Below, in pieces: positions 1 to 64,000 of a stretch of DNA of 64,000 bases. Position numbers and translations under genes: made by a program. Source of the DNA: an uncultured Melioribacter sp. (GTDB lineage: Bacteria; Bacteroidota; Ignavibacteria; Kapaibacteriales; Kapaibacteriaceae). Numbering within the stretch: position 1 is the first letter of the stretch; the number at the start of each line of letters is the position of its first letter. The stretch spans positions 15,157 to 79,156 of the forward strand of contig CAZAGH010000003.1 in the NCBI GenBank assembly GCA_964484755.1, given 5' to 3'. The notes beneath the pieces were generated by a model. That model was not told the origin of the DNA and did no database searches. It saw only the letters and a list, made by a program, of their open reading frames with translations.

Positions 1-3000
1 CATCGAACGACAAGCTTGTTATCTACTACGTGAACCTTACGCCAATCGGTGCAAAGACGGCTACGGTTGGTGGTGTTACGCACAACGTAACGTTCAATCC
101 TAACAACCGTCCGAGCAGTGGTGGTGAACACTATCGTTTCTCGATGCAAGTAACACTGAATCGCTCGGACAGCTCCGTTGTAGTTCAGTATGAGCGTTTC
201 TCCGGTATCGCTCCCCGTGGCGCACTGTCTCCACACCCTGCAACTGTTTGGATGCGTTGTAACTCGACGGTAGGTGTTACTGGTCCAGCACGTCGCCTAA
301 ACTGGAGTGGTTTCCCAACGACTCCACTTCCAGCAAACACGATGTTGGATTTCAATACAATTAAGTACACGCAATACACAGAATACCTCCACAACGTGGA
401 CAATGGTGGTTCGGTACGTGCTGTGAGCTCACGTAATGACGACAACACTGTTCCGAAGGACTTCTTGGCTATCAAGTTCAAGCAGTACAAGAACATCATG
501 CGCGTTATCAACGTGTCGTATCGCGTACGCCAGCTGAACAACAATGCGAACCTCGCGTTCTCAGTTGTTGTTCCAACAGCTCAAGCTAACAACTACGAGC
601 TTCTTGCAGGCGAAGAGCGCCTCGGTGCTATCCAGCCAGTTGCCATCGTACAAAGCTTGACGAATGACATTCAGGGCCCACAAGGCGTTAACTACACACG
701 TCAGGGTGTGAACTTCAAGGTTCGCTTCCTTATCCGCAATGAAGCTACAGGCAAGATCGTCTACAACACGTCGAAGTCTGTAACAGACGCTGCGCTTCGT
801 GACACGCTCCTTTCAGGCGTTTATCGCTGTGACATCAACGGTAACAACCAGCCTTATCAGCCAGCCAACACATTTGTGTTGCCATACGAATTCATCAAGG
901 TTGTGTTCCCGCCGTTCGAGCCGAACCCGTTCATCGACGACCAAATCGGCCGCTTGCTCACGACAGTTATTGCCGAACCTAAGGACTCACTGAACCAGCC
1001 TCTTGGCGATCAGTGGCCGTTTGACGATACAACAAGTATCCGCATCTTCTCGATGCGTCGTTTGTCATCATTCAGTGATGATGTAACTGAGTATCACCTC
1101 GTCGGTGGTGCGGCTATGCCTTCGGTTCTCAAGTGGGTAAACATCGAAACAGATGTTGTTGACGGTGATGAAATCACGAACAACCCACCACCTCCACGTG
1201 GTGAGTATGCTGCTGCAAACTCTGAGATCTATCGTCTCAAGTCGCCAGTAATCCGTCTTAACCGCGTCAATCTTGGCAACGTTGATATCCCACCTGTAGG
1301 TCAGTACGGTGGTGACGAACTTCGTTCGTTCCCAATCAACCTTACACGCAAGAAGCGCGCTGTTCTCTCGATCTCATATCAGCGTACAGGTAAGCTTACG
1401 TCACTTGCTCGTGGTTTCTCAGACAATCGTCTGATTGGACCTGAGCACCGTGTAAACATGCTTGCAGTTAACGGCTTCACGCCTGGCTTCCGTAACCCGG
1501 ACGAAGTATGGGTTGAATTCGCACGTCCAAGCGTAGACCAACTGAACGGTATCACCAACATTCAGAACTGGGTACTCGACGTTCAAGCTCGTGGTACGCA
1601 GTACATTCAGCCATTCCGCATGTGGGGTGGTGGTGGAAATGCCCGCGGATATGATCTTGCTGACTACAACCTTCAGTTGACAGCATCTCCGAACCCACCG
1701 CTTGGTGGCTTCCGTGAAGATCTCTTCGACGACGGTAAGGATGCAGAGTACTACAAGGTAACGATCCCAATTCCGGATACAGTGCTTACTTGGGTGAACG
1801 AAGGCGCACGTAACTTCCGTTTCCGTCTGCGTGCTCGCTGCTTGAATAACTCAACACCGCCACTTCCGGCTGACGATGAAGACAATTTCTTTGTTGACAA
1901 CGTGAAGCTTCTCTTCCCAGACGAAGTCACGGACGTTGAATTCTCGAACATTCAGTTGATCTGGCCATACACGATGGCGCCTGCTTCACAGGCAACTCGG
2001 GTTCCAGTTCGCGTCAAGATTTCGAACAATACAAACATTGCCGCTCCGGCTTTCTCCGTACGTGTTCAAATCAAGCCAGACGGTAATGAAGCTCAGCAGA
2101 TCTATTGCCGTACGATCACAGTTCCAACACTTGCTGGTAACCGTGAAGTATTGCTTCCGTTCCCTGATGCTAACTTCCGTACAACAACACCTGGTCAGTA
2201 CAAGGTTACGGGCCGTATCTTCTTCCCTGGTAATGACTTGGATACATTGAACGACTCAACGTTCACGATGTTCCGCATGACATTCGGCCCAGCTTTCGCT
2301 TACGAAAACAATCCGAACAATGCTACGAACGACGTTCCTAAGCTTCAGTTCTCAGGAATCACAGGTAAGGGTCTGAACCACCGTGGTGGTAATGGCGGTG
2401 GCGCTGGTGCATCATGGGGTCAGCTTGCAGGTGCTGGTGCTCAGTACTCTTCAGGTAGCTCATGGGGTCAGATTCCGTCTGGCGTAACTGCTAACGATAT
2501 GTTTGGTGCAGACGCTGGTAACGCTTCTGGTCAGATCGCTATGCGCTTTACATTGTTCTCTCAGGATACAGTTGCTGGTTACCAGGCTTACTGGGCTGAA
2601 CTCAACCAGGACGTTCTGAATATCTCGTTCTCACTCTATCGTGACCAAGGCGGTCTCCCAGGTGATGAGCGTATCGCGAATTCGACCATTCTTCGCCGTC
2701 GTGGTGAAGATGAAACCGGTGCGTTTAATGAGCCACAGTTTGGCAAGTATGTAACGTATCTCCTAAGCCAGCCAGTGGTTATCCCACCGGGTGAATACTG
2801 GGCATCTGTCGCACAGATGGGTACAGAAGGTTACGAACTTGGTGCTTCTGAATCACGTATGGGTATGGTTACAACATTGTACTCAGACATCCCAGTCTTC
2901 GGTATCGGTAACCGCACACTTCTGATCGATAAGAACTTCCGTATCCGCAACCGTTCAGGCGCGTTGCTCAATGACAACCGCTTCGCGTTTGAATTGACAC

Positions 3001-3833
3001 GCTTCTCAGGTGACTGGGCTCCATTCACACCTACAATTGGTAACCCTGGTTATCCGCACCTCAATGCACTTGGTTCGAGCCTTGGTTATCCAACGTTTAC
3101 ACGTGGTTCATGGATTCCATTGCTCCGCCCATTCTTCGGCAATCGTTCATTCTCAAGCCCGCCAATCTTTGTAGAGTGCGGAGTTCCAGTAGAACTTTCA
3201 TACTTCGACGCCAAGGCCCGTGCCACAGGTATCGACGTGTTCTGGGAGACAGCTCAAGAGAAGAACAACGCTGGATTCCATGTTGAGCGTCGTGCTACTA
3301 AGGAGATCACAAACTTGACAACCGGTAAGACAATGCTTTCATGCGTTGATCGTACGGCAAGTGTCGAGAATCCTTGGGTTGCTGTTGGATTTGTCAATGG
3401 TGTTGGTAACTCATCATCAACATCGAACTACAAGTATTTCGACAACAACGTATCCGTTGGAACGAAGTACGAGTACCGCCTCCGTCAGGTAGACGTTTCA
3501 GGTGCTCAGTCATTCTCAAACGTTGTCAACGTGGAATTTGGCAACGGTTCAGATGTAGCGCTTGACAACAACTATCCAAACCCGACAAATGGCAAGACAA
3601 CGTTCACGTTCACAGTGCCGTTTAGCTCACGTGTCAAGCTCGAAGTTTTTGATCTCATGGGTAACTCCATCAAGACTGTTTACGACAACGTCGTTGCAGG
3701 CCAGTCAAATGCATATGCAGTTGAATGGGATGGACGTCACAATGATGGTTCAGATGTAGCTTCTGGCTCGTACATGTACAAGCTTACAGTTGGTGAGACG
3801 GTTCTTTCAAAGACTCTCACAATCGTTCGCTAA
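1..3833 (+). CDS. Large secreted protein with a T9SS type-A C-terminal sorting domain; the 5' end is probably outside the window
   Basis: The frame is open from base 3 up to the listed GTG at 30, so the N-terminus is likely truncated. The last ~85 aa (NYPNPTNGKTTFTF..VFDLMGNSI..GSYMYKLTV..) fit the Por-secretion-tail pattern. No catalytic motif was recognised. Confidence 0.7.
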   Translation, partial: SNDKLVIYYVNLTPIGAKTATVGGVTHNVTFNPNNRPSSGGEHYRFSMQVTLNRSDSSVVVQYERFSGIAPRGALSPHPATVWMRCNSTVGVTGPARRLNWSGFPTTPLPANTMLDFNTIKYTQYTEYLHNVDNGGSVRAVSSRNDDNTVPKDFLAIKFKQYKNIMRVINVSYRVRQLNNNANLAFSVVVPTAQANNYELLAGEERLGAIQPVAIVQSLTNDIQGPQGVNYTRQGVNFKVRFLIRNEATGKIVYNTSKSVTDAALRDTLLSGVYRCDINGNNQPYQPANTFVLPYEFIKVVFPPFEPNPFIDDQIGRLLTTVIAEPKDSLNQPLGDQWPFDDTTSIRIFSMRRLSSFSDDVTEYHLVGGAAMPSVLKWVNIETDVVDGDEITNNPPPPRGEYAAANSEIYRLKSPVIRLNRVNLGNVDIPPVGQYGGDELRSFPINLTRKKRAVLSISYQRTGKLTSLARGFSDNRLIGPEHRVNMLAVNGFTPGFRNPDEVWVEFARPSVDQLNGITNIQNWVLDVQARGTQYIQPFRMWGGGGNARGYDLADYNLQLTASPNPPLGGFREDLFDDGKDAEYYKVTIPIPDTVLTWVNEGARNFRFRLRARCLNNSTPPLPADDEDNFFVDNVKLLFPDEVTDVEFSNIQLIWPYTMAPASQATRVPVRVKISNNTNIAAPAFSVRVQIKPDGNEAQQIYCRTITVPTLAGNREVLLPFPDANFRTTTPGQYKVTGRIFFPGNDLDTLNDSTFTMFRMTFGPAFAYENNPNNATNDVPKLQFSGITGKGLNHRGGNGGGAGASWGQLAGAGAQYSSGSSWGQIPSGVTANDMFGADAGNASGQIAMRFTLFSQDTVAGYQAYWAELNQDVLNISFSLYRDQGGLPGDERIANSTILRRRGEDETGAFNEPQFGKYVTYLLSQPVVIPPGEYWASVAQMGTEGYELGASESRMGMVTTLYSDIPVFGIGNRTLLIDKNFRIRNRSGALLNDNRFAFELTRFSGDWAPFTPTIGNPGYPHLNALGSSLGYPTFTRGSWIPLLRPFFGNRSFSSPPIFVECGVPVELSYFDAKARATGIDVFWETAQEKNNAGFHVERRATKEITNLTTGKTMLSCVDRTASVENPWVAVGFVNGVGNSSSTSNYKYFDNNVSVGTKYEYRLRQVDVSGAQSFSNVVNVEFGNGSDVALDNNYPNPTNGKTTFTFTVPFSSRVKLEVFDLMGNSIKTVYDNVVAGQSNAYAVEWDGRHNDGSDVASGSYMYKLTVGETVLSKTLTIVR

Positions 3834-3854
3834 GAACGAATAGGTTCGAATCCA

Positions 3855-3890
3855 AAGCCCTCGACACATTGTGTCGAGGGCTTTTCTTTT
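3855..3890 (+). terminator. Rho-independent terminator
   Basis: A perfect 11-bp stem, gccctcgacac (3857-3867) / gtgtcgagggc (3871-3881), with a 3-nt loop, followed by ttttctttt. Confidence 0.85.
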
Positions 3891-3911
3891 GACTACTACG
3901 TAAATTGCTTC

Positions 3912-4877
3912 ATGGCTACATCAAACGTCAAGCGGCTTATTGAGAATGCATTGCGCAGTCAAGCACGAGCTATGGAATGCATTGCTGCAACCGAAATCGA
4001 TGCGATGAGCAATGCAGTACAGTCTATACTTACGGCAAATCACATAGTTGCGCTGGGAGTGGGGAAGTCGGCGTTCATTGCTCAGAAACTGGCCGCATCC
4101 TTGATTAGCATTGGGATAGATGCACGCTTTCTGCACGCAACTGATGCATTGCATGGAGATGTCGGTATCATTCGTCCAGGGACCAAGATGGTCATCTTCA
4201 GTAAGAGTGGAGAAACGAAGGAGCTGGCAGAGCTTCTATCAGTTCAACAAATGCAGGAGGCAGAGCGCATTGTGGTTACATCAAATAGAGGCTCCTCATT
4301 TGTGCGCTCGTCCGATGTGCTCATCTGCCTTCCCGGAGTGCCAGAATTTGATGCCGACAACCTATTGCCAACGTCAAGTACTACGTCTTCAATGGCAGTA
4401 GCCGACTGTTTAGTAGCAGGAGTTGCGTCTCAAAACTCAGCCACGGCTGACATCCTGCGTAAGACGCATCCTCAGGGTGCTATTGGCAGAATGCTTACAA
4501 TGACTGTACGTGAGATTATCGATCGATACTCAACTACACCATCAATTTCAATCGATGCAAGACTCGTGGATGCAATCAGCGTGCTCAATTCAGAGACTCG
4601 AGGTATTGTTTGTGGTGTTAATGAATCCGGAACGTTAGAGGGTATTCTAACAGATGGTGACATTCGACGGCTTGTTCAGCAACAAGCAGATATCCGAAAC
4701 CTTCATTTTTCAGACGTTGCAACACGGAATCCAACGGTTGTCCATCCTGAAGCCTCATTACATCAGGCACTACACCTGATGGAAAAGCGAGAGCGAAAGT
4801 TATCCGTATTGCCCGTGGTTGGTAACGACATGCAGCTTCTAGGTGTCATACAGCTACACGACGTTGTAACAATGTAA
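3912..4877 (+). CDS. kdsD: KpsF/GutQ/KdsD-type arabinose-5-phosphate isomerase (SIS domain plus tandem CBS domains)
   Basis: SIS-domain motifs (GVGKSAFIAQKLAASL, VIFSKSGETKE) followed by a C-terminal CBS pair. Length is 321 aa. Confidence 0.8.
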   Translation: MATSNVKRLIENALRSQARAMECIAATEIDAMSNAVQSILTANHIVALGVGKSAFIAQKLAASLISIGIDARFLHATDALHGDVGIIRPGTKMVIFSKSGETKELAELLSVQQMQEAERIVVTSNRGSSFVRSSDVLICLPGVPEFDADNLLPTSSTTSSMAVADCLVAGVASQNSATADILRKTHPQGAIGRMLTMTVREIIDRYSTTPSISIDARLVDAISVLNSETRGIVCGVNESGTLEGILTDGDIRRLVQQQADIRNLHFSDVATRNPTVVHPEASLHQALHLMEKRERKLSVLPVVGNDMQLLGVIQLHDVVTM

Positions 4878-4878
4878 T

Positions 4879-4896
4879 CAAACTCAGATGAGTTTG
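4879..4896. terminator. Hairpin between convergent genes (weak candidate bidirectional terminator)
   Basis: caaactc-agat-gagtttg forms a 7-bp stem. There is no clear U-tract on either side. Confidence 0.3.
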
Positions 4897-4908
4897 GCTG
4901 GCACAAGT

Positions 4909-5802
4909 TCACCGCCGTTGTAAGCGAAGCGAGTCCCTACTCTTTAGCGCCTGCGCTGCACGCAGTGAGTCTGCATTCGGCGCAGGTGTTTGAGGTCGAG
5001 CAGGAGCATTTGAGGCTATAACCTCTTTACGGGTGATCGTTAACTCACGCAGCACTTCATTCGACTTGGCAAACTGACGAAAAGGCTCACCGTTGCGCGA
5101 AAACCGTATCGACCCGGCATTAAAGATATTGTTGATCACAAAACGATCCATTGCCCCCCAGGTGTATTCGTTATTGGGAACGAGTAGCACCTTTTCATTC
5201 CGCTTGTTGTCAATCGTTATCGTGAACTCGCTTGTATCATCCGCTATCGCTAGCAGCCGTATCGAGTCACCAGATCCAATCTCAACGATAGAATTGTCTC
5301 CCAGAGCGACGGGATCGCCAGATGAATTCTTGATCACGACATATGTGATGACCGTAAGCGATAGCACAATACCTACAATAACGAGCACCTTGTTCTTGAC
5401 GGAACGTTTCTTTCGAAAGATCGCCGCATAGGCCCCTTGCACACCAGTCCTTGACTGCTCTATGAGATTCGATACAGTGTCGCTGGTTCGCTCAACCTGC
5501 TCGCTCGCGCTATAATGCGATGAAGGGGGCTGCTCCGGCTGATAGCGGGCTGTTGCGCCTATGGCATCTGGATCATCGAGAACTGCATGGATCAACTTTT
5601 GGATCTCATGCGGTGGTATCTGCAATGCACCTGCTAGTGTCTTAATGAACGAGCGAACGTAAACGGCAGGTAGAATGTTGTACATGCCACGTTCAAGAGC
5701 AACAACGTATGGCTCGCGTACCTTGGTCAGGTTCGCCAGCTCGGCTGTGGAGAGACCACGGGCCACTCGCTCTCTTTTCAGTCGCTCGGCTAGGGGGTCC
5801 AC
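4909..5802 (-). CDS. RodZ-like protein (N-terminal HTH, one TM helix, C-terminal beta-rich domain)
   Basis: N-terminal Xre-type HTH (RGLSTAELANLTKV..YVRSFIKTLA), a central hydrophobic helix (VLVIVGIVLSLTVITYVVI) and a GTG start. Confidence 0.6.
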   Translation of the reverse strand: MDPLAERLKRERVARGLSTAELANLTKVREPYVVALERGMYNILPAVYVRSFIKTLAGALQIPPHEIQKLIHAVLDDPDAIGATARYQPEQPPSSHYSASEQVERTSDTVSNLIEQSRTGVQGAYAAIFRKKRSVKNKVLVIVGIVLSLTVITYVVIKNSSGDPVALGDNSIVEIGSGDSIRLLAIADDTSEFTITIDNKRNEKVLLVPNNEYTWGAMDRFVINNIFNAGSIRFSRNGEPFRQFAKSNEVLRELTITRKEVIASNAPARPQTPAPNADSLRAAQALKSRDSLRLQRR

Positions 5803-5895
5803 GTACTACTCTTGAAACATAATTAATCCAGTACCGCAAATATGTTCTAAATGTGGTATTGTAAAAAGTAAAATTGTAGACATTCGGAGTCTGCC

Positions 5896-6441
5896 GTGAA
5901 ATGGTCGCTTTTACCCTATGGTGCGTATGTCGCGTTTGCCTTTGCGTGTATCCTTTTCGGTGGGCTTGCCTATCGTCAGGTCATCGACATGTTGGATCTG
6001 CGGGCAAGTAAGACTGGGGAAGATCTCGAGCTTTTCCTGAGTGCGCCTGGAGTGATCTATGCCTTCCTCGCAGCCCTGGTTCTTCTTCCCATTGGATGGC
6101 TATGCTACGGAGTAGGAGAGCCCACGATTTGGAAGTATGCTCTGCCACTTGTTGGGGTTGTCCAGCTTGCTCAACTGGCAACGCGATTGTACTTTCAACG
6201 ACTCCGTTTGCGCACGAGAGCGATCGTTGTGCGCTATGTACTTAGATCAGAGAGCACGATCATACAACATGCCGAAGTTGAGAACGTTCATGTTCATCGA
6301 AACCTGCTTTGGTCAACTATTACCATTACAGGTGCGCACAACAAGGTAGCTTCGTTTCGTATTTTTCGGTTCTCCGAAGACAAGCTGCTTGACAGAATAC
6401 GTTCACTCTCGGGCGTTCGTGCTACTGTCGATGCTGCCTGA
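5896..6441 (+). CDS. Hypothetical membrane protein
   Basis: Several hydrophobic helices in the N-terminal half. The family was not recognised. GTG start. Confidence 0.5.
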   Translation: MKWSLLPYGAYVAFAFACILFGGLAYRQVIDMLDLRASKTGEDLELFLSAPGVIYAFLAALVLLPIGWLCYGVGEPTIWKYALPLVGVVQLAQLATRLYFQRLRLRTRAIVVRYVLRSESTIIQHAEVENVHVHRNLLWSTITITGAHNKVASFRIFRFSEDKLLDRIRSLSGVRATVDAA

Positions 6442-6465
6442 CGTTACTCACTTACGCATCTTGAC

Positions 6466-7824
6466 ATGAAACCATCCATTCGAATTGCTTCCGGTCAGGG
6501 ATTCTGGGGCGACCTCCAACGAGCCCCTTACGAACAGGTTACACGCGGCCAGATCGACTATCTCATGATGGATTACCTGGCAGAGGTCACAATGTCGATC
6601 CTGCAGAAGCAGAAGATGCGCAATCCGGAGTTGGGCTATGCCAAAGACCTGATTGATGTGTGCCAGGAAATCCTGCCGCACATCATGGAAAAGGGCATTA
6701 CGCTTATCACCAACGGTGGCGGTGTAAACCCATTGGCTGCCCGAGACAAGATCTTCGAGGTGGCAAGGGGCTTGGGCATCACAGGACTCAAGATCGGGGT
6801 CGTGATCGGTGATGATATTCTGTCGCAGGTCGATGGTCTGATAGAACAAGGGCATGAGCTCAAGCACATGGAGACGGGAGAGCCCATTGCTTCTGTCAAG
6901 CACAAGCTACTCAGTGCCAACGTGTACACGGGCGCTTGGCCAATCGTTGAGGCACTTCGTCAGGGAGCACAGATCATTATCACCGGCCGAACAACCGATA
7001 CGGGGCTTACCTTAGCGCCGATGATTCACGAGTTTGGGTGGAGCCAGGATGATTGGGATAAACTTGCTGCTGGCACAGTGGCAGGACACATCAACGAGTG
7101 CGGCGCGCAGGCAAGTGGTGGTAATTTTCTTGGTGACTGGAGATCAGTGCCCGATATGGATGACATTGGGTTTCCGATCATCGAGGCATTCCCAGACGGG
7201 ACATTCATTGTTACAAAGCACGAGGGTACCGGTGGACTAGTCTCGCGTGAAACTGTCAGTGAGCAGCTCATGTACGAGATCGGCGACCCCACCTCGTACA
7301 TCACACCCGATTGTATTGCCGACTTTTCAACGATTCAACTTGAAGATCTTGGTAACGACCGAGTACGAGTCTATGGGGTAAAGGGGCGTCCCAACACCCC
7401 AACACTGAAGGTCAGTGCATCATATCTCGATGGCTACGTCGCATTTGGGTCATTAACATACTCAGCACCAGATGCCTATGAAAAGGCGCAGGCGGCCGAC
7501 GCCGTGCTTCGTCGCAGACTCGATAGGCTAGGTCTAACATTCGATGAGATTCGCACAGAGTATGTTGGGATGAACGCATGCCACGGTGCTATCGCACCAG
7601 CGATCGTTCCAAACGAAGTTATGATGCGTATTGGTGTGCGAGGGAAAGACAAGAAGGATATCGAGCGTTTTGCCAAGGAGATTGCACCATTGATCCTGAC
7701 GGGGCCTCCGAGCGTTACCGGTTTCTCTGGAGGTAGGCCCAAGGCTACCGATGTTGTGGCCTACTTCCCAGCCCTACTTGACCGTAACGTGGTCAATATG
7801 CGTGTTGTGGTCGATGAAATGTAG
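6466..7824 (+). CDS. DUF1446 / AtuA-like (acyclic terpene utilisation family) protein
   Basis: The N-terminus IASGQGFWGD..DYLMMDYLAEVTMSIL and the 452-aa length are typical of the AtuA/DUF1446 family. Confidence 0.7.
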   Translation: MKPSIRIASGQGFWGDLQRAPYEQVTRGQIDYLMMDYLAEVTMSILQKQKMRNPELGYAKDLIDVCQEILPHIMEKGITLITNGGGVNPLAARDKIFEVARGLGITGLKIGVVIGDDILSQVDGLIEQGHELKHMETGEPIASVKHKLLSANVYTGAWPIVEALRQGAQIIITGRTTDTGLTLAPMIHEFGWSQDDWDKLAAGTVAGHINECGAQASGGNFLGDWRSVPDMDDIGFPIIEAFPDGTFIVTKHEGTGGLVSRETVSEQLMYEIGDPTSYITPDCIADFSTIQLEDLGNDRVRVYGVKGRPNTPTLKVSASYLDGYVAFGSLTYSAPDAYEKAQAADAVLRRRLDRLGLTFDEIRTEYVGMNACHGAIAPAIVPNEVMMRIGVRGKDKKDIERFAKEIAPLILTGPPSVTGFSGGRPKATDVVAYFPALLDRNVVNMRVVVDEM

Positions 7825-8809
7825 GTTCATCGCTCTCCTGCTCTGTGTAGCGACGCTTCACGCAGGTGCTCAGGATGTTGTTGATAGTACCTACCTAACG
7901 CGGGATGAGTTTCGTTTTGCCGATGATCCCCGCTACACGCTCTTGGGAGGAACACCCCGCCGAGTTACTCAGGTTCAGCCACTTCCAACACTAGCGCTTG
8001 GTGCAGCCTATACAGGACTGTTCATGTTCTTGAACTACCATATGAGCAATTCGTGGTGGCAGCGCAGTGTTGATTTTCGTGTGATCGAAGATGGATACTA
8101 CGCTCGAGGCGCAGATAAGGCCGGGCATACCTATACCGGGTATGTAGCCAGCACTGTCTGCGGGGACCTCCTGATGGAGTGTGGATTTGACTACACCACC
8201 TCCACATGGCTTGGTGCAGCAATGGGGCTTGGCTACATGTCCTATGTTGAATACCAAGACGGTCATGGAGCCAATTGGGGCTTCTCTCCATCCGATGCTA
8301 TTGCCAATACTGCTGGGGCCGCGATCTATGTTGCGCGCAATCTGTCGCCATTTGCGCAGAACTTTATGCCGAGATGGTCGTACATGCCGGCCAACGTGAT
8401 AGGTGAGCAGCCCACAAACGGTCGGGAAGTAACCGTGCTGGACGATTACAATGCGACAACGTTCTGGCTTGCATGCAATGTTCATAATCTCTTACCAAAG
8501 GATCTGAAACCATACTGGCCTGATTGGATGATGTTATCTGTTGGGTATGGGATCAGAAACTATGAAGTCTATCCCACGCTATCCGATGGAACACGATCCT
8601 CAACGCCCCTTCCAATCAAACGGCGGTTCCTCGTGGGAATCGATTATAATTGGGTCAAGATCATCCCTGAGGCCAAATCAATGGGCTTCTTGAATTATCT
8701 TCGGCAGGGATTGAATTACGTCCGCTTGCCAGGTCCAACGCTGGAGTTTGGCGATGATGGTGTTCGATTCGGCCTCTTCTATCCTTTTGCTATCGTGGTG
8801 CCATTCTGA
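7814..8809 (+). CDS. Secreted protein, possibly DUF2279-like
   Basis: The internal ATG at 7814 gives a signal peptide (MKCRFIALLLCVATLHAGAQD). A DKAGHTYTGY motif is present. The listed start at 7751 lies inside the upstream gene. Confidence 0.5.
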   Translation: MKCRFIALLLCVATLHAGAQDVVDSTYLTRDEFRFADDPRYTLLGGTPRRVTQVQPLPTLALGAAYTGLFMFLNYHMSNSWWQRSVDFRVIEDGYYARGADKAGHTYTGYVASTVCGDLLMECGFDYTTSTWLGAAMGLGYMSYVEYQDGHGANWGFSPSDAIANTAGAAIYVARNLSPFAQNFMPRWSYMPANVIGEQPTNGREVTVLDDYNATTFWLACNVHNLLPKDLKPYWPDWMMLSVGYGIRNYEVYPTLSDGTRSSTPLPIKRRFLVGIDYNWVKIIPEAKSMGFLNYLRQGLNYVRLPGPTLEFGDDGVRFGLFYPFAIVVPF

Positions 8810-9543
8810 AGATCAGTGTCATCGTCCCAACTTTTCAAGAGGAAAAGCTACTCGGTGCCACGCTTACGGTGTTTAGTCGTGAGTGGCGGCGCAAGCATGA
8901 CGCGGAATTGATCGTCAGCGATGGAGGTAGCACCGACGCAACTCTTGAGATTGCACAGCAGCATGCAGACCTTGTGGTTCAGCACAGCGAAGCGCGTCGA
9001 CAGACAATTGCGGAAGGTCGAAATAAGGGGGCACAACAGGCGCGTGGTGCCGTTCTAGTCTTTATCAACGGTGATACCGTGCCGAGGGATATCGAGTCGT
9101 TCACAAGGTGTCTGGAGCAGTTTGCACTCCGCACCGGATCCTACGCCAAAGCGTCGGCACTGGCATGCCCTGTGAGCTTTGATCCAGCTGAGCAACAGCT
9201 GCGCGACAGGATCTTTCATGTAGTCTATAACGCTTATGTCCGGTTGCTTTCGTGGCTGCGTGTAGGTGCCGGTAGAGGTGAGTGCCAAGTGATACGCAAA
9301 GAGATGTTTGAGCGCGTCCGTGGATACCGAGAAGAGCTTGTCGCAGGCGAAGATTTTGATCTATTTGCCCGTATCGGATTGCGCGGCCGAGTCTTGTTTG
9401 CACACGAGCTCCACGTGATTGAGTCTCCAAGACGGTTCCGCAAGTTTGGGTATCTTCGTGTCCTCGGATCGTGGACGCTTAACGCACTAAGCGTTATGTT
9501 CACAGGTCGATCATCCTCGGATGAATGGGAACCCGTTCGATAA
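8806..9543 (+). CDS. Family 2 glycosyltransferase; the start codon is non-canonical or unresolved
   Basis: The GT2 signature KISVIVPTFQEE..ELIVSDGGSTDAT begins at 8809, upstream of the first canonical start (GTG 8869). The in-frame stop is at 8755-8757. CTG at 8806 overlaps the upstream TGA. Confidence 0.7.
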   Translation: MKISVIVPTFQEEKLLGATLTVFSREWRRKHDAELIVSDGGSTDATLEIAQQHADLVVQHSEARRQTIAEGRNKGAQQARGAVLVFINGDTVPRDIESFTRCLEQFALRTGSYAKASALACPVSFDPAEQQLRDRIFHVVYNAYVRLLSWLRVGAGRGECQVIRKEMFERVRGYREELVAGEDFDLFARIGLRGRVLFAHELHVIESPRRFRKFGYLRVLGSWTLNALSVMFTGRSSSDEWEPVR

Positions 9544-9566
9544 CTTTACCTGTCCTGACCACTACC

Positions 9567-10556
9567 ATGGATTACAAACTCGCCGGAGTTGATATCAAAG
9601 CTGGGGAAGAGCTTGTTGATGATATCAAGCCCTTTGTCAAAGCCACTCGGACCCCCGGTGTACTCAGTGAGATCGGCCTTTTCGGAGGCTTCTTTGATGC
9701 ACGATTCCCGGATCATGAACATCCCGTTTTGGTCGCGAGCACTGATGGTGTTGGCACGAAGCTCAAAGTGGCTGTCATGGCTGGCGTTCACGATACTGTG
9801 GGCCAGTGTCTTGTTAACCACTGCGTGAACGACATCCTAGCCTGTGGCGCACGGCCGCTCTTCTTTCTGGATTACTTTGCCACTGGCCGTCTTGAGCGCG
9901 GTGTCGCTCGTGATGTGATCAAGGGTGTTGCCCAGGCATGCGCCGAGAATGGTGCTGCACTTCTTGGCGGTGAAACAGCCGAGATGCCCTCGATCTACGC
10001 CGACGGCGATTATGACATGGCAGGAACAATCGTCGGCGTTGTCGACAAGCCGCGTATTCTCAACGGGTCTCGTGTGGAGGTTGGTGATGTCCTCATCGGC
10101 CTTCCGTCGACAGGTCTGCATACCAATGGGTATTCCTTAGCTCGTGCTGCACTGTTTCCGACGTACTCAGTAGATCAATATGTTGATGAACTTGGTCAGA
10201 CGGTTGGGCAAGCATTGCTGGCTGTTCACAAGTCGTACCTCCATGCTCTAACACCAGTGCTCGATGCTGGACTTGCCACGGGGCTCTCCCATATCACGGG
10301 AGGTGGACTCGTTGGCAACACATCGCGTATTCTGCGGGAGGGTATGGGCCTCGAGATTGCATGGGGCTCGTGGGACGTTCCCCCAATCTTTAAACTGATT
10401 CAATCAGCTGGTTCGATCGCCGAAACTGAGATGCAACATGTGTTCAATCTTGGCGTTGGTATGGTCGTCGTGACACGACCTGATGATGCAGACTCAGTAA
10501 TGCGCCTGTTAGCTGATCATCATCCGTTCCGTGTTGGGGCCGTTGTTGCCTCCTAA
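9567..10556 (+). CDS. purM: Phosphoribosylformylglycinamidine cyclo-ligase (AIR synthetase)
   Basis: MDYKLAGVDIKAGEE.., DGVGTKL and GGETAEMP motifs. Start placed at the internal ATG at 9567. Confidence 0.95.
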   Translation: MDYKLAGVDIKAGEELVDDIKPFVKATRTPGVLSEIGLFGGFFDARFPDHEHPVLVASTDGVGTKLKVAVMAGVHDTVGQCLVNHCVNDILACGARPLFFLDYFATGRLERGVARDVIKGVAQACAENGAALLGGETAEMPSIYADGDYDMAGTIVGVVDKPRILNGSRVEVGDVLIGLPSTGLHTNGYSLARAALFPTYSVDQYVDELGQTVGQALLAVHKSYLHALTPVLDAGLATGLSHITGGGLVGNTSRILREGMGLEIAWGSWDVPPIFKLIQSAGSIAETEMQHVFNLGVGMVVVTRPDDADSVMRLLADHHPFRVGAVVAS

Positions 10557-10561
10557 CCGGT

Positions 10562-13225
10562 ATGCCAACTCCGCGATCATTGATGGAACAAGCCGAACGC
10601 ATCCTTCGTGATGTGTTCGGCTTTTCTTCATTTCGCGCAGGACAACAGGATATTGTGCAGGCTGTGCTCGGCGGACAAGACGTAGTCGGCGTGCTGCCGA
10701 CGGGTGGCGGCAAATCGCTCTGCTACCAGGTTCCGGCCCTTGTGTTCCCGAACCTGACGCTTGTTGTTTCGCCCCTTATTGCACTGATGCAAGACCAGAC
10801 AGAGCGTCTGCGACAGCGGGGCGTCGGCGCATATGCACTTCACAGCGGTTTAACGCAAGGTGAGGTGAACGATATTATCTATCGGGCATCAAGGGGCGAG
10901 ATTAAACTACTATATGTTGCTCCGGAGAGGCTCGAATCTCAAACGTTTCGACGGCAGCTTCAGTCGATTCCTATGAGCCTGCTTGCTGTTGATGAAGCGC
11001 ACTGCATCAGTGAATGGGGACACGACTTTCGTCCAAGCTATCGAAGCATTCTCGCTCTCTTTGAAACGAGGGAGCGCGTCCCGATTATCGCCGTTACAGC
11101 AACTGCTACTCCAGATGTGCGAACAGATATCGCGACCTCGCTCAAGCTGCGCAGGCCGATAGAGATCGTGCGTGGGTTTGCTCGACCAAATCTGAGCTTT
11201 GTTGTTGAGCAGACAGCCGCGAAGGTGGAATACGTCACGCGGGCTGCCCGTAAGCTGCAGAATGGTTCGATGATCGTGTACTGCGCCTCGCGCCGACGCG
11301 TCGAGACTATGGTCGATGAGCTCTGTAAGCGCGGAATCCATGCTGCAGGCTACCATGGTGGTATGCCGCATCATCAGCGCACAGCAACACAGGAAGCTTT
11401 CCTGCGCGACGCCCTGCAGGTGCTCGTGGCAACGAATGCTTTTGGAATGGGTGTAGACAAGCCAAATGTTCGGCATGTGGTCCACACTGATCTTACGCTT
11501 ACACTTGAGGCATATTATCAGGAGGCCGGAAGAGCTGGCCGAGATGGAGATCCATCGACATGCACGCTGCTCTATCAACCCGAAGATCAGCGTCTGATGA
11601 AGTTCTATATCGAAACAACATACCCAGACAAACACGAGATAGCTGCTGTCTACGACTACTTGTGCACAAGAGCCGGTCTATCCATGGGACAACGTTCACA
11701 AACGCCGATTATGGCGGACAATGCAAGCATTGCATCTGCGTTGCATACCACTGAGGCAAGTGTGCGTGGCATCACGTCGCTTCTCGAACGAAACGGGTTG
11801 ATTGTTCTCACATCGCCTCATGGAAGTGCTCGCATTACGCTACGAACAACTATCGAACGCTTCACGCAATTCACGAATCAGGCTCCGCCAGAGTATCGGG
11901 CTGCATGCCAATTGCTATCACGGTACATTGGCACGCGGGGGATTGGTGAGGAGATTGATCTGCCGGTAGTGGAGATCCTTCGCAGATCGGATGTGACCTC
12001 AAGCGAATTGTCTCGTGCTCTTGGCGCGATGCAGCTTGCCGCACTGATACGCTATCAGGCACCCAACTCGGGAGGGGGCATACTGATCCTGAATGAACGG
12101 GTCACTGGAACTGCGTTGCCCCTTGACCATGCAGCGCTGCAGCAGCGCCGAGACAGAGCGCTCCAGAAGCTCAATGTCATGGTTGGCTATGCAGAGTCGC
12201 GTCAGTGCAAGCGCAATGTTATTCTCGCATATTTCGGCGACAGCAGCCACGAAGGTACCTGCGGCACATGCTCAAGTTGCACGGTGGCCACCCAGCGGCG
12301 CGCGCCTATCTCAGATCGCATGCTTCAGAATATCAATGCACTGATTACTGCTACGTGGCAGGTGCGAGGCAAGTTTGGTCGGCATGTGATCGTAGACATT
12401 GTCCGAGGCATTGCATCGGTCAAGGTCCAAGAGTACCGTCTCGACCGAAGTATCGCATACGGGTCTTTGCGTGAAAGATCCAAACCTGAGCTACTCGAGG
12501 CCATCGATGTTGCGCTCGATGCTGGTCTGCTGGTCAAAAGTGCAGATCTCTACCCTACTATCGGTGTCACCGAAAAGGGCGTTGACCATGCAGGCCCCTT
12601 ACCAAAGCCGCTGTTAATGCAGCGGTCGAACAACTTTCAGCAAGAACGTAACCAAGGTATCTATGATCGTGTCCTTGGCCGGCTGTTTGCCATGCGCGAG
12701 CGTATTGCGGCTCTTCAGGGTGTTTCGGAGCAATCACTCTGTACAAATGCCGAGCTGGCAGCACTAGCCGAGGATCGTCCGACGTCGCTTACGCAGTTCG
12801 TACCTGGTCGTCATGGCAGTGCAATGTTCCTGACACAATATGCCGGTGAGATATTCGGTTGCATGCAGGATGAAGACCAGCGAGATACGTCCGCAACAGG
12901 TCCCGTGGACGTCGACGTTGAGCGCATGCTTAGGGTCGTCAGTGACAGAACCACGTTTGAGGGGCTTGCGCAGGAAATGAAGATGACCAAACCAGCACTA
13001 GCCGCATTACTGCAGAGAGCCATAGAGTCGGGTCAGCCGCTCGAACGTGGCTGCTTGATCGATGAGCCGCTCTTTGCGCGTGTCATCGATTACATGCGTT
13101 ATCATCGCTATGCCAAGCTGCGTGATGTCCGTGAGCATCTTGGTGGCGAACCATCGCTGCCAGAGTTGCGAGTTGCATTAGCATTTGCCAGACGTGCTCT
13201 CTATTCCGAGATTGAGACAACATGA
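10562..13225 (+). CDS. recQ: RecQ-family ATP-dependent DNA helicase with a long C-terminal extension
   Basis: FGFSSFRAGQQDIV, PTGGGKSLCYQ, DEAHCISEWGHDFRP, a zinc-binding CxxC region and an HRDC-like segment. Length is 887 aa. Confidence 0.9.
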   Translation: MPTPRSLMEQAERILRDVFGFSSFRAGQQDIVQAVLGGQDVVGVLPTGGGKSLCYQVPALVFPNLTLVVSPLIALMQDQTERLRQRGVGAYALHSGLTQGEVNDIIYRASRGEIKLLYVAPERLESQTFRRQLQSIPMSLLAVDEAHCISEWGHDFRPSYRSILALFETRERVPIIAVTATATPDVRTDIATSLKLRRPIEIVRGFARPNLSFVVEQTAAKVEYVTRAARKLQNGSMIVYCASRRRVETMVDELCKRGIHAAGYHGGMPHHQRTATQEAFLRDALQVLVATNAFGMGVDKPNVRHVVHTDLTLTLEAYYQEAGRAGRDGDPSTCTLLYQPEDQRLMKFYIETTYPDKHEIAAVYDYLCTRAGLSMGQRSQTPIMADNASIASALHTTEASVRGITSLLERNGLIVLTSPHGSARITLRTTIERFTQFTNQAPPEYRAACQLLSRYIGTRGIGEEIDLPVVEILRRSDVTSSELSRALGAMQLAALIRYQAPNSGGGILILNERVTGTALPLDHAALQQRRDRALQKLNVMVGYAESRQCKRNVILAYFGDSSHEGTCGTCSSCTVATQRRAPISDRMLQNINALITATWQVRGKFGRHVIVDIVRGIASVKVQEYRLDRSIAYGSLRERSKPELLEAIDVALDAGLLVKSADLYPTIGVTEKGVDHAGPLPKPLLMQRSNNFQQERNQGIYDRVLGRLFAMRERIAALQGVSEQSLCTNAELAALAEDRPTSLTQFVPGRHGSAMFLTQYAGEIFGCMQDEDQRDTSATGPVDVDVERMLRVVSDRTTFEGLAQEMKMTKPALAALLQRAIESGQPLERGCLIDEPLFARVIDYMRYHRYAKLRDVREHLGGEPSLPELRVALAFARRALYSEIETT

Positions 13226-16200
13226 TCGTTCGATTGACCATGGCTGTTGCATGCATTGTGTTGTTGGGCAGCGCGCAAAGCGCCTCGGCTCAGGACATTC
13301 TGGTGCTCACGTCTACGGATCAGCTGCCTGCAGAACTTCGTTCGATGCAACCAACGCGGGTTATTCCAAACGGACTTCTTGAAAAGGGGCGCGAAACGCA
13401 GCAAGTCGGGAAGGTCAGTGCAGCGCTGTTACGGCGACTGCATCGGTATGTTCGGATCTCACGATCCAACATGACAGCTACGATCGACTCGATTCGATCG
13501 ATCCCTGGTGTGATCGCCGCATGGAATGTTCAACGCGCACAATTGCACATCCGACCATCCGAAGAGACTCCGATCAGCGATGATTCACTTTCATCGAGCC
13601 AATACGCACTCGAGCTAGTAGGAGCCCGACAAGCATGGCAGGTTGCAAGTGGAACAGGTATTACGATCGGCATCATCGATACTGGAATCGATTGGGATCA
13701 TGAAGATCTGCGAGATGCTCTCGCGATATCTCCCAAGGAAGATCTCAATGCCAACGGCCGGTTCGATGCATGGCCTTATGATCAGGAACGCGCCGGCATT
13801 TGGGGCGATCTCAACGGTATTGATGACGACGACAATGGCATGGTGGACGATGTAATTGGTGCCGACTTTGTGGACCAGGAGTTTCGCAACCTTGGTGATG
13901 ACCGCTGGTATGATCCTGTACCATTTGATGAACATGGTCACGGTACACTTGTTGCCGGTGTTGTCGCTGCAACGAAGGACAATAAGAAAGGCATCGCAGG
14001 GCTTGCACACGGCGCTCGTCTGCGTGCGATACGAGCATTTGATGCGACAGGTTCTGCAGAGGAAGATGACATAGCTGCAGGACTCTTGTATGCAGCATCG
14101 AATGGCGTGCAGATCGTGAACATGAGCTTTGGTGACGGAGTTAATTCACCGCTGATGCAGGATGCCATTGAATATGCCCGTACACAAGGCTGCATACTGG
14201 TGGCCTCTGCCGGTAACAGTGGGCTTGTATCAACGCAATATCCTGCCAGTTATACCGGTGTTATCGTTGTTGCGGCAACAACGAGTAAGGACTTACGAGC
14301 CCCGTTCTCATCAACAGGACCAGTTGTTTCGCTCAGTGCGCCAGGGCAGGCAATCATTACGACCAGTGTTAACTCGCGGTATCGAACCGTGAGCGGTACA
14401 TCGTTCTCTGCGCCCTACGTTGCGGCTACGGCAGCACTTCTGCTGGAGAGGTTCCCAGATCTTGGAGCCGAGGAGATTCGTGGCACGCTCATGGCAAGCT
14501 CAAAGGATCTTGGTGAGATCGGTTGGGATCCTCTGTATGGGGCTGGCAGACTCCGTGCAGATGCTGCACTTGCCGTGCTAGGCACGAGCCGACTTGCAAT
14601 CACACATCCATTCAACGAGCAGGAGTTCTTCGAGGACACCCAAGAATTGGTTGTACTTCGGGGCTCAAACCATATCATCAACTTCGAACGATGCGAAGTA
14701 GCTGTTGGACAGGGTGTTGATCCGCGGCAATGGACCGTGGCTTTCACTCGGTCGGTTTCTGTCATCGATGACACAATTGGCGGGCTCAGCATCGATACAC
14801 TTTCTCTCGGCCTGCATACGATACGCATGCGGGTCTATTGTACAGACGGGCGTCATCATGATGCGCACGTGCGCATTCGAGTCACAAGGCAGACAGATAA
14901 TCGACGAGCATATGAGCATGTAACGGCATGGATGCGAGACCGAAAGACCGATGTTGTGACCCTCTCAACGTTTGTTCCAACGAACGTCGCGATCACTGAT
15001 GGCAGTGCGCCATTTGCCGATATCGCATCAACTCCAAAGAAGTATGCAACGTTGCATAGTATCGTTCTTCCCGATACATGGGGAACAACAACATCCGACC
15101 GATTGATACAGATAACAACAACGCCCATGGTTGGAGAGTCATTCACTACCGGTCATTCGTTGGTTAAGCCCCCTCATCAAGCCATTCCAACAACGGGATG
15201 GGATACAGTCCTGACTGCACCTTGGGCCGGCTACGTTCTCAATGACGTGCGCGACCTTTACCGCGACGGTGGTAAATGCGTTGTCATGAACGATCTCTCA
15301 GATGGTGCGTTTGGACGCACTGTCGTAACGCAATACAAAGATGGCCGCTGGATACTCCGAGATTCGCTCAGCGATACCTACATCCCGAGGGCTATTTGTG
15401 ACGCTAATGGTAACGGACGTTATGAAGTTCTGTGTCATGTTGTTGGTAAGACGGTGCTCTTTGAACAGCAAACATCAACCTCCTCGCTCTTTGGTTCTGT
15501 CCTCTTTGCAGACACAACAAACGTTCTGAACGCTGCTGGCGCAGCAGACATCGACGGCGATGGCAGGGAAGAGATCCTTGCGCTTGCTGATAACGCATGT
15601 TATGTCTACACCTGCAAGGACGATAGGTTCTCGCTCTTGGGTATTGCCAAGAATACGAGTGAGCCCCCTTCGTCAAATGCAACAAATCGTGTTGATGAGA
15701 TAAGCATCGCATCGGGTGATTTCGATGGTGATGGTAAGATGGAGATCGCATTTTCTGACACAGACGGGGATCTTGTCGTTCACGAATGGAATGGTGCCTC
15801 GTTCGAGGAGGAGATTGTCTTTGAGAACCCAGGTGCAGGGGGCTCAGGTTTCGTTGCTGCTGGAGATGTCACTGCCGATGGACTCCCCGATATCCTGCAT
15901 GGCATACCAGATAGCGTGGATGCGAATCCAGAAGGCGAGTATGGGCGTCAGGTATGGACCTACAATCTCTACACGGCAGACCAGTCAACTGGCCACTTCA
16001 AAGTATGGACTGATCGAGTTGCTGGTGTTCGACTCGGTATCGGTTATCGAAACGGAGTTGCTATTGCCGACATCGATTCAATGCCGGGTGCGGAAATCAT
16101 TATCAGTGCATTCCCGCGACTCTTTGTGTTTGGCCGCGACACTGTGCAGCGTGAGATTGTTCCAAAGGCCTTTTTCGATGACGTAGCAACGCCGCGCGTT

Positions 16201-17526
16201 CTTACCTACGATGTCGATAACGATGGACGGATTGACTTGGGCTTTGGATCAACGATTCCTGAAATCGGTGCCATGACAAGTTTCACGTTTGTTCGGCAGA
16301 CAGAACGTATGCAGTTCCCCGCACCAAGCGCCCTGCGTGGTATCCATGAACCAACCGACAGTACGCTTGGTAGCATTCGGCTGTCGTGGTTCCCTGTTGA
16401 TGGAGCTGCCTCGTATCAGGTAACTCGACGAGTTGGACGAGTTGATTCCTTGATTGCAGAGACTACGTCGACAAGCCACGTCTACACAATGCGGGGCATA
16501 GCCGATTCAGTCATCTCGTTTGTCGTGCGTGCTGTTCCAGGTGGTAATTCTGTCCTTGCAGGCAGAGAATCAAACCGGGTTGTCATCGACGCACGCCCTG
16601 TTATCCTCGGAGTAGGGCTCGATCGCACCACGATCACGAGGCGAGAACTTCGTGATGGGTTGACCTTGAGCTTTGCCATTGGCGCAGGTGGAGTGTTCCC
16701 ACGTGGACTCTCATTGCCGGCCCAGCAAATTCTATCTGTCCGAAGCAACGACGTGATCACGACAGCCCGTTATGGCCGGCCGCGTGGTGACATAGCACTC
16801 GATCTTGTCTTTCCCGGTGTTGAATACACAGAAGATTCTCTTCGCGTGACTGTAAAGATTCCGGTCAGCCGGGATCTGTATGTGGCCAGGACGTTTACTC
16901 TGCGAGTTATTGATACTCCAGAGCCTGAGCGTTCACGCAAGCTGATAACTCTATCAGGCGTTACCGTGCGGTCACCTCTTGAGCTCAGCCTTCGGTTTTC
17001 TCATCCAGTGGATGCCAGCGCACTCAAAGCATCAGCATATCAGCTTCGTCCAGCAGGAGTAGTGAGTAGCGTGGTACGTATCGACGATTCGACCGTCTTA
17101 CTGGCACTCGATGAAGGAGCGCCGTTGAAGGCGATCGGCATCACGTATGCCATCACGGCAAGAGATGTCACGTTTGACACAACGCATGCAATTGCCCAAG
17201 GGGCTGGCAGCACGCTCACCTTCAGCGTGTTTGGAAGAGGAGAGCAAGACGTCTATGCCTACCCTCAGCCACTAAAACTGCAGACACACCAAGAGCTCGT
17301 GTTTGCCGGACTACCGGCGATCTCGGATGTTGAAATCTTCGATGTCAACCTCAAACCAGTTGCGTTTCTGCGCAGTGTAGACGGTAACGGTGGTCTGCGA
17401 TGGAATCTTCGTACATCGTCGTCACGTGAAATTGAACCTGGCGTCTATTACTACATTGTCACGAGCCGAGATCCTGACGGAAGTTCCGATGTATGGCCGA
17501 TGAAGAAGTTGCTTATCCAGCGATGA
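13222..17526 (+). CDS. Secreted subtilisin-family (S8) peptidase with FG-GAP/VCBS-like repeats and a T9SS-like C-terminal domain
   Basis: Signal peptide; D/H/S triad motifs (IIDTGID, HGHGTLVAG, SGTSFSAPYVA); repeats of the type DIDGDGREEIL and GDFDGDGKMEIAF; a beta-rich tail (VYAYPQP..VEIFDVNLKPV..GVYYYIV). ATGA overlap with the recQ stop. Confidence 0.85.
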   Translation: MIVRLTMAVACIVLLGSAQSASAQDILVLTSTDQLPAELRSMQPTRVIPNGLLEKGRETQQVGKVSAALLRRLHRYVRISRSNMTATIDSIRSIPGVIAAWNVQRAQLHIRPSEETPISDDSLSSSQYALELVGARQAWQVASGTGITIGIIDTGIDWDHEDLRDALAISPKEDLNANGRFDAWPYDQERAGIWGDLNGIDDDDNGMVDDVIGADFVDQEFRNLGDDRWYDPVPFDEHGHGTLVAGVVAATKDNKKGIAGLAHGARLRAIRAFDATGSAEEDDIAAGLLYAASNGVQIVNMSFGDGVNSPLMQDAIEYARTQGCILVASAGNSGLVSTQYPASYTGVIVVAATTSKDLRAPFSSTGPVVSLSAPGQAIITTSVNSRYRTVSGTSFSAPYVAATAALLLERFPDLGAEEIRGTLMASSKDLGEIGWDPLYGAGRLRADAALAVLGTSRLAITHPFNEQEFFEDTQELVVLRGSNHIINFERCEVAVGQGVDPRQWTVAFTRSVSVIDDTIGGLSIDTLSLGLHTIRMRVYCTDGRHHDAHVRIRVTRQTDNRRAYEHVTAWMRDRKTDVVTLSTFVPTNVAITDGSAPFADIASTPKKYATLHSIVLPDTWGTTTSDRLIQITTTPMVGESFTTGHSLVKPPHQAIPTTGWDTVLTAPWAGYVLNDVRDLYRDGGKCVVMNDLSDGAFGRTVVTQYKDGRWILRDSLSDTYIPRAICDANGNGRYEVLCHVVGKTVLFEQQTSTSSLFGSVLFADTTNVLNAAGAADIDGDGREEILALADNACYVYTCKDDRFSLLGIAKNTSEPPSSNATNRVDEISIASGDFDGDGKMEIAFSDTDGDLVVHEWNGASFEEEIVFENPGAGGSGFVAAGDVTADGLPDILHGIPDSVDANPEGEYGRQVWTYNLYTADQSTGHFKVWTDRVAGVRLGIGYRNGVAIADIDSMPGAEIIISAFPRLFVFGRDTVQREIVPKAFFDDVATPRVLTYDVDNDGRIDLGFGSTIPEIGAMTSFTFVRQTERMQFPAPSALRGIHEPTDSTLGSIRLSWFPVDGAASYQVTRRVGRVDSLIAETTSTSHVYTMRGIADSVISFVVRAVPGGNSVLAGRESNRVVIDARPVILGVGLDRTTITRRELRDGLTLSFAIGAGGVFPRGLSLPAQQILSVRSNDVITTARYGRPRGDIALDLVFPGVEYTEDSLRVTVKIPVSRDLYVARTFTLRVIDTPEPERSRKLITLSGVTVRSPLELSLRFSHPVDASALKASAYQLRPAGVVSSVVRIDDSTVLLALDEGAPLKAIGITYAITARDVTFDTTHAIAQGAGSTLTFSVFGRGEQDVYAYPQPLKLQTHQELVFAGLPAISDVEIFDVNLKPVAFLRSVDGNGGLRWNLRTSSSREIEPGVYYYIVTSRDPDGSSDVWPMKKLLIQR

Positions 17527-18943
17527 GCAGGCGCCGCAAGCCCCCTACATCACCATTGCTCAAGATGGCCAGTACATCACCTGGTTGGACTCTTGAGATC
17601 AGGTGCTCAATCACTATCCGACCCCATTCTTTGTCGGATGCAAGGTCTGCGTCCAAGGAAATCGCATCGATGCCCTGGAGCTTGATCTCATGCATGAGGC
17701 GGTCTGTGTCTAGCCGTTCCTCAGGTGCATAGCGTTCCGGTCTGTTGACCGGTCCAAGACATACTGTTGTTGCTCCAGCAAAACATGATGCCAGTTCATG
17801 CTGAAAAAAGTTTCTTGTCGTCGTATTTGAGCGTGGTTCGAAGACAACGTGCAGACGCGCGCTCGGGTACTTCTGACGTAAAGCACGGAGTGTTAACTCG
17901 ATTGCGGTTGGGTGATGAGCAAAGTCGTCGATAACCGTTGCACCATTCCACGAGCCGAGCTCCTCGAGACGTCGCTTGGGTGGAGCAAACAGCGCCATGC
18001 CTTGCTGCTGCTCCTCGCTTGTTAGTCCGGCATGATAAGTTGCTGCTATGGCCATAGTGGCATTACGAACATTGTGTATGCCGGGCATTGGCAGCGAGAA
18101 CGTTCCATAGATGGATCCAGCGTGGTTGACGTTCCACACTGTTGTGCCGCCGAGCTCTTGCACGTTGTCGATGTGCCAGGTGGCTTCTAGAGAAAGGCCG
18201 ACTGTCTCAACTGCGCAGTGTGCGTTCTCTACCGTTGCGCATGCGTTGGCATCATCGGCATTAACTAACGCAACACCACTCTGGGGGATTATGCGGATCA
18301 TCTGTTTGAATGAGGCGATAATGGCATCGACAGATGAAAATATATCGGCGTGATCAAACTCGAGGTTGTTCACAATTGCGATGGTCGGTCGATAGTGGAC
18401 GAACTTGCTTCGTTTATCGAAAAATGCAGTATCATACTCGTCTCCCTCGGACACGAAGACACCTGCATGTGTGTTATGCAGCTCTGCTCCAATTGGTCGA
18501 CAACCATACTCGAAGTTCTGAGGTACACCACCGATCAGATATCCTGGCTGAAATCCTGCGTGTTCGAGAAGCCAGGCAGTTATACTCGAGGTTGTAGTCT
18601 TACCGTGTGTGCCTGCACATACGATCGACGTGTTGCGATCAATGAACAACCGACCAACCAGTTCGGCCATGGATGAGTACGGCCAGCGGTTATCGAGAAC
18701 GAACTCCAATTCTTCATTGCCTCTGCTGATCGCATTGCCGATAACTGTTAGATCCGGGCACAGCCCTTGCAAGCGATTGGCATCGTAACCTTCATACCGT
18801 TCGATGCCCGCATTAGCGAGTACACTGCGCATTGGCTCATACACGGGGCCGTCGCTACCGGTAACGGTATGTCCTTGCAGTCTACATGCCACTGCGACAG
18901 AACCCATGGCGGTTCCTCCGATGCCAACGAAATGAATATGCAT
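17513..18943 (-). CDS. mpl: UDP-N-acetylmuramate:L-alanyl-gamma-D-glutamyl-meso-diaminopimelate ligase
   Basis: MHIHFVGIGGTAMGSVA..TGSD..VYEPM and the Mur-ligase P-loop GTHGKTTT. Length is 476 aa. Confidence 0.85.
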   Translation of the reverse strand: MHIHFVGIGGTAMGSVAVACRLQGHTVTGSDGPVYEPMRSVLANAGIERYEGYDANRLQGLCPDLTVIGNAISRGNEELEFVLDNRWPYSSMAELVGRLFIDRNTSIVCAGTHGKTTTSSITAWLLEHAGFQPGYLIGGVPQNFEYGCRPIGAELHNTHAGVFVSEGDEYDTAFFDKRSKFVHYRPTIAIVNNLEFDHADIFSSVDAIIASFKQMIRIIPQSGVALVNADDANACATVENAHCAVETVGLSLEATWHIDNVQELGGTTVWNVNHAGSIYGTFSLPMPGIHNVRNATMAIAATYHAGLTSEEQQQGMALFAPPKRRLEELGSWNGATVIDDFAHHPTAIELTLRALRQKYPSARLHVVFEPRSNTTTRNFFQHELASCFAGATTVCLGPVNRPERYAPEERLDTDRLMHEIKLQGIDAISLDADLASDKEWGRIVIEHLISRVQPGDVLAILSNGDVGGLRRLLIAG

Positions 18944-19006
18944 GCCTTTAGTGCCTTGCGCGAAATGTGGTATCTTGTGTTGTCACAAAGATAGAACGGG
19001 ACGAAC

Positions 19007-20356
19007 ATGCGCTTCATAGTACTCCTCTGCACTGCTCTGCTGATCCTATCACCAATTCCAGGTGTTGGGCAGTACTGGCAAGTGACTACTGGGCCTGCGG
19101 CTTCTGCGGTCTGCCTTGCAACAAACAGCAAGGGTCATGTGTTTGCCGGGACAGATTACAGCAAAGTCTACCGCACGACCGACAAGGGGGAGACATGGGA
19201 TTTTTCCGACCGCGGAATTGATGATGGCATCAACTTTGTGACGATCAGCGGCATCAAGGTAGGAGCTAATGACGTTTTGTATGCATCGGTCAATGGCGTT
19301 GGTGTTGTGCGTTCAACAGACGACGGTCAGACATGGCAGAAACTGAATCTTGGATTTCAGGTTTCACCGTCCAGCCGAATCTATGTGGATACGAAGATCC
19401 AACCCGGTGGTGTTACAAGTTTATTTGTTGGCTATGACAACGGCCCTGCTGATCTTCGAATGTGCTTGTCGGCTGACAATGGCGAGACGTTTGTGAACAT
19501 CCCACGGTCAAATATTCCTGGTGCGACCTCGGCTTTGTTTGAAGTGTTTCAGTCGCCGAATTCAGATAAGCTCTTTGTTCTCGTTGCCTACAACAAGGGC
19601 TTGTATCGCTCGACAAACAAGGGGGCTTCATGGACACGTATCGACTCGGATCCGCAGTCTGGTGAGAGCGATGATAACTTCCGCATCATGACGCATGATG
19701 AAAAGGGGCACCTCTATATCGGACGAAACGCGCTGCCGGGTTCGACTCGCAGTAAGAACGCGGTCGTCATGAAATCAGTAAACGACGGCGATTCGTGGAC
19801 CTATTTGACCAACGGCTGGGATAACGCCGATATTACCAATAACAGAGTTTCTGGTATTGCGATTGGCAAGAACGGTGAGATGTGGGCAACAACGGAAAAA
19901 ATTTCTGGTCCATTCCACAGCACGAATTATGGTGCTTCATGGACGCTTGTCCGTGGAGGGCTTGAATCAATTGATGGTTCTGCAAATGGTGTCGTTGTAA
20001 CCAAAGACAACCACGTCTTTGTTGCCCCAAAGGGTACCTTTGTTCATCGTCATCTCGATCCTGCATCGAGTGTTGATGAGTTGACCTATGAAAGCAATGC
20101 AATCGGGATACACCCGAATCCGGTACGCGATCAGATCTCAGTTGATTTGCGTTCGGTTGCAGGTGGTGCTGATGTTGTTATACGTGTCTACTCACTGCTG
20201 GGAGACGAGGCACTTCCGAGTCTTGCATTACCAGGATATGTGGCACCTGGGACATCAGTTCATTTGAACACAACGCCTCTTGCCCCTGGTACATACACTC
20301 TCGTTGCAAACATTGGAGCTGCAACGGTAACGAAGACCTTCGTTAAAACGAATTGA
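19007..20356 (+). CDS. Secreted BNR/Asp-box beta-propeller protein with a T9SS type-A C-terminal domain
   Basis: Signal peptide; repeated SxDxGxTW-type boxes (TTDKGETW, STDDGQTW, STNKGASW, SVNDGDSW, STNYGASW); tail IHPNPVRDQISV..VYSLLGD..GTYTLV. Confidence 0.8.
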   Translation: MRFIVLLCTALLILSPIPGVGQYWQVTTGPAASAVCLATNSKGHVFAGTDYSKVYRTTDKGETWDFSDRGIDDGINFVTISGIKVGANDVLYASVNGVGVVRSTDDGQTWQKLNLGFQVSPSSRIYVDTKIQPGGVTSLFVGYDNGPADLRMCLSADNGETFVNIPRSNIPGATSALFEVFQSPNSDKLFVLVAYNKGLYRSTNKGASWTRIDSDPQSGESDDNFRIMTHDEKGHLYIGRNALPGSTRSKNAVVMKSVNDGDSWTYLTNGWDNADITNNRVSGIAIGKNGEMWATTEKISGPFHSTNYGASWTLVRGGLESIDGSANGVVVTKDNHVFVAPKGTFVHRHLDPASSVDELTYESNAIGIHPNPVRDQISVDLRSVAGGADVVIRVYSLLGDEALPSLALPGYVAPGTSVHLNTTPLAPGTYTLVANIGAATVTKTFVKTN

Positions 20357-20359
20357 GCT

Positions 20360-20794
20360 TTATTTCCTCTGAGGATCGGTAACCTTTGTTACCCACCAGA
20401 GGCCATCACGTCGTACGGTGCTGAAGTTCATCTTGCGGATGTAATCCAGCGTGATGAAAACCTCATGTGTCTCTGGTCCTAACGTGTCAATGCGTGTGTC
20501 AGAGATTGGTTGGCCCGACATCACGGTCTTCCAACGTTGTAGGTCGTCGGCCAGTTCGTATTTCTCGACAGCAAGTAACGGACGCCCGCTCGCAGATACC
20601 ATAAGTTCTGTTGCAGCGGTTGTGTTTCCTGAATCGAGCTCTGCTTTGAAGAGATGAACAACACCGGCGGCTGTGCGCTGACTCCGTTCAATGATCATCC
20701 GCGGCCGAGCAGGTGTCCCGACTACAAAGAGTTCGCACCCAACACATGTCAAGGCTAGCGCAAACAGGCAGAGCGAGGCTCGCAGTCTCATCAT
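20360..20794 (-). CDS. Small hypothetical secreted protein or lipoprotein
   Basis: Signal-like N-terminus MMRLRASLCLFALALTCVGC. The start ATGATGA overlaps the upstream stop. Confidence 0.5.
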   Translation of the reverse strand: MMRLRASLCLFALALTCVGCELFVVGTPARPRMIIERSQRTAAGVVHLFKAELDSGNTTAATELMVSASGRPLLAVEKYELADDLQRWKTVMSGQPISDTRIDTLGPETHEVFITLDYIRKMNFSTVRRDGLWWVTKVTDPQRK

Positions 20795-21651
20795 TTCAGA
20801 ACCCATGGAAAGGTTGCCTCGATGGCGTCTGCAAATCCGCGGGTGATTCGGCTTACAGGGTGTTCCATACCAAATGTGTGGGTTGTGTTACCTACAATTG
20901 CAAGGGCATCCTCGGTGGATGATGCTTGCGCCAAACTTTCAATCTCTCGTATTGGAACAGTCAGGTCGTGCAGTGCATGAACGTAGCGCAGCCTGCCTGA
21001 GAGTGCAGTGCTGGCAGCTACGAGGTCGAGCCGCGCCGAATTCTCCTCGATGTCAGCCAGGTATGACGAGTGCATGTTCAAAGTTTGAAGAGTTCGTTGG
21101 TTCTGCATTTCGAAAGTGCCGGCCTCTCTCCATGCTGCAGCCTGACGGGGTGTCCACCTTGTCCATGTTCCCACTGAATTCCACACAGCCACGTGATTCA
21201 GCTGTTGTGGATGCAGTTGCTGAAACTCTCGAGCGGCGATCATCGCAATGCCCCCTCCACGGGAGTGCCCAAGCATGCTTACTTTGCCGTTCCACACTTG
21301 TCGCAGGTCAGCGAACTCGTCATGGTTGCCAAGCGCATCAAGCAGATCGGCTACATCGTCACATTCGCGGGAAATCGTATTCCTGGCAAAATCATCTGGT
21401 GACTGCACGAGCCAGGAGGTATTCTTCATGCCGTTGAGTGAAAAACACATTCGGACCGCGATGGCCCCAGTGCTCGCGGCATATTGGGCTAGCCACGGGA
21501 TAAAGCTGTAGTTGCGGAACCCCTTAAATCCGTGCAGCAGTAACAACAGCGGCAGGCCACCTTCGGCACTGTTGACAGGTGCCGTTACGGTGCTATAAAT
21601 CATGTCGCCGTGTCGGTTGACAATACTATGCTCTATTTCAGGCACAATCAT
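20791..21651 (-). CDS. Alpha/beta-fold hydrolase
   Basis: HGFKG oxyanion region and a GHSRGG nucleophile elbow. Confidence 0.7.
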   Translation of the reverse strand: MIVPEIEHSIVNRHGDMIYSTVTAPVNSAEGGLPLLLLLHGFKGFRNYSFIPWLAQYAASTGAIAVRMCFSLNGMKNTSWLVQSPDDFARNTISRECDDVADLLDALGNHDEFADLRQVWNGKVSMLGHSRGGGIAMIAAREFQQLHPQQLNHVAVWNSVGTWTRWTPRQAAAWREAGTFEMQNQRTLQTLNMHSSYLADIEENSARLDLVAASTALSGRLRYVHALHDLTVPIREIESLAQASSTEDALAIVGNTTHTFGMEHPVSRITRGFADAIEATFPWVLK

Positions 21652-22361
21652 GCATCAGCTCCAGGTTCAAGAAGGTCTGGCCTGCGTGTGCGAGTCTTAG
21701 CAAGTGACTGTTCATGTCGCCACTGACGAATCTTTGCATGATTGCCTGAAAGAAGAATATCTGGTACGGTCATGTCTCGAAAGGTTGCAGGTTTTGTGTA
21801 GAGCGGCGCATCCAAGAGTCCGTTCATGAACGAATCTTCCAGGACGCTTTCAGCATCACCAACCACGCCGGGTACGAGACGCACAATGGCATCTGTGAGA
21901 ACGCCTGCAGCGATCTCTCCGCCAGTTAACACGTAATCGCCAACCGATATCTCGCGCGTTACCAGCACGTCTCGGATGCGCTGATCAATGCCTTTGTAAT
22001 GACCGCATAGAAGGATGATGTTCTTTCGCAGTGAGAGCTCATTACACAGCTCTTGCGTTAGTACTTCTCCATCCGGACTAAGGTAGATAACATCATCATA
22101 GGAACGAGCACGTAATAACTCCTCGATGCAGCTGAACACAGGTTCGCATTGAATCACCATGCCAGCGCCGCCGCCATAGGGGGTGTCATCGATATGACGA
22201 AACGTGTCCGTCGCATAGTTATGCAGGTTGTGCAGATGAATCTGTACAAGCCCCTTGTCCTGAGCGCGTTTCAGGATCGATGTGGAAATGACGGATTCGA
22301 GTACCTGAGGAACGACGCAGACGATGTCAATTCGTATAACCGGTTCAGGCATCAGGTTCAA
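21648..22361 (-). CDS. trmD: tRNA (guanine37-N1)-methyltransferase
   Basis: DDTPYGGGAGMV, LCGHYKGIDQR and ISVGDYVLTGGE motifs. Confidence 0.95.
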   Translation of the reverse strand: MNLMPEPVIRIDIVCVVPQVLESVISTSILKRAQDKGLVQIHLHNLHNYATDTFRHIDDTPYGGGAGMVIQCEPVFSCIEELLRARSYDDVIYLSPDGEVLTQELCNELSLRKNIILLCGHYKGIDQRIRDVLVTREISVGDYVLTGGEIAAGVLTDAIVRLVPGVVGDAESVLEDSFMNGLLDAPLYTKPATFRDMTVPDILLSGNHAKIRQWRHEQSLAKTRTRRPDLLEPGADA

Positions 22362-22896
22362 GATCCTCGTGTATGTCTACGTTTTCAAGCCCATCGAGAA
22401 GGCGAGCCGTAATCGTTCGCTGGTTGATATCAACTCCGAGAATGACCTGGTCGATGACAGGTAGGGGAATCGTGGTCTTGGTTGGAGTGGTCACGACCCA
22501 AACATCGTTTGCTGGTAGGATCCAGACATCGCTGACAACACCAATCTCGTGTCCTTGCTCGTTAATCACACGGCATCCTTGGATGTCGCCAATACGGTAC
22601 CGATCGCTCGCGCTTAGGCCGAGGTCCTCAGTGAGAGCGAAGACAGCATTATCAAGGTACTCCGATGCCTGCTCAGCTGTGGCTAATTCGCGCAGCTTTA
22701 TCAGCGTGCGATGCTCTGACTGCGAAAACGACTCCACTGAAAAGCTCTTGGTGAAATCTTTGGAAAACCCAACATGCACAGCGCAGCCTTGCGCTAGACT
22801 ACGAGTAAGCGCGATGGCATCGTCGAGCACAAGCGTCCCATCAAGGCCGTGAGTACGACCAAGCACACCGATGTACTCGAGTTGTTGGGCAGCCAA
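22345..22896 (-). CDS. rimM: 16S rRNA processing protein RimM
   Basis: IGVLGRTHGLDGTL N-terminus and a PRC-barrel-like C-terminus. Lies immediately upstream of trmD. Confidence 0.85.
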   Translation of the reverse strand: MAAQQLEYIGVLGRTHGLDGTLVLDDAIALTRSLAQGCAVHVGFSKDFTKSFSVESFSQSEHRTLIKLRELATAEQASEYLDNAVFALTEDLGLSASDRYRIGDIQGCRVINEQGHEIGVVSDVWILPANDVWVVTTPTKTTIPLPVIDQVILGVDINQRTITARLLDGLENVDIHEDLEPDA

Positions 22897-22908
22897 AGTA
22901 GACCTCTC

Positions 22909-23772
22909 TTAACCGAGGTAGGTGCGAAGAGCCTTCGAACGCGACGCATGGCGCAAACGACGGATGGCCTTTTCCTTGATCTGACGAACCCGCTCACGCG
23001 TAAGGTTAAACTTCTCGCCGATCTCTTCAAGCGTAAGGGCTTGCTGATCATCGAGACCAAAGTACAGCCGGATCACTTCTGCTTCGCGCTCACTTAGCGT
23101 ATTGAGAACTTGTTGCACTTCAACACGCAACGACTCGCGCATCAGCTCGCTGTCAGGGGGCGGCTGTTGATCATTCGGAAGAATGTCCAGAAGACGGTTG
23201 TCTTCGCCCTGCACAAATGGCGCGTCAACCGAGAGGTGACGTCCCGAAATCTTGATTGTTTCTGAGATCTCAGCAATCGACATCTCGAGCTGTTCTGCCA
23301 GTTCAGCAGCGGTCGGTTCGCGCTCGTATTGCTGCTCAAGCTCAGAGAACTTCTTGCCGATCTTGTTGAGAGCACCGACACGGTTGAGCGGCAGACGCAC
23401 AATACGTGACTGCTCAGCGAGTGCCTGAAGAATCGACTGACGGATCCACCACACGGCGTAGGAGATGAACTTAAAACCGCGGGTTTCGTCGAAGCGCTTT
23501 GCAGCCTTGATCAAGCCAAGATTGCCTTCGTTGATCAAGTCGCCAAGCGAAAGTCCCTGATTCTGATACTGCTTTGCCACAGATACCACAAATCGCAAGT
23601 TGGCTTTTACGAGACGCTCAAGGGCGATCGCGCCTTCAAAACCGCCGCGCTTGATGGCTTGAGCCAACACGATTTCATCATCACCAGTGAGGAGGTCAAC
23701 TCGGCCGATCTCCTGGAGATACTTGTCGAGTGATTGGCTTTCACGGTTGGTGTATTGTTTCGTAATCCTCAT
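22909..23772 (-). CDS. rpoD: Primary-like sigma-70 factor, short Bacteroidota-type form lacking region 1.1
   Basis: Regions 1.2-4.2 were recognised ([52 protein letters not shown]). Length is 287 aa. Confidence 0.85.
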
Positions 23773-23817
23773 GGACAGGGACCTATTGTAAGACGTTTTC
23801 GGGGAAAGAGTGCAAAG

Positions 23818-25455
23818 TTACTGATCTGACGGCAATTTCGGTGCGAGGAATGCGCCATATTTCGGGCTGCGTAGTACCTCGTAGGCCGTCTGCACGGTTG
23901 GTATGTCGAGCAGCGTGCGCAGATATTGTACGTTGCCAGTGCTAAATCGCAATCGGATCTGCTCGTCAAGCAACCGTTGCAACATCTGGCTGTGCGACCG
24001 CACCAGTGCCAGATATTCGCGTTCTATCTGTGCCTGCAGGTTCGTGATTGCCGTCCTTGTTGCTGCTTGTATCGAGAGTCCGTCGAGTCCGCGCTGAAGG
24101 CGGTTCATGGCCTGCAAGAGGGGATCACGCTTGTTAATGGGAAGCCCCGTGATGTAGCGCAGAAATTCCTCGACAAGGGGCTTACGAACTTCGAAGTCCT
24201 GCGGCAGGCTTGCAAACCGGGCAGCATACTGTGTGGCAAATGTTCCGATTACTCCTGAGCTCTCGAGATTGTGCAGCACCGTGGGTAGGACAGAATCAAC
24301 GACAACCGTGTCAGGATCGATCCCATGTCGCGCCTCTACGGCGCGTCCGGCCGCTGTGACATACGATTCTTTCTGACCGGATGGATCTGCACCACGCTTG
24401 TCAATGCGCTGGATACAACGTCCAGACGGTGTGAAGTAGCGAGCAGTTGTCAGTTTGAGGATGGAGGAACCTTGCGAAATCGGCACCATTGACTGAACAA
24501 ATCCCTTACCATAGGAGCGTTCTCCAATGATTACACCACGGTCAAGGTCTTGGATCGCACCAGCGACGACTTCGCTTGCGCTGGCGCTGTTGGCATTGAT
24601 CAACACGGCCAACGGAAGCTTCGGGTATTGCGGTGCGCGCATGGACGCATAAAGACGCGTCTCTTCGTAGGCGCGCCCGCGTGTTGTGACGATCTCACTG
24701 CCCTGTGGTACAAACAGTTCGGCAACGCCAATTGCCGCCTCAAGGAGTCCTCCAGGATTGTCACGAAGGTCAAGAATGAGGGCGCTCAGGGGGCCAGACC
24801 GTTCCAATGTTCGCATCGCTTCCAGCAGCTCGTCCCGAGTAGTGCTGGTGAAGCGTGTCAGCTTGATATATCCAACGGATTGACCGAGACGATCTGCGGC
24901 GTAGACAGACTCAAGCTGGAGGGCGCGCCGCTGGAGCATGACCTTCATCGTGTCGGGCCTTCCAGCCCGCAGTAGCCACATCGATACCGATGTGCCCTCT
25001 TCTCCACGTGTATGAGTTCGCAGTGACTCTTGATCAAGCGAGTCTGCCCAAACGGTATCAACCCGCACGATACGGTCGCCGATGCGAACCTTTGACTCGA
25101 GCGCTGAGCCGCCCTGACGGAGGTCTGCGATGTAGAGTGCACTGTCTACCTCGTCGACAACGATGCCGACTCCCACATAGTTACCCGTCGTCATGTTCTG
25201 AAGGTCTTCCGAATCATCACCGACGAGGTACTCTGTGTACGGATCGAGATGTTCCAGCATAGCGTTGATCCCTACGTCAACAAGCTCTACAGGATCAACT
25301 GGATCAACGTAGCGCACCTGCACTTCGCGAAACACTTCGCCAAAGGCCTCTATCGCCTTCGCTATGCGGACATATGCATCATCGGCGTACGCAAGACCAG
25401 CAGCGGGTGCTAGGGCGATTGTTATGTAGAGGGCAAGTGAACGAAGAGGGCTCAT
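23818..25455 (-). CDS. Carboxy-terminal processing peptidase (S41 family) with a PDZ domain
   Basis: PDZ segment (IGDRIVRVD) and S41 core motifs (LDLRDNPGG, INANSASASEVVAGAIQD, SYGKG). Confidence 0.85.
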   Translation of the reverse strand: MSPLRSLALYITIALAPAAGLAYADDAYVRIAKAIEAFGEVFREVQVRYVDPVDPVELVDVGINAMLEHLDPYTEYLVGDDSEDLQNMTTGNYVGVGIVVDEVDSALYIADLRQGGSALESKVRIGDRIVRVDTVWADSLDQESLRTHTRGEEGTSVSMWLLRAGRPDTMKVMLQRRALQLESVYAADRLGQSVGYIKLTRFTSTTRDELLEAMRTLERSGPLSALILDLRDNPGGLLEAAIGVAELFVPQGSEIVTTRGRAYEETRLYASMRAPQYPKLPLAVLINANSASASEVVAGAIQDLDRGVIIGERSYGKGFVQSMVPISQGSSILKLTTARYFTPSGRCIQRIDKRGADPSGQKESYVTAAGRAVEARHGIDPDTVVVDSVLPTVLHNLESSGVIGTFATQYAARFASLPQDFEVRKPLVEEFLRYITGLPINKRDPLLQAMNRLQRGLDGLSIQAATRTAITNLQAQIEREYLALVRSHSQMLQRLLDEQIRLRFSTGNVQYLRTLLDIPTVQTAYEVLRSPKYGAFLAPKLPSDQ

Positions 25456-26885
25456 GAATGCATTCGACGTTGGATCTCGGCTACCAGTGCATCCACCTGT
25501 ATACGGTCTTGATGCATGGTGTCACGGTCGCGAAGCGTAACCGTGGAGTCGCTTAGTGTCTGACCGTCAACAGTGATGCAGAACGGTGTTCCAACCTCAT
25601 CCTGACGGCGATACCGACGACCAATCGCTCCGCTCGTGTCGTAGTCAACACGGAAATGCTGCTGAAGGTTCGTGATGATCTTCTCGGCCGCTTCTGGCAT
25701 CCCATCCTTGTTCACAAGAGGCAAAACAGCGGCTGTTATCGGAGCTATCGACGCTTTAAGCTTTAGCATCGAGCGTGTATCGGTACCACCATCCTCCGTT
25801 GGAAGCTCCTCCTCACGGTAGGCATCACAGAGAACCGCCATAAAGGTGCGTGTTGCGCCAACGGCTGTTTCGATTACGTATGGTGTAAATCGGTCCTTCG
25901 TGGCAGTGTCGACATATTCAAGTTTCTTGCCTGAGAATTCCTGATGGCGTCCCAGGTCGAAATCAGTGCGTGAATGAATTCCTTCAATCTCGCCCCATCC
26001 AAACGGAAAGAGATACTCGATGTCTTCTGCTGCTGCAGCATAGTGCGCAAGCTTCTCATGGGGCTTGCGGTGCAGTTTTGATGCGTCTATACCGAGCGAC
26101 TCTGAGAACCAATTCCAGCGGGCATTGCGCCAGTATTCAAACCACTCGTCCTGTGTGCCGGGCTTGATAAAGAACTGCATCTCCATCTGTTCGAACTCAC
26201 GGGTGCGGAACAGGAAATTCTTTGTGTTGATCTCGTTGCGGAAGCTCTTGCCTATCTGCGCAATGCCGAACGGAGGCTTCATGCGAGCCGATTCCATGAC
26301 GTTCTTGAAGTTGACAAAGATGCCCTGAGCGGTTTCTGGTCGGAGATAAACCACATTGGCAGCATCAGCAACGGGGCCAACATGGGTCTCAAACATCAAA
26401 TTGAAATTCCGTACCTCCGTCCAGTCGGTTGTACCGGAGATCGGATCGGGAATGTTGTTCGACATGATGATCGCGTGAAGATCCTCGTTTGTTGACGCGC
26501 TGTTGAGTGCTTGCTCGATGGCGTCAGCTTGATCGGTTTTGCCCTTGTTGCGCAGACGAAAGATGAAGTCTTCGATGAGGTTGTCTGCGCGATGACGGGA
26601 CTTCGACGTCTTGTTGTCGATCATGGGATCGGAGAACTGACCAATATGCCCGGATGCCTCCCATACCCGCGGATGCATCAAAATTGAGGAGTCTATACCA
26701 ACGATGTCGGAGCGGTAGGTCATTGCCTTCCACCAAGAATCCTTGATGTTTCGCAGGAGCTCGACGCCGAGTGGACCAAAATCCCAGCAGCCGTTTAGCC
26801 CACCGTAGATCTCCGAAGATTGATAAACAAACCCCTTCCGCTTGGAGAGCGAGAGAATTGCGTCAAGTGTTGTCTGTGAGGCCAT
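25452..26885 (-). CDS. glyQS: Glycine--tRNA ligase (homodimeric class II type)
   Basis: SKRKGFVYQSSEIYGGL..GCWDFGPLG, LRPETAQG and FRNEI motifs. Length is 477 aa. Confidence 0.9.
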   Translation of the reverse strand: MASQTTLDAILSLSKRKGFVYQSSEIYGGLNGCWDFGPLGVELLRNIKDSWWKAMTYRSDIVGIDSSILMHPRVWEASGHIGQFSDPMIDNKTSKSRHRADNLIEDFIFRLRNKGKTDQADAIEQALNSASTNEDLHAIIMSNNIPDPISGTTDWTEVRNFNLMFETHVGPVADAANVVYLRPETAQGIFVNFKNVMESARMKPPFGIAQIGKSFRNEINTKNFLFRTREFEQMEMQFFIKPGTQDEWFEYWRNARWNWFSESLGIDASKLHRKPHEKLAHYAAAAEDIEYLFPFGWGEIEGIHSRTDFDLGRHQEFSGKKLEYVDTATKDRFTPYVIETAVGATRTFMAVLCDAYREEELPTEDGGTDTRSMLKLKASIAPITAAVLPLVNKDGMPEAAEKIITNLQQHFRVDYDTSGAIGRRYRRQDEVGTPFCITVDGQTLSDSTVTLRDRDTMHQDRIQVDALVAEIQRRMHS

Positions 26886-26992
26886 AAGATGTTGTCAGTT
26901 GTTCATCGTGAGAAAGTCAGGCAAAATACGAAGTCCGCTCTGTTGCGTAGTTTACGCCCCTTCTGCCGTATTCAACCACTTGTGAGAGAGTC

Positions 26993-28999
26993 GTGAAACA
27001 CGTACGCGCCATCGTTCGCTGCTATGCTGCCCTGATATTGTGCTTGGGCTTATGTGCTGCCGAACTTCTAGCACAGATGCCGTCCGCGAAGAACAAGATC
27101 ACATTTGCGCCAATTGCCCCGGTCAGTGGGCGCGCGGGCGACACCGTTGAGATCGTTGTTTCGGCCAAGATTGCCAAACACTGGCACAGCTACGGTCTCA
27201 CTCCTGCCGTAGGACCCGACGGATTGGGTCCCGAGGCAACTGTCGTCACTGTCTCACCTAAGTCAGTTCTCAAGATGATTGGTAAGCCCCGTTTCACCAA
27301 GGGGGCGCATACGGCATTTGACAAGACATGGGAAACAAACGTTGAGGAGCTCTCAGGCAGCATTGAACTGCGCATCCCCGTGCGCCTCTCGCCTGCACTG
27401 CAAAAGGGACCGCAGAAGGCCAGCGTGAACTTCCTCATGCAACTCTGCGACACATCGGCCTGCCTGCCGTCAGAGGACATGCCGCAGGATGTGTCCATTA
27501 CGGTAACTGACGTAGCAGCCAGCACGGCTCTTCCGCTCGAGGATACAACGGAGTCAGCACCTGCTGGTGGTCAAAAAAAGGCTTCGGAAACTGTTGTTGC
27601 TCCCATGGATACGCAGCAGGAGATCGAAGTAGAAAAGAGCAAGGGGCTCCTGAGCTTTTTCCTCTATGCCATGGGAATCGGCTTTCTGGCGTTGCTCACA
27701 CCATGCGTCTTCCCGATGATTCCAATCACCGTGTCGTTCTTTACGAAGCGCCACGAGAAGACCAAAGGCTCTGGCCTGCGCGATAGTGTGCTTTTCGGTG
27801 TTGGCATCATTTCGACATTCACTGCAGTGGGCATCATTGCCTCAATCCTGTTCGGCGGAACGGCCGTGCAGGACTTAGCGGCTAACCCATGGTTGAATCT
27901 TGGTATTGGCTTGTTATTCATGGCCTTGGCATTCAATCTCTTTGGCTCATTCGAGATTCAAGTTCCTGTGTCGATCATGAACGCACTCAACAAGAAGTCG
28001 CAAGGCGACGGTGTGTTCTCCGTTCTGCTCATGGGGCTAACGTTCTCGCTTACCTCGTTTACCTGCACGGTGCCTTTTGTTGGCACGCTTCTACTGAGTG
28101 CTTCGGGAGGCGATTACCTTTACCCAGCTGTCGGCACGCTTGGTTTCGCCACAGCATTTGCGATTCCGTTCGTTGTGCTTTCCATGTTCCCTTCGCTACT
28201 TGTGCGTCTACCCCGCGCTGGCGGTTGGATGAACAACCTGAAAGTGGTGATGGGCTTTCTCGAGATCGCCGCAGCGATCAAGTTTTTCTCCACTGCCGAA
28301 TTCATATTTGGACTCGGTCTGCTACCGCGTGAGGTCTTCCTCGCGGTATGGGCCGCTGTCTGTCTGCTGATCGTGCTCTACATCTTGGGCACCTACCAGC
28401 TTACGCTTGATACTCCTGTTGAACGCATCGGCGGCCTACGTGCACTCTTTGCCGTGGTCTTCGCAACACTTGGTCTCTGGTTTGCCGCAGGCATGCTGGG
28501 TAAGCCCCTTGCCGCTGATCTCGAAGCTCTTCTGCCGCCCGAAAACTATCATGAGCTTCTTGCGCAGATGAATGGTGCGCCTGTTATGGCATCCACATCG
28601 CAGACACCCACAACGGAAGCAGCTGATGCACATAGCGGACTTGTTTGGCTGAACAACCTAGACGAAGCAAAGAAGATCGCTACACGAGAAGGTAAGCCGA
28701 TCTTCATCGACTTTACTGGATTTGCTTGTGTGAACTGTAGGCTTATGGAGAAAGATGTTTTCCCAAGACCTGAGGTCGTTGAGCAGTTCAAGAAATTCGT
28801 TCTCGTGCAGCTCTATACCGACAGAAAGACGGAGCCCTACATCACAAACCAGAATATTCTGAAGACCTACGGCACGGTGGCCAATCCGTTGTATGTGATG
28901 CTCAAGCCCGACGGTACGTACGTGGCACAAACCGGCTTCCAAACGCAGTTCCGTTCCAATCCGGGTCTGTTTGTAGCATTCCTGCAGAAGGCACTCTAA
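26993..28999 (+). CDS. dsbD: Thiol:disulfide interchange protein DsbD-like
   Basis: Signal peptide, an N-terminal domain, a multi-TM core with CVFPMIPIT, and a C-terminal thioredoxin-like domain with CVNC. GTG start. Confidence 0.8.
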   Translation: MKHVRAIVRCYAALILCLGLCAAELLAQMPSAKNKITFAPIAPVSGRAGDTVEIVVSAKIAKHWHSYGLTPAVGPDGLGPEATVVTVSPKSVLKMIGKPRFTKGAHTAFDKTWETNVEELSGSIELRIPVRLSPALQKGPQKASVNFLMQLCDTSACLPSEDMPQDVSITVTDVAASTALPLEDTTESAPAGGQKKASETVVAPMDTQQEIEVEKSKGLLSFFLYAMGIGFLALLTPCVFPMIPITVSFFTKRHEKTKGSGLRDSVLFGVGIISTFTAVGIIASILFGGTAVQDLAANPWLNLGIGLLFMALAFNLFGSFEIQVPVSIMNALNKKSQGDGVFSVLLMGLTFSLTSFTCTVPFVGTLLLSASGGDYLYPAVGTLGFATAFAIPFVVLSMFPSLLVRLPRAGGWMNNLKVVMGFLEIAAAIKFFSTAEFIFGLGLLPREVFLAVWAAVCLLIVLYILGTYQLTLDTPVERIGGLRALFAVVFATLGLWFAAGMLGKPLAADLEALLPPENYHELLAQMNGAPVMASTSQTPTTEAADAHSGLVWLNNLDEAKKIATREGKPIFIDFTGFACVNCRLMEKDVFPRPEVVEQFKKFVLVQLYTDRKTEPYITNQNILKTYGTVANPLYVMLKPDGTYVAQTGFQTQFRSNPGLFVAFLQKAL

Positions 29000-29000
29000 C

Positions 29001-29456
29001 ATGACCGCCGCGGTGCGACGGGTCGATGCGGCCCGGTTCGAGGAGTTCTTTACACTCGTGTGCGCGCTTGCTGATTATGAGCATCTTGACCGGCCGACGG
29101 ATGAGGCCAAACAACGACTCTATCGTGATATCAACGGAGCAACGCCACGAATTGAAGCCTTCCTGCTTGATACGGAACAGGGGCAGGCCGTTGGCTACGC
29201 GATAATTCTCGAGACATATTCGTCATTCCTTGCATTGCCGACGCTCTACCTTGAGGACATCTTTGTTCTCGAGTCGCATCGCGGCCTTGGGTATGGCAAG
29301 ACGCTGTTTGACTTTGTTGTCGACCAAGCCAAACAACGCGGATGTGGTAGGGTAGACTGGCAGGTTCTTGACTGGAACACGCCGGCTCGTGACTTCTATG
29401 ATAAGCAGGGGGCCGAGTACATGAGTGAATGGCTACTGTATCGAATCACGTTGTAG
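29001..29456 (+). CDS. GNAT-family N-acetyltransferase
   Basis: Acetyl-CoA-binding motif HRGLGYGKTLF. Length is 151 aa. Confidence 0.75.
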   Translation: MTAAVRRVDAARFEEFFTLVCALADYEHLDRPTDEAKQRLYRDINGATPRIEAFLLDTEQGQAVGYAIILETYSSFLALPTLYLEDIFVLESHRGLGYGKTLFDFVVDQAKQRGCGRVDWQVLDWNTPARDFYDKQGAEYMSEWLLYRITL

Positions 29457-30336
29457 GACGTTCGACAAGCATATTGTCGATGAGCCTGGTACCTCCGAGT
29501 CGCGCTGCGATGCACAGTGCAACATTTGCCGGTAGAGTATCGGAATCCGATCGCAGCGAGTTTGCATCAACTGCAACTGCATAATCGATTTCCAAGCGAT
29601 CGACACAATGAAGGTTTTCATTCATTACTTGCTCGACGATTGACCGTGATGAGCATCCGGCAGCGATCTGATCGCGGGCTGCACACAAAGCCCTATAGAT
29701 CACAGTTGCATCGCGCCGGTCAACGTCGTTGAGATACACGTTGCGCGAGCTCTTAGCAAGACCGTCTTCTTCTCGCACCGTAGGCAGCACGGTGATCTTT
29801 GTCGAGCTGACAGCCTCGTCAGTCGCAGTCGCAACTAGCTTTCGTACGACAAGTGTCTGTTGCAGATCTTTCTGACCGAAGTAGGCTTCGTCGGGTAACA
29901 TGGCCTGGAACAGCCGCGCAACAACCGTTGCCACGCCATCGAAATGGGTTGGTCTGCTTGCCCCCTCGAGTACTTCCGTGATCCCATCGATATGAATGGT
30001 AGAACGGACGCCGTCAGGGTACATTTCCCGGACACTCGGAAGGAACACATGTGTTGCTCCTGCTTGACGAGCAATCAGCAGGTCGCCTTCGAGGTTGCGC
30101 GGGTAGCGCTCGAAGTCTTCTGAGGGTCCAAACTGTGTTGGATTCACAAAGATTGAGACTACCACGAACGGGTGGTCTTGCGCCGCCGCACGAATGAGCG
30201 AGGCGTGACCTTCATGGAGATATCCCATCGTCGGAACGCATCCGATAGATTTCCCATCAATGCGAGCCTGCGCGATCTGGCTGTGCATTTCGGCGATAGT
30301 TTCGCAGACAACAACGTTTGGATATTCGTTCATCAT
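29446..30336 (-). CDS. panC: Pantoate--beta-alanine ligase
   Basis: VPTMGYLHEGHASLI and FVNPTQFGP motifs. Confidence 0.95.
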   Translation of the reverse strand: MMNEYPNVVVCETIAEMHSQIAQARIDGKSIGCVPTMGYLHEGHASLIRAAAQDHPFVVVSIFVNPTQFGPSEDFERYPRNLEGDLLIARQAGATHVFLPSVREMYPDGVRSTIHIDGITEVLEGASRPTHFDGVATVVARLFQAMLPDEAYFGQKDLQQTLVVRKLVATATDEAVSSTKITVLPTVREEDGLAKSSRNVYLNDVDRRDATVIYRALCAARDQIAAGCSSRSIVEQVMNENLHCVDRLEIDYAVAVDANSLRSDSDTLPANVALCIAARLGGTRLIDNMLVERPTT

Positions 30337-30359
30337 GGGGCGAAGATATCAACACATTG

Positions 30360-31457
30360 ATGCTGACTCAACCGATCTCCATAGATTCGCGCATGCGAAT
30401 TCCTATTGACCGATGCACCAACCCTCGGCTCGACGCAGAAGCCGTTGCGAATTTCAAGTTGTCCAATGTGCCGAGCGATCACCTCTACATCGCTGAGTAC
30501 GCCCACAAGGAATGGCGCAAAGAGCGCATTGCCCCGTATCGGCCATTGCAGCTAACACCCCTTTCGTTGGGTCTGCATTACGCTCAGCAAGTCTTCGAGG
30601 GAATGAAGGCATACCGCATGAATGACGGGCGGATTGGTGTGTTCCGCACACAACGGCATGCACAGCGCTTTAATGCGTCGTTGCGTCGCATGGCAATGCC
30701 CGAGGTGCCTTTAGACATGTTTGCCAGTGCAGTGCACACACTTGTCGACCTTGAGCGCGACTGGGTGCCGCCGGGACCCGATTCAGCCTATTACATCCGT
30801 CCGTTTGTGATCGCAACGGAAGAGCGCATCGGCCTAAAGCCATCCGAAGAATTCATGTTCCTTGTTGGTGGTGGTCCGTTTCGCCCGGTCTATCCGAAGC
30901 CACTTCGCGTGCGCGTCGAGCGTTACTATACCCGCGCCGCAAAAGGAGGAACTGGCTTTGCAAAGTGTGGGGGCAACTATGCCGCAGCAATGCTCCCAAC
31001 GATTGAGGCAAACGAAGCAGGGTACGATCAGGTTCTCTGGACAGATGCTAACGAACACGAATACATCGAAGAGTCGGGTACAATGAACGTGATGTTCATC
31101 ATCAATGGTGTACTCACAACTGCCCCGCTAGGCGATACCATCCTTGATGGCATAACCCGTGACTCGATTCTTGTGCTTGCACGCGAGCGTGGAATTACGG
31201 TTGATGAACGTTCTGTTTCCGTTACAGAACTACGTGATCGCATCCTCGATGGTTCGCTCACCGAGGCTTTCGGTGTAGGAACGGCTGCTTCGGTAGCGCC
31301 AATTGCAACGGTGGGTATTGACGGTCAAGACTATAATCTTGAGATCAAGCCGGATGCTGTGATGTTCAGCTTCAAGCAGCAACTTCTTGACATTCGCACT
31401 GGCGCAGCACCGGATACGCATAACTGGATGACGATCATTGACGGTTTCGTGAAGTAA
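30360..31457 (+). CDS. ilvE: Branched-chain amino acid aminotransferase
   Basis: LHYAQQVFEGMKAYR and TGFAKCGGNYAA motifs. The internal ATG at 30360 avoids overlap with the divergent panC start. Confidence 0.85.
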   Translation: MLTQPISIDSRMRIPIDRCTNPRLDAEAVANFKLSNVPSDHLYIAEYAHKEWRKERIAPYRPLQLTPLSLGLHYAQQVFEGMKAYRMNDGRIGVFRTQRHAQRFNASLRRMAMPEVPLDMFASAVHTLVDLERDWVPPGPDSAYYIRPFVIATEERIGLKPSEEFMFLVGGGPFRPVYPKPLRVRVERYYTRAAKGGTGFAKCGGNYAAAMLPTIEANEAGYDQVLWTDANEHEYIEESGTMNVMFIINGVLTTAPLGDTILDGITRDSILVLARERGITVDERSVSVTELRDRILDGSLTEAFGVGTAASVAPIATVGIDGQDYNLEIKPDAVMFSFKQQLLDIRTGAAPDTHNWMTIIDGFVK

Positions 31458-31475
31458 TACGAACAACCTTCTGCG

Positions 31476-33707
31476 ATGCAACCGGAAGGAACTCCAACGA
31501 TACTGCCGCTTCAGTACCTGAAAGGCGTCGGGCCCAGGCGGGCTGAGGCTCTCGCCGCTGAGGGCTTGGTGCAGTATCTCGACGTTGCAATGTATGTCCC
31601 ACGAGCCTACGTGGACAGGCGTAGCGTGAGTAACATAGCTCAGCTGCGTCAGCTTCAGCGTGCCGCATCGGATCCACAAAACGACGATGTGTCAGACTTC
31701 GCTTCGATGCAGCAGCAGGTTTCGATCGTTGCATCTGTGTTGCGTGCGGAAAAGCGGACTGTTGGAAAGGGGCGAACCATGCTCCAAGTGGATCTCACAG
31801 ATGACTCCCATGCCATCCTGCAGTTAGTGTTCTGGAACCAGATTCCATACTACACAAAGCTTCTCCAGCCGGGCCAAACGTTTGTTGTGCACGGATCACC
31901 TCAATTCGACACGCGGTGGAATACACTCTCGATGCACCATCCAGAACTTGAACTGGTTGATGAAGAGGAGATAGAGCAGTTTGGAACGGGCGCGATCCTG
32001 CCGCGTTACAGGATAACGCAGGGTATGACACAGGCTGGCATCACCATGAAGCTGCTCCGCTCGATCGTGGATCAGTGTCTCGAAAAAGTGATGCTCGAAC
32101 TCCACGATCCATTGCCGTCTGCTCTGCTGCAGCACCGAGAGCTTATGGCAAGGGCCGACGCATTGAATGCCTTGCACCATCCAAGTAGTCATGCTGTTAT
32201 CCATCGTGCTCGCTGGAGGATGAAGTACGAGGAGCTATTCCTGTTTGAGCTGTTGCTAGCTGCGCGCAGGCGCTCGCGCAAGCGCCCGGAGCGGGGCATT
32301 CCGATGCAGGCCCAAAGCGCACGAGCACGCACGTTGATCGAGCGCTTGCCGTTTGAGCTTACAACAGCCCAGAAGCGTGTCATTCGTGAGATCGTTGCCG
32401 ATATGACGTCAGGAACGCCAATGAACCGATTGTTGCAGGGCGATGTTGGCTCGGGCAAGACGATCGTTGCGTTGCTGTGCATGCTCAGTGCCGTCGATAA
32501 TGGGTATCAGACACTGCTGATGGCACCTACTGAGATTCTCGCCGAGCAACACTATCACGGGATACAACGACTACTTGGATCCGATCATGGATTAGGAATT
32601 GTGCAGCTTGTAGGCTCACAGCGTAAGAAAGCACGAGCAACAGTGCTTGAGCAGATAGCTAACGGAACTGCTAACATCGTCATTGGGACACACGCTTTGT
32701 TTGAGTCTGACGTGGTCTACAATAGGCTTGGACTGATTGTGATTGATGAGCAACACCGATTTGGTGTTGCGCAGCGCGCAGAGCTCAAGCGTCTTGGACA
32801 ACACTCCCATCCAGAAGGCCAGCGCACTCCGCATATATTGGTGATGTCGGCAACGCCTATTCCGCGGACGCTTTCGATGACGCTCTATGGTGACCTTGAC
32901 GCATCGGTTATCGATCAGCTCCCAGCTCAACGTAAGCCGATCAAGACACACGTGGTCTTTGAATCAAAGTTGTTTGATGTTCACCAGTTCATCCGCACTG
33001 AGATCGCGGCCGGACGTCAGGCCTACATTGTCTACCCGCTTGTTGAGAAGAGCGAGAAGATCGATGCTAAGAGCGCAGTGGAGCATTACCAATACCTGTG
33101 CGACTCGGTGTTCTACGATCTGCGCGTTGGGCTTTTGCACGGTCAGATGGCGTGGAACGAAAAAGAAGATGTGATGAAGGCCTTCTTAGCACGTAAATAT
33201 GACATCCTCGTATCTACTACGGTGATAGAGGTCGGCATCGATGTGCCGAATGCGACCGTCATGCTGATTGAAAATGCCGAGCGATTCGGATTATCGCAGC
33301 TGCATCAGCTGCGCGGCCGCGTAGGTCGTGGTGGGGAACAATCATACTGTTTCTTGGCAACTAAGGATCATTTTCGGTACCAGCTGCACCGATCAGCCCA
33401 TGCAGAAGACATGGCAAAAGCGCCTATTCGTCTCAAGACCATGGAAGAGACAACTGATGGGTTCCGCATTGCAGAAGTAGACCTGCGATTGCGCGGTCCC
33501 GGCGATGTCATGGGAACACGACAGAGTGGTGTGCCGGACTTCACGTTTGCCGATCTCGTAACCGATGGTGAGCTGATTGCAACAACGCGCAATGATGCCT
33601 TTTCTGTTCTCGAGCGCGACCCACAGCTGCGGCTCGATGAACATCAGCTTCTCAAGCGCGAGCTCCTCAAGATGTTTGACGAATCAAGCATGAGCTCGGT
33701 AGCGTAG
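31476..33707 (+). CDS. recG: ATP-dependent DNA helicase RecG
   Basis: Wedge domain plus helicase motifs (GDVGSGKT, DEQHRFGV, SATPIPRT, QLHQLRGRVGRG). Confidence 0.95.
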   Translation: MQPEGTPTILPLQYLKGVGPRRAEALAAEGLVQYLDVAMYVPRAYVDRRSVSNIAQLRQLQRAASDPQNDDVSDFASMQQQVSIVASVLRAEKRTVGKGRTMLQVDLTDDSHAILQLVFWNQIPYYTKLLQPGQTFVVHGSPQFDTRWNTLSMHHPELELVDEEEIEQFGTGAILPRYRITQGMTQAGITMKLLRSIVDQCLEKVMLELHDPLPSALLQHRELMARADALNALHHPSSHAVIHRARWRMKYEELFLFELLLAARRRSRKRPERGIPMQAQSARARTLIERLPFELTTAQKRVIREIVADMTSGTPMNRLLQGDVGSGKTIVALLCMLSAVDNGYQTLLMAPTEILAEQHYHGIQRLLGSDHGLGIVQLVGSQRKKARATVLEQIANGTANIVIGTHALFESDVVYNRLGLIVIDEQHRFGVAQRAELKRLGQHSHPEGQRTPHILVMSATPIPRTLSMTLYGDLDASVIDQLPAQRKPIKTHVVFESKLFDVHQFIRTEIAAGRQAYIVYPLVEKSEKIDAKSAVEHYQYLCDSVFYDLRVGLLHGQMAWNEKEDVMKAFLARKYDILVSTTVIEVGIDVPNATVMLIENAERFGLSQLHQLRGRVGRGGEQSYCFLATKDHFRYQLHRSAHAEDMAKAPIRLKTMEETTDGFRIAEVDLRLRGPGDVMGTRQSGVPDFTFADLVTDGELIATTRNDAFSVLERDPQLRLDEHQLLKRELLKMFDESSMSSVA

Positions 33708-33717
33708 TTTTGTTGTC

Positions 33718-34383
33718 ATGATGCAACAGCAGACCGTCAACGTCAACGAAGTCTTTTACTCGATCCAGGGAGAGGGTACGCGTGCAGGAATGCCATGTGT
33801 CTTCATCCGGCTGCAGGGGTGCAAGTTGCGCTGTGTCTGGTGCGATACTCCCTACGCGCTCGACCATCGCGAGAAGGGGCAGGCCATGTCGGTCGATGAT
33901 ATCGTGGCCTATGCAGACGAGCATCAATGCTCCTTCATCGAATTCACGGGAGGTGAGCCCCTTGAACAGGAAGCCGTGTTTGGTATGATGAGCCAGCTCT
34001 GTGATAGAGGTTACACAGTAGCCGTGGAAACTGGTGGACATGTTGATGTTCGTGACGTTGACGACAGAGTTGTCATCATCATGGATGTAAAGTGTCCAGA
34101 TTCGAAAATGTCGACGCTCAACAAACTTGAAAATCTCCCACAACTGCGTGAGAAAGACGAGGTCAAATTCGTTATCGCCTCACGTGCTGACTACGAGTTT
34201 GCGCGAGCCATCATTCGACAGTACAACCTTGAGAAAAATGTTGGTGCCGTGCTGCTTTCGTGTGTGTTCGGGAGTTTGCAGTTTGTCGATCTCGTGTCGT
34301 GGATTTTAGCCGATCATCTCAGCGTCCGATTCCAGCTACAGATGCACAAGTTCGTATGGTCACCTGAGACACGAGGTGTATGA
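33718..34383 (+). CDS. queE: 7-carboxy-7-deazaguanine synthase (radical SAM)
   Basis: EVFYSIQGEG..FIRLQGCKLRCVWCDT signature. Confidence 0.9.
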   Translation: MMQQQTVNVNEVFYSIQGEGTRAGMPCVFIRLQGCKLRCVWCDTPYALDHREKGQAMSVDDIVAYADEHQCSFIEFTGGEPLEQEAVFGMMSQLCDRGYTVAVETGGHVDVRDVDDRVVIIMDVKCPDSKMSTLNKLENLPQLREKDEVKFVIASRADYEFARAIIRQYNLEKNVGAVLLSCVFGSLQFVDLVSWILADHLSVRFQLQMHKFVWSPETRGV

Positions 34384-35216
34384 TGCTGCATGCATTCCTA
34401 GCTTTTGCCATGTCGGCAGCACCGCAAGCGTTCGATGGAGACACTACTTCAGCCCAGCCGCAATTGCTGAACGCGTGGCGTGCTGACGCGCCAATGTATG
34501 CTCCATGTTATGATGGTGCACATCAGCGCTGGCTCATAACAATGGATGGTGCAAAAGGGCCAATGATTGTTGCAACAAGTGAACTTCGCACAAGGCCCGT
34601 TGAAATGCGACTACAGGAGTCTGATGCGGCGCGAGATCTTGGCTGCATTACTACCTCGGAAAGCGGGGAAGCTTACGGCGTTGCCTACCTAATGGGTGCA
34701 CGTCAGCGATTTGCAACAATCGTACGGGTCTTTCTCGAAGAGAATGCGATCGTCATCGGGGAGCCGATAGAGAGTGTCCATTCCGAGAGTTACTCATCGT
34801 TCCCGACAATTTCGCCCGATGGTTCGCGCATCATATTCAGCTCAGATAGGCCAGGTGCGATTGGGCAGACGGATCTATGGTTCGTTGAACGGCAGGCAGA
34901 TAACTCTTGGTCTACACCGCAACACTGCGGCGAGTCCATAAACTCTCCGCGCATGGAGACCACACCGCACTTTGTTGCAAACGACACGCTCTTGTTTAGT
35001 TCGGATGGATTTGGAGGGCAGGGAGGCATGGATGTGTTCATGTCGGTCTACCGCAATGGTGCTTGGCAAGATCCTGTGCCAGTTGAACAGGTTAACTCCC
35101 ACCTCGACGAAACGGATGCTGTGTTGACCCGTGATGGTGATCTGATCTTTGCTCGCAACACGATTGAGCATCAGGGGGCCTCCGTTATGTGGCTTTTGCC
35201 TCGTAGTGAACGGTAG
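34380..35216 (+). CDS. PD40/TolB-like beta-propeller repeat protein
   Basis: PD40-like repeats (ISPDGSRIIFSSDRPG..DLW, TTPHFVANDTLLFSSD). Confidence 0.6.
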   Translation: MMLHAFLAFAMSAAPQAFDGDTTSAQPQLLNAWRADAPMYAPCYDGAHQRWLITMDGAKGPMIVATSELRTRPVEMRLQESDAARDLGCITTSESGEAYGVAYLMGARQRFATIVRVFLEENAIVIGEPIESVHSESYSSFPTISPDGSRIIFSSDRPGAIGQTDLWFVERQADNSWSTPQHCGESINSPRMETTPHFVANDTLLFSSDGFGGQGGMDVFMSVYRNGAWQDPVPVEQVNSHLDETDAVLTRDGDLIFARNTIEHQGASVMWLLPRSER

Positions 35217-35255
35217 CAGCCGTAAACAGTACACCTACGAACAATACAACAGAAA

Positions 35256-35293
35256 CGAAAAAGGGCCACATCGATGGATGCGGCCCTTTAAGT
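35256..35293. terminator. Bidirectional rho-independent terminator between convergent genes
   Basis: The stem gggccacatc (35263-35272) / gatgcggccc (35277-35286) has one mismatch and a 4-nt loop. It is flanked by an A-run upstream and a T-rich run downstream. Confidence 0.65.
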
Positions 35294-35314
35294 ATTCTTC
35301 AAGGAGTGATTGTG

Positions 35315-36085
35315 TTACTTGATCTCGTACTTGGTAGTTACTTGGCGGACGCCAGGAACTGTCTGGATTGGCGAGCCCATCAATTGGCCGAGTAGACCAA
35401 GGTTGACGATGGCTGCTGGCTGTTCGCGCTTCACAACACCGACCTTGTCGGCGAGCCAGTACATAACCTTGAGGTTTACATCTACTGGCAAAGAAGTTGG
35501 TCCTGCCATTGCATAAAGGCGTGCATTGAGATCAACTTGTACCTTCTTGGTTGCGATCGTCACGCCGTTGATGGTTACGTTCTCAGATCCGAGTGACTGC
35601 CCTGTGAAGTTGAGCTTTGCAGAAAGCTTATACCCACCAATAGGAAGATCGATCGGTGCAATGGAATCCGTGAGAGCCGTCCACGTCGTTGCTCCCTGAT
35701 CCATGATCTTCGCCCACTTTGAACCGAGATCAAGCGGAATGCCACCGATGTCGTATGAGAGAGGGATTGATGTGTAGAGCGCTGCTCCTTCTTGATAGTA
35801 GTACGTCGTATCAAACGGAACGCCGCCAACAAAGGCATAGAACGGAGTGGCTGACTTGCCGTTATATGTCACCACCGCACCGGCAACAGTGCTGTCCGAA
35901 GGGGCTGGTGTTTCTGTGACGGCCTTCGTGGCTGTATCGATTGCGAGCTCGGTGTTCTGGTGAAGCATGTAGCTGCCAGATGCTGCAACGTACGATTCAT
36001 TGGTTGGTTCAGGTGTTGTGGCGTCGTCACCGCAAGAGGTGAGTACTGCGCCAGCAAGGATAGCAAGGGCTGCTATACGCTTCAT
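35315..36085 (-). CDS. Hypothetical lipoprotein
   Basis: Signal peptide with a lipobox (AVLTSC). Family not recognised. Confidence 0.6.
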   Translation of the reverse strand: MKRIAALAILAGAVLTSCGDDATTPEPTNESYVAASGSYMLHQNTELAIDTATKAVTETPAPSDSTVAGAVVTYNGKSATPFYAFVGGVPFDTTYYYQEGAALYTSIPLSYDIGGIPLDLGSKWAKIMDQGATTWTALTDSIAPIDLPIGGYKLSAKLNFTGQSLGSENVTINGVTIATKKVQVDLNARLYAMAGPTSLPVDVNLKVMYWLADKVGVVKREQPAAIVNLGLLGQLMGSPIQTVPGVRQVTTKYEIK

Positions 36086-36159
36086 GTTGGTCGCTCCTGC
36101 ACGAACAGGACGTCCGTGCCTTCGTGAATGAAAGAATGTGGTGAATCTTCAGGACGGAG

Positions 36160-36241
36160 CGGAGGGCGAGGGACTCGAACCCCCACAGGATCTCTCCCGG
36201 CTGTTTTCAAGACAGCTGCAATACCATTATGCGAGCCCTCC
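36160..36241 (-). tRNA. tRNA-Ser (anticodon UGA); CCA not encoded
   Basis: Hand-folded cloverleaf: acceptor GGAGGGC/GCCCTCC, anticodon stem GCTGT/ACAGC with loop CTTGAAA, a 15-nt variable arm with its own stem, T-arm GGGGG-TTCGAGT-CCCTC, and discriminator G. Confidence 0.85.
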
Positions 36242-36262
36242 GTCGCGAGAGCGAGTACAAAC

Positions 36263-37285
36263 TTACGCAGTCGGCTGAAATTTCCGAACATCAATTCCAA
36301 GAAATTCGCACACAGATATAGAAAAGAGTTGTTCTTTCGTTGCGGCATCAAGATCGGCCATGCCTTCGATGAACTTACCATGCTCGAGGTCGCCCAGAGG
36401 AAACGGGTAATCGGTTCCGTAGGCAACCTTCTCGGCTCCCATGAGCTCGACCAGGAAGCGTAGCGCATCTGCGTCGTGTGTGATTCCGTCCACCCAAAAC
36501 TTCCCGACATACGAGCGCGGGTCTTGCACGTTGTTAACGTTACAGAGATCGGGTCTGGCATGATAGCCGTGCGAGATTCTGCCGATGGTAAACGGCAGAG
36601 AGCCCCCTGCATGCGAGAACATCACGCGAAGCTTCGGGAATCGGTCAAAGACACCTCCAAAGATCATCGAAGTTGCGGCAAGTGTGGTCTCTGCCGGCAT
36701 TCCAACGAGCCACTGTTGGAAGTAGCGCGACGTGCGGTCTGCCCCCATCATCTCCCACGGATGAACAAAGATGGCTGCCCCGAGACGTTCGGCTTCACCC
36801 CAAAAAGGGTCGAGGGAAGGGTCGTCAAGGTTCATGCCATTGATGTTGGATCCAATCTCTACACCGGGCATGCCAAGTTCAAGAACAACACGTCGAAGTT
36901 CTTGGCAGGCCAGAGTCACGTCTTGCATGGGCAGTGTGCCGAGTCCGATGAACCGGTTGGGGTAGGCGCTAACAACGCCAGCAAGGTGATCGTTAAGAAA
37001 TTGTGACCACTCAAGAGTGTGCTGGGGCTGGGCCCAATAGGAAAAGAGCACGGGCACGGTACAGAGCACCATGACGTCCACCCCATGGGCGTTCATGTCT
37101 CGAAGAATGGCCTCTGGGTTCCAGCAGTTCTCATCGATTTGTCGAAAGAACACTCCGTCATCGCGCATCATGCGCGCACTTCCGGCAGCGTGGTGGTCCA
37201 GTGTTATGAAGCCCCCGTAGCCAAACTTGTCCTTCAGTGAGGGCCACGATTCGGGCAGGATATGTGCGTGACAGTCGATTTTCAT
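36263..37285 (-). CDS. 2-amino-3-carboxymuconate-6-semialdehyde decarboxylase (ACMSD, amidohydrolase_2 family)
   Basis: Colinear with my recollection of eukaryotic ACMSD (MKIDCHAHILPESWP..FGYGGF, LVGMPAETT, HGGGSLPFTIGRISHG, GTDYPFPLG). The ATG at 37285 is preferred over the listed TTG. Confidence 0.85.
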   Translation of the reverse strand: MKIDCHAHILPESWPSLKDKFGYGGFITLDHHAAGSARMMRDDGVFFRQIDENCWNPEAILRDMNAHGVDVMVLCTVPVLFSYWAQPQHTLEWSQFLNDHLAGVVSAYPNRFIGLGTLPMQDVTLACQELRRVVLELGMPGVEIGSNINGMNLDDPSLDPFWGEAERLGAAIFVHPWEMMGADRTSRYFQQWLVGMPAETTLAATSMIFGGVFDRFPKLRVMFSHAGGSLPFTIGRISHGYHARPDLCNVNNVQDPRSYVGKFWVDGITHDADALRFLVELMGAEKVAYGTDYPFPLGDLEHGKFIEGMADLDAATKEQLFSISVCEFLGIDVRKFQPTA

Positions 37286-37292
37286 TGTGCGA

Positions 37293-37817
37293 TTAGGCAA
37301 GCTTGACAGGGGGCTGCATCACGGCTCCGCAACCTGAACATGTGCGGCTTGTTTCACTTCCGTAATATTCTTCGAAGACCTTCGGCAGATCGGTTACGAT
37401 GTTCGTCAGTGATAGAAACTTCTCATGAAGTTTCGTCCCGCAGGATTCGCAGAACCACATGAACGCATCAAGTTCACCGTCTCGACGCTTGCGCTCAATA
37501 ACAAGGCCGACTGTATTTGCAGAGCGCTGCGGCGAATGCGGAACCCGCGGAGGGAGCAGAAACATCTCGCCTTGTTTGATATGGATGTCCTTGGGCTGTC
37601 CATCATCGATGATCTTGACAGTAATGTCGCCCTCGATCTGATAAAACAACTCCTCGCCTTCATTGAAGTGGTAGTCCTTGCGTGAGTTGGGTCCCCCAAC
37701 GACCATCACAATGAATTCCGTGTCCTGGTAGATCGTAGCATTTCCTACTGGTGGTTTTAGCAGATCGCGGTGCTCGTCGATCCAGGATTGCAAGTTTAAA
37801 GGTGGTAGAATAGCCAT
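37293..37817 (-). CDS. 3-hydroxyanthranilate 3,4-dioxygenase
   Basis: Cupin core (DYHFNEGEELFYQIEGD, GEMFLLPPRVPHSPQR) and a C-terminal CxxC..CxxC rubredoxin-like site. The ATG at 37817 is preferred, because the listed start would overlap the divergent gene. Confidence 0.85.
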   Translation of the reverse strand: MAILPPLNLQSWIDEHRDLLKPPVGNATIYQDTEFIVMVVGGPNSRKDYHFNEGEELFYQIEGDITVKIIDDGQPKDIHIKQGEMFLLPPRVPHSPQRSANTVGLVIERKRRDGELDAFMWFCESCGTKLHEKFLSLTNIVTDLPKVFEEYYGSETSRTCSGCGAVMQPPVKLA

Positions 37818-37881
37818 ATTCCTTCCCGTAGGATTGTAGTTTCGCAGAAACGACAAAGCTACAAACAGAAGGGAACACGTC

Positions 37882-38676
37882 ATGGATCTCAATCTCACCG
37901 GAAAACGGGCACTCGTATGCGGAGCCTCGCGTGGCATCGGCCGGGCCACAGCAATGGAGCTTGCCGCTAATGGGGCCTCTGTTACCGTGCTTGCTCGCTC
38001 AGCTGAGCAGCTTGAGCACGTCAGAGCTTCACTCCCCGTAATCCACGCAGAGCAGCTCCATAATGCGTTGGCGGTTGATGCAACTCAAGACTTTGAGCTT
38101 ATTCAAGCGGTGAATAACCATGTGGAAAACCATGGCTCCTTTCACATCCTTGTGAATAACACAGCGGGTCCAGCGGCAGGGAAGTTGCTCGATAGCACAG
38201 TTGATAGCTTGATGGAAGCCTTTGCGCAGCATGTTCTTACAGCGCAGCGCTTGATAAAAATTCTAGCTCCTGGAATGGAATCCGATTGTTACGGACGAGT
38301 TATCAACATCATCTCGACCTCGGTCAAGCAACCGATTGACGGGTTAGGAGTTAGCAATACGATTAGAGGAGCCATGGCCAGCTGGTCAAAGACCCTTGCA
38401 ACAGAGCTTGCCAGCCGGCATATCACGGTAAACAATGTCTTGCCCGGAGCAACGGAGACCGAGCGCCTAGAGGCCATTATCACCAAGCAGTCTGCCGTAC
38501 GTGGGATATCGGAGACCGACGCACGCGATCACATGCTGGCAGAGATTCCTATGGGGCGCTTTGCACAGCCCTCGGAGATTGCCAATGCGGTAGCCTTCCT
38601 TGCATCCCCAGCTGCCGCTTACATCACGGGCACAAGCATTATGGTTGATGGTGGCAGAACGAAGGCTCTAAGTTAA
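37882..38676 (+). CDS. Short-chain dehydrogenase/reductase (SDR)
   Basis: TGxxxGIG-type motif (VCGASRGIGRA), NNTAG, and the YxxxK-region context. Confidence 0.8.
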   Translation: MDLNLTGKRALVCGASRGIGRATAMELAANGASVTVLARSAEQLEHVRASLPVIHAEQLHNALAVDATQDFELIQAVNNHVENHGSFHILVNNTAGPAAGKLLDSTVDSLMEAFAQHVLTAQRLIKILAPGMESDCYGRVINIISTSVKQPIDGLGVSNTIRGAMASWSKTLATELASRHITVNNVLPGATETERLEAIITKQSAVRGISETDARDHMLAEIPMGRFAQPSEIANAVAFLASPAAAYITGTSIMVDGGRTKALS

Positions 38677-38697
38677 GTTACCTAGGGGCCTTGTCTA

Positions 38698-38718
38698 TTA
38701 TCCACAATGTGTGGAAAT
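38698..38718. promoter_or_regulatory. Dyad of DnaA-box-like 9-mers upstream of ftsQAZ
   Basis: TTATCCACA (38698-38706, a perfect DnaA-box consensus), ATG, then TGTGGAAAT (38710-38718). A further ATTTCCAC lies at 38749-38756. Confidence 0.35.
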
Positions 38719-38895
38719 CGTGTGTGAATTGCCATGGTTGCCACTATGATTTCCACTTGCGTTTTGCGTTTCTATACTATACATTTGCTGCAGTTGTAAC
38801 TCCTTGATAATATGTGTTAGTAAGCTAGTTTTTCGTGAAACAGCTCAATGAGTTTACGACGCTGATATAGAAGCTTTTGCACACATGTTAATAAC

Positions 38896-39711
38896 GTGTG
38901 TGTTTCGCGGTTGAGGAATTTGGTGGCACGCAAACGTCAAGATTCAAAGCACGTAGCATACGAGGGCAAGCGTTCCTCGGGGCTTGTTATTGCCCTGTTG
39001 AGCGTCGTGTTCTTGGCATTTATGTCTGCCCAGTGGCACGAGCGTCAGAAGATTTCAAGCATTGCCATCGAGGGTGCCACGGGGTTAAGTCGCATTGCTG
39101 TGCAGAGAGCCGTTGATTCATTGCGATTCCGCAGCATCAAGTCGTTATCGCTTGCTTCGATTCGGGCCCGTGTTGAAGCTCTTCCGTATGTGCGTAATGC
39201 GTCAGTGTACTTTTCCGGTGTCCGCGAAATCACGGTGCGGGTTGATGAACGTCTGCCGATCGCGCACGTGTTGTATGAGGATGGAGCTCTTCGCTACGTC
39301 GATCAACACGGCACGATTCTGCCACTGGCCCACGAGCGCACGGCACACAATGTCCCGATCCTGCGGTCGCATGATGGCAGCAGGCTTACATCGACCGATG
39401 TGACCAGAGTTGCAGCTATCCTTGTAAACGCGTCGAGAGTGCTTGATGCGCGGCTCTATCAGTCGATTTCCGAGGTTGCTGTGGACCGATCACGTTCAAC
39501 GGTAACGATGATTACGGATGAAACACGATGGAATCTCGGCGCGTTGAATCCTGATCGGATTCAGCAGGCCTTGACGGATATGAACGTTTTCTGGCGGGAA
39601 GCTGCCAACACCATCAACATGGCAAGTGTGCGCGAAGTCGATCTTCGTTGGCATCACCAAGTTGTGTTGCGGTACCATCAACAAGCAAGCATTCCAGGGG
39701 GCTCTGCATGA
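38896..39711 (+). CDS. ftsQ: Cell division protein FtsQ (POTRA domain); exact start uncertain
   Basis: A single TM helix followed by a POTRA-like region. Lies directly upstream of ftsA/ftsZ. Alternative starts are TTG 38920 and GTG 38923. Confidence 0.75.
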   Translation: MCVSRLRNLVARKRQDSKHVAYEGKRSSGLVIALLSVVFLAFMSAQWHERQKISSIAIEGATGLSRIAVQRAVDSLRFRSIKSLSLASIRARVEALPYVRNASVYFSGVREITVRVDERLPIAHVLYEDGALRYVDQHGTILPLAHERTAHNVPILRSHDGSRLTSTDVTRVAAILVNASRVLDARLYQSISEVAVDRSRSTVTMITDETRWNLGALNPDRIQQALTDMNVFWREAANTINMASVREVDLRWHHQVVLRYHQQASIPGGSA

Positions 39712-41015
39712 GTGCTCAAGAGATTCACGTAGGGCTGGACATCGGCACAACCAAGGTTTGTGTTGTTGTCGCTGCATTCGACCCTGTGCGCAAATCAGTT
39801 GAGATTATTGGTAATGGTGTTGCAGACTGCGACGGACTCAAGCGTGGAGTTGTCAGTAACATTAACAAAACAGCCGAAGCCATCAAGGTTGCTATCGAGC
39901 GTGCCGAGCAGCAGAGCGGATACAAGCTTGCACGTGTTGTTATTGGAGTCAGCGGCGAGCATATCTCAACCTTCTACACCCGTGGCATTGTTACAACACG
40001 CACGTCAGAGATCACGGAAGATGACGTCAAGCGACTTCGTGATGAATTGCATCAAGTGCATGTTACTCCGGATCGTCGCATTCTGCATGTGATACCGCAG
40101 GATTACATCATTGACGGACAGGATGGTATCAGCGATCCACTCGGCATGAGTGGACGTCGTCTTGAGGCAAATGCACTAGTTATCACTGCATCTTCATCTG
40201 CAGTAGAGAACGTTCACAAATGTGCCGAACGTGCTGGCCTTCATGTTGATGCGGTTGTGCTGCAGTCTATGGCCAGCTCACTTGCAGTGCTTGAAGATGC
40301 CGAAAAAGAGGTCGGCGTTGCTGTTGTGGACATTGGCGGCGGAACAACCGACATGGCGATCTTCAAGGACAACGTTCTCCGCTATGTCAGCGTTATCGGT
40401 ATTGCTGGCCAGCGAGTAACAGACGACATCATCACTGTGCTTGGCATCCGTAATGCCGATGCAGAATCAATCAAAGTGCAATACGGGCATGCTATCGCTG
40501 ATAGCATCTTAAGGGACGAACATTTTCAGGTGCCAGGTGTTGGTGGACGAACGCCAACAGACCTTTCAAAGTCTATACTGTGTCAAGTCATAGAGCCCCG
40601 TATGGAGGAGATCTACGACTTCGTGCTTGCGCGAATCCACGAGAGCGGATTATCGCATCAACTCGCAGCAGGTATCGTTATCACAGGCGGATCGTCGGAT
40701 CTGTATGGTGCGGAAATGCTTGCTCAGCGAACCTTCCGGCTTCCTGTGAACAAGGGACTTCCGCGCGGGTATTCGGTGGAAGGATTTGCTCGCGAAGTCA
40801 CCACACCGTCGCACGCAACGGCCGTTGGTTTAGCGCTCTATAGCATTGATCATGAGCAAGAATTTGCAAAGAGCTCGTTGCCTCAACAGAGTATAGTCGC
40901 GCCACAAATTTTATCAACAACTGCGCCTCCTCAACCCGCGAATACGACAGAGCAGATTCATGTGGAAAAAAGAGGCTTATTGAATCGTGTTAAAGACTGG
41001 TTTGAGAACTTCTAA
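39708..41015 (+). CDS. ftsA: Cell division protein FtsA
   Basis: Actin-fold motifs (VGLDIGTTKVCVVV, DIGGGTTD). The ATG at 39708 overlaps the ftsQ stop. Confidence 0.95.
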   Translation: MSAQEIHVGLDIGTTKVCVVVAAFDPVRKSVEIIGNGVADCDGLKRGVVSNINKTAEAIKVAIERAEQQSGYKLARVVIGVSGEHISTFYTRGIVTTRTSEITEDDVKRLRDELHQVHVTPDRRILHVIPQDYIIDGQDGISDPLGMSGRRLEANALVITASSSAVENVHKCAERAGLHVDAVVLQSMASSLAVLEDAEKEVGVAVVDIGGGTTDMAIFKDNVLRYVSVIGIAGQRVTDDIITVLGIRNADAESIKVQYGHAIADSILRDEHFQVPGVGGRTPTDLSKSILCQVIEPRMEEIYDFVLARIHESGLSHQLAAGIVITGGSSDLYGAEMLAQRTFRLPVNKGLPRGYSVEGFAREVTTPSHATAVGLALYSIDHEQEFAKSSLPQQSIVAPQILSTTAPPQPANTTEQIHVEKRGLLNRVKDWFENF

Positions 41016-41057
41016 TTCACGTAATTTGAATATCACGACTGTATTCCGGGGGGAATA

Positions 41058-42371
41058 ATGGCAATCGAATTGGATACATCTTCGCTGATGTCCGATGCGC
41101 GTTTACGTGTTGTAGGAGTTGGCGGTGGCGGCGGTAATGCCGTCAAAACAATGATTTCACGTGGCTTGGATGGTGTTGAGTTTGTAGCAGCAAACACCGA
41201 TCGTCAAGCACTCATGAACAATCCTGCAGGAATCAAGCTTCAGCTTGGCAAGGATGTTACTCGTGGTCTCGGAGCTGGTGCCGATCCGAAGAAGGGGCGC
41301 GCAGCAGTAGAGGAGAGCATTGAGGAAGTCCACGATGCGCTGGCTGGATCCGACATGATTTTCGTTACCGCAGGCATGGGTGGTGGCACGGGCACCGGCG
41401 CTGCTCCCGTAATTGCTCGCGTTGGTCGCGAAATGGGTGCTCTCGTTGTCGGCATCGTCACAAAACCGTTTGGCTATGAGTCCAAGCGGCGGATGCAGGT
41501 GGCCGAAAATGGCATCAAGGAATTGCGCGAGAATGTCGATGCGTTGATCGTAATTCCGAACGAGCGCATCCTAAGCGTTGTAGACAAGAACGTAACCTTT
41601 GCTGACGCCCTTGCTATGGTGGACACGGTATTGTACAATGCAACCAAGGGCATTGCCGACATCATTTCTGGGGTTGGCTACGTTAACGTGGATTTTGCGG
41701 ATGTTCGCACAGTCATGAGTGGCATGGGAGATGCTTTGATGGGCATCGGTGTTGCGAGTGGTGAGCACCGTGCTATTGAGGCGGCCCAGAATGCGCTTAA
41801 CTCTCCAATCCTCGAGGGTATGTCGATTTACGGTGCCCAAGGCTTGCTTGTGAATATCACAGGCGGACACAGCCTGACGATGTTCGAAGTGAGCGAGGCT
41901 GTCTCGGCGATCGAAAAAGCCGCAGGCGACGAGGTCAACCTGATTCATGGTGTTGTTGTTGATGAGCGCATGGAAGATGAGCTTGCCATCACTGTGGTGG
42001 CCACAGGATTCCGGAGACAAGAAGAAAAGAAGATGCAAATCTCTGTGCCAACGATTGAGATCGTTCGTGCGCAGCCCGAGCAAGAAGTGTCACTCGAATC
42101 TGCACGTCCTTCCAGCTCTACCCCTGTCATTCCAACGACACCGCAGACTGACGTTGACATGAATGATCTAAACGTACCAGCCTACATTCGACGTCAGCGT
42201 GAACAGGAACAGCGCCAGAGTGGAATCCCTGCTGGGACGCCTCGAGTAGATCCGCCTACGCCTCCCAGCGTAACGATCTCAACAAGTCAGGACGTTTCAT
42301 CGATGGCGATGCCAGCCAAGAAAGTAGCTGCTGGTAATCAACCGGCATTTCTCAGAAAGATTATGGACTAA
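41058..42371 (+). CDS. ftsZ: Cell division GTPase FtsZ
   Basis: GVGGGGGNAV and GGGTGTGAAPV tubulin signatures, with a long low-complexity linker before the C-terminal peptide. Confidence 0.97.
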   Translation: MAIELDTSSLMSDARLRVVGVGGGGGNAVKTMISRGLDGVEFVAANTDRQALMNNPAGIKLQLGKDVTRGLGAGADPKKGRAAVEESIEEVHDALAGSDMIFVTAGMGGGTGTGAAPVIARVGREMGALVVGIVTKPFGYESKRRMQVAENGIKELRENVDALIVIPNERILSVVDKNVTFADALAMVDTVLYNATKGIADIISGVGYVNVDFADVRTVMSGMGDALMGIGVASGEHRAIEAAQNALNSPILEGMSIYGAQGLLVNITGGHSLTMFEVSEAVSAIEKAAGDEVNLIHGVVVDERMEDELAITVVATGFRRQEEKKMQISVPTIEIVRAQPEQEVSLESARPSSSTPVIPTTPQTDVDMNDLNVPAYIRRQREQEQRQSGIPAGTPRVDPPTPPSVTISTSQDVSSMAMPAKKVAAGNQPAFLRKIMD

Positions 42372-42404
42372 GGCGCGTCCGTACGTAGTATTGAAATCTC
42401 TATT

Positions 42405-42444
42405 CGGCGTGGGTTCAGGCAACGAGCCCACGCCGTTTTGTTTG
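42405..42444 (+). terminator. Rho-independent terminator of the ftsQAZ unit, embedded in the 3' end of the convergent gene
   Basis: Stem cggcgtggg (42405-42413) / cccacgccg (42427-42435), followed by ttttgtttg. The stop codon of the minus-strand MFS gene lies in the loop. Confidence 0.7.
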
Positions 42445-43677
42445 TAGCAGTAGGATTGCACCGGCAACAAGAAATACCGCCAGAGAAACAAGTGCGTAGC
42501 GATAGCTGGCGGTGATCGTTACCACAAGGCCGAAGAGCAGCGGACCTATCCACGACGTCCCCTTATCACTAATCTCGTAGAGTGCAAAGTATTCCGCTTC
42601 GGTGCCAGCCGGAATCAGCGTAGAGAAATACGAACGGCTCAGTGCTTGAATCCCTCCAAGAACGATAGCAATAGCTATAGCCAATCCATAAAAGCTCTCA
42701 TCGGAGGGCGGCAATACGAGTGCGCCACCAAGAGCAGCTGCCCATCCAATGATCGAGACCAGAATCGCTGAGAGCGTGCCAATTCGAGAGGCGATTGCGT
42801 TAAAGAGCAGTGCACCAAAGAGAGCTACAAACTGCACCAGGAGGATGCCGATTATCAGTACGTCGTCGCCTACGCGCATCTCCATCTTGCCATAGATACT
42901 TGCCATAGATATTGCTGTCTGCACAGTTTCGTTGTACAGCAAATAGGCGATCAGAAAACGAAACGCGCTGGGGTGTTCTCGAAGCCCCTTGAGCGATGAC
43001 CATGTCTGACGGAAAATATTCACATGCTGCCGCTGCGAAGGGGCTGGTGGATCTTTGAGTAGTGCCACAGAGACAATCGAGAACAGCAGCCACCAAAGTC
43101 CTGTGCTGGCAAGTATCAAATTGATCGAATCTGGCCATTGTGAATACATGTATAAGTGTATCACCAAAAGCAGTCCACCACCGAGATAGCCGAGTGCCCA
43201 TCCTCGCGAAGACACGGCATCGCGTTCATTGGGTGCTGCGAGGTCGTTCAGGAACGAGTTCGACGCAACCATGCTGGCACCAAATGCCACGTTGGCGATC
43301 ACAAACAGTGTCGCGCCAACAATGATCGGATTCGGATGCTTCACATCAAGCAAATACATCGCGATCGTTGCGCAGGCTCCGATGGATGATGTCACCAACA
43401 ATGACAGTCTCTTTCGATGTGTTGCATCGATGTAGCTACCCAACAATGGCATGATCGCTACTTGAAGGAGCACCGATAGTGAGACGCAATAGGAGTAGAC
43501 TGCTCCTGGGTGAATGTGCATGCCGAGCACGGACAACTGGCCGTTGCGCTCCATTACCGACATTGCAAGCATTGTCAGGTATGGTCCGAAGAAGACTGTT
43601 ATCACCGACGTGCTAAAACCACTGTTTGCAAAGTCGTAGAGATACCAACCACGCCGCTGTCGTTGAATGGTAGACAT
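42415..43677 (-). CDS. MFS transporter (UMF1/Atg22-like)
   Basis: N-terminus RRGWYLYDFANSGFSTSV and about 12 hydrophobic helices. Confidence 0.75.
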   Translation of the reverse strand: MSTIQRQRRGWYLYDFANSGFSTSVITVFFGPYLTMLAMSVMERNGQLSVLGMHIHPGAVYSYCVSLSVLLQVAIMPLLGSYIDATHRKRLSLLVTSSIGACATIAMYLLDVKHPNPIIVGATLFVIANVAFGASMVASNSFLNDLAAPNERDAVSSRGWALGYLGGGLLLVIHLYMYSQWPDSINLILASTGLWWLLFSIVSVALLKDPPAPSQRQHVNIFRQTWSSLKGLREHPSAFRFLIAYLLYNETVQTAISMASIYGKMEMRVGDDVLIIGILLVQFVALFGALLFNAIASRIGTLSAILVSIIGWAAALGGALVLPPSDESFYGLAIAIAIVLGGIQALSRSYFSTLIPAGTEAEYFALYEISDKGTSWIGPLLFGLVVTITASYRYALVSLAVFLVAGAILLLQTKRRGLVA

Positions 43678-43759
43678 TACTCTATATGCTCCCCGGTGAG
43701 TTCGTTCTCTGTGGCCTTCCAGCTAAATTGCAACTCTTCCACACCACTCCAAACTGATC

Positions 43760-44686
43760 ATGCAAACTCTTGGACCAAAAAAGAACTTCCTGGCAATCGA
43801 CGAAGAGTATTCATCCCTTGAGGCATCCGCGATTGCGATTGTCTCAGCCCCCTACGAGCATACTGTGAGCTATGGCGGCGGGGCAAAGCATGGACCCAAA
43901 GGCATCCTGAATGCAAGTGCCTACGTTGAGTTCTATGACGATGAGACCAACCGCGAACTTTGCTTCGACAAGGGGATTGCTACACTGAAGCCCTTGTCGT
44001 TCGGCAAGAGCGTTGATAGGGCAGCTCTGACGATCATTGAGGAACAGGTTGATTCTCTGTTGGAGATGGACAAATTCGTTGTCACGCTCGGCGGGGAGCA
44101 TACTATCTCAACGGCACCAATTGCATCTCACTATCGTAAGTATCCCCAAATGAGCATTCTGCATTTTGACGCACACTCTGATCTGCGTCAGGAGTATCAG
44201 GGCTCTATCTGGTCACATGCCTCATTCATGGCGCGTGTTGCCGAGTTCTTTCCAACTGAGCGCATTACTCAGGTAGGTATCCGAGCCCAGTGCAAAGAAG
44301 AGGCCGAGTTCATTCGCGAGAAGAAGATCAACACGTTCTATTCCTCTGCTATTAGAAGGGGCCTGCATGGCCTCAACTGGCAGAACACTGTTGTTGAAAC
44401 GCTTGCCAAGGATGTGTACATAACGTTTGACGTGGATGCGTTTGATCCTTCCATCATGCCCTCGACCGGTACTCCTGAGCCCGACGGACTGTTCTACAGT
44501 GAGACGATTGACGTAATCCGACAGATCATAGCATCCGGGCGGCGTATAATTGGTCTTGATGTGGTAGAGCTTGCCCCAGTCAAGGATGTCTCGCACCCTG
44601 ACCTTACCACGGCACGTTTGATCTACAAGATCCTCAACCTCGCATTTTCTCCTTCAACACGACCGACTGCAAAGAAGAAATCATGA
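43760..44686 (+). CDS. speB: Agmatinase / ureohydrolase family protein
   Basis: Mn-binding motifs (GGEHTIS, HFDAHSDLR, DVDAFDPS). Confidence 0.8.
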   Translation: MQTLGPKKNFLAIDEEYSSLEASAIAIVSAPYEHTVSYGGGAKHGPKGILNASAYVEFYDDETNRELCFDKGIATLKPLSFGKSVDRAALTIIEEQVDSLLEMDKFVVTLGGEHTISTAPIASHYRKYPQMSILHFDAHSDLRQEYQGSIWSHASFMARVAEFFPTERITQVGIRAQCKEEAEFIREKKINTFYSSAIRRGLHGLNWQNTVVETLAKDVYITFDVDAFDPSIMPSTGTPEPDGLFYSETIDVIRQIIASGRRIIGLDVVELAPVKDVSHPDLTTARLIYKILNLAFSPSTRPTAKKKS

Positions 44687-45522
44687 ATCTCCAACACGAA
44701 GTAGAACGCCTGTTTGCATTGCCGCCGTCGGAACTTATCTACGATCCTGCCCTCAATGATGTCTGCACCGACTTTCTGTATGCACTCGATACGGGCGCAA
44801 TTCGCGCAGCCAGTCCGCTAGACGATGGCTCATGGACGGTAAACATGTGGGTCAAACAAGGCATCTTGTTGTTGTTCCGCAAAGGCAAGATGGTGGACAT
44901 GTCTACGGATGACAATTTCCGGTTCTTCGATAAGGACACCATCCCAACGAAGACAATCAAGATCGGCGACGGCATTCGCATTGTGCCGGGAGGTTCATCG
45001 GTCCGTACTGGAGCATTTCTCTCACAGGGTGTGATCTGTATGCCCCCGATGTATATCAACATCGGGGCCTGGATCGGAGAGGGAACAATGATTGATTCCC
45101 ATGCGCTTGTTGGTACCTGTGCGCAGATCGGTGCGCGTGTACACATAAGCGCAGCTGCGCAGATTGGTGGCGTTCTTGAGCCTGCTGGCGCACGTCCGGT
45201 GATTATCGAAGACGATGTGATGGTAGGGGGCAATTGCGGCGTGTACGAAGGCGTACGTGTTCGCAGACGTGCAGTTCTCGGCAGCGGTGTTGTGCTTAAT
45301 GCATCAACTCCGGTGTATGACTTGGTCAATGAGACTGTAATCCGTAGCTCGGCTGATGCGCCCCTTGAGATTCCCGAGGGGGCTGTTGTGGTAGCAGGAT
45401 CGAGAGCAGTGCAAACAGGATGGGGCACTGAGAACGGCCTGTCGATAAGTACGCCGCTGATCGTCAAGTACCGTGATGAACGTACAGACGCCCGCACTGC
45501 GCTTGAAAGCGCACTGCGCTAG
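44683..45522 (+). CDS. dapD: 2,3,4,5-tetrahydropyridine-2,6-dicarboxylate N-succinyltransferase
   Basis: Left-handed beta-helix hexapeptide repeats with a DapD-type N-terminal domain (WVKQGILLLFR, IRIVPGGSSVR). Confidence 0.85.
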   Translation: MNLQHEVERLFALPPSELIYDPALNDVCTDFLYALDTGAIRAASPLDDGSWTVNMWVKQGILLLFRKGKMVDMSTDDNFRFFDKDTIPTKTIKIGDGIRIVPGGSSVRTGAFLSQGVICMPPMYINIGAWIGEGTMIDSHALVGTCAQIGARVHISAAAQIGGVLEPAGARPVIIEDDVMVGGNCGVYEGVRVRRRAVLGSGVVLNASTPVYDLVNETVIRSSADAPLEIPEGAVVVAGSRAVQTGWGTENGLSISTPLIVKYRDERTDARTALESALR

Positions 45523-45551
45523 GTAACTGTCGCTAGTGGTCTTCCGGTTGA

Positions 45552-46493
45552 TTACGAGAGAGTAGGGTCGCCCTTGTCGCGGTTGAGCTTGGCCGCCTGG
45601 CGCACCATTGCCTCGAATACATCTGCCTTGATGTCCTTTGCCGACTTGATCGCTATATGACGCATCTTTGTCAGGTCGCCCGTGAGCAAGCCTTCTGAGT
45701 CATCAAGTTCGGTTCCTCTCCAGAATCCAAAGTGAACCGCTTCGGCGTAGGCCTTGATAAAGCAGACCGGTCCGTTAGAGCTAAAGACAGGTTGTGACCA
45801 CATGATTGTTTCTTCGATGTCGGGCACTGCATTCTTGATCAGAGAACGAAGCGACGTCAAAACGTCGCGCTGCCATCCGCGATGCTGGGTAACATAGGCC
45901 TCGACCGTGGCGGCAACAACAGGCACGTAGGCCGGTGCTTCCTCTTTGGTCTTCGGAGCATCGTCGTAGTCGCCGCGTGTCTGGCGACGATTGAGAACTG
46001 AACCGCGGGGCGGACGTTCCTTCTTTGGTTGGTCTTGCTGCTGCTTGTTTGACTGCTGTTGTGGTTGCCCCTGCTTTGGCCTCTGCTGTTGCGCAGGAGG
46101 CGCTTTAGCAGCTTGGGCTGGAGCATCTGAGCCTTCTGGCAGTTCTGCCTCTTGCGAAGCCTCTGGAGCGCCTTCTGCTGCGGGTTCGCTTCCGCGGCCA
46201 CGACGGTTACGTCGGCGATTACGACCGCGACGTTCACCATCTGCTTGCGGCTGACCATGTTCAGATGCCTCAGCAGGAGTGTTGTCTGTCTCCCGCTGAG
46301 GTTGTTCTGATTGCGTTACTTCTTGTCCATCTTGCCGAGCATCACCTGGCCTGCGTCCACCGCGGCGGCGTCTGCGCCTGTTGCGGCCTTCGCCGCTTTG
46401 CGGGCCCCCTTCGGCGGTTGCTGGAGATTGTTGCTCGTGTTGTGCCTCTGACGATGTCATGGTTTCAGTATGAATGTCGAAATAATTCGTCAA
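45552..46493 (-). CDS. DUF1801 (YdhG-like) domain protein with a ~175-aa Arg/Gly/Gln/Glu-rich low-complexity N-terminal region
   Basis: The C-terminal ~120 aa resemble DUF1801 (ETIMWSQPVF..VCFIKAYAEAVHFGFWRG). The N-terminus contains RNRRRRRRGGRRPG and RRGRNRRRNRRGRG tracts. TTG start, with an alternative ATG at 46460. Confidence 0.65.
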   Translation of the reverse strand: MTNYFDIHTETMTSSEAQHEQQSPATAEGGPQSGEGRNRRRRRRGGRRPGDARQDGQEVTQSEQPQRETDNTPAEASEHGQPQADGERRGRNRRRNRRGRGSEPAAEGAPEASQEAELPEGSDAPAQAAKAPPAQQQRPKQGQPQQQSNKQQQDQPKKERPPRGSVLNRRQTRGDYDDAPKTKEEAPAYVPVVAATVEAYVTQHRGWQRDVLTSLRSLIKNAVPDIEETIMWSQPVFSSNGPVCFIKAYAEAVHFGFWRGTELDDSEGLLTGDLTKMRHIAIKSAKDIKADVFEAMVRQAAKLNRDKGDPTLS

Positions 46494-46507
46494 ATATACG
46501 GAGGTGG

Positions 46508-47635
46508 TTACCCTTCGAACGGATGATCGCGCACAGTAGGAATGCGCATCTTGATAAGCTTTTCGATGTCACGCAGTGGGTTGCGGTCTTCAGGTGTTGC
46601 AATCGTTAGCGCCACGCCGTTGCGTCCAGCCCGACCTGTTCGACCGATGCGGTGTACATATGTCTCGGGGCTTTCCGGCACATCGTAGTTGACCACAAAC
46701 GGGAGTTCGGCGATATCGATACCGCGAGCTGCGATATCTGTGGCAACAAGAACACGTGTCTTTCCAGATTTGAAGTCCTGCAGTGCGCGTTGGCGTGCCA
46801 TCTGCGACTTGTCACCGTGAATGGCAGCAACACGCAGTCCGGCAGTCATGAGATCCTTTGCAACACGATCTGCGCCACGCTTCGTGCGCGTAAACACGAG
46901 AACGCTTCCGTCGAGATCTTCCTTGACAAGATGCGTTAGAAGGGCACGCTTGCGGTCACGCTCGACGTAGTACAGTCGTTGATCGACCATCTCTGTCGTG
47001 GTATTCTCAGGAGTAACAGCAATGTGCACCGGATCTGTGAGGATCGAGTTTGCCAGTGAGCGGATCTCCTTCGGCAGGGTTGCCGAGAAGAACAACGTAT
47101 GGCGTTCTGTTGGGATCAGCTTTACAACTTGCTTGATCGATGGCAAGAAGCCCATATCGAGCATGCGATCTGCTTCGTCCAACACGAACGTGTGGATATT
47201 ATCAAGTCGCAGAGCGCGATGGTCAATCACGTCAAGAAGACGTCCAGGCGTGGCAATTACGATGTCTACACCACGGCGAATGCGTTCGATCTGCGGGCGG
47301 ATGCTAACACCTCCGAGCAGCACGACTGTACGCGCCTTGATGCCAACGCCGTATGAGCGGAAGCTCTCATCGATCTGGATGGCCAGTTCGCGTGTTGGAG
47401 CAAGGATCAGCACGCGAGGTCCGCCGCGCTGAGGTCCTTCGTTGTGGAGGCGGTTTAGTATTGGTAGAGCGAACGCGGCCGTCTTACCTGTACCTGTCTG
47501 TGCGCATCCGAAGACGTCGCGTCCAGAGAGGACCACGGGAATAGCTTGTTCTTGGATTGGGGTTGGGTTCGTGTAACCCGCTTGTTGTACGGCCTTCTGT
47601 AGGGGCGCGCACAACGACAAATCAGCAAAGGTCAT
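46508..47635 (-). CDS. DEAD-box ATP-dependent RNA helicase (RhlE-like core with no C-terminal tail)
   Basis: Q motif, AQTGTGKT, DEAD, SAT, ARGID and HRIGRTGR. Length is 375 aa, ending just after the RecA2 domain. Confidence 0.9.
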   Translation of the reverse strand: MTFADLSLCAPLQKAVQQAGYTNPTPIQEQAIPVVLSGRDVFGCAQTGTGKTAAFALPILNRLHNEGPQRGGPRVLILAPTRELAIQIDESFRSYGVGIKARTVVLLGGVSIRPQIERIRRGVDIVIATPGRLLDVIDHRALRLDNIHTFVLDEADRMLDMGFLPSIKQVVKLIPTERHTLFFSATLPKEIRSLANSILTDPVHIAVTPENTTTEMVDQRLYYVERDRKRALLTHLVKEDLDGSVLVFTRTKRGADRVAKDLMTAGLRVAAIHGDKSQMARQRALQDFKSGKTRVLVATDIAARGIDIAELPFVVNYDVPESPETYVHRIGRTGRAGRNGVALTIATPEDRNPLRDIEKLIKMRIPTVRDHPFEG

Positions 47636-47862
47636 TGACCTCTCCGTAATTGTGGATATGTGTGAATCGGCTACCGACTCTCATGCTGACCTTGTCAGCA
47701 ACTGTGCAACCGTGATTCACCGCGACAACTAGGAGAGAACGGGGCAGAGAGAAGAACAACCGTGATGCATGTGCATCGTTGTCTTTTGTATGACGCACAA
47801 ACATACGAAATTGTGTGGTATCAACATAGTTATTCACACCCTATGCACCGTGGAGCACGCCC

Positions 47863-48282
47863 ATGCCAACCCAGGTCGTCGATGTAGTTTGGCGAAATGA
47901 TCTCACGTTTGATGCACATCAGCAGGGGCGGACATTCACGATTATGTCGTCGCCGCATGAGGATCCTGATGGCACTGCTGTATCGCCGAAACAGCTCTTA
48001 CTGACCGGCCTAGCTGGCTGCACGGGACTTGATGTAGCCTCGTTACTGCCCAAGATGCGCGTATACTTTAGCTCACTAAAGGTTGTTGTCGAAGCCACTC
48101 TAACTGAAGACCACCCACGGACATATGCAACGATGCATATGATCTACGAGATTGGTTGTAGCGAAGACGACAGGGAAAGCGCGGAACGAGCCGTTGAACT
48201 ATCAGTTACAAAGTACTGTGGCGTTCATGCGATGCTGGAGAAGGCCTCGCATATCACCCATGAAGTGCGGATCGTAGCATAG
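47863..48282 (+). CDS. OsmC-family protein
   Basis: The size, the GCTGLD motif and the YCGV motif are characteristic of OsmC/Ohr-like proteins. Confidence 0.7.
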   Translation: MPTQVVDVVWRNDLTFDAHQQGRTFTIMSSPHEDPDGTAVSPKQLLLTGLAGCTGLDVASLLPKMRVYFSSLKVVVEATLTEDHPRTYATMHMIYEIGCSEDDRESAERAVELSVTKYCGVHAMLEKASHITHEVRIVA

Positions 48283-48904
48283 TGTCAACGTGCTCATATG
48301 GAGCATACCCATTCGAGAGCAGATGAACATTGTCGCCGATCTCGAGAAGCATGGTCGGGAAGCCCCCTATGCCGAGAGATGCAACATATTCGAACTCGTC
48401 GGCTACGGCATCACTGATCTCAGGGGAGTTCATGAGCATGATAAACTCGTCCGGGTTCAAACCAGCCTCGCTGGCGAGCACACGATAGGTCGACTCAGCG
48501 TTCATATCCAGTCCATCGGCATAAAGCGCACGCTGTAGGCGATGACTAAACGCGATATGATTGCTTGGCTGCATGGCTCGCATGGCCTCAAGCGCTCTGG
48601 CAGGGGGCTCACTGTCGAGAACAACGTCCTTTCGGTTCAGCAGCCCATGCAGGAACGCTTCACCAAAGGTTACACCTGTAGTCTCTTCCACACGGGCGCG
48701 AGCGCCCCGAATGAAATCCGACATCTCGGAGAGTGCTTGAATGTTGTCTCCTGTGACCATGCCGCCAGCGTAGACGACTACGTCAAGGTGCTCAGACCAT
48801 TCCTCTTCAATGCGGGATACGACGGGACCAAACCCATAGCACCACCCGCACAGAGTGTCTTGGAAATAGTGAAGCGTAGGACGCTCAATGTGCTCGTTGG
48901 TCAT
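48254..48904 (-). CDS. DsbA-like thioredoxin-fold protein
   Basis: CGWC active-site motif near the N-terminus ([13 protein letters not shown]). ATGA overlap with the icd stop. Confidence 0.65.
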
Positions 48905-50136
48905 GCTGCGGCTAGGCGCTTGCGCAACTCTGTATCGAGTGCATCGAGGAATTCCTGCGTGTAGAGATAGTGCTCTCCATGCTGCACCTTGTTGCCATGG
49001 ATGCAGACGGCCAGGTCCTTGGTCATCTTGCCACTCTCAACCGTCTCAATGCAGACACGTTCGAGGGTATGACAGAAGTTGATGAGCTCTTGATTACCAT
49101 CAAGTTTACCGCGGAACTCCAAGCCCCTTGTCCATGCAAAGATTGAGGCGATTGGATTTGTCGAGGTTGGTTTACCTTGCTGGTGGTCGCGATAGTGACG
49201 TGTTACCGTGCCGTGAGCGGCTTCGGATTCCATGGTCTTGCCGTCCGGAGTAACAAGTACAGATGTCATCAGACCGAGTGAGCCAAAGCCCTGGGCAACG
49301 GTGTCAGACTGAACATCGCCATCATAATTTTTACATGCCCAGACGAAGTTGCCGTTCCACTTGAGTGCCGAAGCTACCATGTCGTCGATTAGGCGATGCT
49401 CATATGTAATGCCAGCTGCCTCGAAGCGCTCTTTGAACTCGCTTGAATACACATCTTCGAAGATGTCTTTGAAGCGACCATCGTATTTCTTGAGGATGGT
49501 ATTCTTCGTACTGAGGTACAATGGCCAGCCCTTGCCAAGTGCTTGATTCATGCACGCACGCGCAAAACCACGGATCGACTCGTCGGTATTATACATCGCC
49601 AACGCCACGCCATCGCCCTTGAAGTTATATACCTCGAAGTTTTGCGGCTCGGAACCATCCTCTGGCGTGAACGTAACTGTCAGCTTGCCCTTGCCCTTGG
49701 TCACAAAGTCAGTTGCCCGATACTGGTCACCAAAGGCGTGACGACCAATACAGATCGGTGCAGTCCAGTTCGGCACCAAGCGTGGCACATTTGAGCACAC
49801 GATTGGCTCGCGAAACACTGTACCGTCGAGGATGTTACGGATGGTGCCGTTGGGCGACTTCCACATCTGCTTGAGACCAAACTCTTTGACACGGGCTTCA
49901 TCGGGCGTGATAGTTGCGCACTTGATGCCAACGTTGTATTGTTTGATTGCCTCGGCGGCATCAATCGTTACTTGGTCGTTTGTAGCGTCGCGATGCTCCA
50001 TACCAAGATCAAAGTACTTGATGTCGATATCGAGGTAGGGAAGGATCAGCTTATCCTTGATAAACTTCCAGATGATTCGTGTCATTTCGTCGCCATCGAG
50101 CTCGACGACGGGATTTGCGACGGAGATCTTGTTCAT
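48901..50136 (-). CDS. icd: NADP-dependent isocitrate dehydrogenase (eukaryote-like ~410-aa type)
   Basis: [21 protein letters not shown] and [11 protein letters not shown] motifs. The ATG at 50136 is preferred over the listed TTG at 50151. Confidence 0.95.
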
Positions 50137-50180
50137 TCTGCCTGTGTGCAATTAAAAGGTGATAACGTTGTGACGAACAG

Positions 50181-50999
50181 CTACAATGCAACCGCAATTC
50201 CTGCGGTTAGGAGCGAAATGTTGTACCTGTTGATGAAGTACGATCTTGCAGGCCTTCCTGTCGAGCCCTGCCATGTTTGAGGGTCAAACACCGGCGTAAG
50301 CGGATACGAATACCCGACGTTGAGATCAATGCCTCGGATCAAACCCAAATCCCGGAAGAGCCTCACTCGTAGCGAACCATGAGCGTTGAATACGAAACTG
50401 TTGTATGCAGAAAGTGACGAGGTTGTATCAATTCGTGTCCGCGAACCATTTTCAAACATCAAGTTTTCTGGAAAGTCAAGCATCTCCGTTTGATGAAACT
50501 CTGTCGATGCGATGTAGTAGGCATCCGGACCAATACCGATCCAAAGCCAGTCTGTGAGCTCGTACTCTACCGTCAGGTGCACCGGCACCGTATGAAATGT
50601 CAGGTCAAGTTCATGCTTGAAGACTGCGTCAACATCTTTGCCTACACCCTGATCGTATACGGGCTGCGTAGAAAATGAAGTGTACGTTACCGGCAAGATC
50701 TGATAGCCTACTCTCGTACTGAGGCGCAGTCCATCATTTGACAAAGGGAAACTACCTCCCAGCTGAACGCCGTAGCCAATACCAGTTGAGTTTTCGAACC
50801 CTAAGCAGCAGTTCTCTATCGGTGGCAATGAATTAAAGTCTACATCGTGAAAAGCGTTCGTACCAAAAAGGTTGATCGACCATTCCGTGGAAGCATTCGC
50901 TGGCGATTCAGTCTGCACAGTGTCGTTCGACACTTGCGCGAATGCAATCATCGTACCAAGCAAGAAGACAGTAGTGAGAGCGAGGATTTGCTTCATCAT
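50181..50999 (-). CDS. Module A gene 3: predicted outer-membrane beta-barrel protein with a conserved FNSLPPIENCC motif
   Basis: Signal peptide MMKQILALTTVFLLGTMIAFAQ, an alternating-hydrophobic strand pattern to the C-terminus, homology to 57050..57973, and an ATGA overlap with the upstream stop. Confidence 0.7.
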   Translation of the reverse strand: MMKQILALTTVFLLGTMIAFAQVSNDTVQTESPANASTEWSINLFGTNAFHDVDFNSLPPIENCCLGFENSTGIGYGVQLGGSFPLSNDGLRLSTRVGYQILPVTYTSFSTQPVYDQGVGKDVDAVFKHELDLTFHTVPVHLTVEYELTDWLWIGIGPDAYYIASTEFHQTEMLDFPENLMFENGSRTRIDTTSSLSAYNSFVFNAHGSLRVRLFRDLGLIRGIDLNVGYSYPLTPVFDPQTWQGSTGRPARSYFINRYNISLLTAGIAVAL

Positions 51000-51904
51000 G
51001 GTAGCTTTAGAAGAGTCGTGCGAGCAGTGTTGTCTGCCGAAACAAATGTTACCGTGTAAGTCCCAGCTGGGATCACGGGCAGGTCCACGGTGACCAGTGG
51101 CCACTGAGCGTTAGCTTCGATACCAAGCTTATGCACAACAATGTTGCCGTGCATATCGGTGATCATAACGGTTCCGGTTACCGATTCTTCCGAGTACACG
51201 CGCAATCCTACACTTGACCCCGTAACAGGATTCGGCGCAACAAGTATTGATGGTTTCCCTGTGGACTTCACAAGGCGCGTATTGCCATATGTCGTGCAAA
51301 GGCCCTGCAGAGTCACAGAACCAGGCGTTGATCGCGTAAACTGGCGGGGAACCGCCGTCCAACGAAACGACTCGACGCGCACTGCACTCATGGTATCGTT
51401 GCCGAGTAGTGCACGAAACACGAGTGTTGTGAGTTTGCCTGACTGCCCCGAAGCTTTGCCCGTAACAGTTATGGTGTGATAGTCGCCGTTGTCTTCGATC
51501 TTATCGAAAACAAGTGGAGCAAGGACTGTGCGATTAAACGCGAGCTTTAGCTCCCACTCACGTTCGACACCGTCCTGAAAAAAGGCACACGGTGCACCAT
51601 ATCCAAGATCAAAGTTGAACGTGTCGCCGACCTGTTGAACCTGCTCCGGAACAACAATCGTTGTGTTCTCATAGCTCTGTTGATAGTAGTCACCTATGCT
51701 CTGCAATCCGCCAGCAAGCCGTGGTGTGGGCCCGACGTCTCCGAGCATCGGTTGGCCTATCGATACGCGCAATCCGAACTTGCCCGAAACGGGGCTGGCG
51801 ATTGCACCGCTTGTAACGCCGCCACCTGCGATGCCGTATTGTGCATGCACGCGGCCAACGAGCAGCATGACAAGGAGGAGAGATAAAATGATGTTTGTTC
51901 TCAT
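50996..51904 (-). CDS. Module A gene 2: secreted protein with a T9SS type-A C-terminal sorting domain
   Basis: The ATG at 51904 gives the signal peptide MRTNIILSLLLVMLLVGRVHAQ. Tail APNPVTGSS..VMITDMHGNIV..IPAGTYTVTF..LLKLP. Homologous to 57970..58887. Confidence 0.75.
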   Translation of the reverse strand: MRTNIILSLLLVMLLVGRVHAQYGIAGGGVTSGAIASPVSGKFGLRVSIGQPMLGDVGPTPRLAGGLQSIGDYYQQSYENTTIVVPEQVQQVGDTFNFDLGYGAPCAFFQDGVEREWELKLAFNRTVLAPLVFDKIEDNGDYHTITVTGKASGQSGKLTTLVFRALLGNDTMSAVRVESFRWTAVPRQFTRSTPGSVTLQGLCTTYGNTRLVKSTGKPSILVAPNPVTGSSVGLRVYSEESVTGTVMITDMHGNIVVHKLGIEANAQWPLVTVDLPVIPAGTYTVTFVSADNTARTTLLKLP

Positions 51905-51939
51905 GGTTGTTCCTTCATTATGACACAGCAATGCTGTCA

Positions 51940-54900
51940 TTACGTTGTTGCCATGAGAACCCACTTCTGGAGAGTTCCAGAGTAGATGAATGTGATGGAT
52001 TGGTTGTTGCCAATAGTCTTATTTGCTACACCGAGGATAAGACGATTGTCAGCCGCTGAGCGATTGTCTTCATTCTGGAAGGTAATGTTCTTACCAGACT
52101 GATTGATGATGATGATGACACGGCCATTCTCACCATTGTCAAAGCCGGTAATGTCGGATCCCTGACCAGCGTTGATCATGCGGAAGAACGCGTTATCGGA
52201 GATGTTGATGTTGTTGATTACCGTGCCCGCTCCACGGAGTAAGTCAATATCAATTGTTGTACCCTCAGTCAGTACGAACTTTCCGATGTTGCTTGATGGA
52301 TTTTCAGCCACCCACTTATCGGTAGCTGCGTCATAGACGAGAGCAAATCCGTCTTGCAATGTCAAAGGTGATGTGATCTGCTTGCCACCAATTGTCGAAG
52401 CATCAGCAGAAAACGTTGCCGGCTTCCATGTATTAGCAGTTGCATCCCATGTGAGCACTTGATTGTTGGTTGGAGCCGTTGCTGCTACTGCGCGGCCCTG
52501 AAGACCATCAACCGTTGGATTCGGATATGTACCATTGAGATCACCACCTGCTGTTCCACCTGGAGCAACACCGCTGATGGTTACGTTGTTGGCTGCCGTT
52601 ACGCGACCTTGCGCGTCAACTGTGAATGAACCTACTTGTGTTGCTGTGCCGTACTGGCCTGCCGTGACGGCAGTGTTTGAGAGCTTAGCACTTGTTACCG
52701 AACCGTCAGCAATATCTGCCGTGCCCACAGCTCCGTCAAGTATCGATGTGGATGTGACCGCCCCTGTAGCGAGAGTCGGATTCGGATACGTACCAGTGAG
52801 AGCGCCGCCCGCACTTCCGCCTGGCGTAACACCGGCAATCGTGATGTTCGCAGCAGCTGTTATGCGACCCTTCGAGTCAACGGTAAACGAACCAACTTCA
52901 GTGGCAGTACCATACGAACCGGCGGCAACACCCGTTGTGCTGAGCTTCGCACTGGTGATCGCGCCGTCTGCAACCTTTGCAGTCGTTACGGCACCGTCAG
53001 CAAGATCTGCGGTTGCTACCGAACCGTCAATGATGTTTGCTGATCCAACAGAACCATTGGCGAGCGTTGGATTAGGGAACGATCCTGTGAGCGCACCACC
53101 AGCTGCGCCAGTTGGTGAGGCTCCTGTGATGGTGACATTCGTTGCACTTGTAATGCGACCCTTAGCATCGACCGTGAACTGACCAACCTGTGTTGCTGAT
53201 CCATAGGTGCCCGCTGTGACCAACGTGTTCGCAAGCTTAGCGTCAGTTACAGCGCCATCCGCGAGGTCGGCTGTGCCAACCGCTCCATCTGCGATAGAGG
53301 AAGAGCTTACAGCTCCCGTAGACAGTGTTGGGTTGGGGTACGTTCCTGCAAGTGCGCCGCCCGCTGCACCTGTAGGTGCTGCACCTGTGATGGTAACATT
53401 TGTTGCGCCAGTTATGCGACCCGACGCATCAACAGTGAACTGCCCAACCTGCGTTGCTGATCCGAACGTTCCAGCATTAACACCTGTGGCTGCCATCTTT
53501 GCAGAGGTCACCGCGCCGTCACCGAGGTCAGATGTTGCAATCGATCCATCTGTGATGTTGCCTGATGCTACCGAGTTGCTGGCAAGCGATGGGTTTGGAT
53601 AGCTGCCTGTTAGTGCACCACCGGCAGATCCACCAGGAACAACACCAGAAATCGTTACGTTCTGCGCCGCTGTTATGCGTCCTGCAGCGTCCACAGTAAA
53701 CTGTCCTACCTGGCTGGACGTACCATACGTGCCGAACAAAACGCCAGTGCTTGTCATCTTAGACGACGTCAGCGTTTCGTCTGCAATATCCACTGCTTGG
53801 ATCGAACCATCGGCAATGCGTGATGAAGTAACAGAGCCAACTGCAAGAACTGGATTAGGGTAATTTCCAGTAAGTCCGCCGCCTGCGCGACCTGTTGGTT
53901 CAGCTGCCGCTATTGTTACGTTCCCTGCACTTGTGATACGTCCAGCAGCATCAACGGTGAATTGGCCGACCTGAGTGGCTGAACCGTATATGCCAGCTGT
54001 AACACCAGTGTTGGAAAGCTTTGCTGAGTTTACGATTCCATCCCCAAGATCAGCAGTTGCGATCGAGCCGTCTGTGATGTTGCCAGAGCTTACCGAATTG
54101 GCTGCGAGCGTTGGGTTAGGATATGTTCCTGTGAGTGCTCCGCCAGCGGAACCGCCAGGTGTGGTACCCGTGATTGTGACGTTTCCGGCAAAGGTGAGGC
54201 GACCCTGTGAATTGACGGTGAACTGACCAACCTGTGTTGCACTGCCGTACGTTGCAGCAGTTACACCAGTTGATGAGAGCTTCGCATCATTAACAGCACC
54301 ATCGGCAATGTTTGTTGTTGAGATACCGCCCGCTGCGATGTCAGAAGATGTGATTGTACCGTCGATGATGTTTGCGGAAGCGACAGCGTTATTCGCCAGG
54401 GTAGGGTTCGGATATGTGCCAGAGAGAACGCCACCTGCCGAGCCGCCCGGTGTAACACCTGAAATGGTTACGTTTGATGCCGTTGTAAGACGTCCCTGCG
54501 CATCAACCGTAAATGCACCAACTTGCGTCGAAGATCCATAAGAACCTGCAGTGACCGTCGTGTTGGCCAGCTTGTTAGCCGTAACAGCCCCATCTGCCAG
54601 ATCGGCTGATGTTACTGAACCATCTGCGATCGCAGAAGAAGTAACTGCACCAGCTGCTAGTGTAGGATTGGGATATGTACCGGAGAGAACACCGCCCGCT
54701 GGGCCGCTTGGAGAGATTCCGGAGATGGCAACGTTTGTTGCTGATGTGATGTGACCACGAGCATCTATCGTTATCTGCGGCACAAGCAGGCTCGAACCAT
54801 ACGTGGCTGCTGTTACACCCGATAGGTAGTGCTTTGGAGCTGTGATTGCACCATCAGCAATGTCGTTAGTAGAAATCGTGAGATCTTGAATGTTGGTCGA

Positions 54901-56793
54901 CGTTACAACTCCCGTTCCAAGACTTGGATTAGGATATGTACCTGAGAGAACACCTCCCGCTGCACCACCTGGAGTTGTGCCGCTGATCGTGATGTTCTGC
55001 GCTGTTGTTACGCGGCCTTGAGCATCAACTGTGAACTGACCAACTTGTGTCGCGTTTCCGTACGTGCCTGATGTAACGCCTGTGGTTGAGAGCTTCGACG
55101 ATGGAATTGCACCGTCGGCAAGGTCTGAGCCTTGGATCGAACCATCAACGATGTTGAGCGATGTTACAGAGTTATTCGCAAGTGTTGGGTTCGGATATGA
55201 TCCCGAGAGAGCGCCGCCAGCCGGACCCGATGGTGCTGTTGGTGCGATTGGAATGGAAAATGCTGTGACGACGCGACCTGATGAGTCAACAGCCACAACT
55301 GCTGAATGCGTTGACGAGCCATATTGGCCAGGATTTACTCCCGTTGGTACAAGCTTCTGCGAGGTAACAGCGCGGTCAACGATTTTATCTGTCGATACCG
55401 CGTTACTTGCAAGATCAACATTCGCAACAGTGCCGTCCAGAATTTTGCTTGATGTTACAGCTGCATTCTTGATGTTGTCTGTACCAACGACATCGAGTGC
55501 CAGCTGTGGGTTTGGATATGTTCCGGTAAGGTCGCCGCTGGCAGGACCAGTAGGGGGCGAGCCAGCCATTGGGACATTCTGGATCGTAACGATTCGACCC
55601 GACTTATCGACATACATTTGAGGGATCAGGGTAGACGAGCCATAAAGCCCGGCATCCAGTGGCATCTGTGAAAGCTCATCACTGCCAATAGAGCCATCCT
55701 TAATGTTGGCAGCCGTGATCGTATTTGGGGCGATCTTTTGGCTTGTAACAGCAAAGTCTGCGAGCTTCTGTTCGGTTACAGCCTTGTCGGCAATCTTCGT
55801 TGTCGTGATGGCAGCACCAGAAATCTTTTCCGATGTTACCGCACCCTCTGCAAGTTTTGGTGTTGTTACGTTGAAGTCAACAAGCTTCGATGTCGTAACG
55901 CTATTGTCGGCAAGCTCAGTTGTCGTTACCGCTGCACGCGCAATCTTCTCAGTCGTGATGACGCCGTTCTTGATCGTTGGTGCCGGATAGAAACCTGTGA
56001 GTTCTCCACCAGCCGTTCCTCCAGGCGGTACGCCAATGATTGGAACTTGTTCGGCAAACGTCACACGGCCCTGCTCGTCTACACGCAGCACTGTACTGGT
56101 GTTCGATGAGCCAAAAGGACCAAGTGGGCCTTGATGAATCTCCTGCAGTGCGGCTGCACCAACAGTGTTATCGTTGATCTTCAGAGTAAGGGCGTTGAGT
56201 GCACCAGAAACGGTAACGTCTGATCCTGTGCTTGATGCTGCCCCCTCTACGCGAGCAGCATTAATCGACTTCGTACCTGTGGCATTGATAGAGTTGATCA
56301 GAACATCACCCATGTTGTTGGCCGGGTTGTTGATCGACTGACGTATAGAATCAGCGACCTGCGGCGTTACAGCGCTTGCAATCTCAGCAGACTTAGCATT
56401 CAATGCGTTGAGAGCGTAGGGAACGGCTGTGAGGAACACCCGCGGTGTCAGCTCCGGTTGGCTGTTGATCGAGGTGCCAAGCCATAAGAATTGATCGAAT
56501 GAAACATCCAGTGGAGTCTTGTCGCCAAGGATAACGTTGAATACGCCACCATTGGTCGTTACTGTGTGACGCTCTTTCCAGATCCCGGTGCCGCCAAGCG
56601 CAACATTATATAGCGTAAGGTCAACTGTCCAGACGCTATCGCAGACTGGAATGCCGGTAGTGTCGATCAACACCCCTTGGTATGTGATCTTCTTTGGAAT
56701 GCCTGCCTGCGCAGATGCGCCAGTAGACGCTGCTGCGATAACAACCGCGAGCATGAGCGCCATGAACAGGCCACGTACTATCGTCTGTGCCAT
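51940..56793 (-). CDS. Module A gene 1: giant (1617 aa) secreted repeat protein, fibre-like
   Basis: The ATG at 56793 gives the signal peptide [28 protein letters not shown]. It is followed by an N-terminal ~100-aa domain, 13 repeat modules and a 189-aa C-terminal domain. Confidence 0.85.
52510..56142 (-). repeat. Coding repeat array of giant protein 1: 13 modules of 87+10k residues, with nested decapeptide repeats
   Basis: Hand-counted spacings between (Y/F)P(N/A)P motifs are 157, 107, 87, 87, 87, 97, 87, 87, 87, 87, 97, 87. Confidence 0.85.
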
Positions 56794-56940
56794 ATGAAAA
56801 ACCCAACAGTGTAGATATACTTTTGTTTCGATGAGACGAGGCGCAGAGCGTGTATGTCGGGCCGTTAACCCCTTGTCGAAGGCACTCTTGCGCACAAGAC
56901 GCAAAATTATCACGAGCCAGTCTAGTAGCGCTCGCACGGA

Positions 56941-56968
56941 TGTGGATAACCATAGTTACTTGTCCACA
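56941..56968. promoter_or_regulatory. Inverted pair of DnaA-box-like 9-mers upstream of giant gene 1
   Basis: TGTGGATAA (56941-56949, the reverse complement of TTATCCACA), a 10-nt spacer, then TTGTCCACA (56960-56968). Confidence 0.35.
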
Positions 56969-56986
56969 ATTCTGATAAATGATTAT

Positions 56987-57021
56987 AAAAAAGCGGGACA
57001 TCACTCAAGGTGATGCCCCGC
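56987..57021 (-). terminator. Rho-independent terminator after module B
   Basis: On the minus strand: gcggggcatca-ccttgag-tgatgtcccgc (one mismatch) followed by TTTTTT. It lies 28 nt downstream of the stop at 57050. Confidence 0.75.
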
Positions 57022-57049
57022 ATACAAAAGCAGCTCTGACGTTGAGGGG

Positions 57050-57973
57050 TTAGAAAACCAAGCCGAACCCAAACGTCAACATTGATATTGAATATGAATC
57101 AATAAAGAACGTTGCAGGTGGATTACCGTACATACCTCTCCATGTTTGTGCAGAGAACAACGGTTGCAGTGGCAGCGAATATCGCCCGAAGATATCGACA
57201 CCAACCGCCCCCTGTTGCTTTTCAATTAATCGGATGCGCGCAGAACCTGTGGCATTGAAAACGACAGCATTCTGGCCGCGAACGTATCCATTCTTGTCCA
57301 AACGCACGCGTGTGCCCGTCTCGAAGACAAGGTTGGATGGTTCTTCTAGCGTTTCTGTTTGGTGAAAGGAGCCCGTAGCATAGAAGTAGCCGTCGAGCCC
57401 GAATCCAAGGTAGAAACTGCTAAGAACGGGATACTCGAGTCGTGCACCAAACGTTACGGTTGTCCAGGTTACGTCTAGTGTATGACGAAAGAGGGCGTCG
57501 CCAGAGACAACACCACCAGTGAACGCCTTTTCCGTAGAGTACGAATCAAACGACACGGGCATGTTAACATAGCCGATGTGTGGTGTGATCGTAAGGCCAT
57601 CAGCGGTAAGGGGCGTTGTGTATCCAAGCTCAAAGCCGAATCCCAGCCCCTTGCTGTCACTGAACCCTGTGCAGCAGTTTTCGATAGGAGGAAGCGAGTT
57701 GAATGATGCATTGTGCGTAGCAAGGTTGCCTACGAACGATACCGTAATCTCGTCATGTGAATGAGCGACGCCATGGTCATGCACGTGTTGATGCTCGTGC
57801 ACATGTCCGTATGCATGCGAATGTTCATGTGGGTGAGTATCGCTTGCTGAATGCTGGTGTGCGTGACCGTGGTTGTGATCGTGCACATGCATGGTGTCGG
57901 ACTGCTGCGCGGAAGCCGATGTCATGCAAAGCAAATACGCCGCCATAATTGTAACTGAGAAGCTTGATATCAT
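57050..57973 (-). CDS. Module B gene 3: predicted outer-membrane beta-barrel protein with a His-rich N-terminal tract and the FNSLPPIENCC motif
   Basis: Signal peptide, 19 His within 45 residues after it, a beta-strand pattern ending in a C-terminal Phe, and an ATGA overlap with the upstream stop. Confidence 0.7.
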   Translation of the reverse strand: MISSFSVTIMAAYLLCMTSASAQQSDTMHVHDHNHGHAHQHSASDTHPHEHSHAYGHVHEHQHVHDHGVAHSHDEITVSFVGNLATHNASFNSLPPIENCCTGFSDSKGLGFGFELGYTTPLTADGLTITPHIGYVNMPVSFDSYSTEKAFTGGVVSGDALFRHTLDVTWTTVTFGARLEYPVLSSFYLGFGLDGYFYATGSFHQTETLEEPSNLVFETGTRVRLDKNGYVRGQNAVVFNATGSARIRLIEKQQGAVGVDIFGRYSLPLQPLFSAQTWRGMYGNPPATFFIDSYSISMLTFGFGLVF

Positions 57974-58887
57974 GGCAGCTTCACCATAGTAGTTCGTACC
58001 ACATCGTTTTCCGTAAAGAGAGCCACCGTGTACGAACCAGCAGGGATCACCTGAAGCTCAACGGTTGTCATCGGCCATGTTGATCCTGCCTCCACTCGGT
58101 CTGCTGTGTAGACGATGTTCCCGTGAATGTCTGTCACGACAAGCGTTCCAACTTGCTGTTTATCTGAGTATGTGCGCATCGTGAACGATGAGCCCGTTAC
58201 AGGATTTGGTGCAATGAGGATCGCCATCTTGCTTGGGTCTTTCAGCAAACGCGTAGAGCCATAGGTGTTGCATAGACCACGAAGAACGACGGTCCCTTGC
58301 ATGGACTGAACATACTGACGTTGCGCATCTACCCAGCGGAATGATTCAACTCGGACATCTGTGACGGAGTCGTTTCCAAGGCGCCCCATCATCGGGATGC
58401 GGGTTAGCACTCCATTGTTTGATGTTGCACTGCCTGTAAGTGTGATCGTGTAACGATCCCCATCATCAACAAGAGAATCATAGCGAAGGGGCTCGAGCAC
58501 TGTTCGGTTGAAACTGAGCTTGAGTTCCCAGTCGCGGTCCACCACCGTGCTCTGAAAAAGTGCGCACGATGCACTGTAGCCAACTTCAAGAGCAAACGTA
58601 TCGCCAATTTGCTTGACAACACTGTCGACTCTGAGAAGCGTTGATTCGTAGTACTTCTGAACGGCGTTACCATGGCTGATGATGCCGGAGCGGACGATCG
58701 GGTCGAGACCCGTTTCGCCAACAATTGGCAGACCAACAGCCCCCTGCATGTGGTAGTCACCAAGTTGGATCGCAGTTGTCGCGCCACTGGTCACAACCCC
58801 GCCCACGACTGTCTGACCCTGCATCGGGGATCCCACGATGCCGAGAAGACAACCAATCACGAGTATGTGTTTCATTGTTGTTTTCAT
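57970..58887 (-). CDS. Module B gene 2: secreted protein with a T9SS type-A C-terminal sorting domain
   Basis: Signal peptide MKTTMKHILVIGCLLGIVG. Tail APNPVTGSS..VVTDIHGNIV..IPAGSYTVAL..MVKLP. Confidence 0.75.
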   Translation of the reverse strand: MKTTMKHILVIGCLLGIVGSPMQGQTVVGGVVTSGATTAIQLGDYHMQGAVGLPIVGETGLDPIVRSGIISHGNAVQKYYESTLLRVDSVVKQIGDTFALEVGYSASCALFQSTVVDRDWELKLSFNRTVLEPLRYDSLVDDGDRYTITLTGSATSNNGVLTRIPMMGRLGNDSVTDVRVESFRWVDAQRQYVQSMQGTVVLRGLCNTYGSTRLLKDPSKMAILIAPNPVTGSSFTMRTYSDKQQVGTLVVTDIHGNIVYTADRVEAGSTWPMTTVELQVIPAGSYTVALFTENDVVRTTMVKLP

Positions 58888-58906
58888 CCTTGATACTGTG
58901 ATTGGA

Positions 58907-61900
58907 TTAGGTAGTGGCCATGAGGACCCACTTGCCCAGAGTACCAGAATAGATGAATGTTATCGACTGGTTGTTGCCGATCGTCTTGTTTGCTACGCCT
59001 AGAATGAGCTGGTTATTAGCTCCAGAACGACCATCCTCGTTTTGGAAGGTGATGTTCTTACTTGACTGGTTGATGATAATGATCACGCGACCGTTCGCAC
59101 CATTTGCAAAGCCAGTTATGTCGGAACCTTGGCTTGCATTCGTCATCCGGAAGAATGCGTGATCAGAAATATTAATGTTGTTGATTACAGTTCCGGCTCC
59201 GCGTAACAAGTCGATGTTAATCGCAGTACCCTCACCCAAAATCAACTGCTTAATGTTACCTGTTGGATTTTGTGGAACCCATTTATTCTGAGCCGCATCG
59301 TAGGCAAGAGCATCACCGTCATTAGGATTGAGGATAGGATCGACTGCAATACCCCCGATTGACGATGCTGTAGCTGTTACCGAAGCTGGCTTCCACGTCT
59401 GAGCAGTATTGTCCCATGTGAGAACCTGATTGTTCGTTGGTGCCGTTGCTGCAACCGCACGACCCTGCAATCCATCGACTGTCGGGTTTGGATAGGTGCC
59501 GTTTAGATCGCCACCGGCAGTGCCACCCGGAGTTACTCCTGTGATCGTAACGTTCTGTGCAGCAGTGATGCGGCCGTTAGCATCAACAGTGAATTGGCCT
59601 ACCTGTGTTGCCGAGCCGTATGTGGCTGCGGTAACGCCAGTCGTTGAAAGCTTTGCAGCTGTTACCGCACCGTCAGCAATAAGTGGGGCAGTGATAGCGC
59701 CTGTGGCAATGTCGCCTGTTGCGACCGCACCATCAACGATGTTGCTTGAGTTGATGGTGTTCGCAGCAATTGATGGGTTCGGATATGTTCCAGTGAGATC
59801 ACCACCAGCCGCTCCACCTGGAGTTACACCAGTGATCGTGATGTTGGCAGCCTGTGTCACGCGACCCTTTGAATCGACTGTGAACTGGCCAACCTGCGTT
59901 GCCGAGCCGTATTGTCCGAGGATTACACCTGAGTTCTCAAGCTTGTCGGCAGTTACAGATCCTGGAGCAAGCTTTGCAGCTGTTACAGAACCGTCAGCGA
60001 TCTTGGCGGTTGTGACAGCACCGTCGGTCAACTTGGCCGTTGATACTGCACCATCTGCAAGCTTAGCACCGGTGACGTTACCATCTTGGATTTTCGTCGT
60101 GGTAACAGCATTGTCGCCAAGTTTAGCCCCAGATACTGCGCCGTCAGCGAGCTTTGCAGTTGTGACGTTGCCATCTGCAATCTTCGCTGTCGTGACCGCA
60201 TTGTCAGCAAGGTCTACCGTTGCAACTGTTCCGTCGAGGATCATTGGCGATGTAACAGCACTGTTCGCGATGGTAGGGTTAGGATACGTTCCCGTCAGAG
60301 ACCCTCCAGCTGCGCCAGATGGTGCAACGCCAGAGATAGTAACGTTTTGAGCTGATGTGATTCGACCCTTTGAATCCACTGTGAACTGACCAACCTGTGT
60401 TGCAGAACCATACTGACCTGTGATCACACCGGAATCATCAAGTTTGTCCGGTGTAACTGAACCAGGTGCGAGCTTGGCGCTAGTGACTGAGCCATCGCCA
60501 AGCTTGGCTGTAGTAACAGCGCCATCGGCGAGCTTTGGTGTTGTGACGTTCCCATCGGCGATCTTCGGCGTCGTAACGGCGTTGTCAGCGAGCTTAGGGG
60601 TCGTAACGTTTCCATCAGCAATTTTTGGTGTTGTTACAGCATTATCAGCTAGATCGATCGTTGCCACTGTTCCGTCGAGGATCATTGGCGACGTTACAGC
60701 ACCCGTTGCGATAGTTGGGTTAGGGTAGGTGCCTGTGAGCGATCCACCAGCTGCGCCTGCAGGAGCAACACCTGCGATCGTGATGTTTGCGGCTTGGACA
60801 ACGCGACCCTTCGAATCGACAGTGAACTGTCCAACTTGTGTTGCTGAACCGTACTGTCCAACAATAACAGCGGTATTCTCCAGCTTGTCGCCAGTTACTG
60901 AACCAGGAGCGAGCTTCGCAGCCGTTACAGATGCGTCAGCAAGTTTTGCTGTTGTTACGTTACCGTCTTGAATCTTCGCCGTCGTTACGGCATTGTCTGC
61001 AAGCTTCGCATTCGTCACATTGCCATCGGCAATCTTCGGTGTTGTTACAGCATTGTCTGCAAGATCGACTGCCGCTACAGTGCCATCGAGAATCATACCT
61101 GATGTTACCGCACTCGGAGCAATGGATGGGTTAGGGTACGTGCCCGAGAGTGACCCACCAGCTGCACCACCTGGTGAAACGCCTGCAATAGTAATGTTCG
61201 CTGCTTGCGTTACACGCCCCTTAGAATCAACAGTGAACTGACCGACTTGCGTAGCAGAACCATACTGACCAACTACGACGGCTGTGTTCTCGAGCTTGTC
61301 TCCAGAGACTGCTCCTGGAGCGAGCTTATCTGCAGTAACAGATCCATCAGCCAGTTTTGCTGTTGTGACATTCCCATCTTGAATCTTTGCTGTTGTTACT
61401 GCATTGTCACCGAGTTTCGCATTCGTGACAGCGCCGTCTGCGAGCTTTGGAGTTGTGACATTAGCATCAGCAATCTTCGCTGTTGTAACGGCATTATCTG
61501 CCAGATCTACCGTAGCAACTGTACCATCAAGAATCATTGGTGATGTAACAGCGCCATTAGCGATTGATGGATTTGGATACGTTCCTGAGAGGGAACCACC
61601 GGCTGGTCCGGCTGGAGTAACTCCTGCGATTGTTACGTTTTGAGCCGACGTGATACGCCCTTTAGAATCGACTGTGAACTGACCAACCTGCGTGGCAGTA
61701 CCGTATGTACCGGCAGGAACGCCTGAATTCTCAAGCTTATCAGCTGTGACCGATCCCGGAGCGAGCTTCGCGGCAGTGACCGAGCCGTCGGCGATCTTGT
61801 TTGTTGTAACTGCGCCGTCAGCAAGCTTCGCTGCCGTCACGCTGCCGTCTGTGATCTTATTCGTCGTGACGGCACCGTCTGCAAGCTTCGCGCCAGTTAC

Positions 61901-64000
61901 GTTGCCATCCTGGATCTTTGCCGTCGTAACAGCACCATCAGCAAGCTTAGCAGCTGTCACATTTCCGTCGAGAATTTTTTGCGTTGTTACAGCATTGTCT
62001 GCAAGGTCTGCTGCAGAAACTGTACCGTCCTGAATCATTGATGAGTTGACTGCATTCGGAGCAATTGATGGGTTGGGATATGTTCCTGATAGGGAGCCGC
62101 CGGCTGGGCCACCTGGAGCGACACCACTGATTGTGATGTTTGCAGCCTGCGTAACGCGGCCCTTTGAGTCAACAGTAAACTGACCCACTTGTGTTGCCGA
62201 ACCGTATTGGCCGAGCACAACGCCTGAGTTTTCCAGCTTGTCTGCAGTGACCGAACCAGGGGCTAATTTGGCTGCCGTAACTGATCCGTCTGCCAACTTG
62301 TTCGTTGTAACTGCACCGTCAGCAAGCTTAGCCGTAGAAACAGCACCATCGGCGAGCTTTGCACCTGTGACGTTTCCATCTGCAATTTTAGTTGTTGTTA
62401 CTGCGTTGTCTGCGAGGTCTGCAGCAGATACGGTTCCGTCTTCGATCATCATTGAGCTAACTGCACTCGGGGCAATTGTTGGGTTCGGATATGATCCTGT
62501 GAGTGAACCACCAGCCGGGCCACCGGGTGTTACACCAGTGATCGTCACATTTTGTGCAGCCGTGATGCGACCCTTCGAGTCCACTGTGAATTGTCCAACT
62601 TGAGTTGCGTTACCATACGTTCCTGCACCCACGGCTGTATTGGCGAGCTTTTCTGCCGTGACAGCACCATCGGAAAGCTTTGAAGAGCCCACAGCGCCAT
62701 CAGCAAGTTTGGCAGCGGTTACTGCGCCATCAGCAAGCTTCTGTGTGCCGATTGCGTTATCTGCAAGCTTCGGGCCAGTAACTGAACCGTCCTGGAGTTT
62801 CATTGTTGAAACTGCGTTGTCAGCCAACTTCTGATTTGTCACGTTGCCATCGGCGATCTTCGTTGTTGTAACCGCATTATCAACGATGAGTTCGTTAGTG
62901 ATCGTGTTTGGTGCAATATCAACCGTAGCGATTGTGCCGTTAAGGATCTTGGCAGATGTTATGGCATCTGGAGCTATCAGGGGATTAGGATATGTCCCTG
63001 TTAGGTCGCCACCAGCAGCACCGACAGGGGGCATGCCCGCGATCGTGACGTTTTGAGCTGAAACGATGCGTCCCTTTGCGTCGACAGTGAACTGTCCAAC
63101 TTGCGTTGGAGAACCATACGTACCAACTCCAACACCGCTGTTCTCAAGTTTAGCAGCTGTGATTGCTCCGTCAGCGATCTTCTGAGCTGTTACAGCAAAG
63201 TCGGCAATCTTTGGTGTGGTTACAGCACCGTTGGCAAGATCAATGTCCTGGATTGTTCCATCAAGGATCTTCGTTGATGTTACCTTACCTGTGCCAATGG
63301 TTGGATTCGGGAACGAGCCTTCAAGGTCGCCACCTGCGATAAGTCCGCCAGGTGCAATCGTGACGTCAACCTCACGAATGTTCGTTATGCGTCCAGCCTG
63401 ATCGACGGTAAACTGTGGGACCTTTGATGACGCGCCATATGTAGACGGGAATATCGCCGGCATGGTCGACATCTTCGTGCTCGTAATCGCTCCGTCGGCA
63501 ACTTTCGGTGTCGTTACTGCGTCATTTGCCATATCCTGAGTCTTCACTTCACCATCCTTGATTTTAGGACTGGTGACCGCATCATCAGCAAGGTCGACTG
63601 TGTTGACGTCACCGTCTTTGATTGCGGCACTCGTAACCGCATCGTTCGCGATCTTGGGAGCGGTAATGGCTCCGTCCGCGATGTTTACTGTCGTTGCCGC
63701 ACCTGGAGCGAGCTTAGCAGCTGTTATAGAGCCATTAGGAATCTTGTCTGCCGTAACTGCGCCATCGCGAATAGTCGGATTTGGGTAGGTGCCTGTAAGG
63801 TCACCACCTGCGGCTCCGCCTGGGCTAACCCCTGAGATCGGAACTTGTCCTGCGCGAACTACACGGCCCTGCGGGTCAATCGTGATCACGGCCGACTCTG
63901 TGGCAGATCCGAACGGACCTATAACGCCGGGGTGAATCTCTTCGAGTTCATCTGCACCAACAGTGTTTGGCCTCAATGTGAGGTTCATACTATCCAAGCT
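58907..64000 (-). CDS. Module B gene 1: giant repeat protein, fibre-like; the N-terminus lies outside the window
   Basis: The frame stays open to base 64000. The first residues in the window align with residues ~250 onward of giant 1. There are 11 repeat modules and the same 189-aa C-terminal domain. Confidence 0.85.
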   Translation of the reverse strand, partial: SLDSMNLTLRPNTVGADELEEIHPGVIGPFGSATESAVITIDPQGRVVRAGQVPISGVSPGGAAGGDLTGTYPNPTIRDGAVTADKIPNGSITAAKLAPGAATTVNIADGAITAPKIANDAVTSAAIKDGDVNTVDLADDAVTSPKIKDGEVKTQDMANDAVTTPKVADGAITSTKMSTMPAIFPSTYGASSKVPQFTVDQAGRITNIREVDVTIAPGGLIAGGDLEGSFPNPTIGTGKVTSTKILDGTIQDIDLANGAVTTPKIADFAVTAQKIADGAITAAKLENSGVGVGTYGSPTQVGQFTVDAKGRIVSAQNVTIAGMPPVGAAGGDLTGTYPNPLIAPDAITSAKILNGTIATVDIAPNTITNELIVDNAVTTTKIADGNVTNQKLADNAVSTMKLQDGSVTGPKLADNAIGTQKLADGAVTAAKLADGAVGSSKLSDGAVTAEKLANTAVGAGTYGNATQVGQFTVDSKGRITAAQNVTITGVTPGGPAGGSLTGSYPNPTIAPSAVSSMMIEDGTVSAADLADNAVTTTKIADGNVTGAKLADGAVSTAKLADGAVTTNKLADGSVTAAKLAPGSVTADKLENSGVVLGQYGSATQVGQFTVDSKGRVTQAANITISGVAPGGPAGGSLSGTYPNPSIAPNAVNSSMIQDGTVSAADLADNAVTTQKILDGNVTAAKLADGAVTTAKIQDGNVTGAKLADGAVTTNKITDGSVTAAKLADGAVTTNKIADGSVTAAKLAPGSVTADKLENSGVPAGTYGTATQVGQFTVDSKGRITSAQNVTIAGVTPAGPAGGSLSGTYPNPSIANGAVTSPMILDGTVATVDLADNAVTTAKIADANVTTPKLADGAVTNAKLGDNAVTTAKIQDGNVTTAKLADGSVTADKLAPGAVSGDKLENTAVVVGQYGSATQVGQFTVDSKGRVTQAANITIAGVSPGGAAGGSLSGTYPNPSIAPSAVTSGMILDGTVAAVDLADNAVTTPKIADGNVTNAKLADNAVTTAKIQDGNVTTAKLADASVTAAKLAPGSVTGDKLENTAVIVGQYGSATQVGQFTVDSKGRVVQAANITIAGVAPAGAAGGSLTGTYPNPTIATGAVTSPMILDGTVATIDLADNAVTTPKIADGNVTTPKLADNAVTTPKIADGNVTTPKLADGAVTTAKLGDGSVTSAKLAPGSVTPDKLDDSGVITGQYGSATQVGQFTVDSKGRITSAQNVTISGVAPSGAAGGSLTGTYPNPTIANSAVTSPMILDGTVATVDLADNAVTTAKIADGNVTTAKLADGAVSGAKLGDNAVTTTKIQDGNVTGAKLADGAVSTAKLTDGAVTTAKIADGSVTAAKLAPGSVTADKLENSGVILGQYGSATQVGQFTVDSKGRVTQAANITITGVTPGGAAGGDLTGTYPNPSIAANTINSSNIVDGAVATGDIATGAITAPLIADGAVTAAKLSTTGVTAATYGSATQVGQFTVDANGRITAAQNVTITGVTPGGTAGGDLNGTYPNPTVDGLQGRAVAATAPTNNQVLTWDNTAQTWKPASVTATASSIGGIAVDPILNPNDGDALAYDAAQNKWVPQNPTGNIKQLILGEGTAINIDLLRGAGTVINNINISDHAFFRMTNASQGSDITGFANGANGRVIIIINQSSKNITFQNEDGRSGANNQLILGVANKTIGNNQSITFIYSGTLGKWVLMATT
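59477..64000 (-). repeat. Coding repeat array of giant protein 2: modules of 87+10k residues with expanded decapeptide runs
   Basis: Hand-counted spacings between (Y/F)PNP motifs are 158, 107, 167, 137, 167, 147, 137, 147, 167, 97. Confidence 0.85.

Follow-up and report, generated by a model that had tools for sequence, protein, structure and literature searches.

Two tandem three-gene modules beside icd

The window analysed here, a 64,000-nucleotide stretch of DNA from an uncultured Melioribacter sp., ends in two tandem (head-to-tail) modules of three genes each on the minus strand. All six open reading frames (ORFs) of the two modules, as proposed in a first-pass annotation of the same DNA, were recovered at the same coordinates. 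The genes and the element that divides the modules are:

58907..64000, minus strand: gene 1 of module B (fibre B), 5'-truncated by the window end with the ORF open to that end, 1696 aa visible
57970..58887, minus strand: gene 2 of module B, 305 aa, predicted secreted beta-sandwich plus C-terminal T9SS type-A-like CTD, 46% identical to the A copy
57050..57973, minus strand: gene 3 of module B, 307 aa, predicted outer-membrane beta-barrel, 42% identical to the A copy
56987..57021 (hairpin 57021..56993), minus strand: intrinsic-terminator-like hairpin and T-tract between modules B and A, with a 12-bp stem (8 GC pairs), a 5-nt loop and then TTTTTT
51940..56793, minus strand: gene 1 of module A (fibre A), 1617 aa, recognised from its ORF, signal peptide and family matches
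50996..51904, minus strand: gene 2 of module A, 302 aa, with signal peptide, Gly-rich segment, beta-sandwich and T9SS type-A CTD
50181..50999, minus strand: gene 3 of module A, 272 aa, signal peptide plus a predicted, roughly 10-strand outer-membrane beta-barrel (AF2, Foldseek)

The ORF coordinates place gene 2 behind the fibre gene after gaps of 35 nt in module A and 19 nt in module B, and the gene 2 stop overlaps the gene 3 start in both modules, both junctions reading ...CCATGA.... Gaps and ATGA overlaps are therefore as the first-pass annotation had described them. The hairpin and U-tract that it placed between the modules is the top-ranking terminator-like site of the region. Moreover, icd, which it had start 44 nt downstream of module A, has its ATG at 50136, exactly that distance beyond the gene 3 stop; no terminator-like site was found in the interval between the two genes. 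The visible neighbourhood consists of icd, dsbA, a DEAD helicase gene and ftsQAZ; neither mobile elements nor virions are represented there, again as claimed, and genes for capsid, baseplate, sheath and integrase are all absent. The genes upstream of module B lie past the window end, and this side was read from the relatives L013 and L014, where it carries a fatty-acid desaturase gene, ybeY and a DUF494 gene.

The paired products of the two modules had been called homologous, and their similarity is far beyond chance: 42% identity for gene 3 (E 4e-70), 46% for gene 2 (E 1e-97) and 74% over the C-terminal 286 aa of the fibres (E 9e-147). Third-codon positions are only 25–55% identical between the paralogs, which is close to saturation. 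This indicates that the duplication is old, and neither recent nor an assembly artefact. The same icd-adjacent arrangement of two modules is also found in the independent assemblies L002, L003, L006, L007 and L012.

The fibre-like protein and its two probable partners

Judged by its sequence, gene 1 encodes a phage-tail-fibre-like protein whose N-domain resembles that of the MAT (mosaic adhesive trimer) fibres of Bdellovibrio, features that had been missed in the first-pass annotation. The parts of fibre A are:

56710..56793, minus strand: signal peptide (ATG at 56793, hydrophobic stretch ending ASA/Q)
about 56383..56709, minus strand: MAT-like N-domain (NF053851 Bdello_MAT_N, E 1.9e-8)
about 52516..56121, minus strand: shaft of 13 DUF5907/decapeptide units, spaced by 87, 97, 107 or 157 aa
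51943..52515, minus strand: C-terminal domain, containing the Phage_depo_C sandwich
about 51973..52212, minus strand: Phage_depo_C beta-sandwich (PF25692, 27.4 bits, cut-off 25)

Profile searches detect DUF5907 and Decapeptide repeats in the shafts, whose units are spaced by 87+10n aa. Fibre A matches a PHROG tail-fibre family with an E-value of about 5e-78. Comparison with the full-length ortholog in L012 places about 185–190 N-terminal residues of fibre B, signal peptide and N-domain included, beyond position 64000; its visible part has 11 YPNP-type units whose spacing varies by 10-aa steps, scores 51.5 bits with DUF5907 and matches the tail-fibre family phrog_892 with an E-value of 5e-187. 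PF25692 scores above the Pfam cut-off in the tips of both fibres.

NF053851 was the sole family match of all six N-domains tested (E 2e-8 to 8e-5), at 22–34 bits against an NCBI cut-off of 60 and covering model positions about 2–77 of 162. Nothing in 50,697 phage genomes matches the N-domain, as would fit a cellular anchor domain. In Bdellovibrio bacteriovorus the conserved N-domain of the MAT fibres adjoins the cell surface, where it is bound to a surface element of unidentified nature (PMC10769870, Caulton et al. 2024). The two kinds of fibre appear to have in common a signal peptide directly followed by a conserved beta-rich N-domain, and they share a long shaft resembling that of phage tail fibres, an exchangeable C-terminal tip (that of locus L038 differs from the others, and that of L006A is discordant) and chromosomal genes that are not prophage-borne. 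They differ in that the N-domain scores here stay below the family cut-off and involve the first half of the model only, that the host belongs to the FCB group with T9SS cargo, that the S74 chaperone-protease domain is missing from the fibres described here, and that their genes are always followed by those of a CTD protein and a barrel.

The giant proteins had been said to lack both type-A and type-B CTDs. In agreement with this, no T9SS CTD model of type A, B or C matched their C-termini (NCBIfam, E<=10), and five fibre C-termini gave no match to the type-B models TIGR04131 or PF13585 (CHU_C) in NCBIfam or Pfam (E<=10). Nowhere in the system is conservation stronger than in the last 90 aa of the fibre, with 88% identity between A and B despite saturated synonymous sites, and with 84–87% identity to L018, where the barrel reaches only 30% identity. 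Such extreme conservation is unexpected for a distal tip and could instead reflect recognition by some conserved machine or partner.

Gene 2 of module A is organised as follows:

residues 1–21: signal peptide, read by eye rather than by a predictor
residues 22–79: Gly-rich segment, conserved in the alignment
residues about 80–215: beta-sandwich (AF2 model, Foldseek)
residues 222–302 (nt 50999..51241, minus strand): T9SS type-A CTD (TIGR04183, 28.9 bits, cut-off 23)

The Sec signal peptide reads MRTNIILSLLLVMLLVGRVHA/QY. Together with the type-A C-terminal sorting domain it makes T9SS the most likely export route of the gene 2 product, to judge from these two signals. The module B copy scores 21.3 bits with TIGR04183, marginally below the cut-off of 23, and both copies reach 17–18 bits with PF18962, below its cut-off of 27; alignments A3 and A4 show conserved PNP, GxY and terminal K-L-P motifs. 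The AF2 model of the module A protein has a mean pLDDT of 59.7, with residues 17–79 below 50 although they are conserved, and in Foldseek its sandwich matched only generic Ig/FN3-like sandwiches. At least one other protein encoded in the window (30..3833) carries a type-A CTD that scores above the cut-off (TIGR04183, 33.8 bits), so the host presumably has a T9SS.

An identity of gene 2 with PorZ was rejected: the PorZ model NF052228 gave 13.8 (A) and 11.4 (B) bits against a cut-off of 260, in the CTD region only, and a profile search of the PDB found PorZ (5m11) only at E 0.31, across the CTD. Elsewhere in the window, an S8 protease (13222..17526) weakly resembles the CTD portion of the PorZ model (21 bits).

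The gene 3 products are modelled as small outer-membrane barrels. The AF2 model of the module A protein (pLDDT 76.4) has 10 strand elements in about 235 residues, and the protein carries an invariant loop, FNSLPPIENCCxGF, and a C-terminal aromatic/hydrophobic residue. The module B copy has an insert that is conserved in B-type orthologs:

about 57746..57901, minus strand: His-rich stretch of about 50 aa following the signal peptide of gene 3 B

The top Foldseek matches are OmpA, OpcA, OmpT, Pla, OmpW and OprG, mostly 8–10-strand barrels, whereas FadL and TodX reach only TM 0.18–0.27. No match to PorP/SprF (TIGR03519 / PF11751) was found for the A and B copies at E<=0.1 or for the relatives P0023, P0027 and P0029 at E<=10, in searches in which HMMER filters discard very weak matches; PorQ and PorV models did not match either. 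A PorP/SprF identity was therefore rejected, the predicted fold having roughly 10 strands and not the 14 of the FadL type, and the earlier claim that the barrels stand outside this family holds. Gene 3 appears instead to be a remote relative of the OmpA-like/PF13568 (OMP_b-brl_2) small barrels of the FCB group. PF13505, at 19.7 bits, is the only family matched by the A and B copies, the subfamily relative P0029 reaches 39.8 bits with PF13568 (cut-off 27), and a gene 3 profile matches the N-terminal barrels of OmpA-C proteins of 650–750 aa with E-values of 1e-17 to 1e-12. Gene 3 stands alone, without the peptidoglycan-binding domain of OmpA. It shares with those N-terminal barrels the LPxxP(S/N)CC loop and the FENGxRxR motif; these barrel motifs, including the vicinal Cys pair, are thus not fibre-specific. 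The gene 3 subfamily itself is small (seven representatives at E<=1e-30) and invariably accompanied by gene 2 and a fibre.

Gene order recalls SprB/SprF of Flavobacterium johnsoniae and the type-B cargo with PorP/SprF-like shuttles (PG1035/PorP in P. gingivalis), in which a giant adhesin or filament gene is likewise followed by a dedicated barrel gene (PMC12618676; PMC9143113), paralogous cargo/partner sets occur in one genome and the barrel is believed to hold its cargo on the cell surface. The fibre might accordingly be a T9SS cargo whose C-terminal sandwich is an unrecognised CTD class, with gene 3 as dedicated shuttle or anchor and gene 2 as accessory cargo. The very conserved beta-sandwich in the last approximately 90 aa, at the extreme C-terminus, would suit this, but we consider it quite improbable: neither TIGR04183 nor TIGR04131 nor any other NCBIfam T9SS sorting domain matched at E<=10, and the domain scores as PF25692, a phage depolymerase C-terminal sandwich. 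Moreover, PorV and PorP-like shuttles are 14-strand FadL-type outer-membrane barrels (PMC9143113), unlike the predicted barrel of gene 3, and the fibres of L038 keep the same partners with a different C-terminus. Gene 3 itself always shares one operon-like unit with the fibre gene, the gene of a type-A CTD protein lying between them.

Linkage and co-divergence of the three genes

The order fibre, gene 2, gene 3 was found in eight of eight genome loci and in nine close metagenome loci, and also around the remote gene 3 relatives P0023, P0024, P0027, P0029, P0030, P0034 and P0040, which occupy different genomic contexts. Wherever a related locus offers enough sequence to hold the trio, the order is the same. 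In L014, L025 and L026 all parts of module A have degenerated together: the fibre is without its signal peptide, gene 2 has been deleted and the barrel gene is reduced to half.

The very strong PHROG tail-fibre matches and the phage-type tip domain could point to the remnant of a prophage, a tailocin or another phage-derived particle, in which case genes 2 and 3 would be bystanders. This reading comes close to being refuted. All three proteins have Sec signal peptides, the housekeeping neighbours (icd, dsbA, helicase, ftsQAZ) stand in conserved synteny across genomes in place of any capsid, baseplate, sheath or integrase gene, and the N-domain is missing from phage genomes. Genes 2 and 3 matched no PHROG family and were not found among the 2.9 million viral contigs of IMG/VR, and the strict three-gene linkage extends over many contexts.

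Divergence is most tightly correlated between gene 2 and gene 3 (Spearman 0.92), while that of the last 90 aa of the fibre correlates most weakly with both. In L038, two full-length fibre genes with the usual N-domain but a different C-terminal domain precede a single gene 2–gene 3 pair, and a third, 5'-truncated fibre gene upstream has the same alternative C-terminus. Together, these patterns tie genes 2 and 3 to the N-domain of the fibre and not to its C-terminus.

This bears on another explanation, in which gene 2 would be an adaptor or tip protein acting in trans: it would bind the conserved C-terminal sandwich of the fibre, as phage gp38 and Tfa do, and lend its type-A CTD for the T9SS passage of the folded trimer, gene 3 retaining the complex. 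The locus does resemble a phage long tail fibre with its downstream gene (T4 gp37/gp38, Mu-type Tfa chaperones) in its fibre repeats, C-terminal sandwich and small gene directly downstream, here at 19–35 nt. Only gene 2 has a CTD and the fibre has none, purifying selection on the last 90 aa of the fibre is exceptionally strong, and the conserved Gly-rich segment of gene 2, predicted to be disordered alone, hints at folding upon contact with a partner. Variation in gene 2 does not follow that of the tip, however: in L018 the tip is 84–87% identical to those of the window and gene 2 only 35–39%, in L006A the tip is discordant and genes 2 and 3 are concordant, and L038 has a tip of another type, yet retains gene 2, gene 3 and the N-domain. 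Unlike in phage, a virion context is absent, every product is Sec-exported, and the downstream protein has a T9SS CTD and no similarity to gp38 or Tfa. We know of no precedent for such piggy-back export by T9SS and regard the adaptor explanation as unlikely, though less so than a cryptic sorting signal in the fibre.

A model for the modules

The proposal that the locus encodes a dedicated fibre module, an undescribed variant, is borne out by the missing PorP/SprF match, the missing CTD of the giant proteins, the type-A CTD of gene 2 and the co-occurrence of the trio; its role may lie in export or anchoring. No description of this conserved trio turned up in the libraries and papers searched. 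To the reading that each module makes a MAT-like, adhesive cell-surface fibre together with its dedicated anchoring and assembly pair, the N-domain being docked on a platform of T9SS-exported protein and barrel, we give an even chance.

Under this MAT-like reading, gene 1 would encode a Sec-exported, presumably trimeric fibre built like a phage tail fibre, with a cell-type N-domain, related to that of the Bdellovibrio MAT fibres, in place of a virion-attachment domain. DUF5907 knobs and decapeptide beta-helix repeats would form a shaft, variable in length, that leads to a distal tip with a beta-sandwich of the phage depolymerase type. By analogy with MAT fibres we take the fibre to be surface-exposed, although it has no recognisable signal for export across the outer membrane. 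The gene 2 product would cross this membrane by T9SS via its type-A CTD, and gene 3 would supply the small barrel. The ATGA overlap, suggestive of translational coupling, and the tight co-divergence of genes 2 and 3 suggest a 1:1 pairing, and the two products may form a platform at the surface, in which the barrel is embedded in the membrane and the beta-sandwich protein sits on or beside it. PorZ/PorQ and PorU/PorV of the T9SS attachment complex similarly pair a CTD surface protein 1:1 with an outer-membrane barrel. They differ from the present pair, in which gene 2 matches PorZ over the CTD only, gene 3 is not PorQ- or PorV-like, and both are encoded with a fibre and duplicated, hence not a single-copy core component.

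The N-domain of the fibre would dock on this platform and leave the tip free for target binding. In our preferred version, the CTD-less fibre would pass the outer membrane together with the gene 2 product or by being handed over to it. Finally, the tandem duplication would provide each cell with two diverged fibre/platform sets, which may function without cross-assembly.

Organization and conservation of the duplicated module

We recovered all six open reading frames proposed in the first-pass annotation at its coordinates. They form two modules, each consisting of a giant fibre gene (gene 1), a gene for a small protein with a type IX secretion system (T9SS) C-terminal sorting domain (CTD) (gene 2) and a gene for an outer-membrane barrel (gene 3):

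50181..50999, minus strand, gene 3 of module A, outer-membrane barrel
50996..51904, minus strand, gene 2 of module A, small protein with T9SS CTD
51940..56793, minus strand, fibre A, giant fibre of module A
57050..57973, minus strand, gene 3 of module B, outer-membrane barrel
57970..58887, minus strand, gene 2 of module B, small protein with T9SS CTD
58907..>64000, minus strand, fibre B, giant fibre of module B, 5' end beyond the window

The gene junctions are as the annotation had described them. In modules A and B alike the gene 2 stop overlaps the gene 3 start as ATGA, and the fibre gene and gene 2 are 35 nt apart in module A but 19 nt apart in module B. The hairpin with a U-tract claimed between the modules corresponds to a 12-bp stem with 8 GC pairs and a T-run (57021..56993), which is the strongest terminator-like site of the region. 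Likewise, icd does start 44 nt past the end of module A; this gap (50137..50180, 44 nt) contains no terminator-like site. Transcription of the module might therefore read through into icd, which the module immediately precedes in all syntenic genomes.

The two modules are homologous, as had been proposed: identity is 42% between their barrels, 46% between their gene 2 products and 74% between their giants over the C-terminal 286 aa. Judged by these sequences they are true paralogs, and the saturation of synonymous sites indicates that the duplication is old. The same module pair adjoins icd in several independent assemblies, and in the window it is followed downstream by icd, dsbA, a DEAD-box helicase gene, ftsQ, ftsA and ftsZ. 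The window is chromosomal. It also encodes two large secreted proteins, namely a 1267 aa protein with a type-A T9SS CTD (30..3833, plus strand; TIGR04183, 33.8 bits) and a 1434 aa S8 subtilase with FG-GAP repeats (13222..17526, plus strand), whose tail bears a weak likeness (21 bits) to the CTD part of the PorZ model.

Each partner gene has only 10-11 close relatives in a word-indexed search of 5.8 billion proteins. Most are either unnamed or annotated as hypothetical protein, and the two that carry an organism name both come from Ignavibacteria metagenome-assembled genomes (MAGs). The related loci (designated L) derive from MAGs labelled Ignavibacteria, Candidatus Kapaibacterium or Bacteroidota. 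The exception is L013 (JBIICY010000003.1, 'Patescibacteria group bacterium'), a 321 kb contig which shares the icd/dsbA/ftsZ synteny and whose module is 70-80% identical to those of Kapaibacterium MAGs; on this comparison its Patescibacteria label looks wrong.

The co-occurrence of the three families, on which the annotation had made their reading as a system depend, is found throughout: the order fibre, gene 2, gene 3 is present in 8/8 species-representative genome loci and in the 9 close loci of the 11 from a metagenome scan. It is also kept around remote relatives of the barrel from profile searches (P0023, P0024, P0027, P0029, P0030, P0034 and P0040), in contexts that differ, where the neighbour may be, for example, a histidine kinase, a GH92 enzyme or a TonB receptor. 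Two tandem modules occur in a second lineage as well (L020, L029-L031), and some Kapaibacterium genomes have a B-type module alone at the same icd-adjacent site. Finally, a single organism, which was recovered three times (L014, L025, L026), shows decay of the entire module A, with a fibre cut to 442 aa that lacks the signal peptide, a deletion of gene 2, and a barrel of which just the C-terminal 135 aa are left (L014:8877-10624; 12084-13831 in L025 and L026). Module B of this organism is intact, with an unusually short fibre of 589 aa. By these patterns of conservation and loss, the three genes behave as an evolutionary unit.

The giant fibres

Fibre A has 1617 aa. Its signal peptide (ending ASA|Q) leads into an N-domain of ~105 aa, which is followed by 13 repeat units and a C-terminal region of ~190 aa. 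Among orthologous fibres the length varies between 589 and 2086 aa. The repeat units are marked by G-G-x-L-x-G-x-Y-P-N-P and spaced by 87, 97, 107 or 157 aa in fibre A and by 97 to 167 aa in fibre B. Thus, the spacing varies by 10-residue steps, which agrees with the Pfam matches of the fibres, DUF5907 and Decapeptide repeat. Both giants match PHROG tail-fibre families (E 5e-78 for fibre A, 5e-187 for fibre B), and the last ~80 aa of both match PF25692, a phage depolymerase C-terminal beta-sandwich (27.4 and 34.2 bits; cut-off 25). By sequence, the giants are phage-tail-fibre-like fibres. Neither gene 2 nor gene 3 was found in 2.9 million viral contigs, and the N-domain had no match in 50,697 phage genomes; that the locus is a phage remnant we regard as essentially excluded. 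To our knowledge, phage-tail-fibre-like surface fibres have so far been characterised in Bdellovibrio only.

The sole NCBIfam match of the N-domain, in 6/6 fibres, is NF053851, the N-domain of the mosaic adhesive trimer (MAT) fibres of Bdellovibrio. The matches (E 2e-8 to 8e-5) cover only positions ~2-77 of the 162 of the model, and at 22-34 bits they lie below its cut-off of 60. In all 21 Bdellovibrio MATs this domain directly follows the signal peptide, and its presumed binding partner is an element of the cell surface (PMC10769870).

That the giants have no recognisable CTD had been judged by eye. The profiles agree: in five different fibre C-termini no CTD model matches, even at E<=10. One could still suppose that the C-terminal sandwich of the fibre belongs to a CTD class not yet recognised, with gene 3 acting as its shuttle. 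Profile matches and fold comparisons speak against this reading, which we consider rather improbable.

The two partner proteins

The gene 2 product is composed of a signal peptide, a conserved Gly-rich stretch of ~60 aa, which is unstructured in the AlphaFold model (pLDDT below 50), a beta-sandwich and a type-A T9SS CTD. The T9SS tail that the annotation had assigned to it scores 28.9 bits with TIGR04183 in module A (cut-off 23) and 21.3 bits, under the cut-off, in module B. Fold searches return generic Ig/FN3-like sandwiches only, and the match between the PorZ model and gene 2 is confined to the CTD. PDB sequence searches with gene 2, the fibre tip (its C-terminal domain) and the shaft gave nothing informative. 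We also considered a cohesin-like sandwich, which is unsupported, as its single match (E 0.15) is to a distant homologue and both the PDB profile search and Foldseek return the generic Ig/FN3 sandwiches. In two loci the gene 2 sandwich and CTD also form the end of an unrelated AT-rich protein of 1265 aa with WD40 repeats (L032:1741-5538 and L033:3874-7322; profile E 4.5e-20), indicating that this cassette is reused on other T9SS cargo. The protein is without fibre or barrel parts; thus, it shows the reusability of the cassette and does not serve as a Rosetta-stone fusion.

AlphaFold models gene 3 (pLDDT 76) as a beta-barrel of 10 strand elements. Its best PDB fold matches are the 8-10-strand barrels OmpA, OpcA, OmpT/Pla, OmpW and OprG (TM 0.3-0.44), whereas FadL-type barrels score lower. 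PorV and PorP/SprF-like proteins are 14-strand FadL-type barrels (PMC9143113). By eye, the annotation had missed the usual PorP/SprF N-terminal motif in the barrels; in profile searches, none of the PorP/SprF, PorQ and PorV models matches gene 3. An exhaustive profile search of 1.84 billion representatives recovered just 7 proteins at E<=1e-30, so the gene 3 subfamily is small. The same search gave hundreds of remote matches, with E 1e-17 to 1e-12. The ones examined are of two kinds, namely further small barrels that stand alone and barrels at the N-terminus of proteins of 650-750 aa which have a C-terminal OmpA domain (OmpA-C) and weak PF13568 matches.

Gene 3 and these remote relatives have an LPxxP(S/N)CC loop and a FENGxRxR motif in common. 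The vicinal Cys-Cys loop and FENGxRxR are seen, for example, in P0031, P0032, P0036 and similar proteins; in the window the Cys pair lies at 50806..50811. Barrels with these motifs, including the N-terminal barrels of OmpA-C proteins, make up a large and apparently undescribed class of FCB outer-membrane barrels. Because the remote relatives share the loop, the vicinal cysteines are a trait of this wider class and not specific to the system.

The mature fibre A, of 1,600 residues, has a sole cysteine, Cys51 (56641..56643), in the N-domain motif GIPvCDS. Within the Kapaibacteria set it is kept in fibres of both the A and the B type. A disulfide between it and the invariant Cys-Cys of the barrel was considered as the anchor and downgraded, since the loop occurs in the wider barrel family, OmpA-C proteins included, and the fibre cysteine is absent in L038. 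A DsbA-like oxidoreductase gene (48254..48904, minus strand) lies two genes downstream of module A in all syntenic loci, a position that is probably coincidental, and a DsbD-type disulfide reductase is encoded at 26993..28999 (plus strand).

B-type barrels carry a His-rich insert of ~50 aa with HxHxH repeats after the signal peptide (57746..57901, minus strand; L002:3031-3960; L006:1922-2845). It is conserved among B-type orthologs and missing from A-type barrels, and it may be a periplasmic metal-binding tail.

Proposed anchoring of the fibre and its significance

Among 12 complete modules, gene 2 divergence and gene 3 divergence form the pair with the tightest correlation (Spearman 0.92). 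The last 90 aa of the fibre change most slowly (mean identity 74%) and follow the partners least closely. Between module A of the window and its counterpart L006A, identity is 91% for the N-domain, 74% for gene 2, 69% for gene 3 and only 72-74% for the C-terminal region. With L002A the values are 81%, 75% and 57%, yet the C-terminal region is 96-98% identical. In L018 the tip is 84-87% identical to that of the window and the barrel only 30%. By these comparisons, the tip can be discordant with the rest of the module. Recent gene conversion was rejected as the source of the 88% identity of the fibre tips: even in stretches with 100% protein identity, just 25-55% of third codon positions agree, which points to purifying selection.

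In L038 (L038:1-10818; GCA_003536035.1, DPZS01000251.1) three consecutive fibre-like genes precede a single gene 2-gene 3 pair. Two are full-length and combine the same MAT-like N-domain (profile E ~1e-23) with a C-terminal domain of another type; the upstream third gene is 5'-truncated and has the same alternative C-terminus. A run of N interrupts the third fibre gene. In this arrangement L038 resembles an array of fibres that share a single anchor pair. Taken together, the divergence patterns and L038 indicate that the N-domain, gene 2 and gene 3 form the conserved core and that the tip is exchangeable, as in MATs.

In the reading we put first, at about even confidence, the fibre would be a surface adhesin, presumably trimeric. 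The gene 2 product would be exported by the T9SS, the gene 3 barrel would be inserted in the outer membrane, and the two would form a platform on which the fibre docks through its N-domain. The duplication would then have given rise to two fibre/platform sets, which we infer do not cross-assemble. Export is the weak point of this anchor model, since the fibre carries a Sec signal and none for the outer membrane. Gene 2 might instead act as an adaptor in trans which binds the very conserved C-terminal sandwich of the fibre and lends it its CTD. However, gene 2 and the tip do not co-vary, and the arrangement in L038 also argues against such an adaptor, which we consider unlikely. The main observation for which the anchor model, for its part, does not account is the strong purifying selection on the tip.

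The module is alike in function to the SprB/SprF and PorZ/PorQ arrangements, and its fibre resembles the Bdellovibrio MATs, with NF053851 scores under the family cut-off. In membership tests by profile model and barrel fold its products fell outside PorP/SprF, PorZ and type-B CTD cargo. We take it for a surface fibre derived from phage and equipped with a new pair of T9SS-linked accessory proteins. No description of the trio was found in the literature searched on DUF5907, on Kapabacteria and T9SS, or on tail fibres and T9SS. More speculatively, and with considerable doubt, gene 2 and gene 3 could represent a previously unrecognised class of surface receptors for MAT-type N-domains. On this reading the module would also exemplify a new T9SS mode, in which a small type-A CTD protein takes a folded, CTD-less, phage-like trimer across the outer membrane in trans and hands it to a dedicated 10-strand barrel anchor. 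Freshwater Kapaibacteria would in that case recognise other cells with interchangeable phage-derived fibres, much as Bdellovibrio MATs recognise prey; possible targets are, for example, cyanobacteria, which are repeatedly recovered together with Kapaibacteria.

A fibre whose N-domain is related to that of MATs is linked to two specific envelope proteins, one of them a predicted T9SS substrate, in every related locus examined with enough sequence. This makes the pair testable candidates for mounting such fibres on a Gram-negative surface, and the module suggests that the T9SS can serve cargo without its own CTD. Moreover, the duplicated and diverged fibre/partner sets and the swappable tips suggest recognition by a modular system and not by one adhesin alone. 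The module offers a first functional handle on the cell-surface biology of Kapaibacteria, an uncultured freshwater lineage.

What the first reader, a model, noticed from the sequence alone, without database searches (positions are those of the whole stretch)
52510..56142. Length-quantised hierarchical repeats: 87-residue modules that grow in exact 10-residue steps
Seen in sequence (hand count of the supplied translations): I measured residue spacings between successive (Y/F)P(N/A)P motifs. For giant 1 they are 157, 107, 87, 87, 87, 97, 87, 87, 87, 87, 97, 87. For giant 2 they are 158, 107, 167, 137, 167, 147, 137, 147, 167, 97. Every value except the 158 equals 87+10k. Each module has three parts. 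It opens with YPNPxhxxxx. It continues with n copies of a decapeptide (approximately V-T-x-x-K-[LI]-a-D-G-x, with n from 3 to 11). It ends with a constant ~47-residue block (..[42 protein letters not shown]). The decapeptide phase is maintained across each run. Inference: the decapeptide is one structural rung of a shaft (beta-helix or beta-spiral like), and the 47-residue block is a node between shaft segments, so shaft length is set digitally. I recall GDLxGxYPNPxV-like motifs and short KLADG-like repeats in phage tail-fibre and minor-tail proteins, but I cannot verify family membership here.
Basis: partly seen in the sequence, partly recalled or inferred. Interest (0 to 1): 0.7.

Follow-up and report, generated by a model that had tools for sequence, protein, structure and literature searches.

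The report
Length-quantised bacterial surface fibre proteins
Two giant secreted proteins of an uncultured Ignavibacteria/Kapabacteria-type bacterium are phage-tail-fibre-like surface fibres whose shafts are built from a fixed 57-residue knot plus any whole number of 10-residue spacers, a tidy but essentially ordinary example of a large, catalogued and structurally unsolved repeat family.

Summary
All 123 decapeptides keep phase without any indel, and the node is always 47 residues.

The rule module = 57 + 10n holds across the family, with n from 0 to 13. Other subfamilies use other node sizes.

The two giants lie on the minus strand of an ordinary chromosome, not in a prophage. Each has:
- a signal peptide;
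- a ~100-residue N-terminal domain related to the anchor domain of Bdellovibrio mosaic adhesive trimer (MAT) fibres;
- the modular shaft;
- a ~113-residue C-terminal tip with no known relative.

Each giant heads a three-gene cassette, duplicated in tandem, with a type IX secretion (T9SS) sorted protein and a putative outer-membrane barrel.

The decapeptide run is the one found in trimeric T7-like cyanophage tail fibres. Pfam lists it as 'Decapeptide repeat region', and the GDLxGxYPNP part as DUF5907.

AlphaFold2 monomer models give a confident beta-hairpin node and one helical turn per decapeptide. They do not give beta-helix rungs. No solved structure matches.

Verdict: a new member of a known kind. 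The digital length rule appears undescribed. The fold is unsolved.

The parts
51940..56793 (-). Giant 1 gene (1617 aa from Met49 of the ORF that extends to 56937; stop codon at 51940-51942)
   Evidence: ORF list and translation. The database copy P0001 is 100% identical and starts at this Met.
56704..56793 (-). Giant 1 signal peptide ([30 protein letters not shown])
   Evidence: Read from the translation: a hydrophobic core followed by ASA-QA. All family N-termini aligned carry an equivalent leader. No signal-peptide predictor was run.
56410..56706 (-). Giant 1 N-terminal domain of about 100 residues ([11 protein letters not shown]...VPYAL), related to the Bdellovibrio MAT N-terminal domain
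   Evidence: NCBIfam NF053851 Bdello_MAT_N: E=5e-8, 32.8 bits on the isolated N-terminus. 16 of 16 diverse family members hit it, best E=7e-11, and the two scores seen (26.3 and 32.8 bits) are below the 60-bit cut-off. No PDB relative by profile search.
52528..55989 (-). Giant 1 shaft: 12 modules (residues 317-1470) of 157,107,87,87,87,97,87,87,87,87,97,87 residues. Each is a 10-residue YPNP head, then n decapeptides, then a 47-residue node.
51943..52527 (-). Giant 1 C-terminal region (residues 1471-1665). It holds two (Q)VLTWD..W.P-type motifs and then a beta-rich tip of about 113 residues (52281 down to 51943).
   Evidence: The region is shared by about 40 homologues. The tip has no hit in PHROGs or in the PDB by profile search, and no Pfam hit above threshold. 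The AlphaFold2 model is low-confidence and mostly strands.
58907..64000 (-). Giant 2 gene, 3' part (1697 of 1863 aa lie in the window; the N-terminal 166 aa lie beyond 64000)
   Evidence: The full-length copy P0020 comes from the same 98-kb contig.
59495..63787 (-). Giant 2 shaft: 10 modules of 158,107,167,137,167,147,137,147,167,97 residues, with 4-11 decapeptides per run and a 20-residue super-period
   Evidence: DNA tandem periods of 30, 60 and 90 bases at 69-80% identity. Pfam DUF5907 at 51.4 bits and Decapeptide at 42.3 bits.
57970..58887 (-). B2: 305-aa secreted protein with a T9SS type A C-terminal sorting domain, immediately downstream of giant 2
   Evidence: TIGR04183 at 21.3 bits, just under the 23-bit cut-off. 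48% identical to B1. Conserved next to giants in L001-L005.
57050..57973 (-). C2: 307-aa protein with a signal peptide, a His-rich stretch and a putative outer-membrane beta-barrel
   Evidence: 42% identical to C1. Only weak barrel-type hits: autotransporter barrel E=0.05 for C2 and OMP_b-brl E=0.002 for its paralogue C1. Conserved synteny.
50996..51904 (-). B1: protein of about 302 aa (the ORF extends to 51964) with a T9SS type A sorting domain, downstream of giant 1
   Evidence: TIGR04183 at 28.8 bits, above the 23-bit cut-off..
50181..50999 (-). C1: protein of about 272 aa (the ORF extends to 51104), paralogue of C2

Best explanation
What it is. Both giants are secreted fibres of the phage-tail-fibre type, most likely homotrimeric, displayed on the surface of an Ignavibacteria/Kapabacteria-like bacterium. 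They are distant relatives of the Bdellovibrio mosaic adhesive trimer (MAT) fibres.

Architecture. Each has a conserved N-terminal domain at the cell-proximal end and a small variable-type tip at the far end. Between them lies a shaft made of two nested repeats.
- The basic unit has 57 residues: a 47-residue node whose core is a beta-hairpin ([13 protein letters not shown]-xxGR-hTxAxNhTI) followed by a Gly/Pro-rich loop, and then a 10-residue GDLxGxYPNP 'head'.
- Between head and next node sit n copies of the decapeptide [VI]-T-T-x-K-[LI]-A-D-G-x.

How the length rule arises. Each decapeptide is one fixed structural increment, with two core residues (positions 1 and 6) and one helical turn. 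Partial units cannot be fitted in. Unequal recombination or slippage between the 30-base repeats can therefore change the shaft only in whole units, or in whole modules. The reach of the tip then evolves in discrete steps.

Why every integer n occurs. In a three-fold symmetric fibre the three chain exits are equivalent after any number of units.

Shown: the quantisation, its generality, the homologies, the cassette, and the periodic monomer model.
Inferred: the trimeric state, surface display, the adhesive role, and the geometry of the decapeptide.
For: Quantisation and phase. Family-wide rule with n = 0-13 and no preference for multiples of 2 or 3.

Digital change between close strains. In a MAG whose giant 1 is 90% identical, the giant 2 orthologue has 8 modules [158,107,187,147,147,157,167,97] against 10 in the window. 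Giant 1 is unchanged in 16 of the 17 orthologue clusters at 83-100% identity (one shows a single 86).

The repeats are old. DNA copies are only 69-80% alike, so the exact phase reflects selection and not recent duplication.

Trimeric context:
- The same decapeptide forms 29 exact copies in the tail fibre of T7-like cyanophage S-TIP37.
- It occurs in P-SCSP1u gp28, described as 'hexametric trimer of fiber proteins' (PMC10575957).
- It occurs in orf16 (9EG4_H) of the Legionella phage LME-1 capsid entry, probably the head decoration protein, which has a trimeric base (PMC12407071).
- Family members P0066, P0075, P0076, P0079, P0080 and P0117 end in Peptidase_S74, the intramolecular chaperone of trimeric fibres.

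N-terminal domain: 16 of 16 members hit Bdello_MAT_N. MAT proteins are surface-displayed trimers with an invariant N-terminal domain and swapped tips (PMC10769870).

Structure: the AlphaFold2 model of node-run-node has mean pLDDT 74, hairpins about 90, and one 3-residue helical turn exactly every 10 residues. Foldseek against viral models returns tail fibres.

Context: a cellular chromosome with a signal peptide and T9SS partners, and a conserved three-gene cassette.
Against: - No multimer prediction or experiment was possible, so the trimer is inferred from relatives only.
In the second model the runs reach only pLDDT 58-87.
- The MAT_N scores seen (26.3 and 32.8 bits) are below NCBI's curated cut-off of 60 bits.
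- The giants have no recognisable T9SS sorting domain or other export signal beyond Sec, so the route to the surface is unknown.
- The decapeptide run shows weak similarity to pentapeptide-repeat proteins (5DRA E=9e-5, HetL E=2e-7), which are monomeric solenoids.
- Quantisation is not absolute. There is one 158, one 86 in an orthologue, and there are alternative node types.
Confidence: 0.6

Rival explanations
1. Monomeric beads on a string. Each decapeptide run folds alone as a pentapeptide-repeat-like (Rfr) or other beta-solenoid, with 10 residues equal to half a 20-residue coil. The nodes are linkers between solenoids.
For: - Weak but repeated sequence similarity of the runs to pentapeptide-repeat proteins: designed repeat 5DRA E=8.6e-5, HetL E=2e-7, PipB2.
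- Pfam Pentapeptide families are recorded in homologues P0039, P0042 and P0069.
- Giant 2 has a 20-residue super-period (lag 20 above lag 10; DNA period 60).
Against: - No sequence signal at lag 5 (0.07, below background).
- Position 4, which would be the buried i-2 residue, is the least conserved and is often P, D or S.
- Odd and even n are equally used, and runs of 0-3 units (1.5 coils or fewer) are the commonest.
- The AlphaFold2 monomer model does not build a solenoid or any strand in the run.
- The same run sits in fibres known to be trimers (PMC10575957).
Confidence: 0.12
2. There is no structural meaning. The runs are flexible low-complexity linkers, and the 10-residue steps are only the footprint of slippage between 30-base DNA repeats.
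For: - Tandem DNA periods of 30, 60 and 90 bases exist in giant 2.
- Module and run numbers differ between close strains.
- Model confidence in the runs is only moderate.
Against: - DNA copies are only 69-80% identical, and giant 1 has no detectable DNA tandem repeat. Even so, all 123 units keep exact phase with V/I at position 1 and L/I at position 6.
- The rule holds in proteins only 30-50% identical and in phage fibres.
- Two conserved hydrophobic positions per unit and a strictly periodic predicted turn are not features of disordered linkers.
Confidence: 0.07
3. The genes are the tail-fibre genes of an integrated prophage or a tailocin, not cellular adhesins.
For: - Very strong PHROG tail-fibre matches (phrog_892 E=5e-187, phrog_28766 E=2e-186).
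- More than 304 node-bearing stretches in IMG/VR viral contigs.
- 171 phage records carry the decapeptide run.
Against: - The window carries housekeeping genes on the sampled side: icd, dsbA, DEAD helicase and dapD next to the cassette, and RecQ, RecG, murC and a tRNA synthetase elsewhere. No phage structural or replication gene was seen among the ORFs I scanned.
- The giants have Sec signal peptides and a MAT-like N-terminal domain, not a phage adaptor domain.
- Their partners are T9SS-sorted and outer-membrane proteins.
- The cassette is syntenic in several MAGs.
- The sequence upstream of giant 2 lies outside the window and was not seen.
Confidence: 0.04

Closest known systems
Bdellovibrio bacteriovorus mosaic adhesive trimer (MAT) fibres (Caulton et al. 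2024, PMC10769870; NCBIfam NF053851 Bdello_MAT_N)
   Same: - Long secreted fibre proteins of a Gram-negative bacterium with phage-fibre ancestry.
- A conserved N-terminal domain: 16 of 16 family members hit the MAT_N model.
- A long shaft and exchangeable C-terminal tips. In this family the tips include Peptidase_S74 in some members, which parallels the S74 and non-S74 split of MATs.
   Different: - The MAT_N scores seen (26.3 and 32.8 bits, against a 60-bit cut-off) are sub-threshold.
- The hosts are Ignavibacteria, Kapabacteria and other FCB-group bacteria, not Bdellovibrio.
- The MAT paper describes beta-helix subdomains near the tips and does not describe a node-plus-decapeptide shaft.
- The tip here has no known relative.
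- The giants are linked to a T9SS-sorted protein and a putative barrel, which is not reported for MATs.
Tail fibres of T7-like cyanopodoviruses (S-TIP37 gp39, P-SCSP1u gp28, S-CBP3/4, P-GSP1) and actinophage minor tail proteins; Pfam PF25296 'Decapeptide repeat region'; PHROGs 892 and 28766
   Same: - The same decapeptide (AVTTAKIADG type) in exact tandem phase. S-TIP37 has 29 uninterrupted copies.
- Strong profile matches.
- These fibres are homotrimers (PMC10575957).
   Different: - The phage fibres examined have one long run and no 47-residue nodes. Deposited phage genomes give only one weak node hit.
- They start with a T7-type adaptor-binding domain, not a signal peptide plus MAT_N-like domain.
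- The decapeptide part was not resolved in the P-SCSP1u structure (PMC10575957); whether it is modelled in 9EG4 or 7Z4B I could not tell (PMC12407071, PMC9509320).
Pfam PF19264 DUF5907 (repeat of unknown function)
   Same: - Giant 2 scores 51.4 bits against a 27-bit cut-off.
- Most homologues carry this annotation.
- The match covers the GGDLxGxYPNPxI head.
   Different: - Only profile positions 15-38 of 80 align. The beta-hairpin node is not covered by the model.
- Giant 1 does not reach the threshold: no hit at E<=1 for the whole protein and 14.7 bits for two modules.
- No function or structure is attached to the family, and no paper in the searched library mentions it.
Alpha/beta coiled coils and beta-layers of trimeric fibres (Hartmann et al. 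2016, eLife, PMC4786415)
   Same: - Trimeric fibres built from short non-heptad repeats (hexads, nonads) in which a short helical piece alternates with a 3-residue beta-layer that turns each chain by 120 degrees.
- Beta-layers are common in phage fibres.
- A 'decad' (heptad plus 3) is taken up by a short 3-10 helical segment.
- The model here shows one 3-residue helical turn per 10 residues and two core positions per unit.
   Different: This is a resemblance only, and I did not test it. The decapeptide does not match the [aliphatic]-A-T-K-[polar]-[DE] consensus. The hydrophobic spacing is 5+5, not 6+3. No trimer model was available.
Pentapeptide-repeat proteins (Rfr fold)
   Same: Hydrophobic residue every fifth position, with weak HMM similarity.
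   Different: No lag-5 identity. The would-be buried position is variable. The unit of length change is 10, not 5 or 20. No solenoid is predicted.

Membership tests
Pfam PF19264 DUF5907 repeat | Whole-protein score at or above the gathering cut-off (27 bits) | tested here: met
   Giant 2 scores 51.4 bits with 4 stretches. Giant 1 does not reach it (no hit at E<=1; 14.7 bits for two modules). The model aligns only to the GDLxGxYPNP head.
Pfam PF25296 Decapeptide repeat region | Whole-protein score at or above the gathering cut-off (45 bits) | tested here: inconclusive
   Giant 2 scores 42.3 bits, E=7e-11, just under the cut-off in my scan. The precomputed annotation of the full-length copy P0020 lists PF25296.2. 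Giant 1, with short runs, has no hit.
Bdellovibrio MAT (mosaic adhesive trimer) fibres | N-terminal domain matching NF053851 Bdello_MAT_N at or above 60 bits | tested here: not met
   26.3-32.8 bits for giant 1. 16 of 16 family members hit at E<=0.01, best E=7e-11. This indicates homology of the domain, but not membership of the curated subfamily.
Bdellovibrio MAT (mosaic adhesive trimer) fibres | Homotrimeric fibre displayed on the cell surface | not testable with these tools
   Only monomer structure prediction was available. The trimer is inferred from relatives.
Bdellovibrio MAT (mosaic adhesive trimer) fibres | Exchangeable C-terminal tips on a common chassis, including S74 chaperone tips | tested here: met
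   Homologues share the N-terminal domain and modules but end in Peptidase_S74 (P0066, P0075, P0076, P0079, P0080, P0117) or in other domains. The tip of the window's giants is shared by only about 40 of 120 homologues.
Phage tail fibre (structural virion protein) | Encoded within a phage or prophage structural module | tested here: not met
   The neighbours are icd, dsbA, a DEAD helicase, dapD, and T9SS-sorted and outer-membrane-like proteins. No phage genes were found among the window ORFs I scanned. The region upstream of giant 2 is outside the window.
Phage tail fibre (structural virion protein) | Sequence homology of the shaft to annotated tail fibres | tested here: met
   phrog_892 E=5e-187 and phrog_28766 E=2e-186 for giant 2; phrog_892 E=7.5e-78 for giant 1. 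tblastn finds 171 phage records.
Pentapeptide-repeat (Rfr) proteins | Tandem 5-residue repeats A(D/N)LXX with a conserved small residue at i-2 | tested here: not met
   No lag-5 autocorrelation. Position 4 is variable (A46, P14, S13, D10 of 123). HetL scores 30.6 bits against a cut-off of 260.
T9SS cargo | C-terminal type A or type B sorting domain on the giant itself | tested here: not met
   No TIGR04183 or type B sorting-domain hit on either giant. The adjacent B proteins do carry the type A domain: B1 at 28.8 bits against a 23-bit cut-off.

The most novel reading that the evidence does not exclude
The decapeptide run is a trimeric fibre fold that has not yet been solved. One possibility is a 'decad' relative of alpha/beta coiled coils, with one helical turn and one cross-over per 10 residues. 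In this reading the 47-residue hairpin nodes act as clamps that reset register, so the shaft is a natural spacer whose length can be programmed in steps. In Ignavibacteria/Kapabacteria the fibre would belong to a dedicated three-gene surface system, in which a T9SS-anchored partner and an outer-membrane barrel hold or export it.
Probability: 0.3. Interest if true: 0.6.

Novelty: new member of a known kind. Interest (0 to 1): 0.4.

Why it matters
The family is large: 13,106 clusters at 50% identity match the node profile. It spans bacteria and viruses. I found no solved structure for either the node or the decapeptide run, and no paper in the searched library describes them.

The strict rule module = 57 + 10n makes concrete predictions:
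- fibre length should scale linearly with n;
- only whole units should be tolerated.

It also points to short, well-behaved constructs (node, n units, node) for solving the fold.

If the shaft is a rigid trimer, it is a ready-made scaffold with adjustable length. It would also give a way to read receptor-reach differences between strains directly from sequence, as with giant 2 and its orthologue.

In biological terms it extends MAT-like, phage-derived surface fibres to non-predatory FCB-group bacteria. It also links them to type IX secretion partners.

Tried and rejected
- PDB sequence searches. The whole giant, a run, a node, and profiles of the N-terminal domain, the tip and the node gave no informative solved relative. 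The three fibre or capsid entries that contain the decapeptide did not help. The region is unresolved in P-SCSP1u (8I4M). The matched part of SU10 (7Z4B) comes from an AlphaFold-derived model. For LME-1 (9EG4) the paper does not say whether it is modelled.\n- Foldseek. The pLDDT-74 model found nothing in the PDB (best E=1.6). The poor first model matched trimeric tailspike pieces only at TM below 0.2, which I do not count as evidence.\n- Literature. Searches for 'DUF5907', 'decapeptide repeat' with tail fibre, and 10-residue repeats in phage found nothing relevant. The RBPseg tail-fibre atlas does not mention this repeat.\n- Profile search with the N-terminal domain. It returned mostly short fragments and no named Bdellovibrio protein, so I could not test whether MAT shafts contain the same modules.\n- Pentapeptide-repeat solenoid, disordered linker and prophage readings. 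I considered all three and rate them unlikely (see rival explanations).\n- ORFs on the plus strand over the repeats (52535-53182 and others). I take them to be by-products of the repetitive sequence on the opposite strand and did not pursue them.

Full report
**Observation**

The finding concerns two very long ORFs on the minus strand. Giant 1 is 51940-56937, with a probable start at Met49 (56793). Giant 2 is 58907 to beyond 64000 and is cut by the window end.

- giant 1: 157,107,87,87,87,97,87,87,87,87,97,87;
- giant 2: 158,107,167,137,167,147,137,147,167,97.

I cut every module into a 10-residue YPNP head, n x 10 residues and a 47-residue node. This gives 123 decapeptides in perfect phase. 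Position 1 is V/I in 122 of 123, position 6 is L/I in 119 of 123, position 8 is D/N and position 9 is G/N. No run contains an indel.

A motif-free autocorrelation gives the same periods. Giant 1 peaks at lags 87 and 174. Giant 2 peaks at 137, 147 and 167 and at 10, 20 and 30. The highest value in shuffles is 0.13, and there is nothing at lag 5. The one odd value, 158, is a single extra residue in the divergent first node of giant 2.

It is far beyond chance, at about 2e-19 for 21 of 22 spacings in one mod-10 class.

**Generality**

A database search found 231 relatives, of which 120 were retrieved.
- In the closer ones the spacing is 57 + 10n, with every n from 0 to 13 represented. Up to 17 of 17 modules in one protein obey the rule.
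- Other clades are quantised on a different constant: 38-88 (8 mod 10) or 45-165 (5 mod 10). Some use other node types (84, 116, 125, 184).
- A profile of the 57-residue node plus head hits 13,106 clusters at 50% identity among 1.84 billion representatives.
- In that wider set the commonest spacing is 57, that is n = 0. The basic repeat is therefore the 57-residue unit, and decapeptide insertion is an elaboration seen in a subset.

Orthologues show the digital change directly. In an Ignavibacteria MAG whose giant 1 is 90% identical, the giant 2 orthologue has 8 modules (158,107,187,147,147,157,167,97) and not 10. Giant 1 keeps its pattern in 16 of the 17 orthologue clusters (one shows a single 86).

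At the DNA level the repeats are only 69-80% alike and are detectable only in giant 2. The exact phase is therefore maintained by selection and is not a sign of recent duplication.

**What the proteins are**

The window is ordinary chromosome. It carries RecQ, RecG, MurC, a class II tRNA synthetase, isocitrate dehydrogenase, DsbA and DapD. The closest genomes are Ignavibacteria, Kapaibacterium and Bacteroidota MAGs.

Giant 1 has four parts.
- It starts with a signal peptide.
- Next comes a domain of about 100 residues (IPxxIxYQGxL...VPYAL). In 16 of 16 diverse family members this domain hits NCBIfam Bdello_MAT_N, the N-terminal domain of the Bdellovibrio mosaic adhesive trimer fibres. The scores seen are below the curated cut-off. 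MATs are surface-displayed trimers with an invariant N-terminal domain and exchangeable tips (PMC10769870).
- The shaft matches PHROG tail-fibre families at E down to 1e-187. It also matches Pfam DUF5907 and, marginally, 'Decapeptide repeat region'.
- The last ~113 residues form a beta-rich tip with no relative in PHROGs or the PDB, and no Pfam hit above threshold.

The shaft's parts have different distributions.
- The DUF5907 model covers only the GDLxGxYPNP head, not the hairpin node.
- The same decapeptide forms 29 exact copies in the tail fibre of T7-like cyanophage S-TIP37 and shorter runs in actinophage minor tail proteins.
- Deposited phage genomes almost never contain the node. Many uncultivated viral contigs do, mostly as two nodes 57 residues apart.

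Some family members end in Peptidase_S74, the intramolecular chaperone of trimeric fibres.

**Cassette**

Each giant is followed by two genes:
- a ~305-322-aa ORF encoding a protein with a T9SS type A sorting domain (B1 at 28.8 bits against a 23-bit cut-off);
- a ~307-aa protein with a signal peptide and weak outer-membrane-barrel similarity.

The two B proteins are 48% identical and the two C proteins 42% identical. The whole three-gene cassette is therefore an old tandem duplication. It is conserved next to giants in five other loci, including a Kapaibacterium whose giant is only 42% identical. The giants themselves carry no recognisable T9SS sorting domain.

**Structure**

Only monomer prediction was available.
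- The C-terminal 426 residues of giant 1 gave a poor model with pLDDT 51.
- A node-run-node piece of giant 2, with a 31-sequence alignment, gave mean pLDDT 74. Each node core is a beta-hairpin at pLDDT about 90. The nine-unit run shows one 3-residue helical turn exactly every ten residues, at pLDDT 58-87, and no strands.
- Foldseek finds nothing similar in the PDB. Against viral predicted models it finds tail fibres.
- Sequence and profile searches of the PDB find no solved relative of the node, the N-terminal domain or the tip.
- The three PDB entries that contain decapeptides did not help. The region is unresolved in P-SCSP1u (PMC10575957). The matched part of SU10 is an AlphaFold-derived model (PMC9509320). 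For LME-1 the paper does not say (PMC12407071).

**Interpretation**

The best reading is a trimeric, phage-derived, MAT-like surface fibre whose shaft length is set in 10-residue quanta. The trimer is inferred from four lines of evidence:
- T7-type fibres, which are trimers;
- the S74-tipped relatives;
- the MAT-like N-terminal domain.

Every integer n is used, with no preference for multiples of 2 or 3. This fits a three-fold symmetric fibre better than a monomeric solenoid.

A pentapeptide-type solenoid is suggested by weak HMM similarity. Three observations argue against it: the missing lag-5 signal, the variability of position 4, and the model.

The pattern of one helical turn and two core residues per 10 residues recalls the 'decad' and beta-layer logic of alpha/beta coiled coils (PMC4786415). 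That is an untested resemblance.

The function is inferred from relatives and was not shown: adhesion through the C-terminal tip, with reach tuned by shaft length.

**Novelty**

The repeat types are catalogued in Pfam and PHROGs, and the fibre class is known from MATs and phage fibres. The window's proteins are therefore new members of a known kind.

Three things appear undescribed in the library I could search:
- the strict 57 + 10n rule and its breadth;
- the hairpin node as a separate unit;
- the conserved partnership with a T9SS-sorted protein and a putative barrel.

The fold of both repeat elements remains unsolved. I rate interest as moderate.

Noticed in passing
window 57050-57973 (-), N-terminal part of protein C2: After its signal peptide, C2 carries a long histidine-rich stretch (HVHDHNHGHAHQHSASDTHPHEHSHAYGHVHEHQHVHDHGVAHSHDE). 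This suggests metal binding. Its paralogue C1 (50181-50999) lacks the stretch.
   Followed up: no
window 59495-63787 (-), giant 2 shaft: A 20-residue super-period overlies the decapeptide. Autocorrelation at lag 20 (0.337) exceeds lag 10 (0.281), K-I-x-D-G-N units alternate with K-L-A-D-G-A units, and the DNA tandem period is 60. Runs still contain odd numbers of units (9, 11).
   Followed up: partly
window 50181-51964 and 57050-58887 (-): The giant-B-C cassette is duplicated in tandem: fibre, T9SS type A sorted protein, and putative outer-membrane barrel. The B pair is 48% identical and the C pair 42%. The cassette is conserved in Ignavibacteria and Kapaibacterium MAGs (L001-L005). The role of B and C in export or anchoring of the fibre is unknown.
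   Followed up: partly
window 30-3833 (+): Another large secreted protein (1267 aa) with a FlgD-Ig-like domain and a T9SS C-terminal sorting domain. It is unrelated to the giants, as far as I examined it.
   Followed up: no
window 13222-17526 (+): A 1434-aa subtilase (Peptidase_S8) fused to FG-GAP repeats.
   Followed up: no
L039 (IMGVR_UViG_3300031711_000005) and other IMG/VR loci L011-L090: Viral contigs carry the node mostly as two copies exactly 57 residues apart. L039 has five successive 57-residue spacings, that is n = 0 with no decapeptides. Deposited phage genomes carry long decapeptide runs without nodes. The two repeat elements therefore seem to circulate separately in viruses and are combined mainly in bacterial fibres.
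   Followed up: partly
P0140, P0183, P0202 (hits of the N-terminal domain profile): The MAT_N-like N-terminal domain also occurs on fragments that sources name 'collagen-like protein' or 'trimeric autotransporter adhesin'. This suggests the same anchor domain is combined with other kinds of trimeric shaft.
   Followed up: no
P0060, P0057 (homologues): In these two homologues the decapeptides of one run are replaced by a Trp/Arg/Glu-rich variant (for example LGWRAVRSENLDWEAVRSENIGWRAVRNEHLDFEAVRSEN) that keeps the 10-residue phase. A poly-Gly stretch precedes the tip.
   Followed up: no

Follow-up and report, generated by a model that had tools for sequence, protein, structure and literature searches.

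A phage tailspike-type domain ends two paralogous giant proteins of an Ignavibacteria/Kapaibacterium-type Bacteroidota member

In the window (the whole 64,000-nt stretch of DNA that was analysed), which comes from a member of the Ignavibacteria/Kapaibacterium-type Bacteroidota, two giant proteins end in a conserved segment of 189 aa. At the domain level, this segment belongs to a phage tailspike family and shares its fold, lies at the exact C-terminus, and is encoded in an operon with two further genes, here called gene-2 and gene-3. Our preferred reading, held at about even confidence, is that the segment caps the C-terminal end of a cell-surface fibre that resembles phage tail fibres and is of the mosaic adhesive trimer (MAT) kind, where it would act as a trimerisation and distal-knob domain. 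The features of the two giants are as follows.

51940..56793, minus strand: giant 1, complete fibre gene, 1617 aa (ORF and translation; phrog_892)
56710..56793, minus strand: giant 1 signal peptide, 28 residues followed by Q (read from the sequence)
56389..56709, minus strand: giant 1 MAT_N-like N-terminal beta-rich domain, ending VPYAL (NF053851 match)
52510..55986, minus strand: giant 1 shaft of phage tail-fibre repeats (PHROG; repeats visible in the translation)
51943-52509, minus strand: giant 1 C-terminal domain (CTD), aligned with the giant 2 CTD by BLASTP
52270..52509, minus strand: opening ~80 aa of the segment, with a pair of beta-hairpin fibre motifs, QVLTWD..TWKPA and ALVYDAA..KWV (AF2 hairpins; PHROG)
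51943..52269, minus strand: final ~109 aa of giant 1, a PF25692-like beta-sandwich cap (PF25692; AF2; Foldseek)
58907..>64000, minus strand: giant 2, a paralogous fibre running off the window at its N-terminus, 1697 aa visible
58910-59476, minus strand: giant 2 CTD, aligned with the giant 1 CTD by BLASTP

Conservation of the C-terminal segment

Both segments are the extreme C-termini of their proteins and lie on the minus strand. They had been noted to align over 189 aa without gaps at about 42 differences, mostly within the first ~80 residues, leaving the final ~110 residues near 90% identical. BLASTP bore this out: 147/189 positions are identical with 0 gaps (E 1e-104), and exactly 42 differ. 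Of these, 28 fall among the first 79 residues, which are 64.6% identical, and 14 among the last 110, which are 87.3% identical; over the last 100, 89/100 (89%) agree. The CTD was also described as the most conserved part of the giants. For the parts visible in the window this is the case: when 100-aa stretches slid along giant 1 are compared with whichever part of giant 2 fits them best, they otherwise reach at most 84/100, although the final shaft repeat, just upstream of the CTD, has a high identity too (84%). Giant 2 extends past the edge of the window, so the N-terminal domains are not comparable within it. Across 10 complete related cassettes (45 pairs), mean identity was 67% for the CTD, 52% for the N-domain, 47% for gene-2, and 42% for gene-3, and the CTD ranked as the most conserved part of the cassette in 96% of pairs.

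This similarity might reflect recent gene conversion or duplication rather than function, given that the cassettes are tandem paralogues ~7 kb apart and that conversion is common in such settings. However, pS in the CTD is 0.74-0.79, saturated like that of gene-2 (0.77) and gene-3 (0.83), while pN is ~4-5 times lower (0.085 over the last 112 aa vs. 0.38 and 0.43). The CTDs also cluster by cassette type across genomes, not by genome, and each CTD resembles its orthologue in other genomes (~98% identity for giant 1) more than its paralogue (78-80%). Because synonymous sites are saturated, this pattern reflects purifying selection and not recent copying, as originally proposed. We conclude that the CTD is under strong purifying selection; gene conversion, ruled out by the saturated synonymous sites and the grouping by orthology, is scarcely credible as the cause. 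Stand-alone versions of the domain (153-155 aa, P0003-P0006) were also considered as independent small proteins and set aside as gene-call fragments: the P0006 sequence, at locus L001, lies within a 1237-aa ORF interrupted by a run of N, and P0003-P0005, on contigs of ~1-2 kb, are probably fragments too.

Family and fold of the segment

The first ~80 aa of the segment are 65% identical between the giants. The two short motifs that had been noticed at the start of the domain are real and correspond to beta-hairpins predicted by AF2 (pLDDT 57-85). PHROG tail and minor-tail matches, as well as a match to a Mesorhizobium phage tail-fibre protein, all fall within this part. The two hairpin motifs are generic phage-fibre motifs: an exhaustive profile search returned 7,542 matches, and among the stretches listed with the highest scores, the majority correspond to the two-motif part of the profile.

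The cap that follows is 87-89% identical between giant 1 and giant 2. PF25692 (Phage_depo_C) matched the CTD at 28.1 bits with the 189-aa query and at 30.5 bits with the 112-aa core, above its gathering threshold of 25 bits, and it matched 16/29 relatives of the domain at E<=0.01; P0034, a relative with six internal copies of the domain, was matched at 3e-29. Membership in PF25692, assigned by profile, holds for the domain only. AF2 modelled residues 81-189 as a compact all-beta sandwich with pLDDT 95-98. Searching PDB sequences with the CTD turned up chance-level matches only. The best PDB matches from Foldseek were an Acinetobacter phage Solidus tailspike depolymerase (24qj, E 3e-4), the N-terminal region of CBA120 TSP4 (TSP4-N, E 9e-4), CpaA, the Pa223 capsid spike, and StcE. 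TM-scores were modest (0.35-0.5) because the query takes in the floppy hairpin region. In BFVD, 169 structural matches had E<=0.001, the top ones being uncharacterised phage, tail-fibre, and minor-tail proteins.

The cap thus shares a fold group with CBA120 TSP4-N, Escherichia coli StcE (4DNY), and Acinetobacter baumannii CpaA (6O38, a metalloprotease together with its chaperone). The latter two are listed neighbours of the TSP4 XD1 domain (PMC8825819, Table 2), and PDB neighbours from that list were also returned by Foldseek for the CTD model. We conclude that the cap represents one subfamily within a phage tailspike domain that is already in the catalogues. This match to a known tailspike/tail-fibre C-terminal family, by PF25692 above threshold and by the tailspike domains found with Foldseek, counts against the original suggestion of a new kind of sorting domain.

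Like PF25692 in general, the cap forms a compact beta-sandwich with which a phage-type fibre or spike ends at its C-terminus, and its profile score is above threshold. It differs in being preceded by a repeat fibre shaft rather than a depolymerase beta-helix: no beta-helix or lyase family in Pfam matched upstream of the cap, where the tail-fibre repeats lie instead. Unlike PF25692 at large, the close subfamily (..AFFRM.NA..NGENGR..NKTIG..WVLMATT) is always at the exact C-terminus and is unusually invariant. It was found only in Ignavibacteria/Kapaibacterium-type Bacteroidota, and a scan of IMG/VR viral contigs with two patterns confirmed no member. More distant relatives of the domain occur within proteins annotated as phage tail fibres, and other large proteins contain 3-6 internal copies in tandem. 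None of the phage tail-fibre proteins examined has the domain at its end; it lies internally, so its role may vary with context.

Secretion and the neighbouring gene pair

Each giant gene is followed by gene-2 and gene-3, for which the window holds two sets.

50996..51904, minus strand: gene-2a, 302 aa, with signal peptide and disordered Gly-rich linker (TIGR04183; AF2; Foldseek)
about 51305-51667, minus strand: gene-2a cohesin-like beta-sandwich (AF2 and Foldseek)
about 50999-51262, minus strand: gene-2a T9SS type-A CTD (TIGR04183)
50181..50999, minus strand: gene-3a, 272 aa, motif F.SLPP[IV]ENCC.G (weak OMP_b-brl and OMP_b-brl_2 matches)
57970..58887, minus strand: gene-2b, 305 aa, paralogue of gene-2a, 47% identical (comparison with gene-2a)
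57050..57973, minus strand: gene-3b, 307 aa, paralogue of gene-3a, 40% identical (comparison with gene-3a)

The gene-2a product, which has an identical 302-aa counterpart in the database (P0274), carries a central region modelled by AF2 at pLDDT 85-94. Its top PDB matches in Foldseek are cohesins (4fl4, 4ums, 4dh2, 1g1k, 2vn6, and others), with E of 6e-7 to 1e-5 and TM-scores of 0.55-0.62 normalised to the target. The fold is that of the cohesin modules of cellulosomal scaffoldins, and the cohesin is a classic protein-docking module. The gene-2 module differs from these in that it has no match to the Pfam cohesin family at E<=10, is fused to a T9SS type-A CTD, and is encoded by a gene whose stop overlaps the start of an outer-membrane-protein gene.

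Gene-3 is probably an outer-membrane beta-barrel, judging by its weak family matches. The gene-3a product has a signal peptide, and its homologues terminate in F or L and keep the motif F.SLPP[IV]ENCC.G invariant. We tried and rejected PorP/SprF, PorQ, PorV, and autotransporter barrels as identities for gene-3, since their family models match only at noise level; the PorP/SprF model in Pfam/NCBIfam matched 0/9 gene-3 homologues at E<=10. Profile searches with gene-2 and gene-3 yielded nothing useful. The start of gene-3a overlaps the stop of gene-2a by 4 nt (ATGA), and gene-3b, which has an additional His-rich N-terminal stretch, shares an ATGA overlap with the stop of gene-2b. This 4-nt overlap suggests that gene-2 and gene-3 are translationally coupled.

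The CTD had been described as having no recognisable T9SS tail, and we found no match to TIGR04183, TIGR04131, or PF18962 at E<=0.1. The same models matched 0/29 relatives of the domain at E<=10. By contrast, gene-2a in the same scan reached TIGR04183 above the cut-off (28.8 bits, cut-off 23). Solved type-A CTDs are seven-stranded Ig-like beta-sandwiches; the CTD model is a beta-sandwich too, but of its 127 Foldseek matches in the PDB (E<=10), the 50 that were listed include no T9SS CTD structure.

The further idea that the CTD is a new class of T9SS sorting signal, recognised directly or in trans via gene-2, with gene-3 as a PorP/SprF-like shuttle or anchor, received no positive evidence, and we consider it improbable. 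The organism does use T9SS, as seen from the TIGR04183 match of gene-2 and from Por_Secre_tail in ORF 30..3833 of the window and in proteins encoded at neighbouring loci, and the giants combine a Sec signal peptide with a compact beta-sandwich at the exact C-terminus. The gene layout also resembles that of type-B CTD cargo, which has cognate PorP/SprF genes directly downstream (PMC12618676). As with SprB-SprF of Flavobacterium johnsoniae (PMC12618676, PMC9143113), the gene for a giant surface protein with a conserved C-terminal domain precedes a small outer-membrane-protein gene in a T9SS-bearing phylum. However, our cassette has no TIGR04131 or PorP/SprF match, its CTD has a different predicted fold, and a cohesin-like gene with a type-A CTD stands between the giant and the outer-membrane-protein gene. 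Moreover, the domain family is internal in phage tail-fibre proteins and occurs in tandem repeats, where no C-terminal signal is possible, and other caps are found on MAT-like fibres that share the N-domain. The CTDs of T9SS paralogues are also usually far more divergent than the 86-89% identity seen here.

The predicted linkage to the neighbouring genes held, as both gene-2 and gene-3 lie directly downstream in 21/22 testable loci, and gene-2 was always accompanied by a CTD-bearing giant upstream, down to 32-35% gene-2 identity. The original preference for an export, anchoring, or docking role over a ligand-binding tip thus holds only in part: the linkage, the absence of a T9SS tail among the models searched, and the selection on the segment agree with what had been proposed, and the tailspike/tail-fibre family and fold count against it. 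The domain is also widespread away from the partner genes, contrary to what a dedicated sorting domain would lead one to expect: it occurs in phage tail fibres, as internal tandem copies, and at locus L011, where the same CTD sits on a fibre with a different N-terminus and shaft and neither gene-2 nor gene-3 lies within the 9.7 kb read.

A docking role, in which a trimeric CTD would plug into a surface complex of gene-2 and gene-3, with the C-terminus cell-proximal or mounting an accessory adhesin, is possible but unlikely. It draws on the synteny, the cohesin fold of the gene-2 central domain, the extreme conservation of the CTD, and a structural relative, the N-terminal region of phage CBA120 TSP4, that has an assembly and anchor role (PMC8825819). 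Yet between the cassettes the CTD keeps 86% identity where gene-2 has just 47% and gene-3 40%, which gives no indication that the CTD co-varies with the partners of its own cassette. The CTD at L011 does without partner genes, and no dockerin partner for gene-2 was identified, the giant CTD being an all-beta sandwich and not a dockerin. Homology with MAT and phage fibres would place the attachment end at the N-terminus (PMC10769870). Among the 10 cassettes with common ancestry, N-domain divergence correlated with that of gene-2 and gene-3 at r 0.88 and 0.90, and CTD divergence at r 0.81 and 0.77; these mirror-tree-style correlations are a weak hint that the N-domain is the part linked to gene-2 and gene-3. 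Still, the synteny in 21/22 loci is also compatible with a direct interaction between the CTD and its partners.

It is quite improbable that the cap instead determines secretion or anchoring in trans, with the cap trimer binding the cohesin-like module of gene-2, the type-A CTD of gene-2 carrying the fibre through T9SS, and gene-3 serving as the dedicated outer-membrane anchor. If true, type IX secretion would have a piggy-back or 'adaptor' mode, and the cap would amount to a new sorting-domain class.

A proposed MAT-like fibre and its possible socket

We return to our preferred reading, a MAT-kind fibre with the segment as its cap. The body of giant 1 matched phrog_892 'tail fiber protein' at E 4.8e-78 over 13 stretches, and PHROG tail-fibre families matched it over 6-13 stretches each. 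The predicted signal-peptide cleavage site of giant 1 leaves Gln at +1, which fits the Bacteroidetes Q-rule (PMC5837995). NF053851 (Bdello_MAT_N) matched the N-domain in 5/5 N-termini of orthologues and paralogues (26-33 bits), best at E 5.4e-8 and 32.8 bits, all under the curated cut-off of 60. Elsewhere, proteins with the same N-domain have quite different C-termini, or exchangeable caps, a pattern that follows the logic of chimeric fibres.

Bdellovibrio bacteriovorus MAT proteins of the NS74 subgroup (PMC10769870; NF053851) have a similar layout: a signal peptide precedes a conserved beta-rich N-terminal domain of ~110-130 aa, of which the giants have a putative counterpart; next comes a shaft like that of phage tail fibres; and the C-terminal cap is a beta-sandwich that lacks an S74 chaperone. 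Relatives that share the N-domain bear other caps. Our proteins differ in their weak N-domain match (26-33 bits vs. a cut-off of 60), in their host, a non-Bdellovibrio Bacteroidota lineage, in a cap that is conserved and not diversified among paralogues, and in the dedicated gene-2/gene-3 pair after each fibre gene. Literature searches on PF25692 and on Ignavibacteria tail-fibre systems yielded no description of this system. We know of no gene-2/gene-3-like pair beside MAT genes.

By analogy with these relatives, the fibre is presumably trimeric and displayed at the surface. Tagging the C-terminus of MAT fibres showed this end to be exposed at the surface, and a cell-proximal position has been proposed for their N-domain (PMC10769870). 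The C-terminal sandwiches of tailspikes help to form the trimer, serve as a nucleus for folding, and bind receptors (PMC10936425). The C-terminal sandwich would then nucleate trimer folding, as in phage tailspikes, and the cap would be the distal knob, with the MAT_N-like domain cell-proximal. Near-invariance of the knob could come from trimer-interface constraints plus the binding of one conserved partner or ligand, with no secretion signal involved. Gene-2 (T9SS-exported and cohesin-like) and gene-3 (a putative outer-membrane barrel) would probably form a socket at the surface in which the fibre is held, with its N-terminal domain as the likelier point of contact.

Several observations sit uneasily with this reading. 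Distal receptor-binding tips are usually the variable end, yet no part of this cassette is more conserved than the cap, and such extreme conservation at a supposedly variable end is still without explanation. The MAT_N match falls under its curated cut-off, and the reading offers no route across the outer membrane for a fibre that lacks a T9SS CTD.

On present evidence, the CTD is a subfamily of a known phage tailspike domain and not a new sorting signal. On our reading, MAT-type chimeric fibres, which have so far been characterised in a predator, Bdellovibrio, would also exist in Ignavibacteria/Kapaibacterium-type Bacteroidota. There the fibre gene would belong to a fixed cassette of three, together with the genes for a cohesin-like T9SS cargo and for an outer-membrane protein. 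Work in Bdellovibrio left open which surface element holds the conserved N-domain and by what route the fibre reaches the surface (PMC10769870). The accessory pair encoded beside the fibre offers a concrete candidate for the N-domain holder or the surface route.

[quoted passage not shown]

The window was ordinary chromosomal DNA of ~52% GC, with helicases, a Mur ligase, a class II tRNA synthetase, isocitrate dehydrogenase, and similar genes. Two tandem three-gene cassettes lay on its minus strand, with suffix a for giant 1 and b for giant 2.

Features of the two fibre cassettes
51940-56793, minus strand: giant 1, 1617 aa
50996-51904, minus strand: gene-2a, after giant 1
50181-50999, minus strand: gene-3a, after gene-2a
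58907 to beyond 64000, minus strand: giant 2
57970-58887, minus strand: gene-2b, after giant 2
57050-57973, minus strand: gene-3b, after gene-2b

The last 189 residues of the giants (the C-terminal domain, CTD, or cap) aligned without gaps and were identical at 147 of 189 positions (E 1e-104). This leaves exactly the 42 differences roughly estimated in the original prediction; residues 1-79 hold 28 of them and the final 110 residues 14. As also predicted, the CTD was the most conserved part of the giants within the window, with 89% identity over the last 100 residues. Elsewhere in giant 1, the best match of any 100-aa segment to visible giant 2 reached only 84/100, in the last shaft repeat. 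Synonymous sites were saturated in the CTD (pS 0.74-0.79), and likewise in gene-2 (0.77) and gene-3 (0.83), whereas pN was 0.085 in the last 112 aa of the CTD vs. 0.38 in gene-2 and 0.43 in gene-3. Moreover, each CTD was nearer to an orthologue in another genome than to its own paralogue. Together, saturated pS, low pN, and closeness to orthologues bear out the earlier claim of selection over recent copying, and the first and last of these refute gene conversion as the cause of the similarity.

The last shaft repeat (52510-52740, minus strand) was 84% identical between giants vs. 45-72% elsewhere in the shaft, so the conserved C-terminal module exceeds 189 aa. A variable patch lies amid this module at CTD residues ~30-80.

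Fold, family, and distribution of the domain

The first ~80 CTD residues, which hold both motifs singled out in the original prediction, have predicted beta-hairpins and matched PHROG tail and minor-tail families and a Mesorhizobium phage tail fibre. Most of the best-scoring stretches listed for an exhaustive profile search (7,542 hits) mapped to these hairpin motifs, which are generic fibre motifs. The last ~110 residues scored 28.1-30.5 bits against Pfam PF25692, the “phage depolymerase C-terminal beta-sandwich,” over its gathering threshold of 25. AlphaFold2, run with a 118-sequence alignment, modelled residues 81-189 at pLDDT 95-98, and the best Foldseek PDB match of the CTD model was the Acinetobacter phage tailspike depolymerase 24qj (E 3e-4). 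Other best matches were the N-terminal assembly region of phage CBA120 TSP4 (7rfo/7rej), CpaA (6o38), a Pseudomonas phage capsid spike, and StcE (4dny); this is the CBA120 TSP4 XD1 fold group as tabulated in PMC8825819. Among predicted viral structures, the model had 169 matches at E<=0.001, headed by uncharacterised phage proteins and by tail-fibre, minor-tail, and collagen-like proteins. The CTD constitutes a new subfamily within an already catalogued phage domain.

A new T9SS sorting signal, acting directly or in trans, would fit the phylum, the position of the CTD, and the operon layout, which resembles that of type-B CTD cargo with PorP/SprF shuttles (PMC12618676). However, positive sequence or fold evidence was absent: no T9SS CTD structure occurred among the 50 Foldseek PDB matches listed for the CTD model, and 0/29 domain relatives matched either class of T9SS CTD model (type A or type B), even at E<=10. 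Gene-2, scanned in this way, exceeded the TIGR04183 cut-off. We consider a sorting role improbable.

Elsewhere in the window, a 1267-aa protein (30-3833, plus strand) ends in a canonical Por_Secre_tail/FlgD_ig-type T9SS CTD, and a 1434-aa S8 subtilase (13222-17526, plus strand) carries FG-GAP repeats. These proteins indicate that the organism exports other large proteins with ordinary type-A CTDs.

The close subfamily (AFFRM.NA..NGENGR..NKTIG..WVLMATT) was always located at the very C-terminal end of its fibre (589-2094 aa). Distant relatives shared the core motif R..ITG..GG.DGR..N.G..IT..ED..S.AANRF..YD.T..RWR and occurred in several settings: repeated in tandem 3-6 times within other large proteins (one matching PF25692 at 3e-29), as a single internal copy in proteins annotated as phage tail fibres (from Bradyrhizobium phage ppBdUSDA122-1 and from several Caudoviricetes genomes), and in P0236, a secreted 181-aa protein (L012:8001-8546) inside a type IV pilus/T2SS-like operon. 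Two patterns scanned against IMG/VR viral contigs confirmed no close relatives. This spread over settings argues that the fold is a general-purpose phage adsorption module rather than a dedicated C-terminal signal. The tailspike/tail-fibre match and the occurrence of the domain without partner genes, the two outcomes that the original prediction named as weakening it, both count against the proposed new class of sorting domain.

The multi-copy database proteins (P0034, P0071, P0081, P0104, P0117, P0132, P0142, and P0153; 908-2646 aa) have 3-6 spaced internal copies of the domain in a diverged form, ..NQNDYNPTGL..LRL..ITGL.GG.DGR..N.GSF.ITL..ED..S.AANRF.L..YD.T.SRWR. The operon around P0236 reads PilMNO-secretin-T2SSF/T2SSE-pseudopilin, and use of the domain may extend to proteins associated with pili.

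Partner genes and their synteny with the cap

The gene-2 family is rare (18 clusters in 5.8 billion). In gene-2, a signal peptide and a disordered Gly-rich linker are followed by a beta-sandwich, for which cohesin modules were the top structural matches (E 6e-7 to 1e-5, TM about 0.6), and by a T9SS type-A CTD. The gene-3 product also has a signal peptide, matched outer-membrane-barrel families weakly, and usually ends in F; it did not match PorP/SprF. The motif F.SLPP[IV]ENCC.G, with an adjacent Cys pair, was invariant in gene-3a, gene-3b, and all gene-3 homologues and matched no known family; the remainder is poorly conserved and predicted to be an outer-membrane barrel. In both cassettes, the gene-3 start overlaps the gene-2 stop as ATGA (50996-50999 and 57970-57973), which suggests that the two genes are translationally coupled and that their products form a stoichiometric complex.

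B-type gene-3 (gene-3b and homologues at loci L003, L005, L006, and L007) has a long His-rich stretch directly after the signal peptide, HVHDHNHGHAHQH..HEHSHAYGHVHEHQHVHDHG, and a-type gene-3 (50181-50999) has none. Weak ZIP/ZrgA/nickel-transporter matches suggest that this stretch may bind metal.

Related loci came from Ignavibacteria, Candidatus Kapaibacterium, and unclassified Bacteroidota MAGs. Gene-2 and then gene-3 homologues directly followed the CTD in 21 of the 22 loci with DNA available downstream (counting L019, where the contig end cuts off gene-3), even where gene-2 identity fell to 32-35%. The exception was L011 (4899-8570), from a Bacteroidota MAG. Its fibre terminates in the same cap (45-57% identical) and differs from the giants at the N-terminus and in the shaft repeat (GNTGEIRWYELAANG..YTLP.ADG). 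The next gene encodes an NRAMP-like transporter, and the 9.7 kb examined contained no gene-2 or gene-3. This locus is evidence for the cap as an exchangeable module.

A full cassette, with a gene-2 homologue 41% identical, was also present in L008 (CAZBOW010000037.1), labelled an uncultured Hyphomicrobiales MAG; this contig is probably mis-binned Bacteroidota.

The synteny, and the phage assembly region with a docking role among the CTD's structural relatives, could mean that the cap docks onto the cohesin-like module of gene-2. Yet the cap and its partners do not co-vary, with the CTD 86% identical vs. 47% for gene-2 and 40% for gene-3, and L011 has the cap without either partner. We consider docking unlikely.

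Fibre architecture and proposed mechanism

Giant 1 begins with a Sec-type signal peptide whose predicted cleavage exposes an N-terminal Gln, as in genes 2 and 3, fitting the Bacteroidetes Q-rule (PMC5837995). A beta-rich N-domain (...VPYAL) follows; 5/5 sequences tested matched the NCBIfam N-domain model of Bdellovibrio mosaic adhesive trimer (MAT) fibres (best E 5.4e-8), all under its curated cut-off. The body is a long phage tail-fibre repeat array (phrog_892, E 4.8e-78, 13 stretches). Proteins sharing the N-domain elsewhere carry quite different C-termini. MAT fibres are likewise chimeras, joining an invariant N-domain, proposed to be cell-proximal, to exchangeable, surface-exposed C-terminal caps (PMC10769870), and the proteins that share the giants' N-domain follow this logic.

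What appears to be a decayed cassette was seen at L006 (10604-12432) and at L025 and L026 (9769-11432). A MAT_N-like N-domain is followed there, ~125 aa on, by a gene-3 homologue of which only the C-terminal two-thirds is left, and shaft, cap, and gene-2 are all missing. Beside it lies a complete fibre that is unusually short (589-611 aa).

In the reading we favor, whose chances we judge about even, the cap would nucleate folding and trimerisation from the C-terminus and form the knob at the distal end of a MAT-like surface fibre, held by a surface socket of gene-2 and gene-3 products, more probably via its N-domain. Tailspike C-terminal sandwiches act in trimer formation, as folding nuclei, and in receptor binding (PMC10936425). 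Interface constraints plus one conserved binding partner would account for the cap's invariance; we infer this partner, as we do the fibre's orientation, trimer state, and surface display, while the analysis itself shows the fold, family, selection, and synteny. The N-domain is favored as the attachment end because its divergence follows that of gene-2 and gene-3 more closely (r 0.88-0.90 vs. 0.77-0.81 for the CTD), because the only fibre without a MAT_N-like domain (L011) also lacks both genes, and because N-termini are the attachment ends of MAT and phage fibres (PMC10769870). Our literature search found no description of a fibre/gene-2/gene-3 system. The system is a new variant: MAT-like fibres in another phylum, each accompanied by two dedicated accessory genes, one for a cohesin-like T9SS cargo and one for a probable outer-membrane protein.
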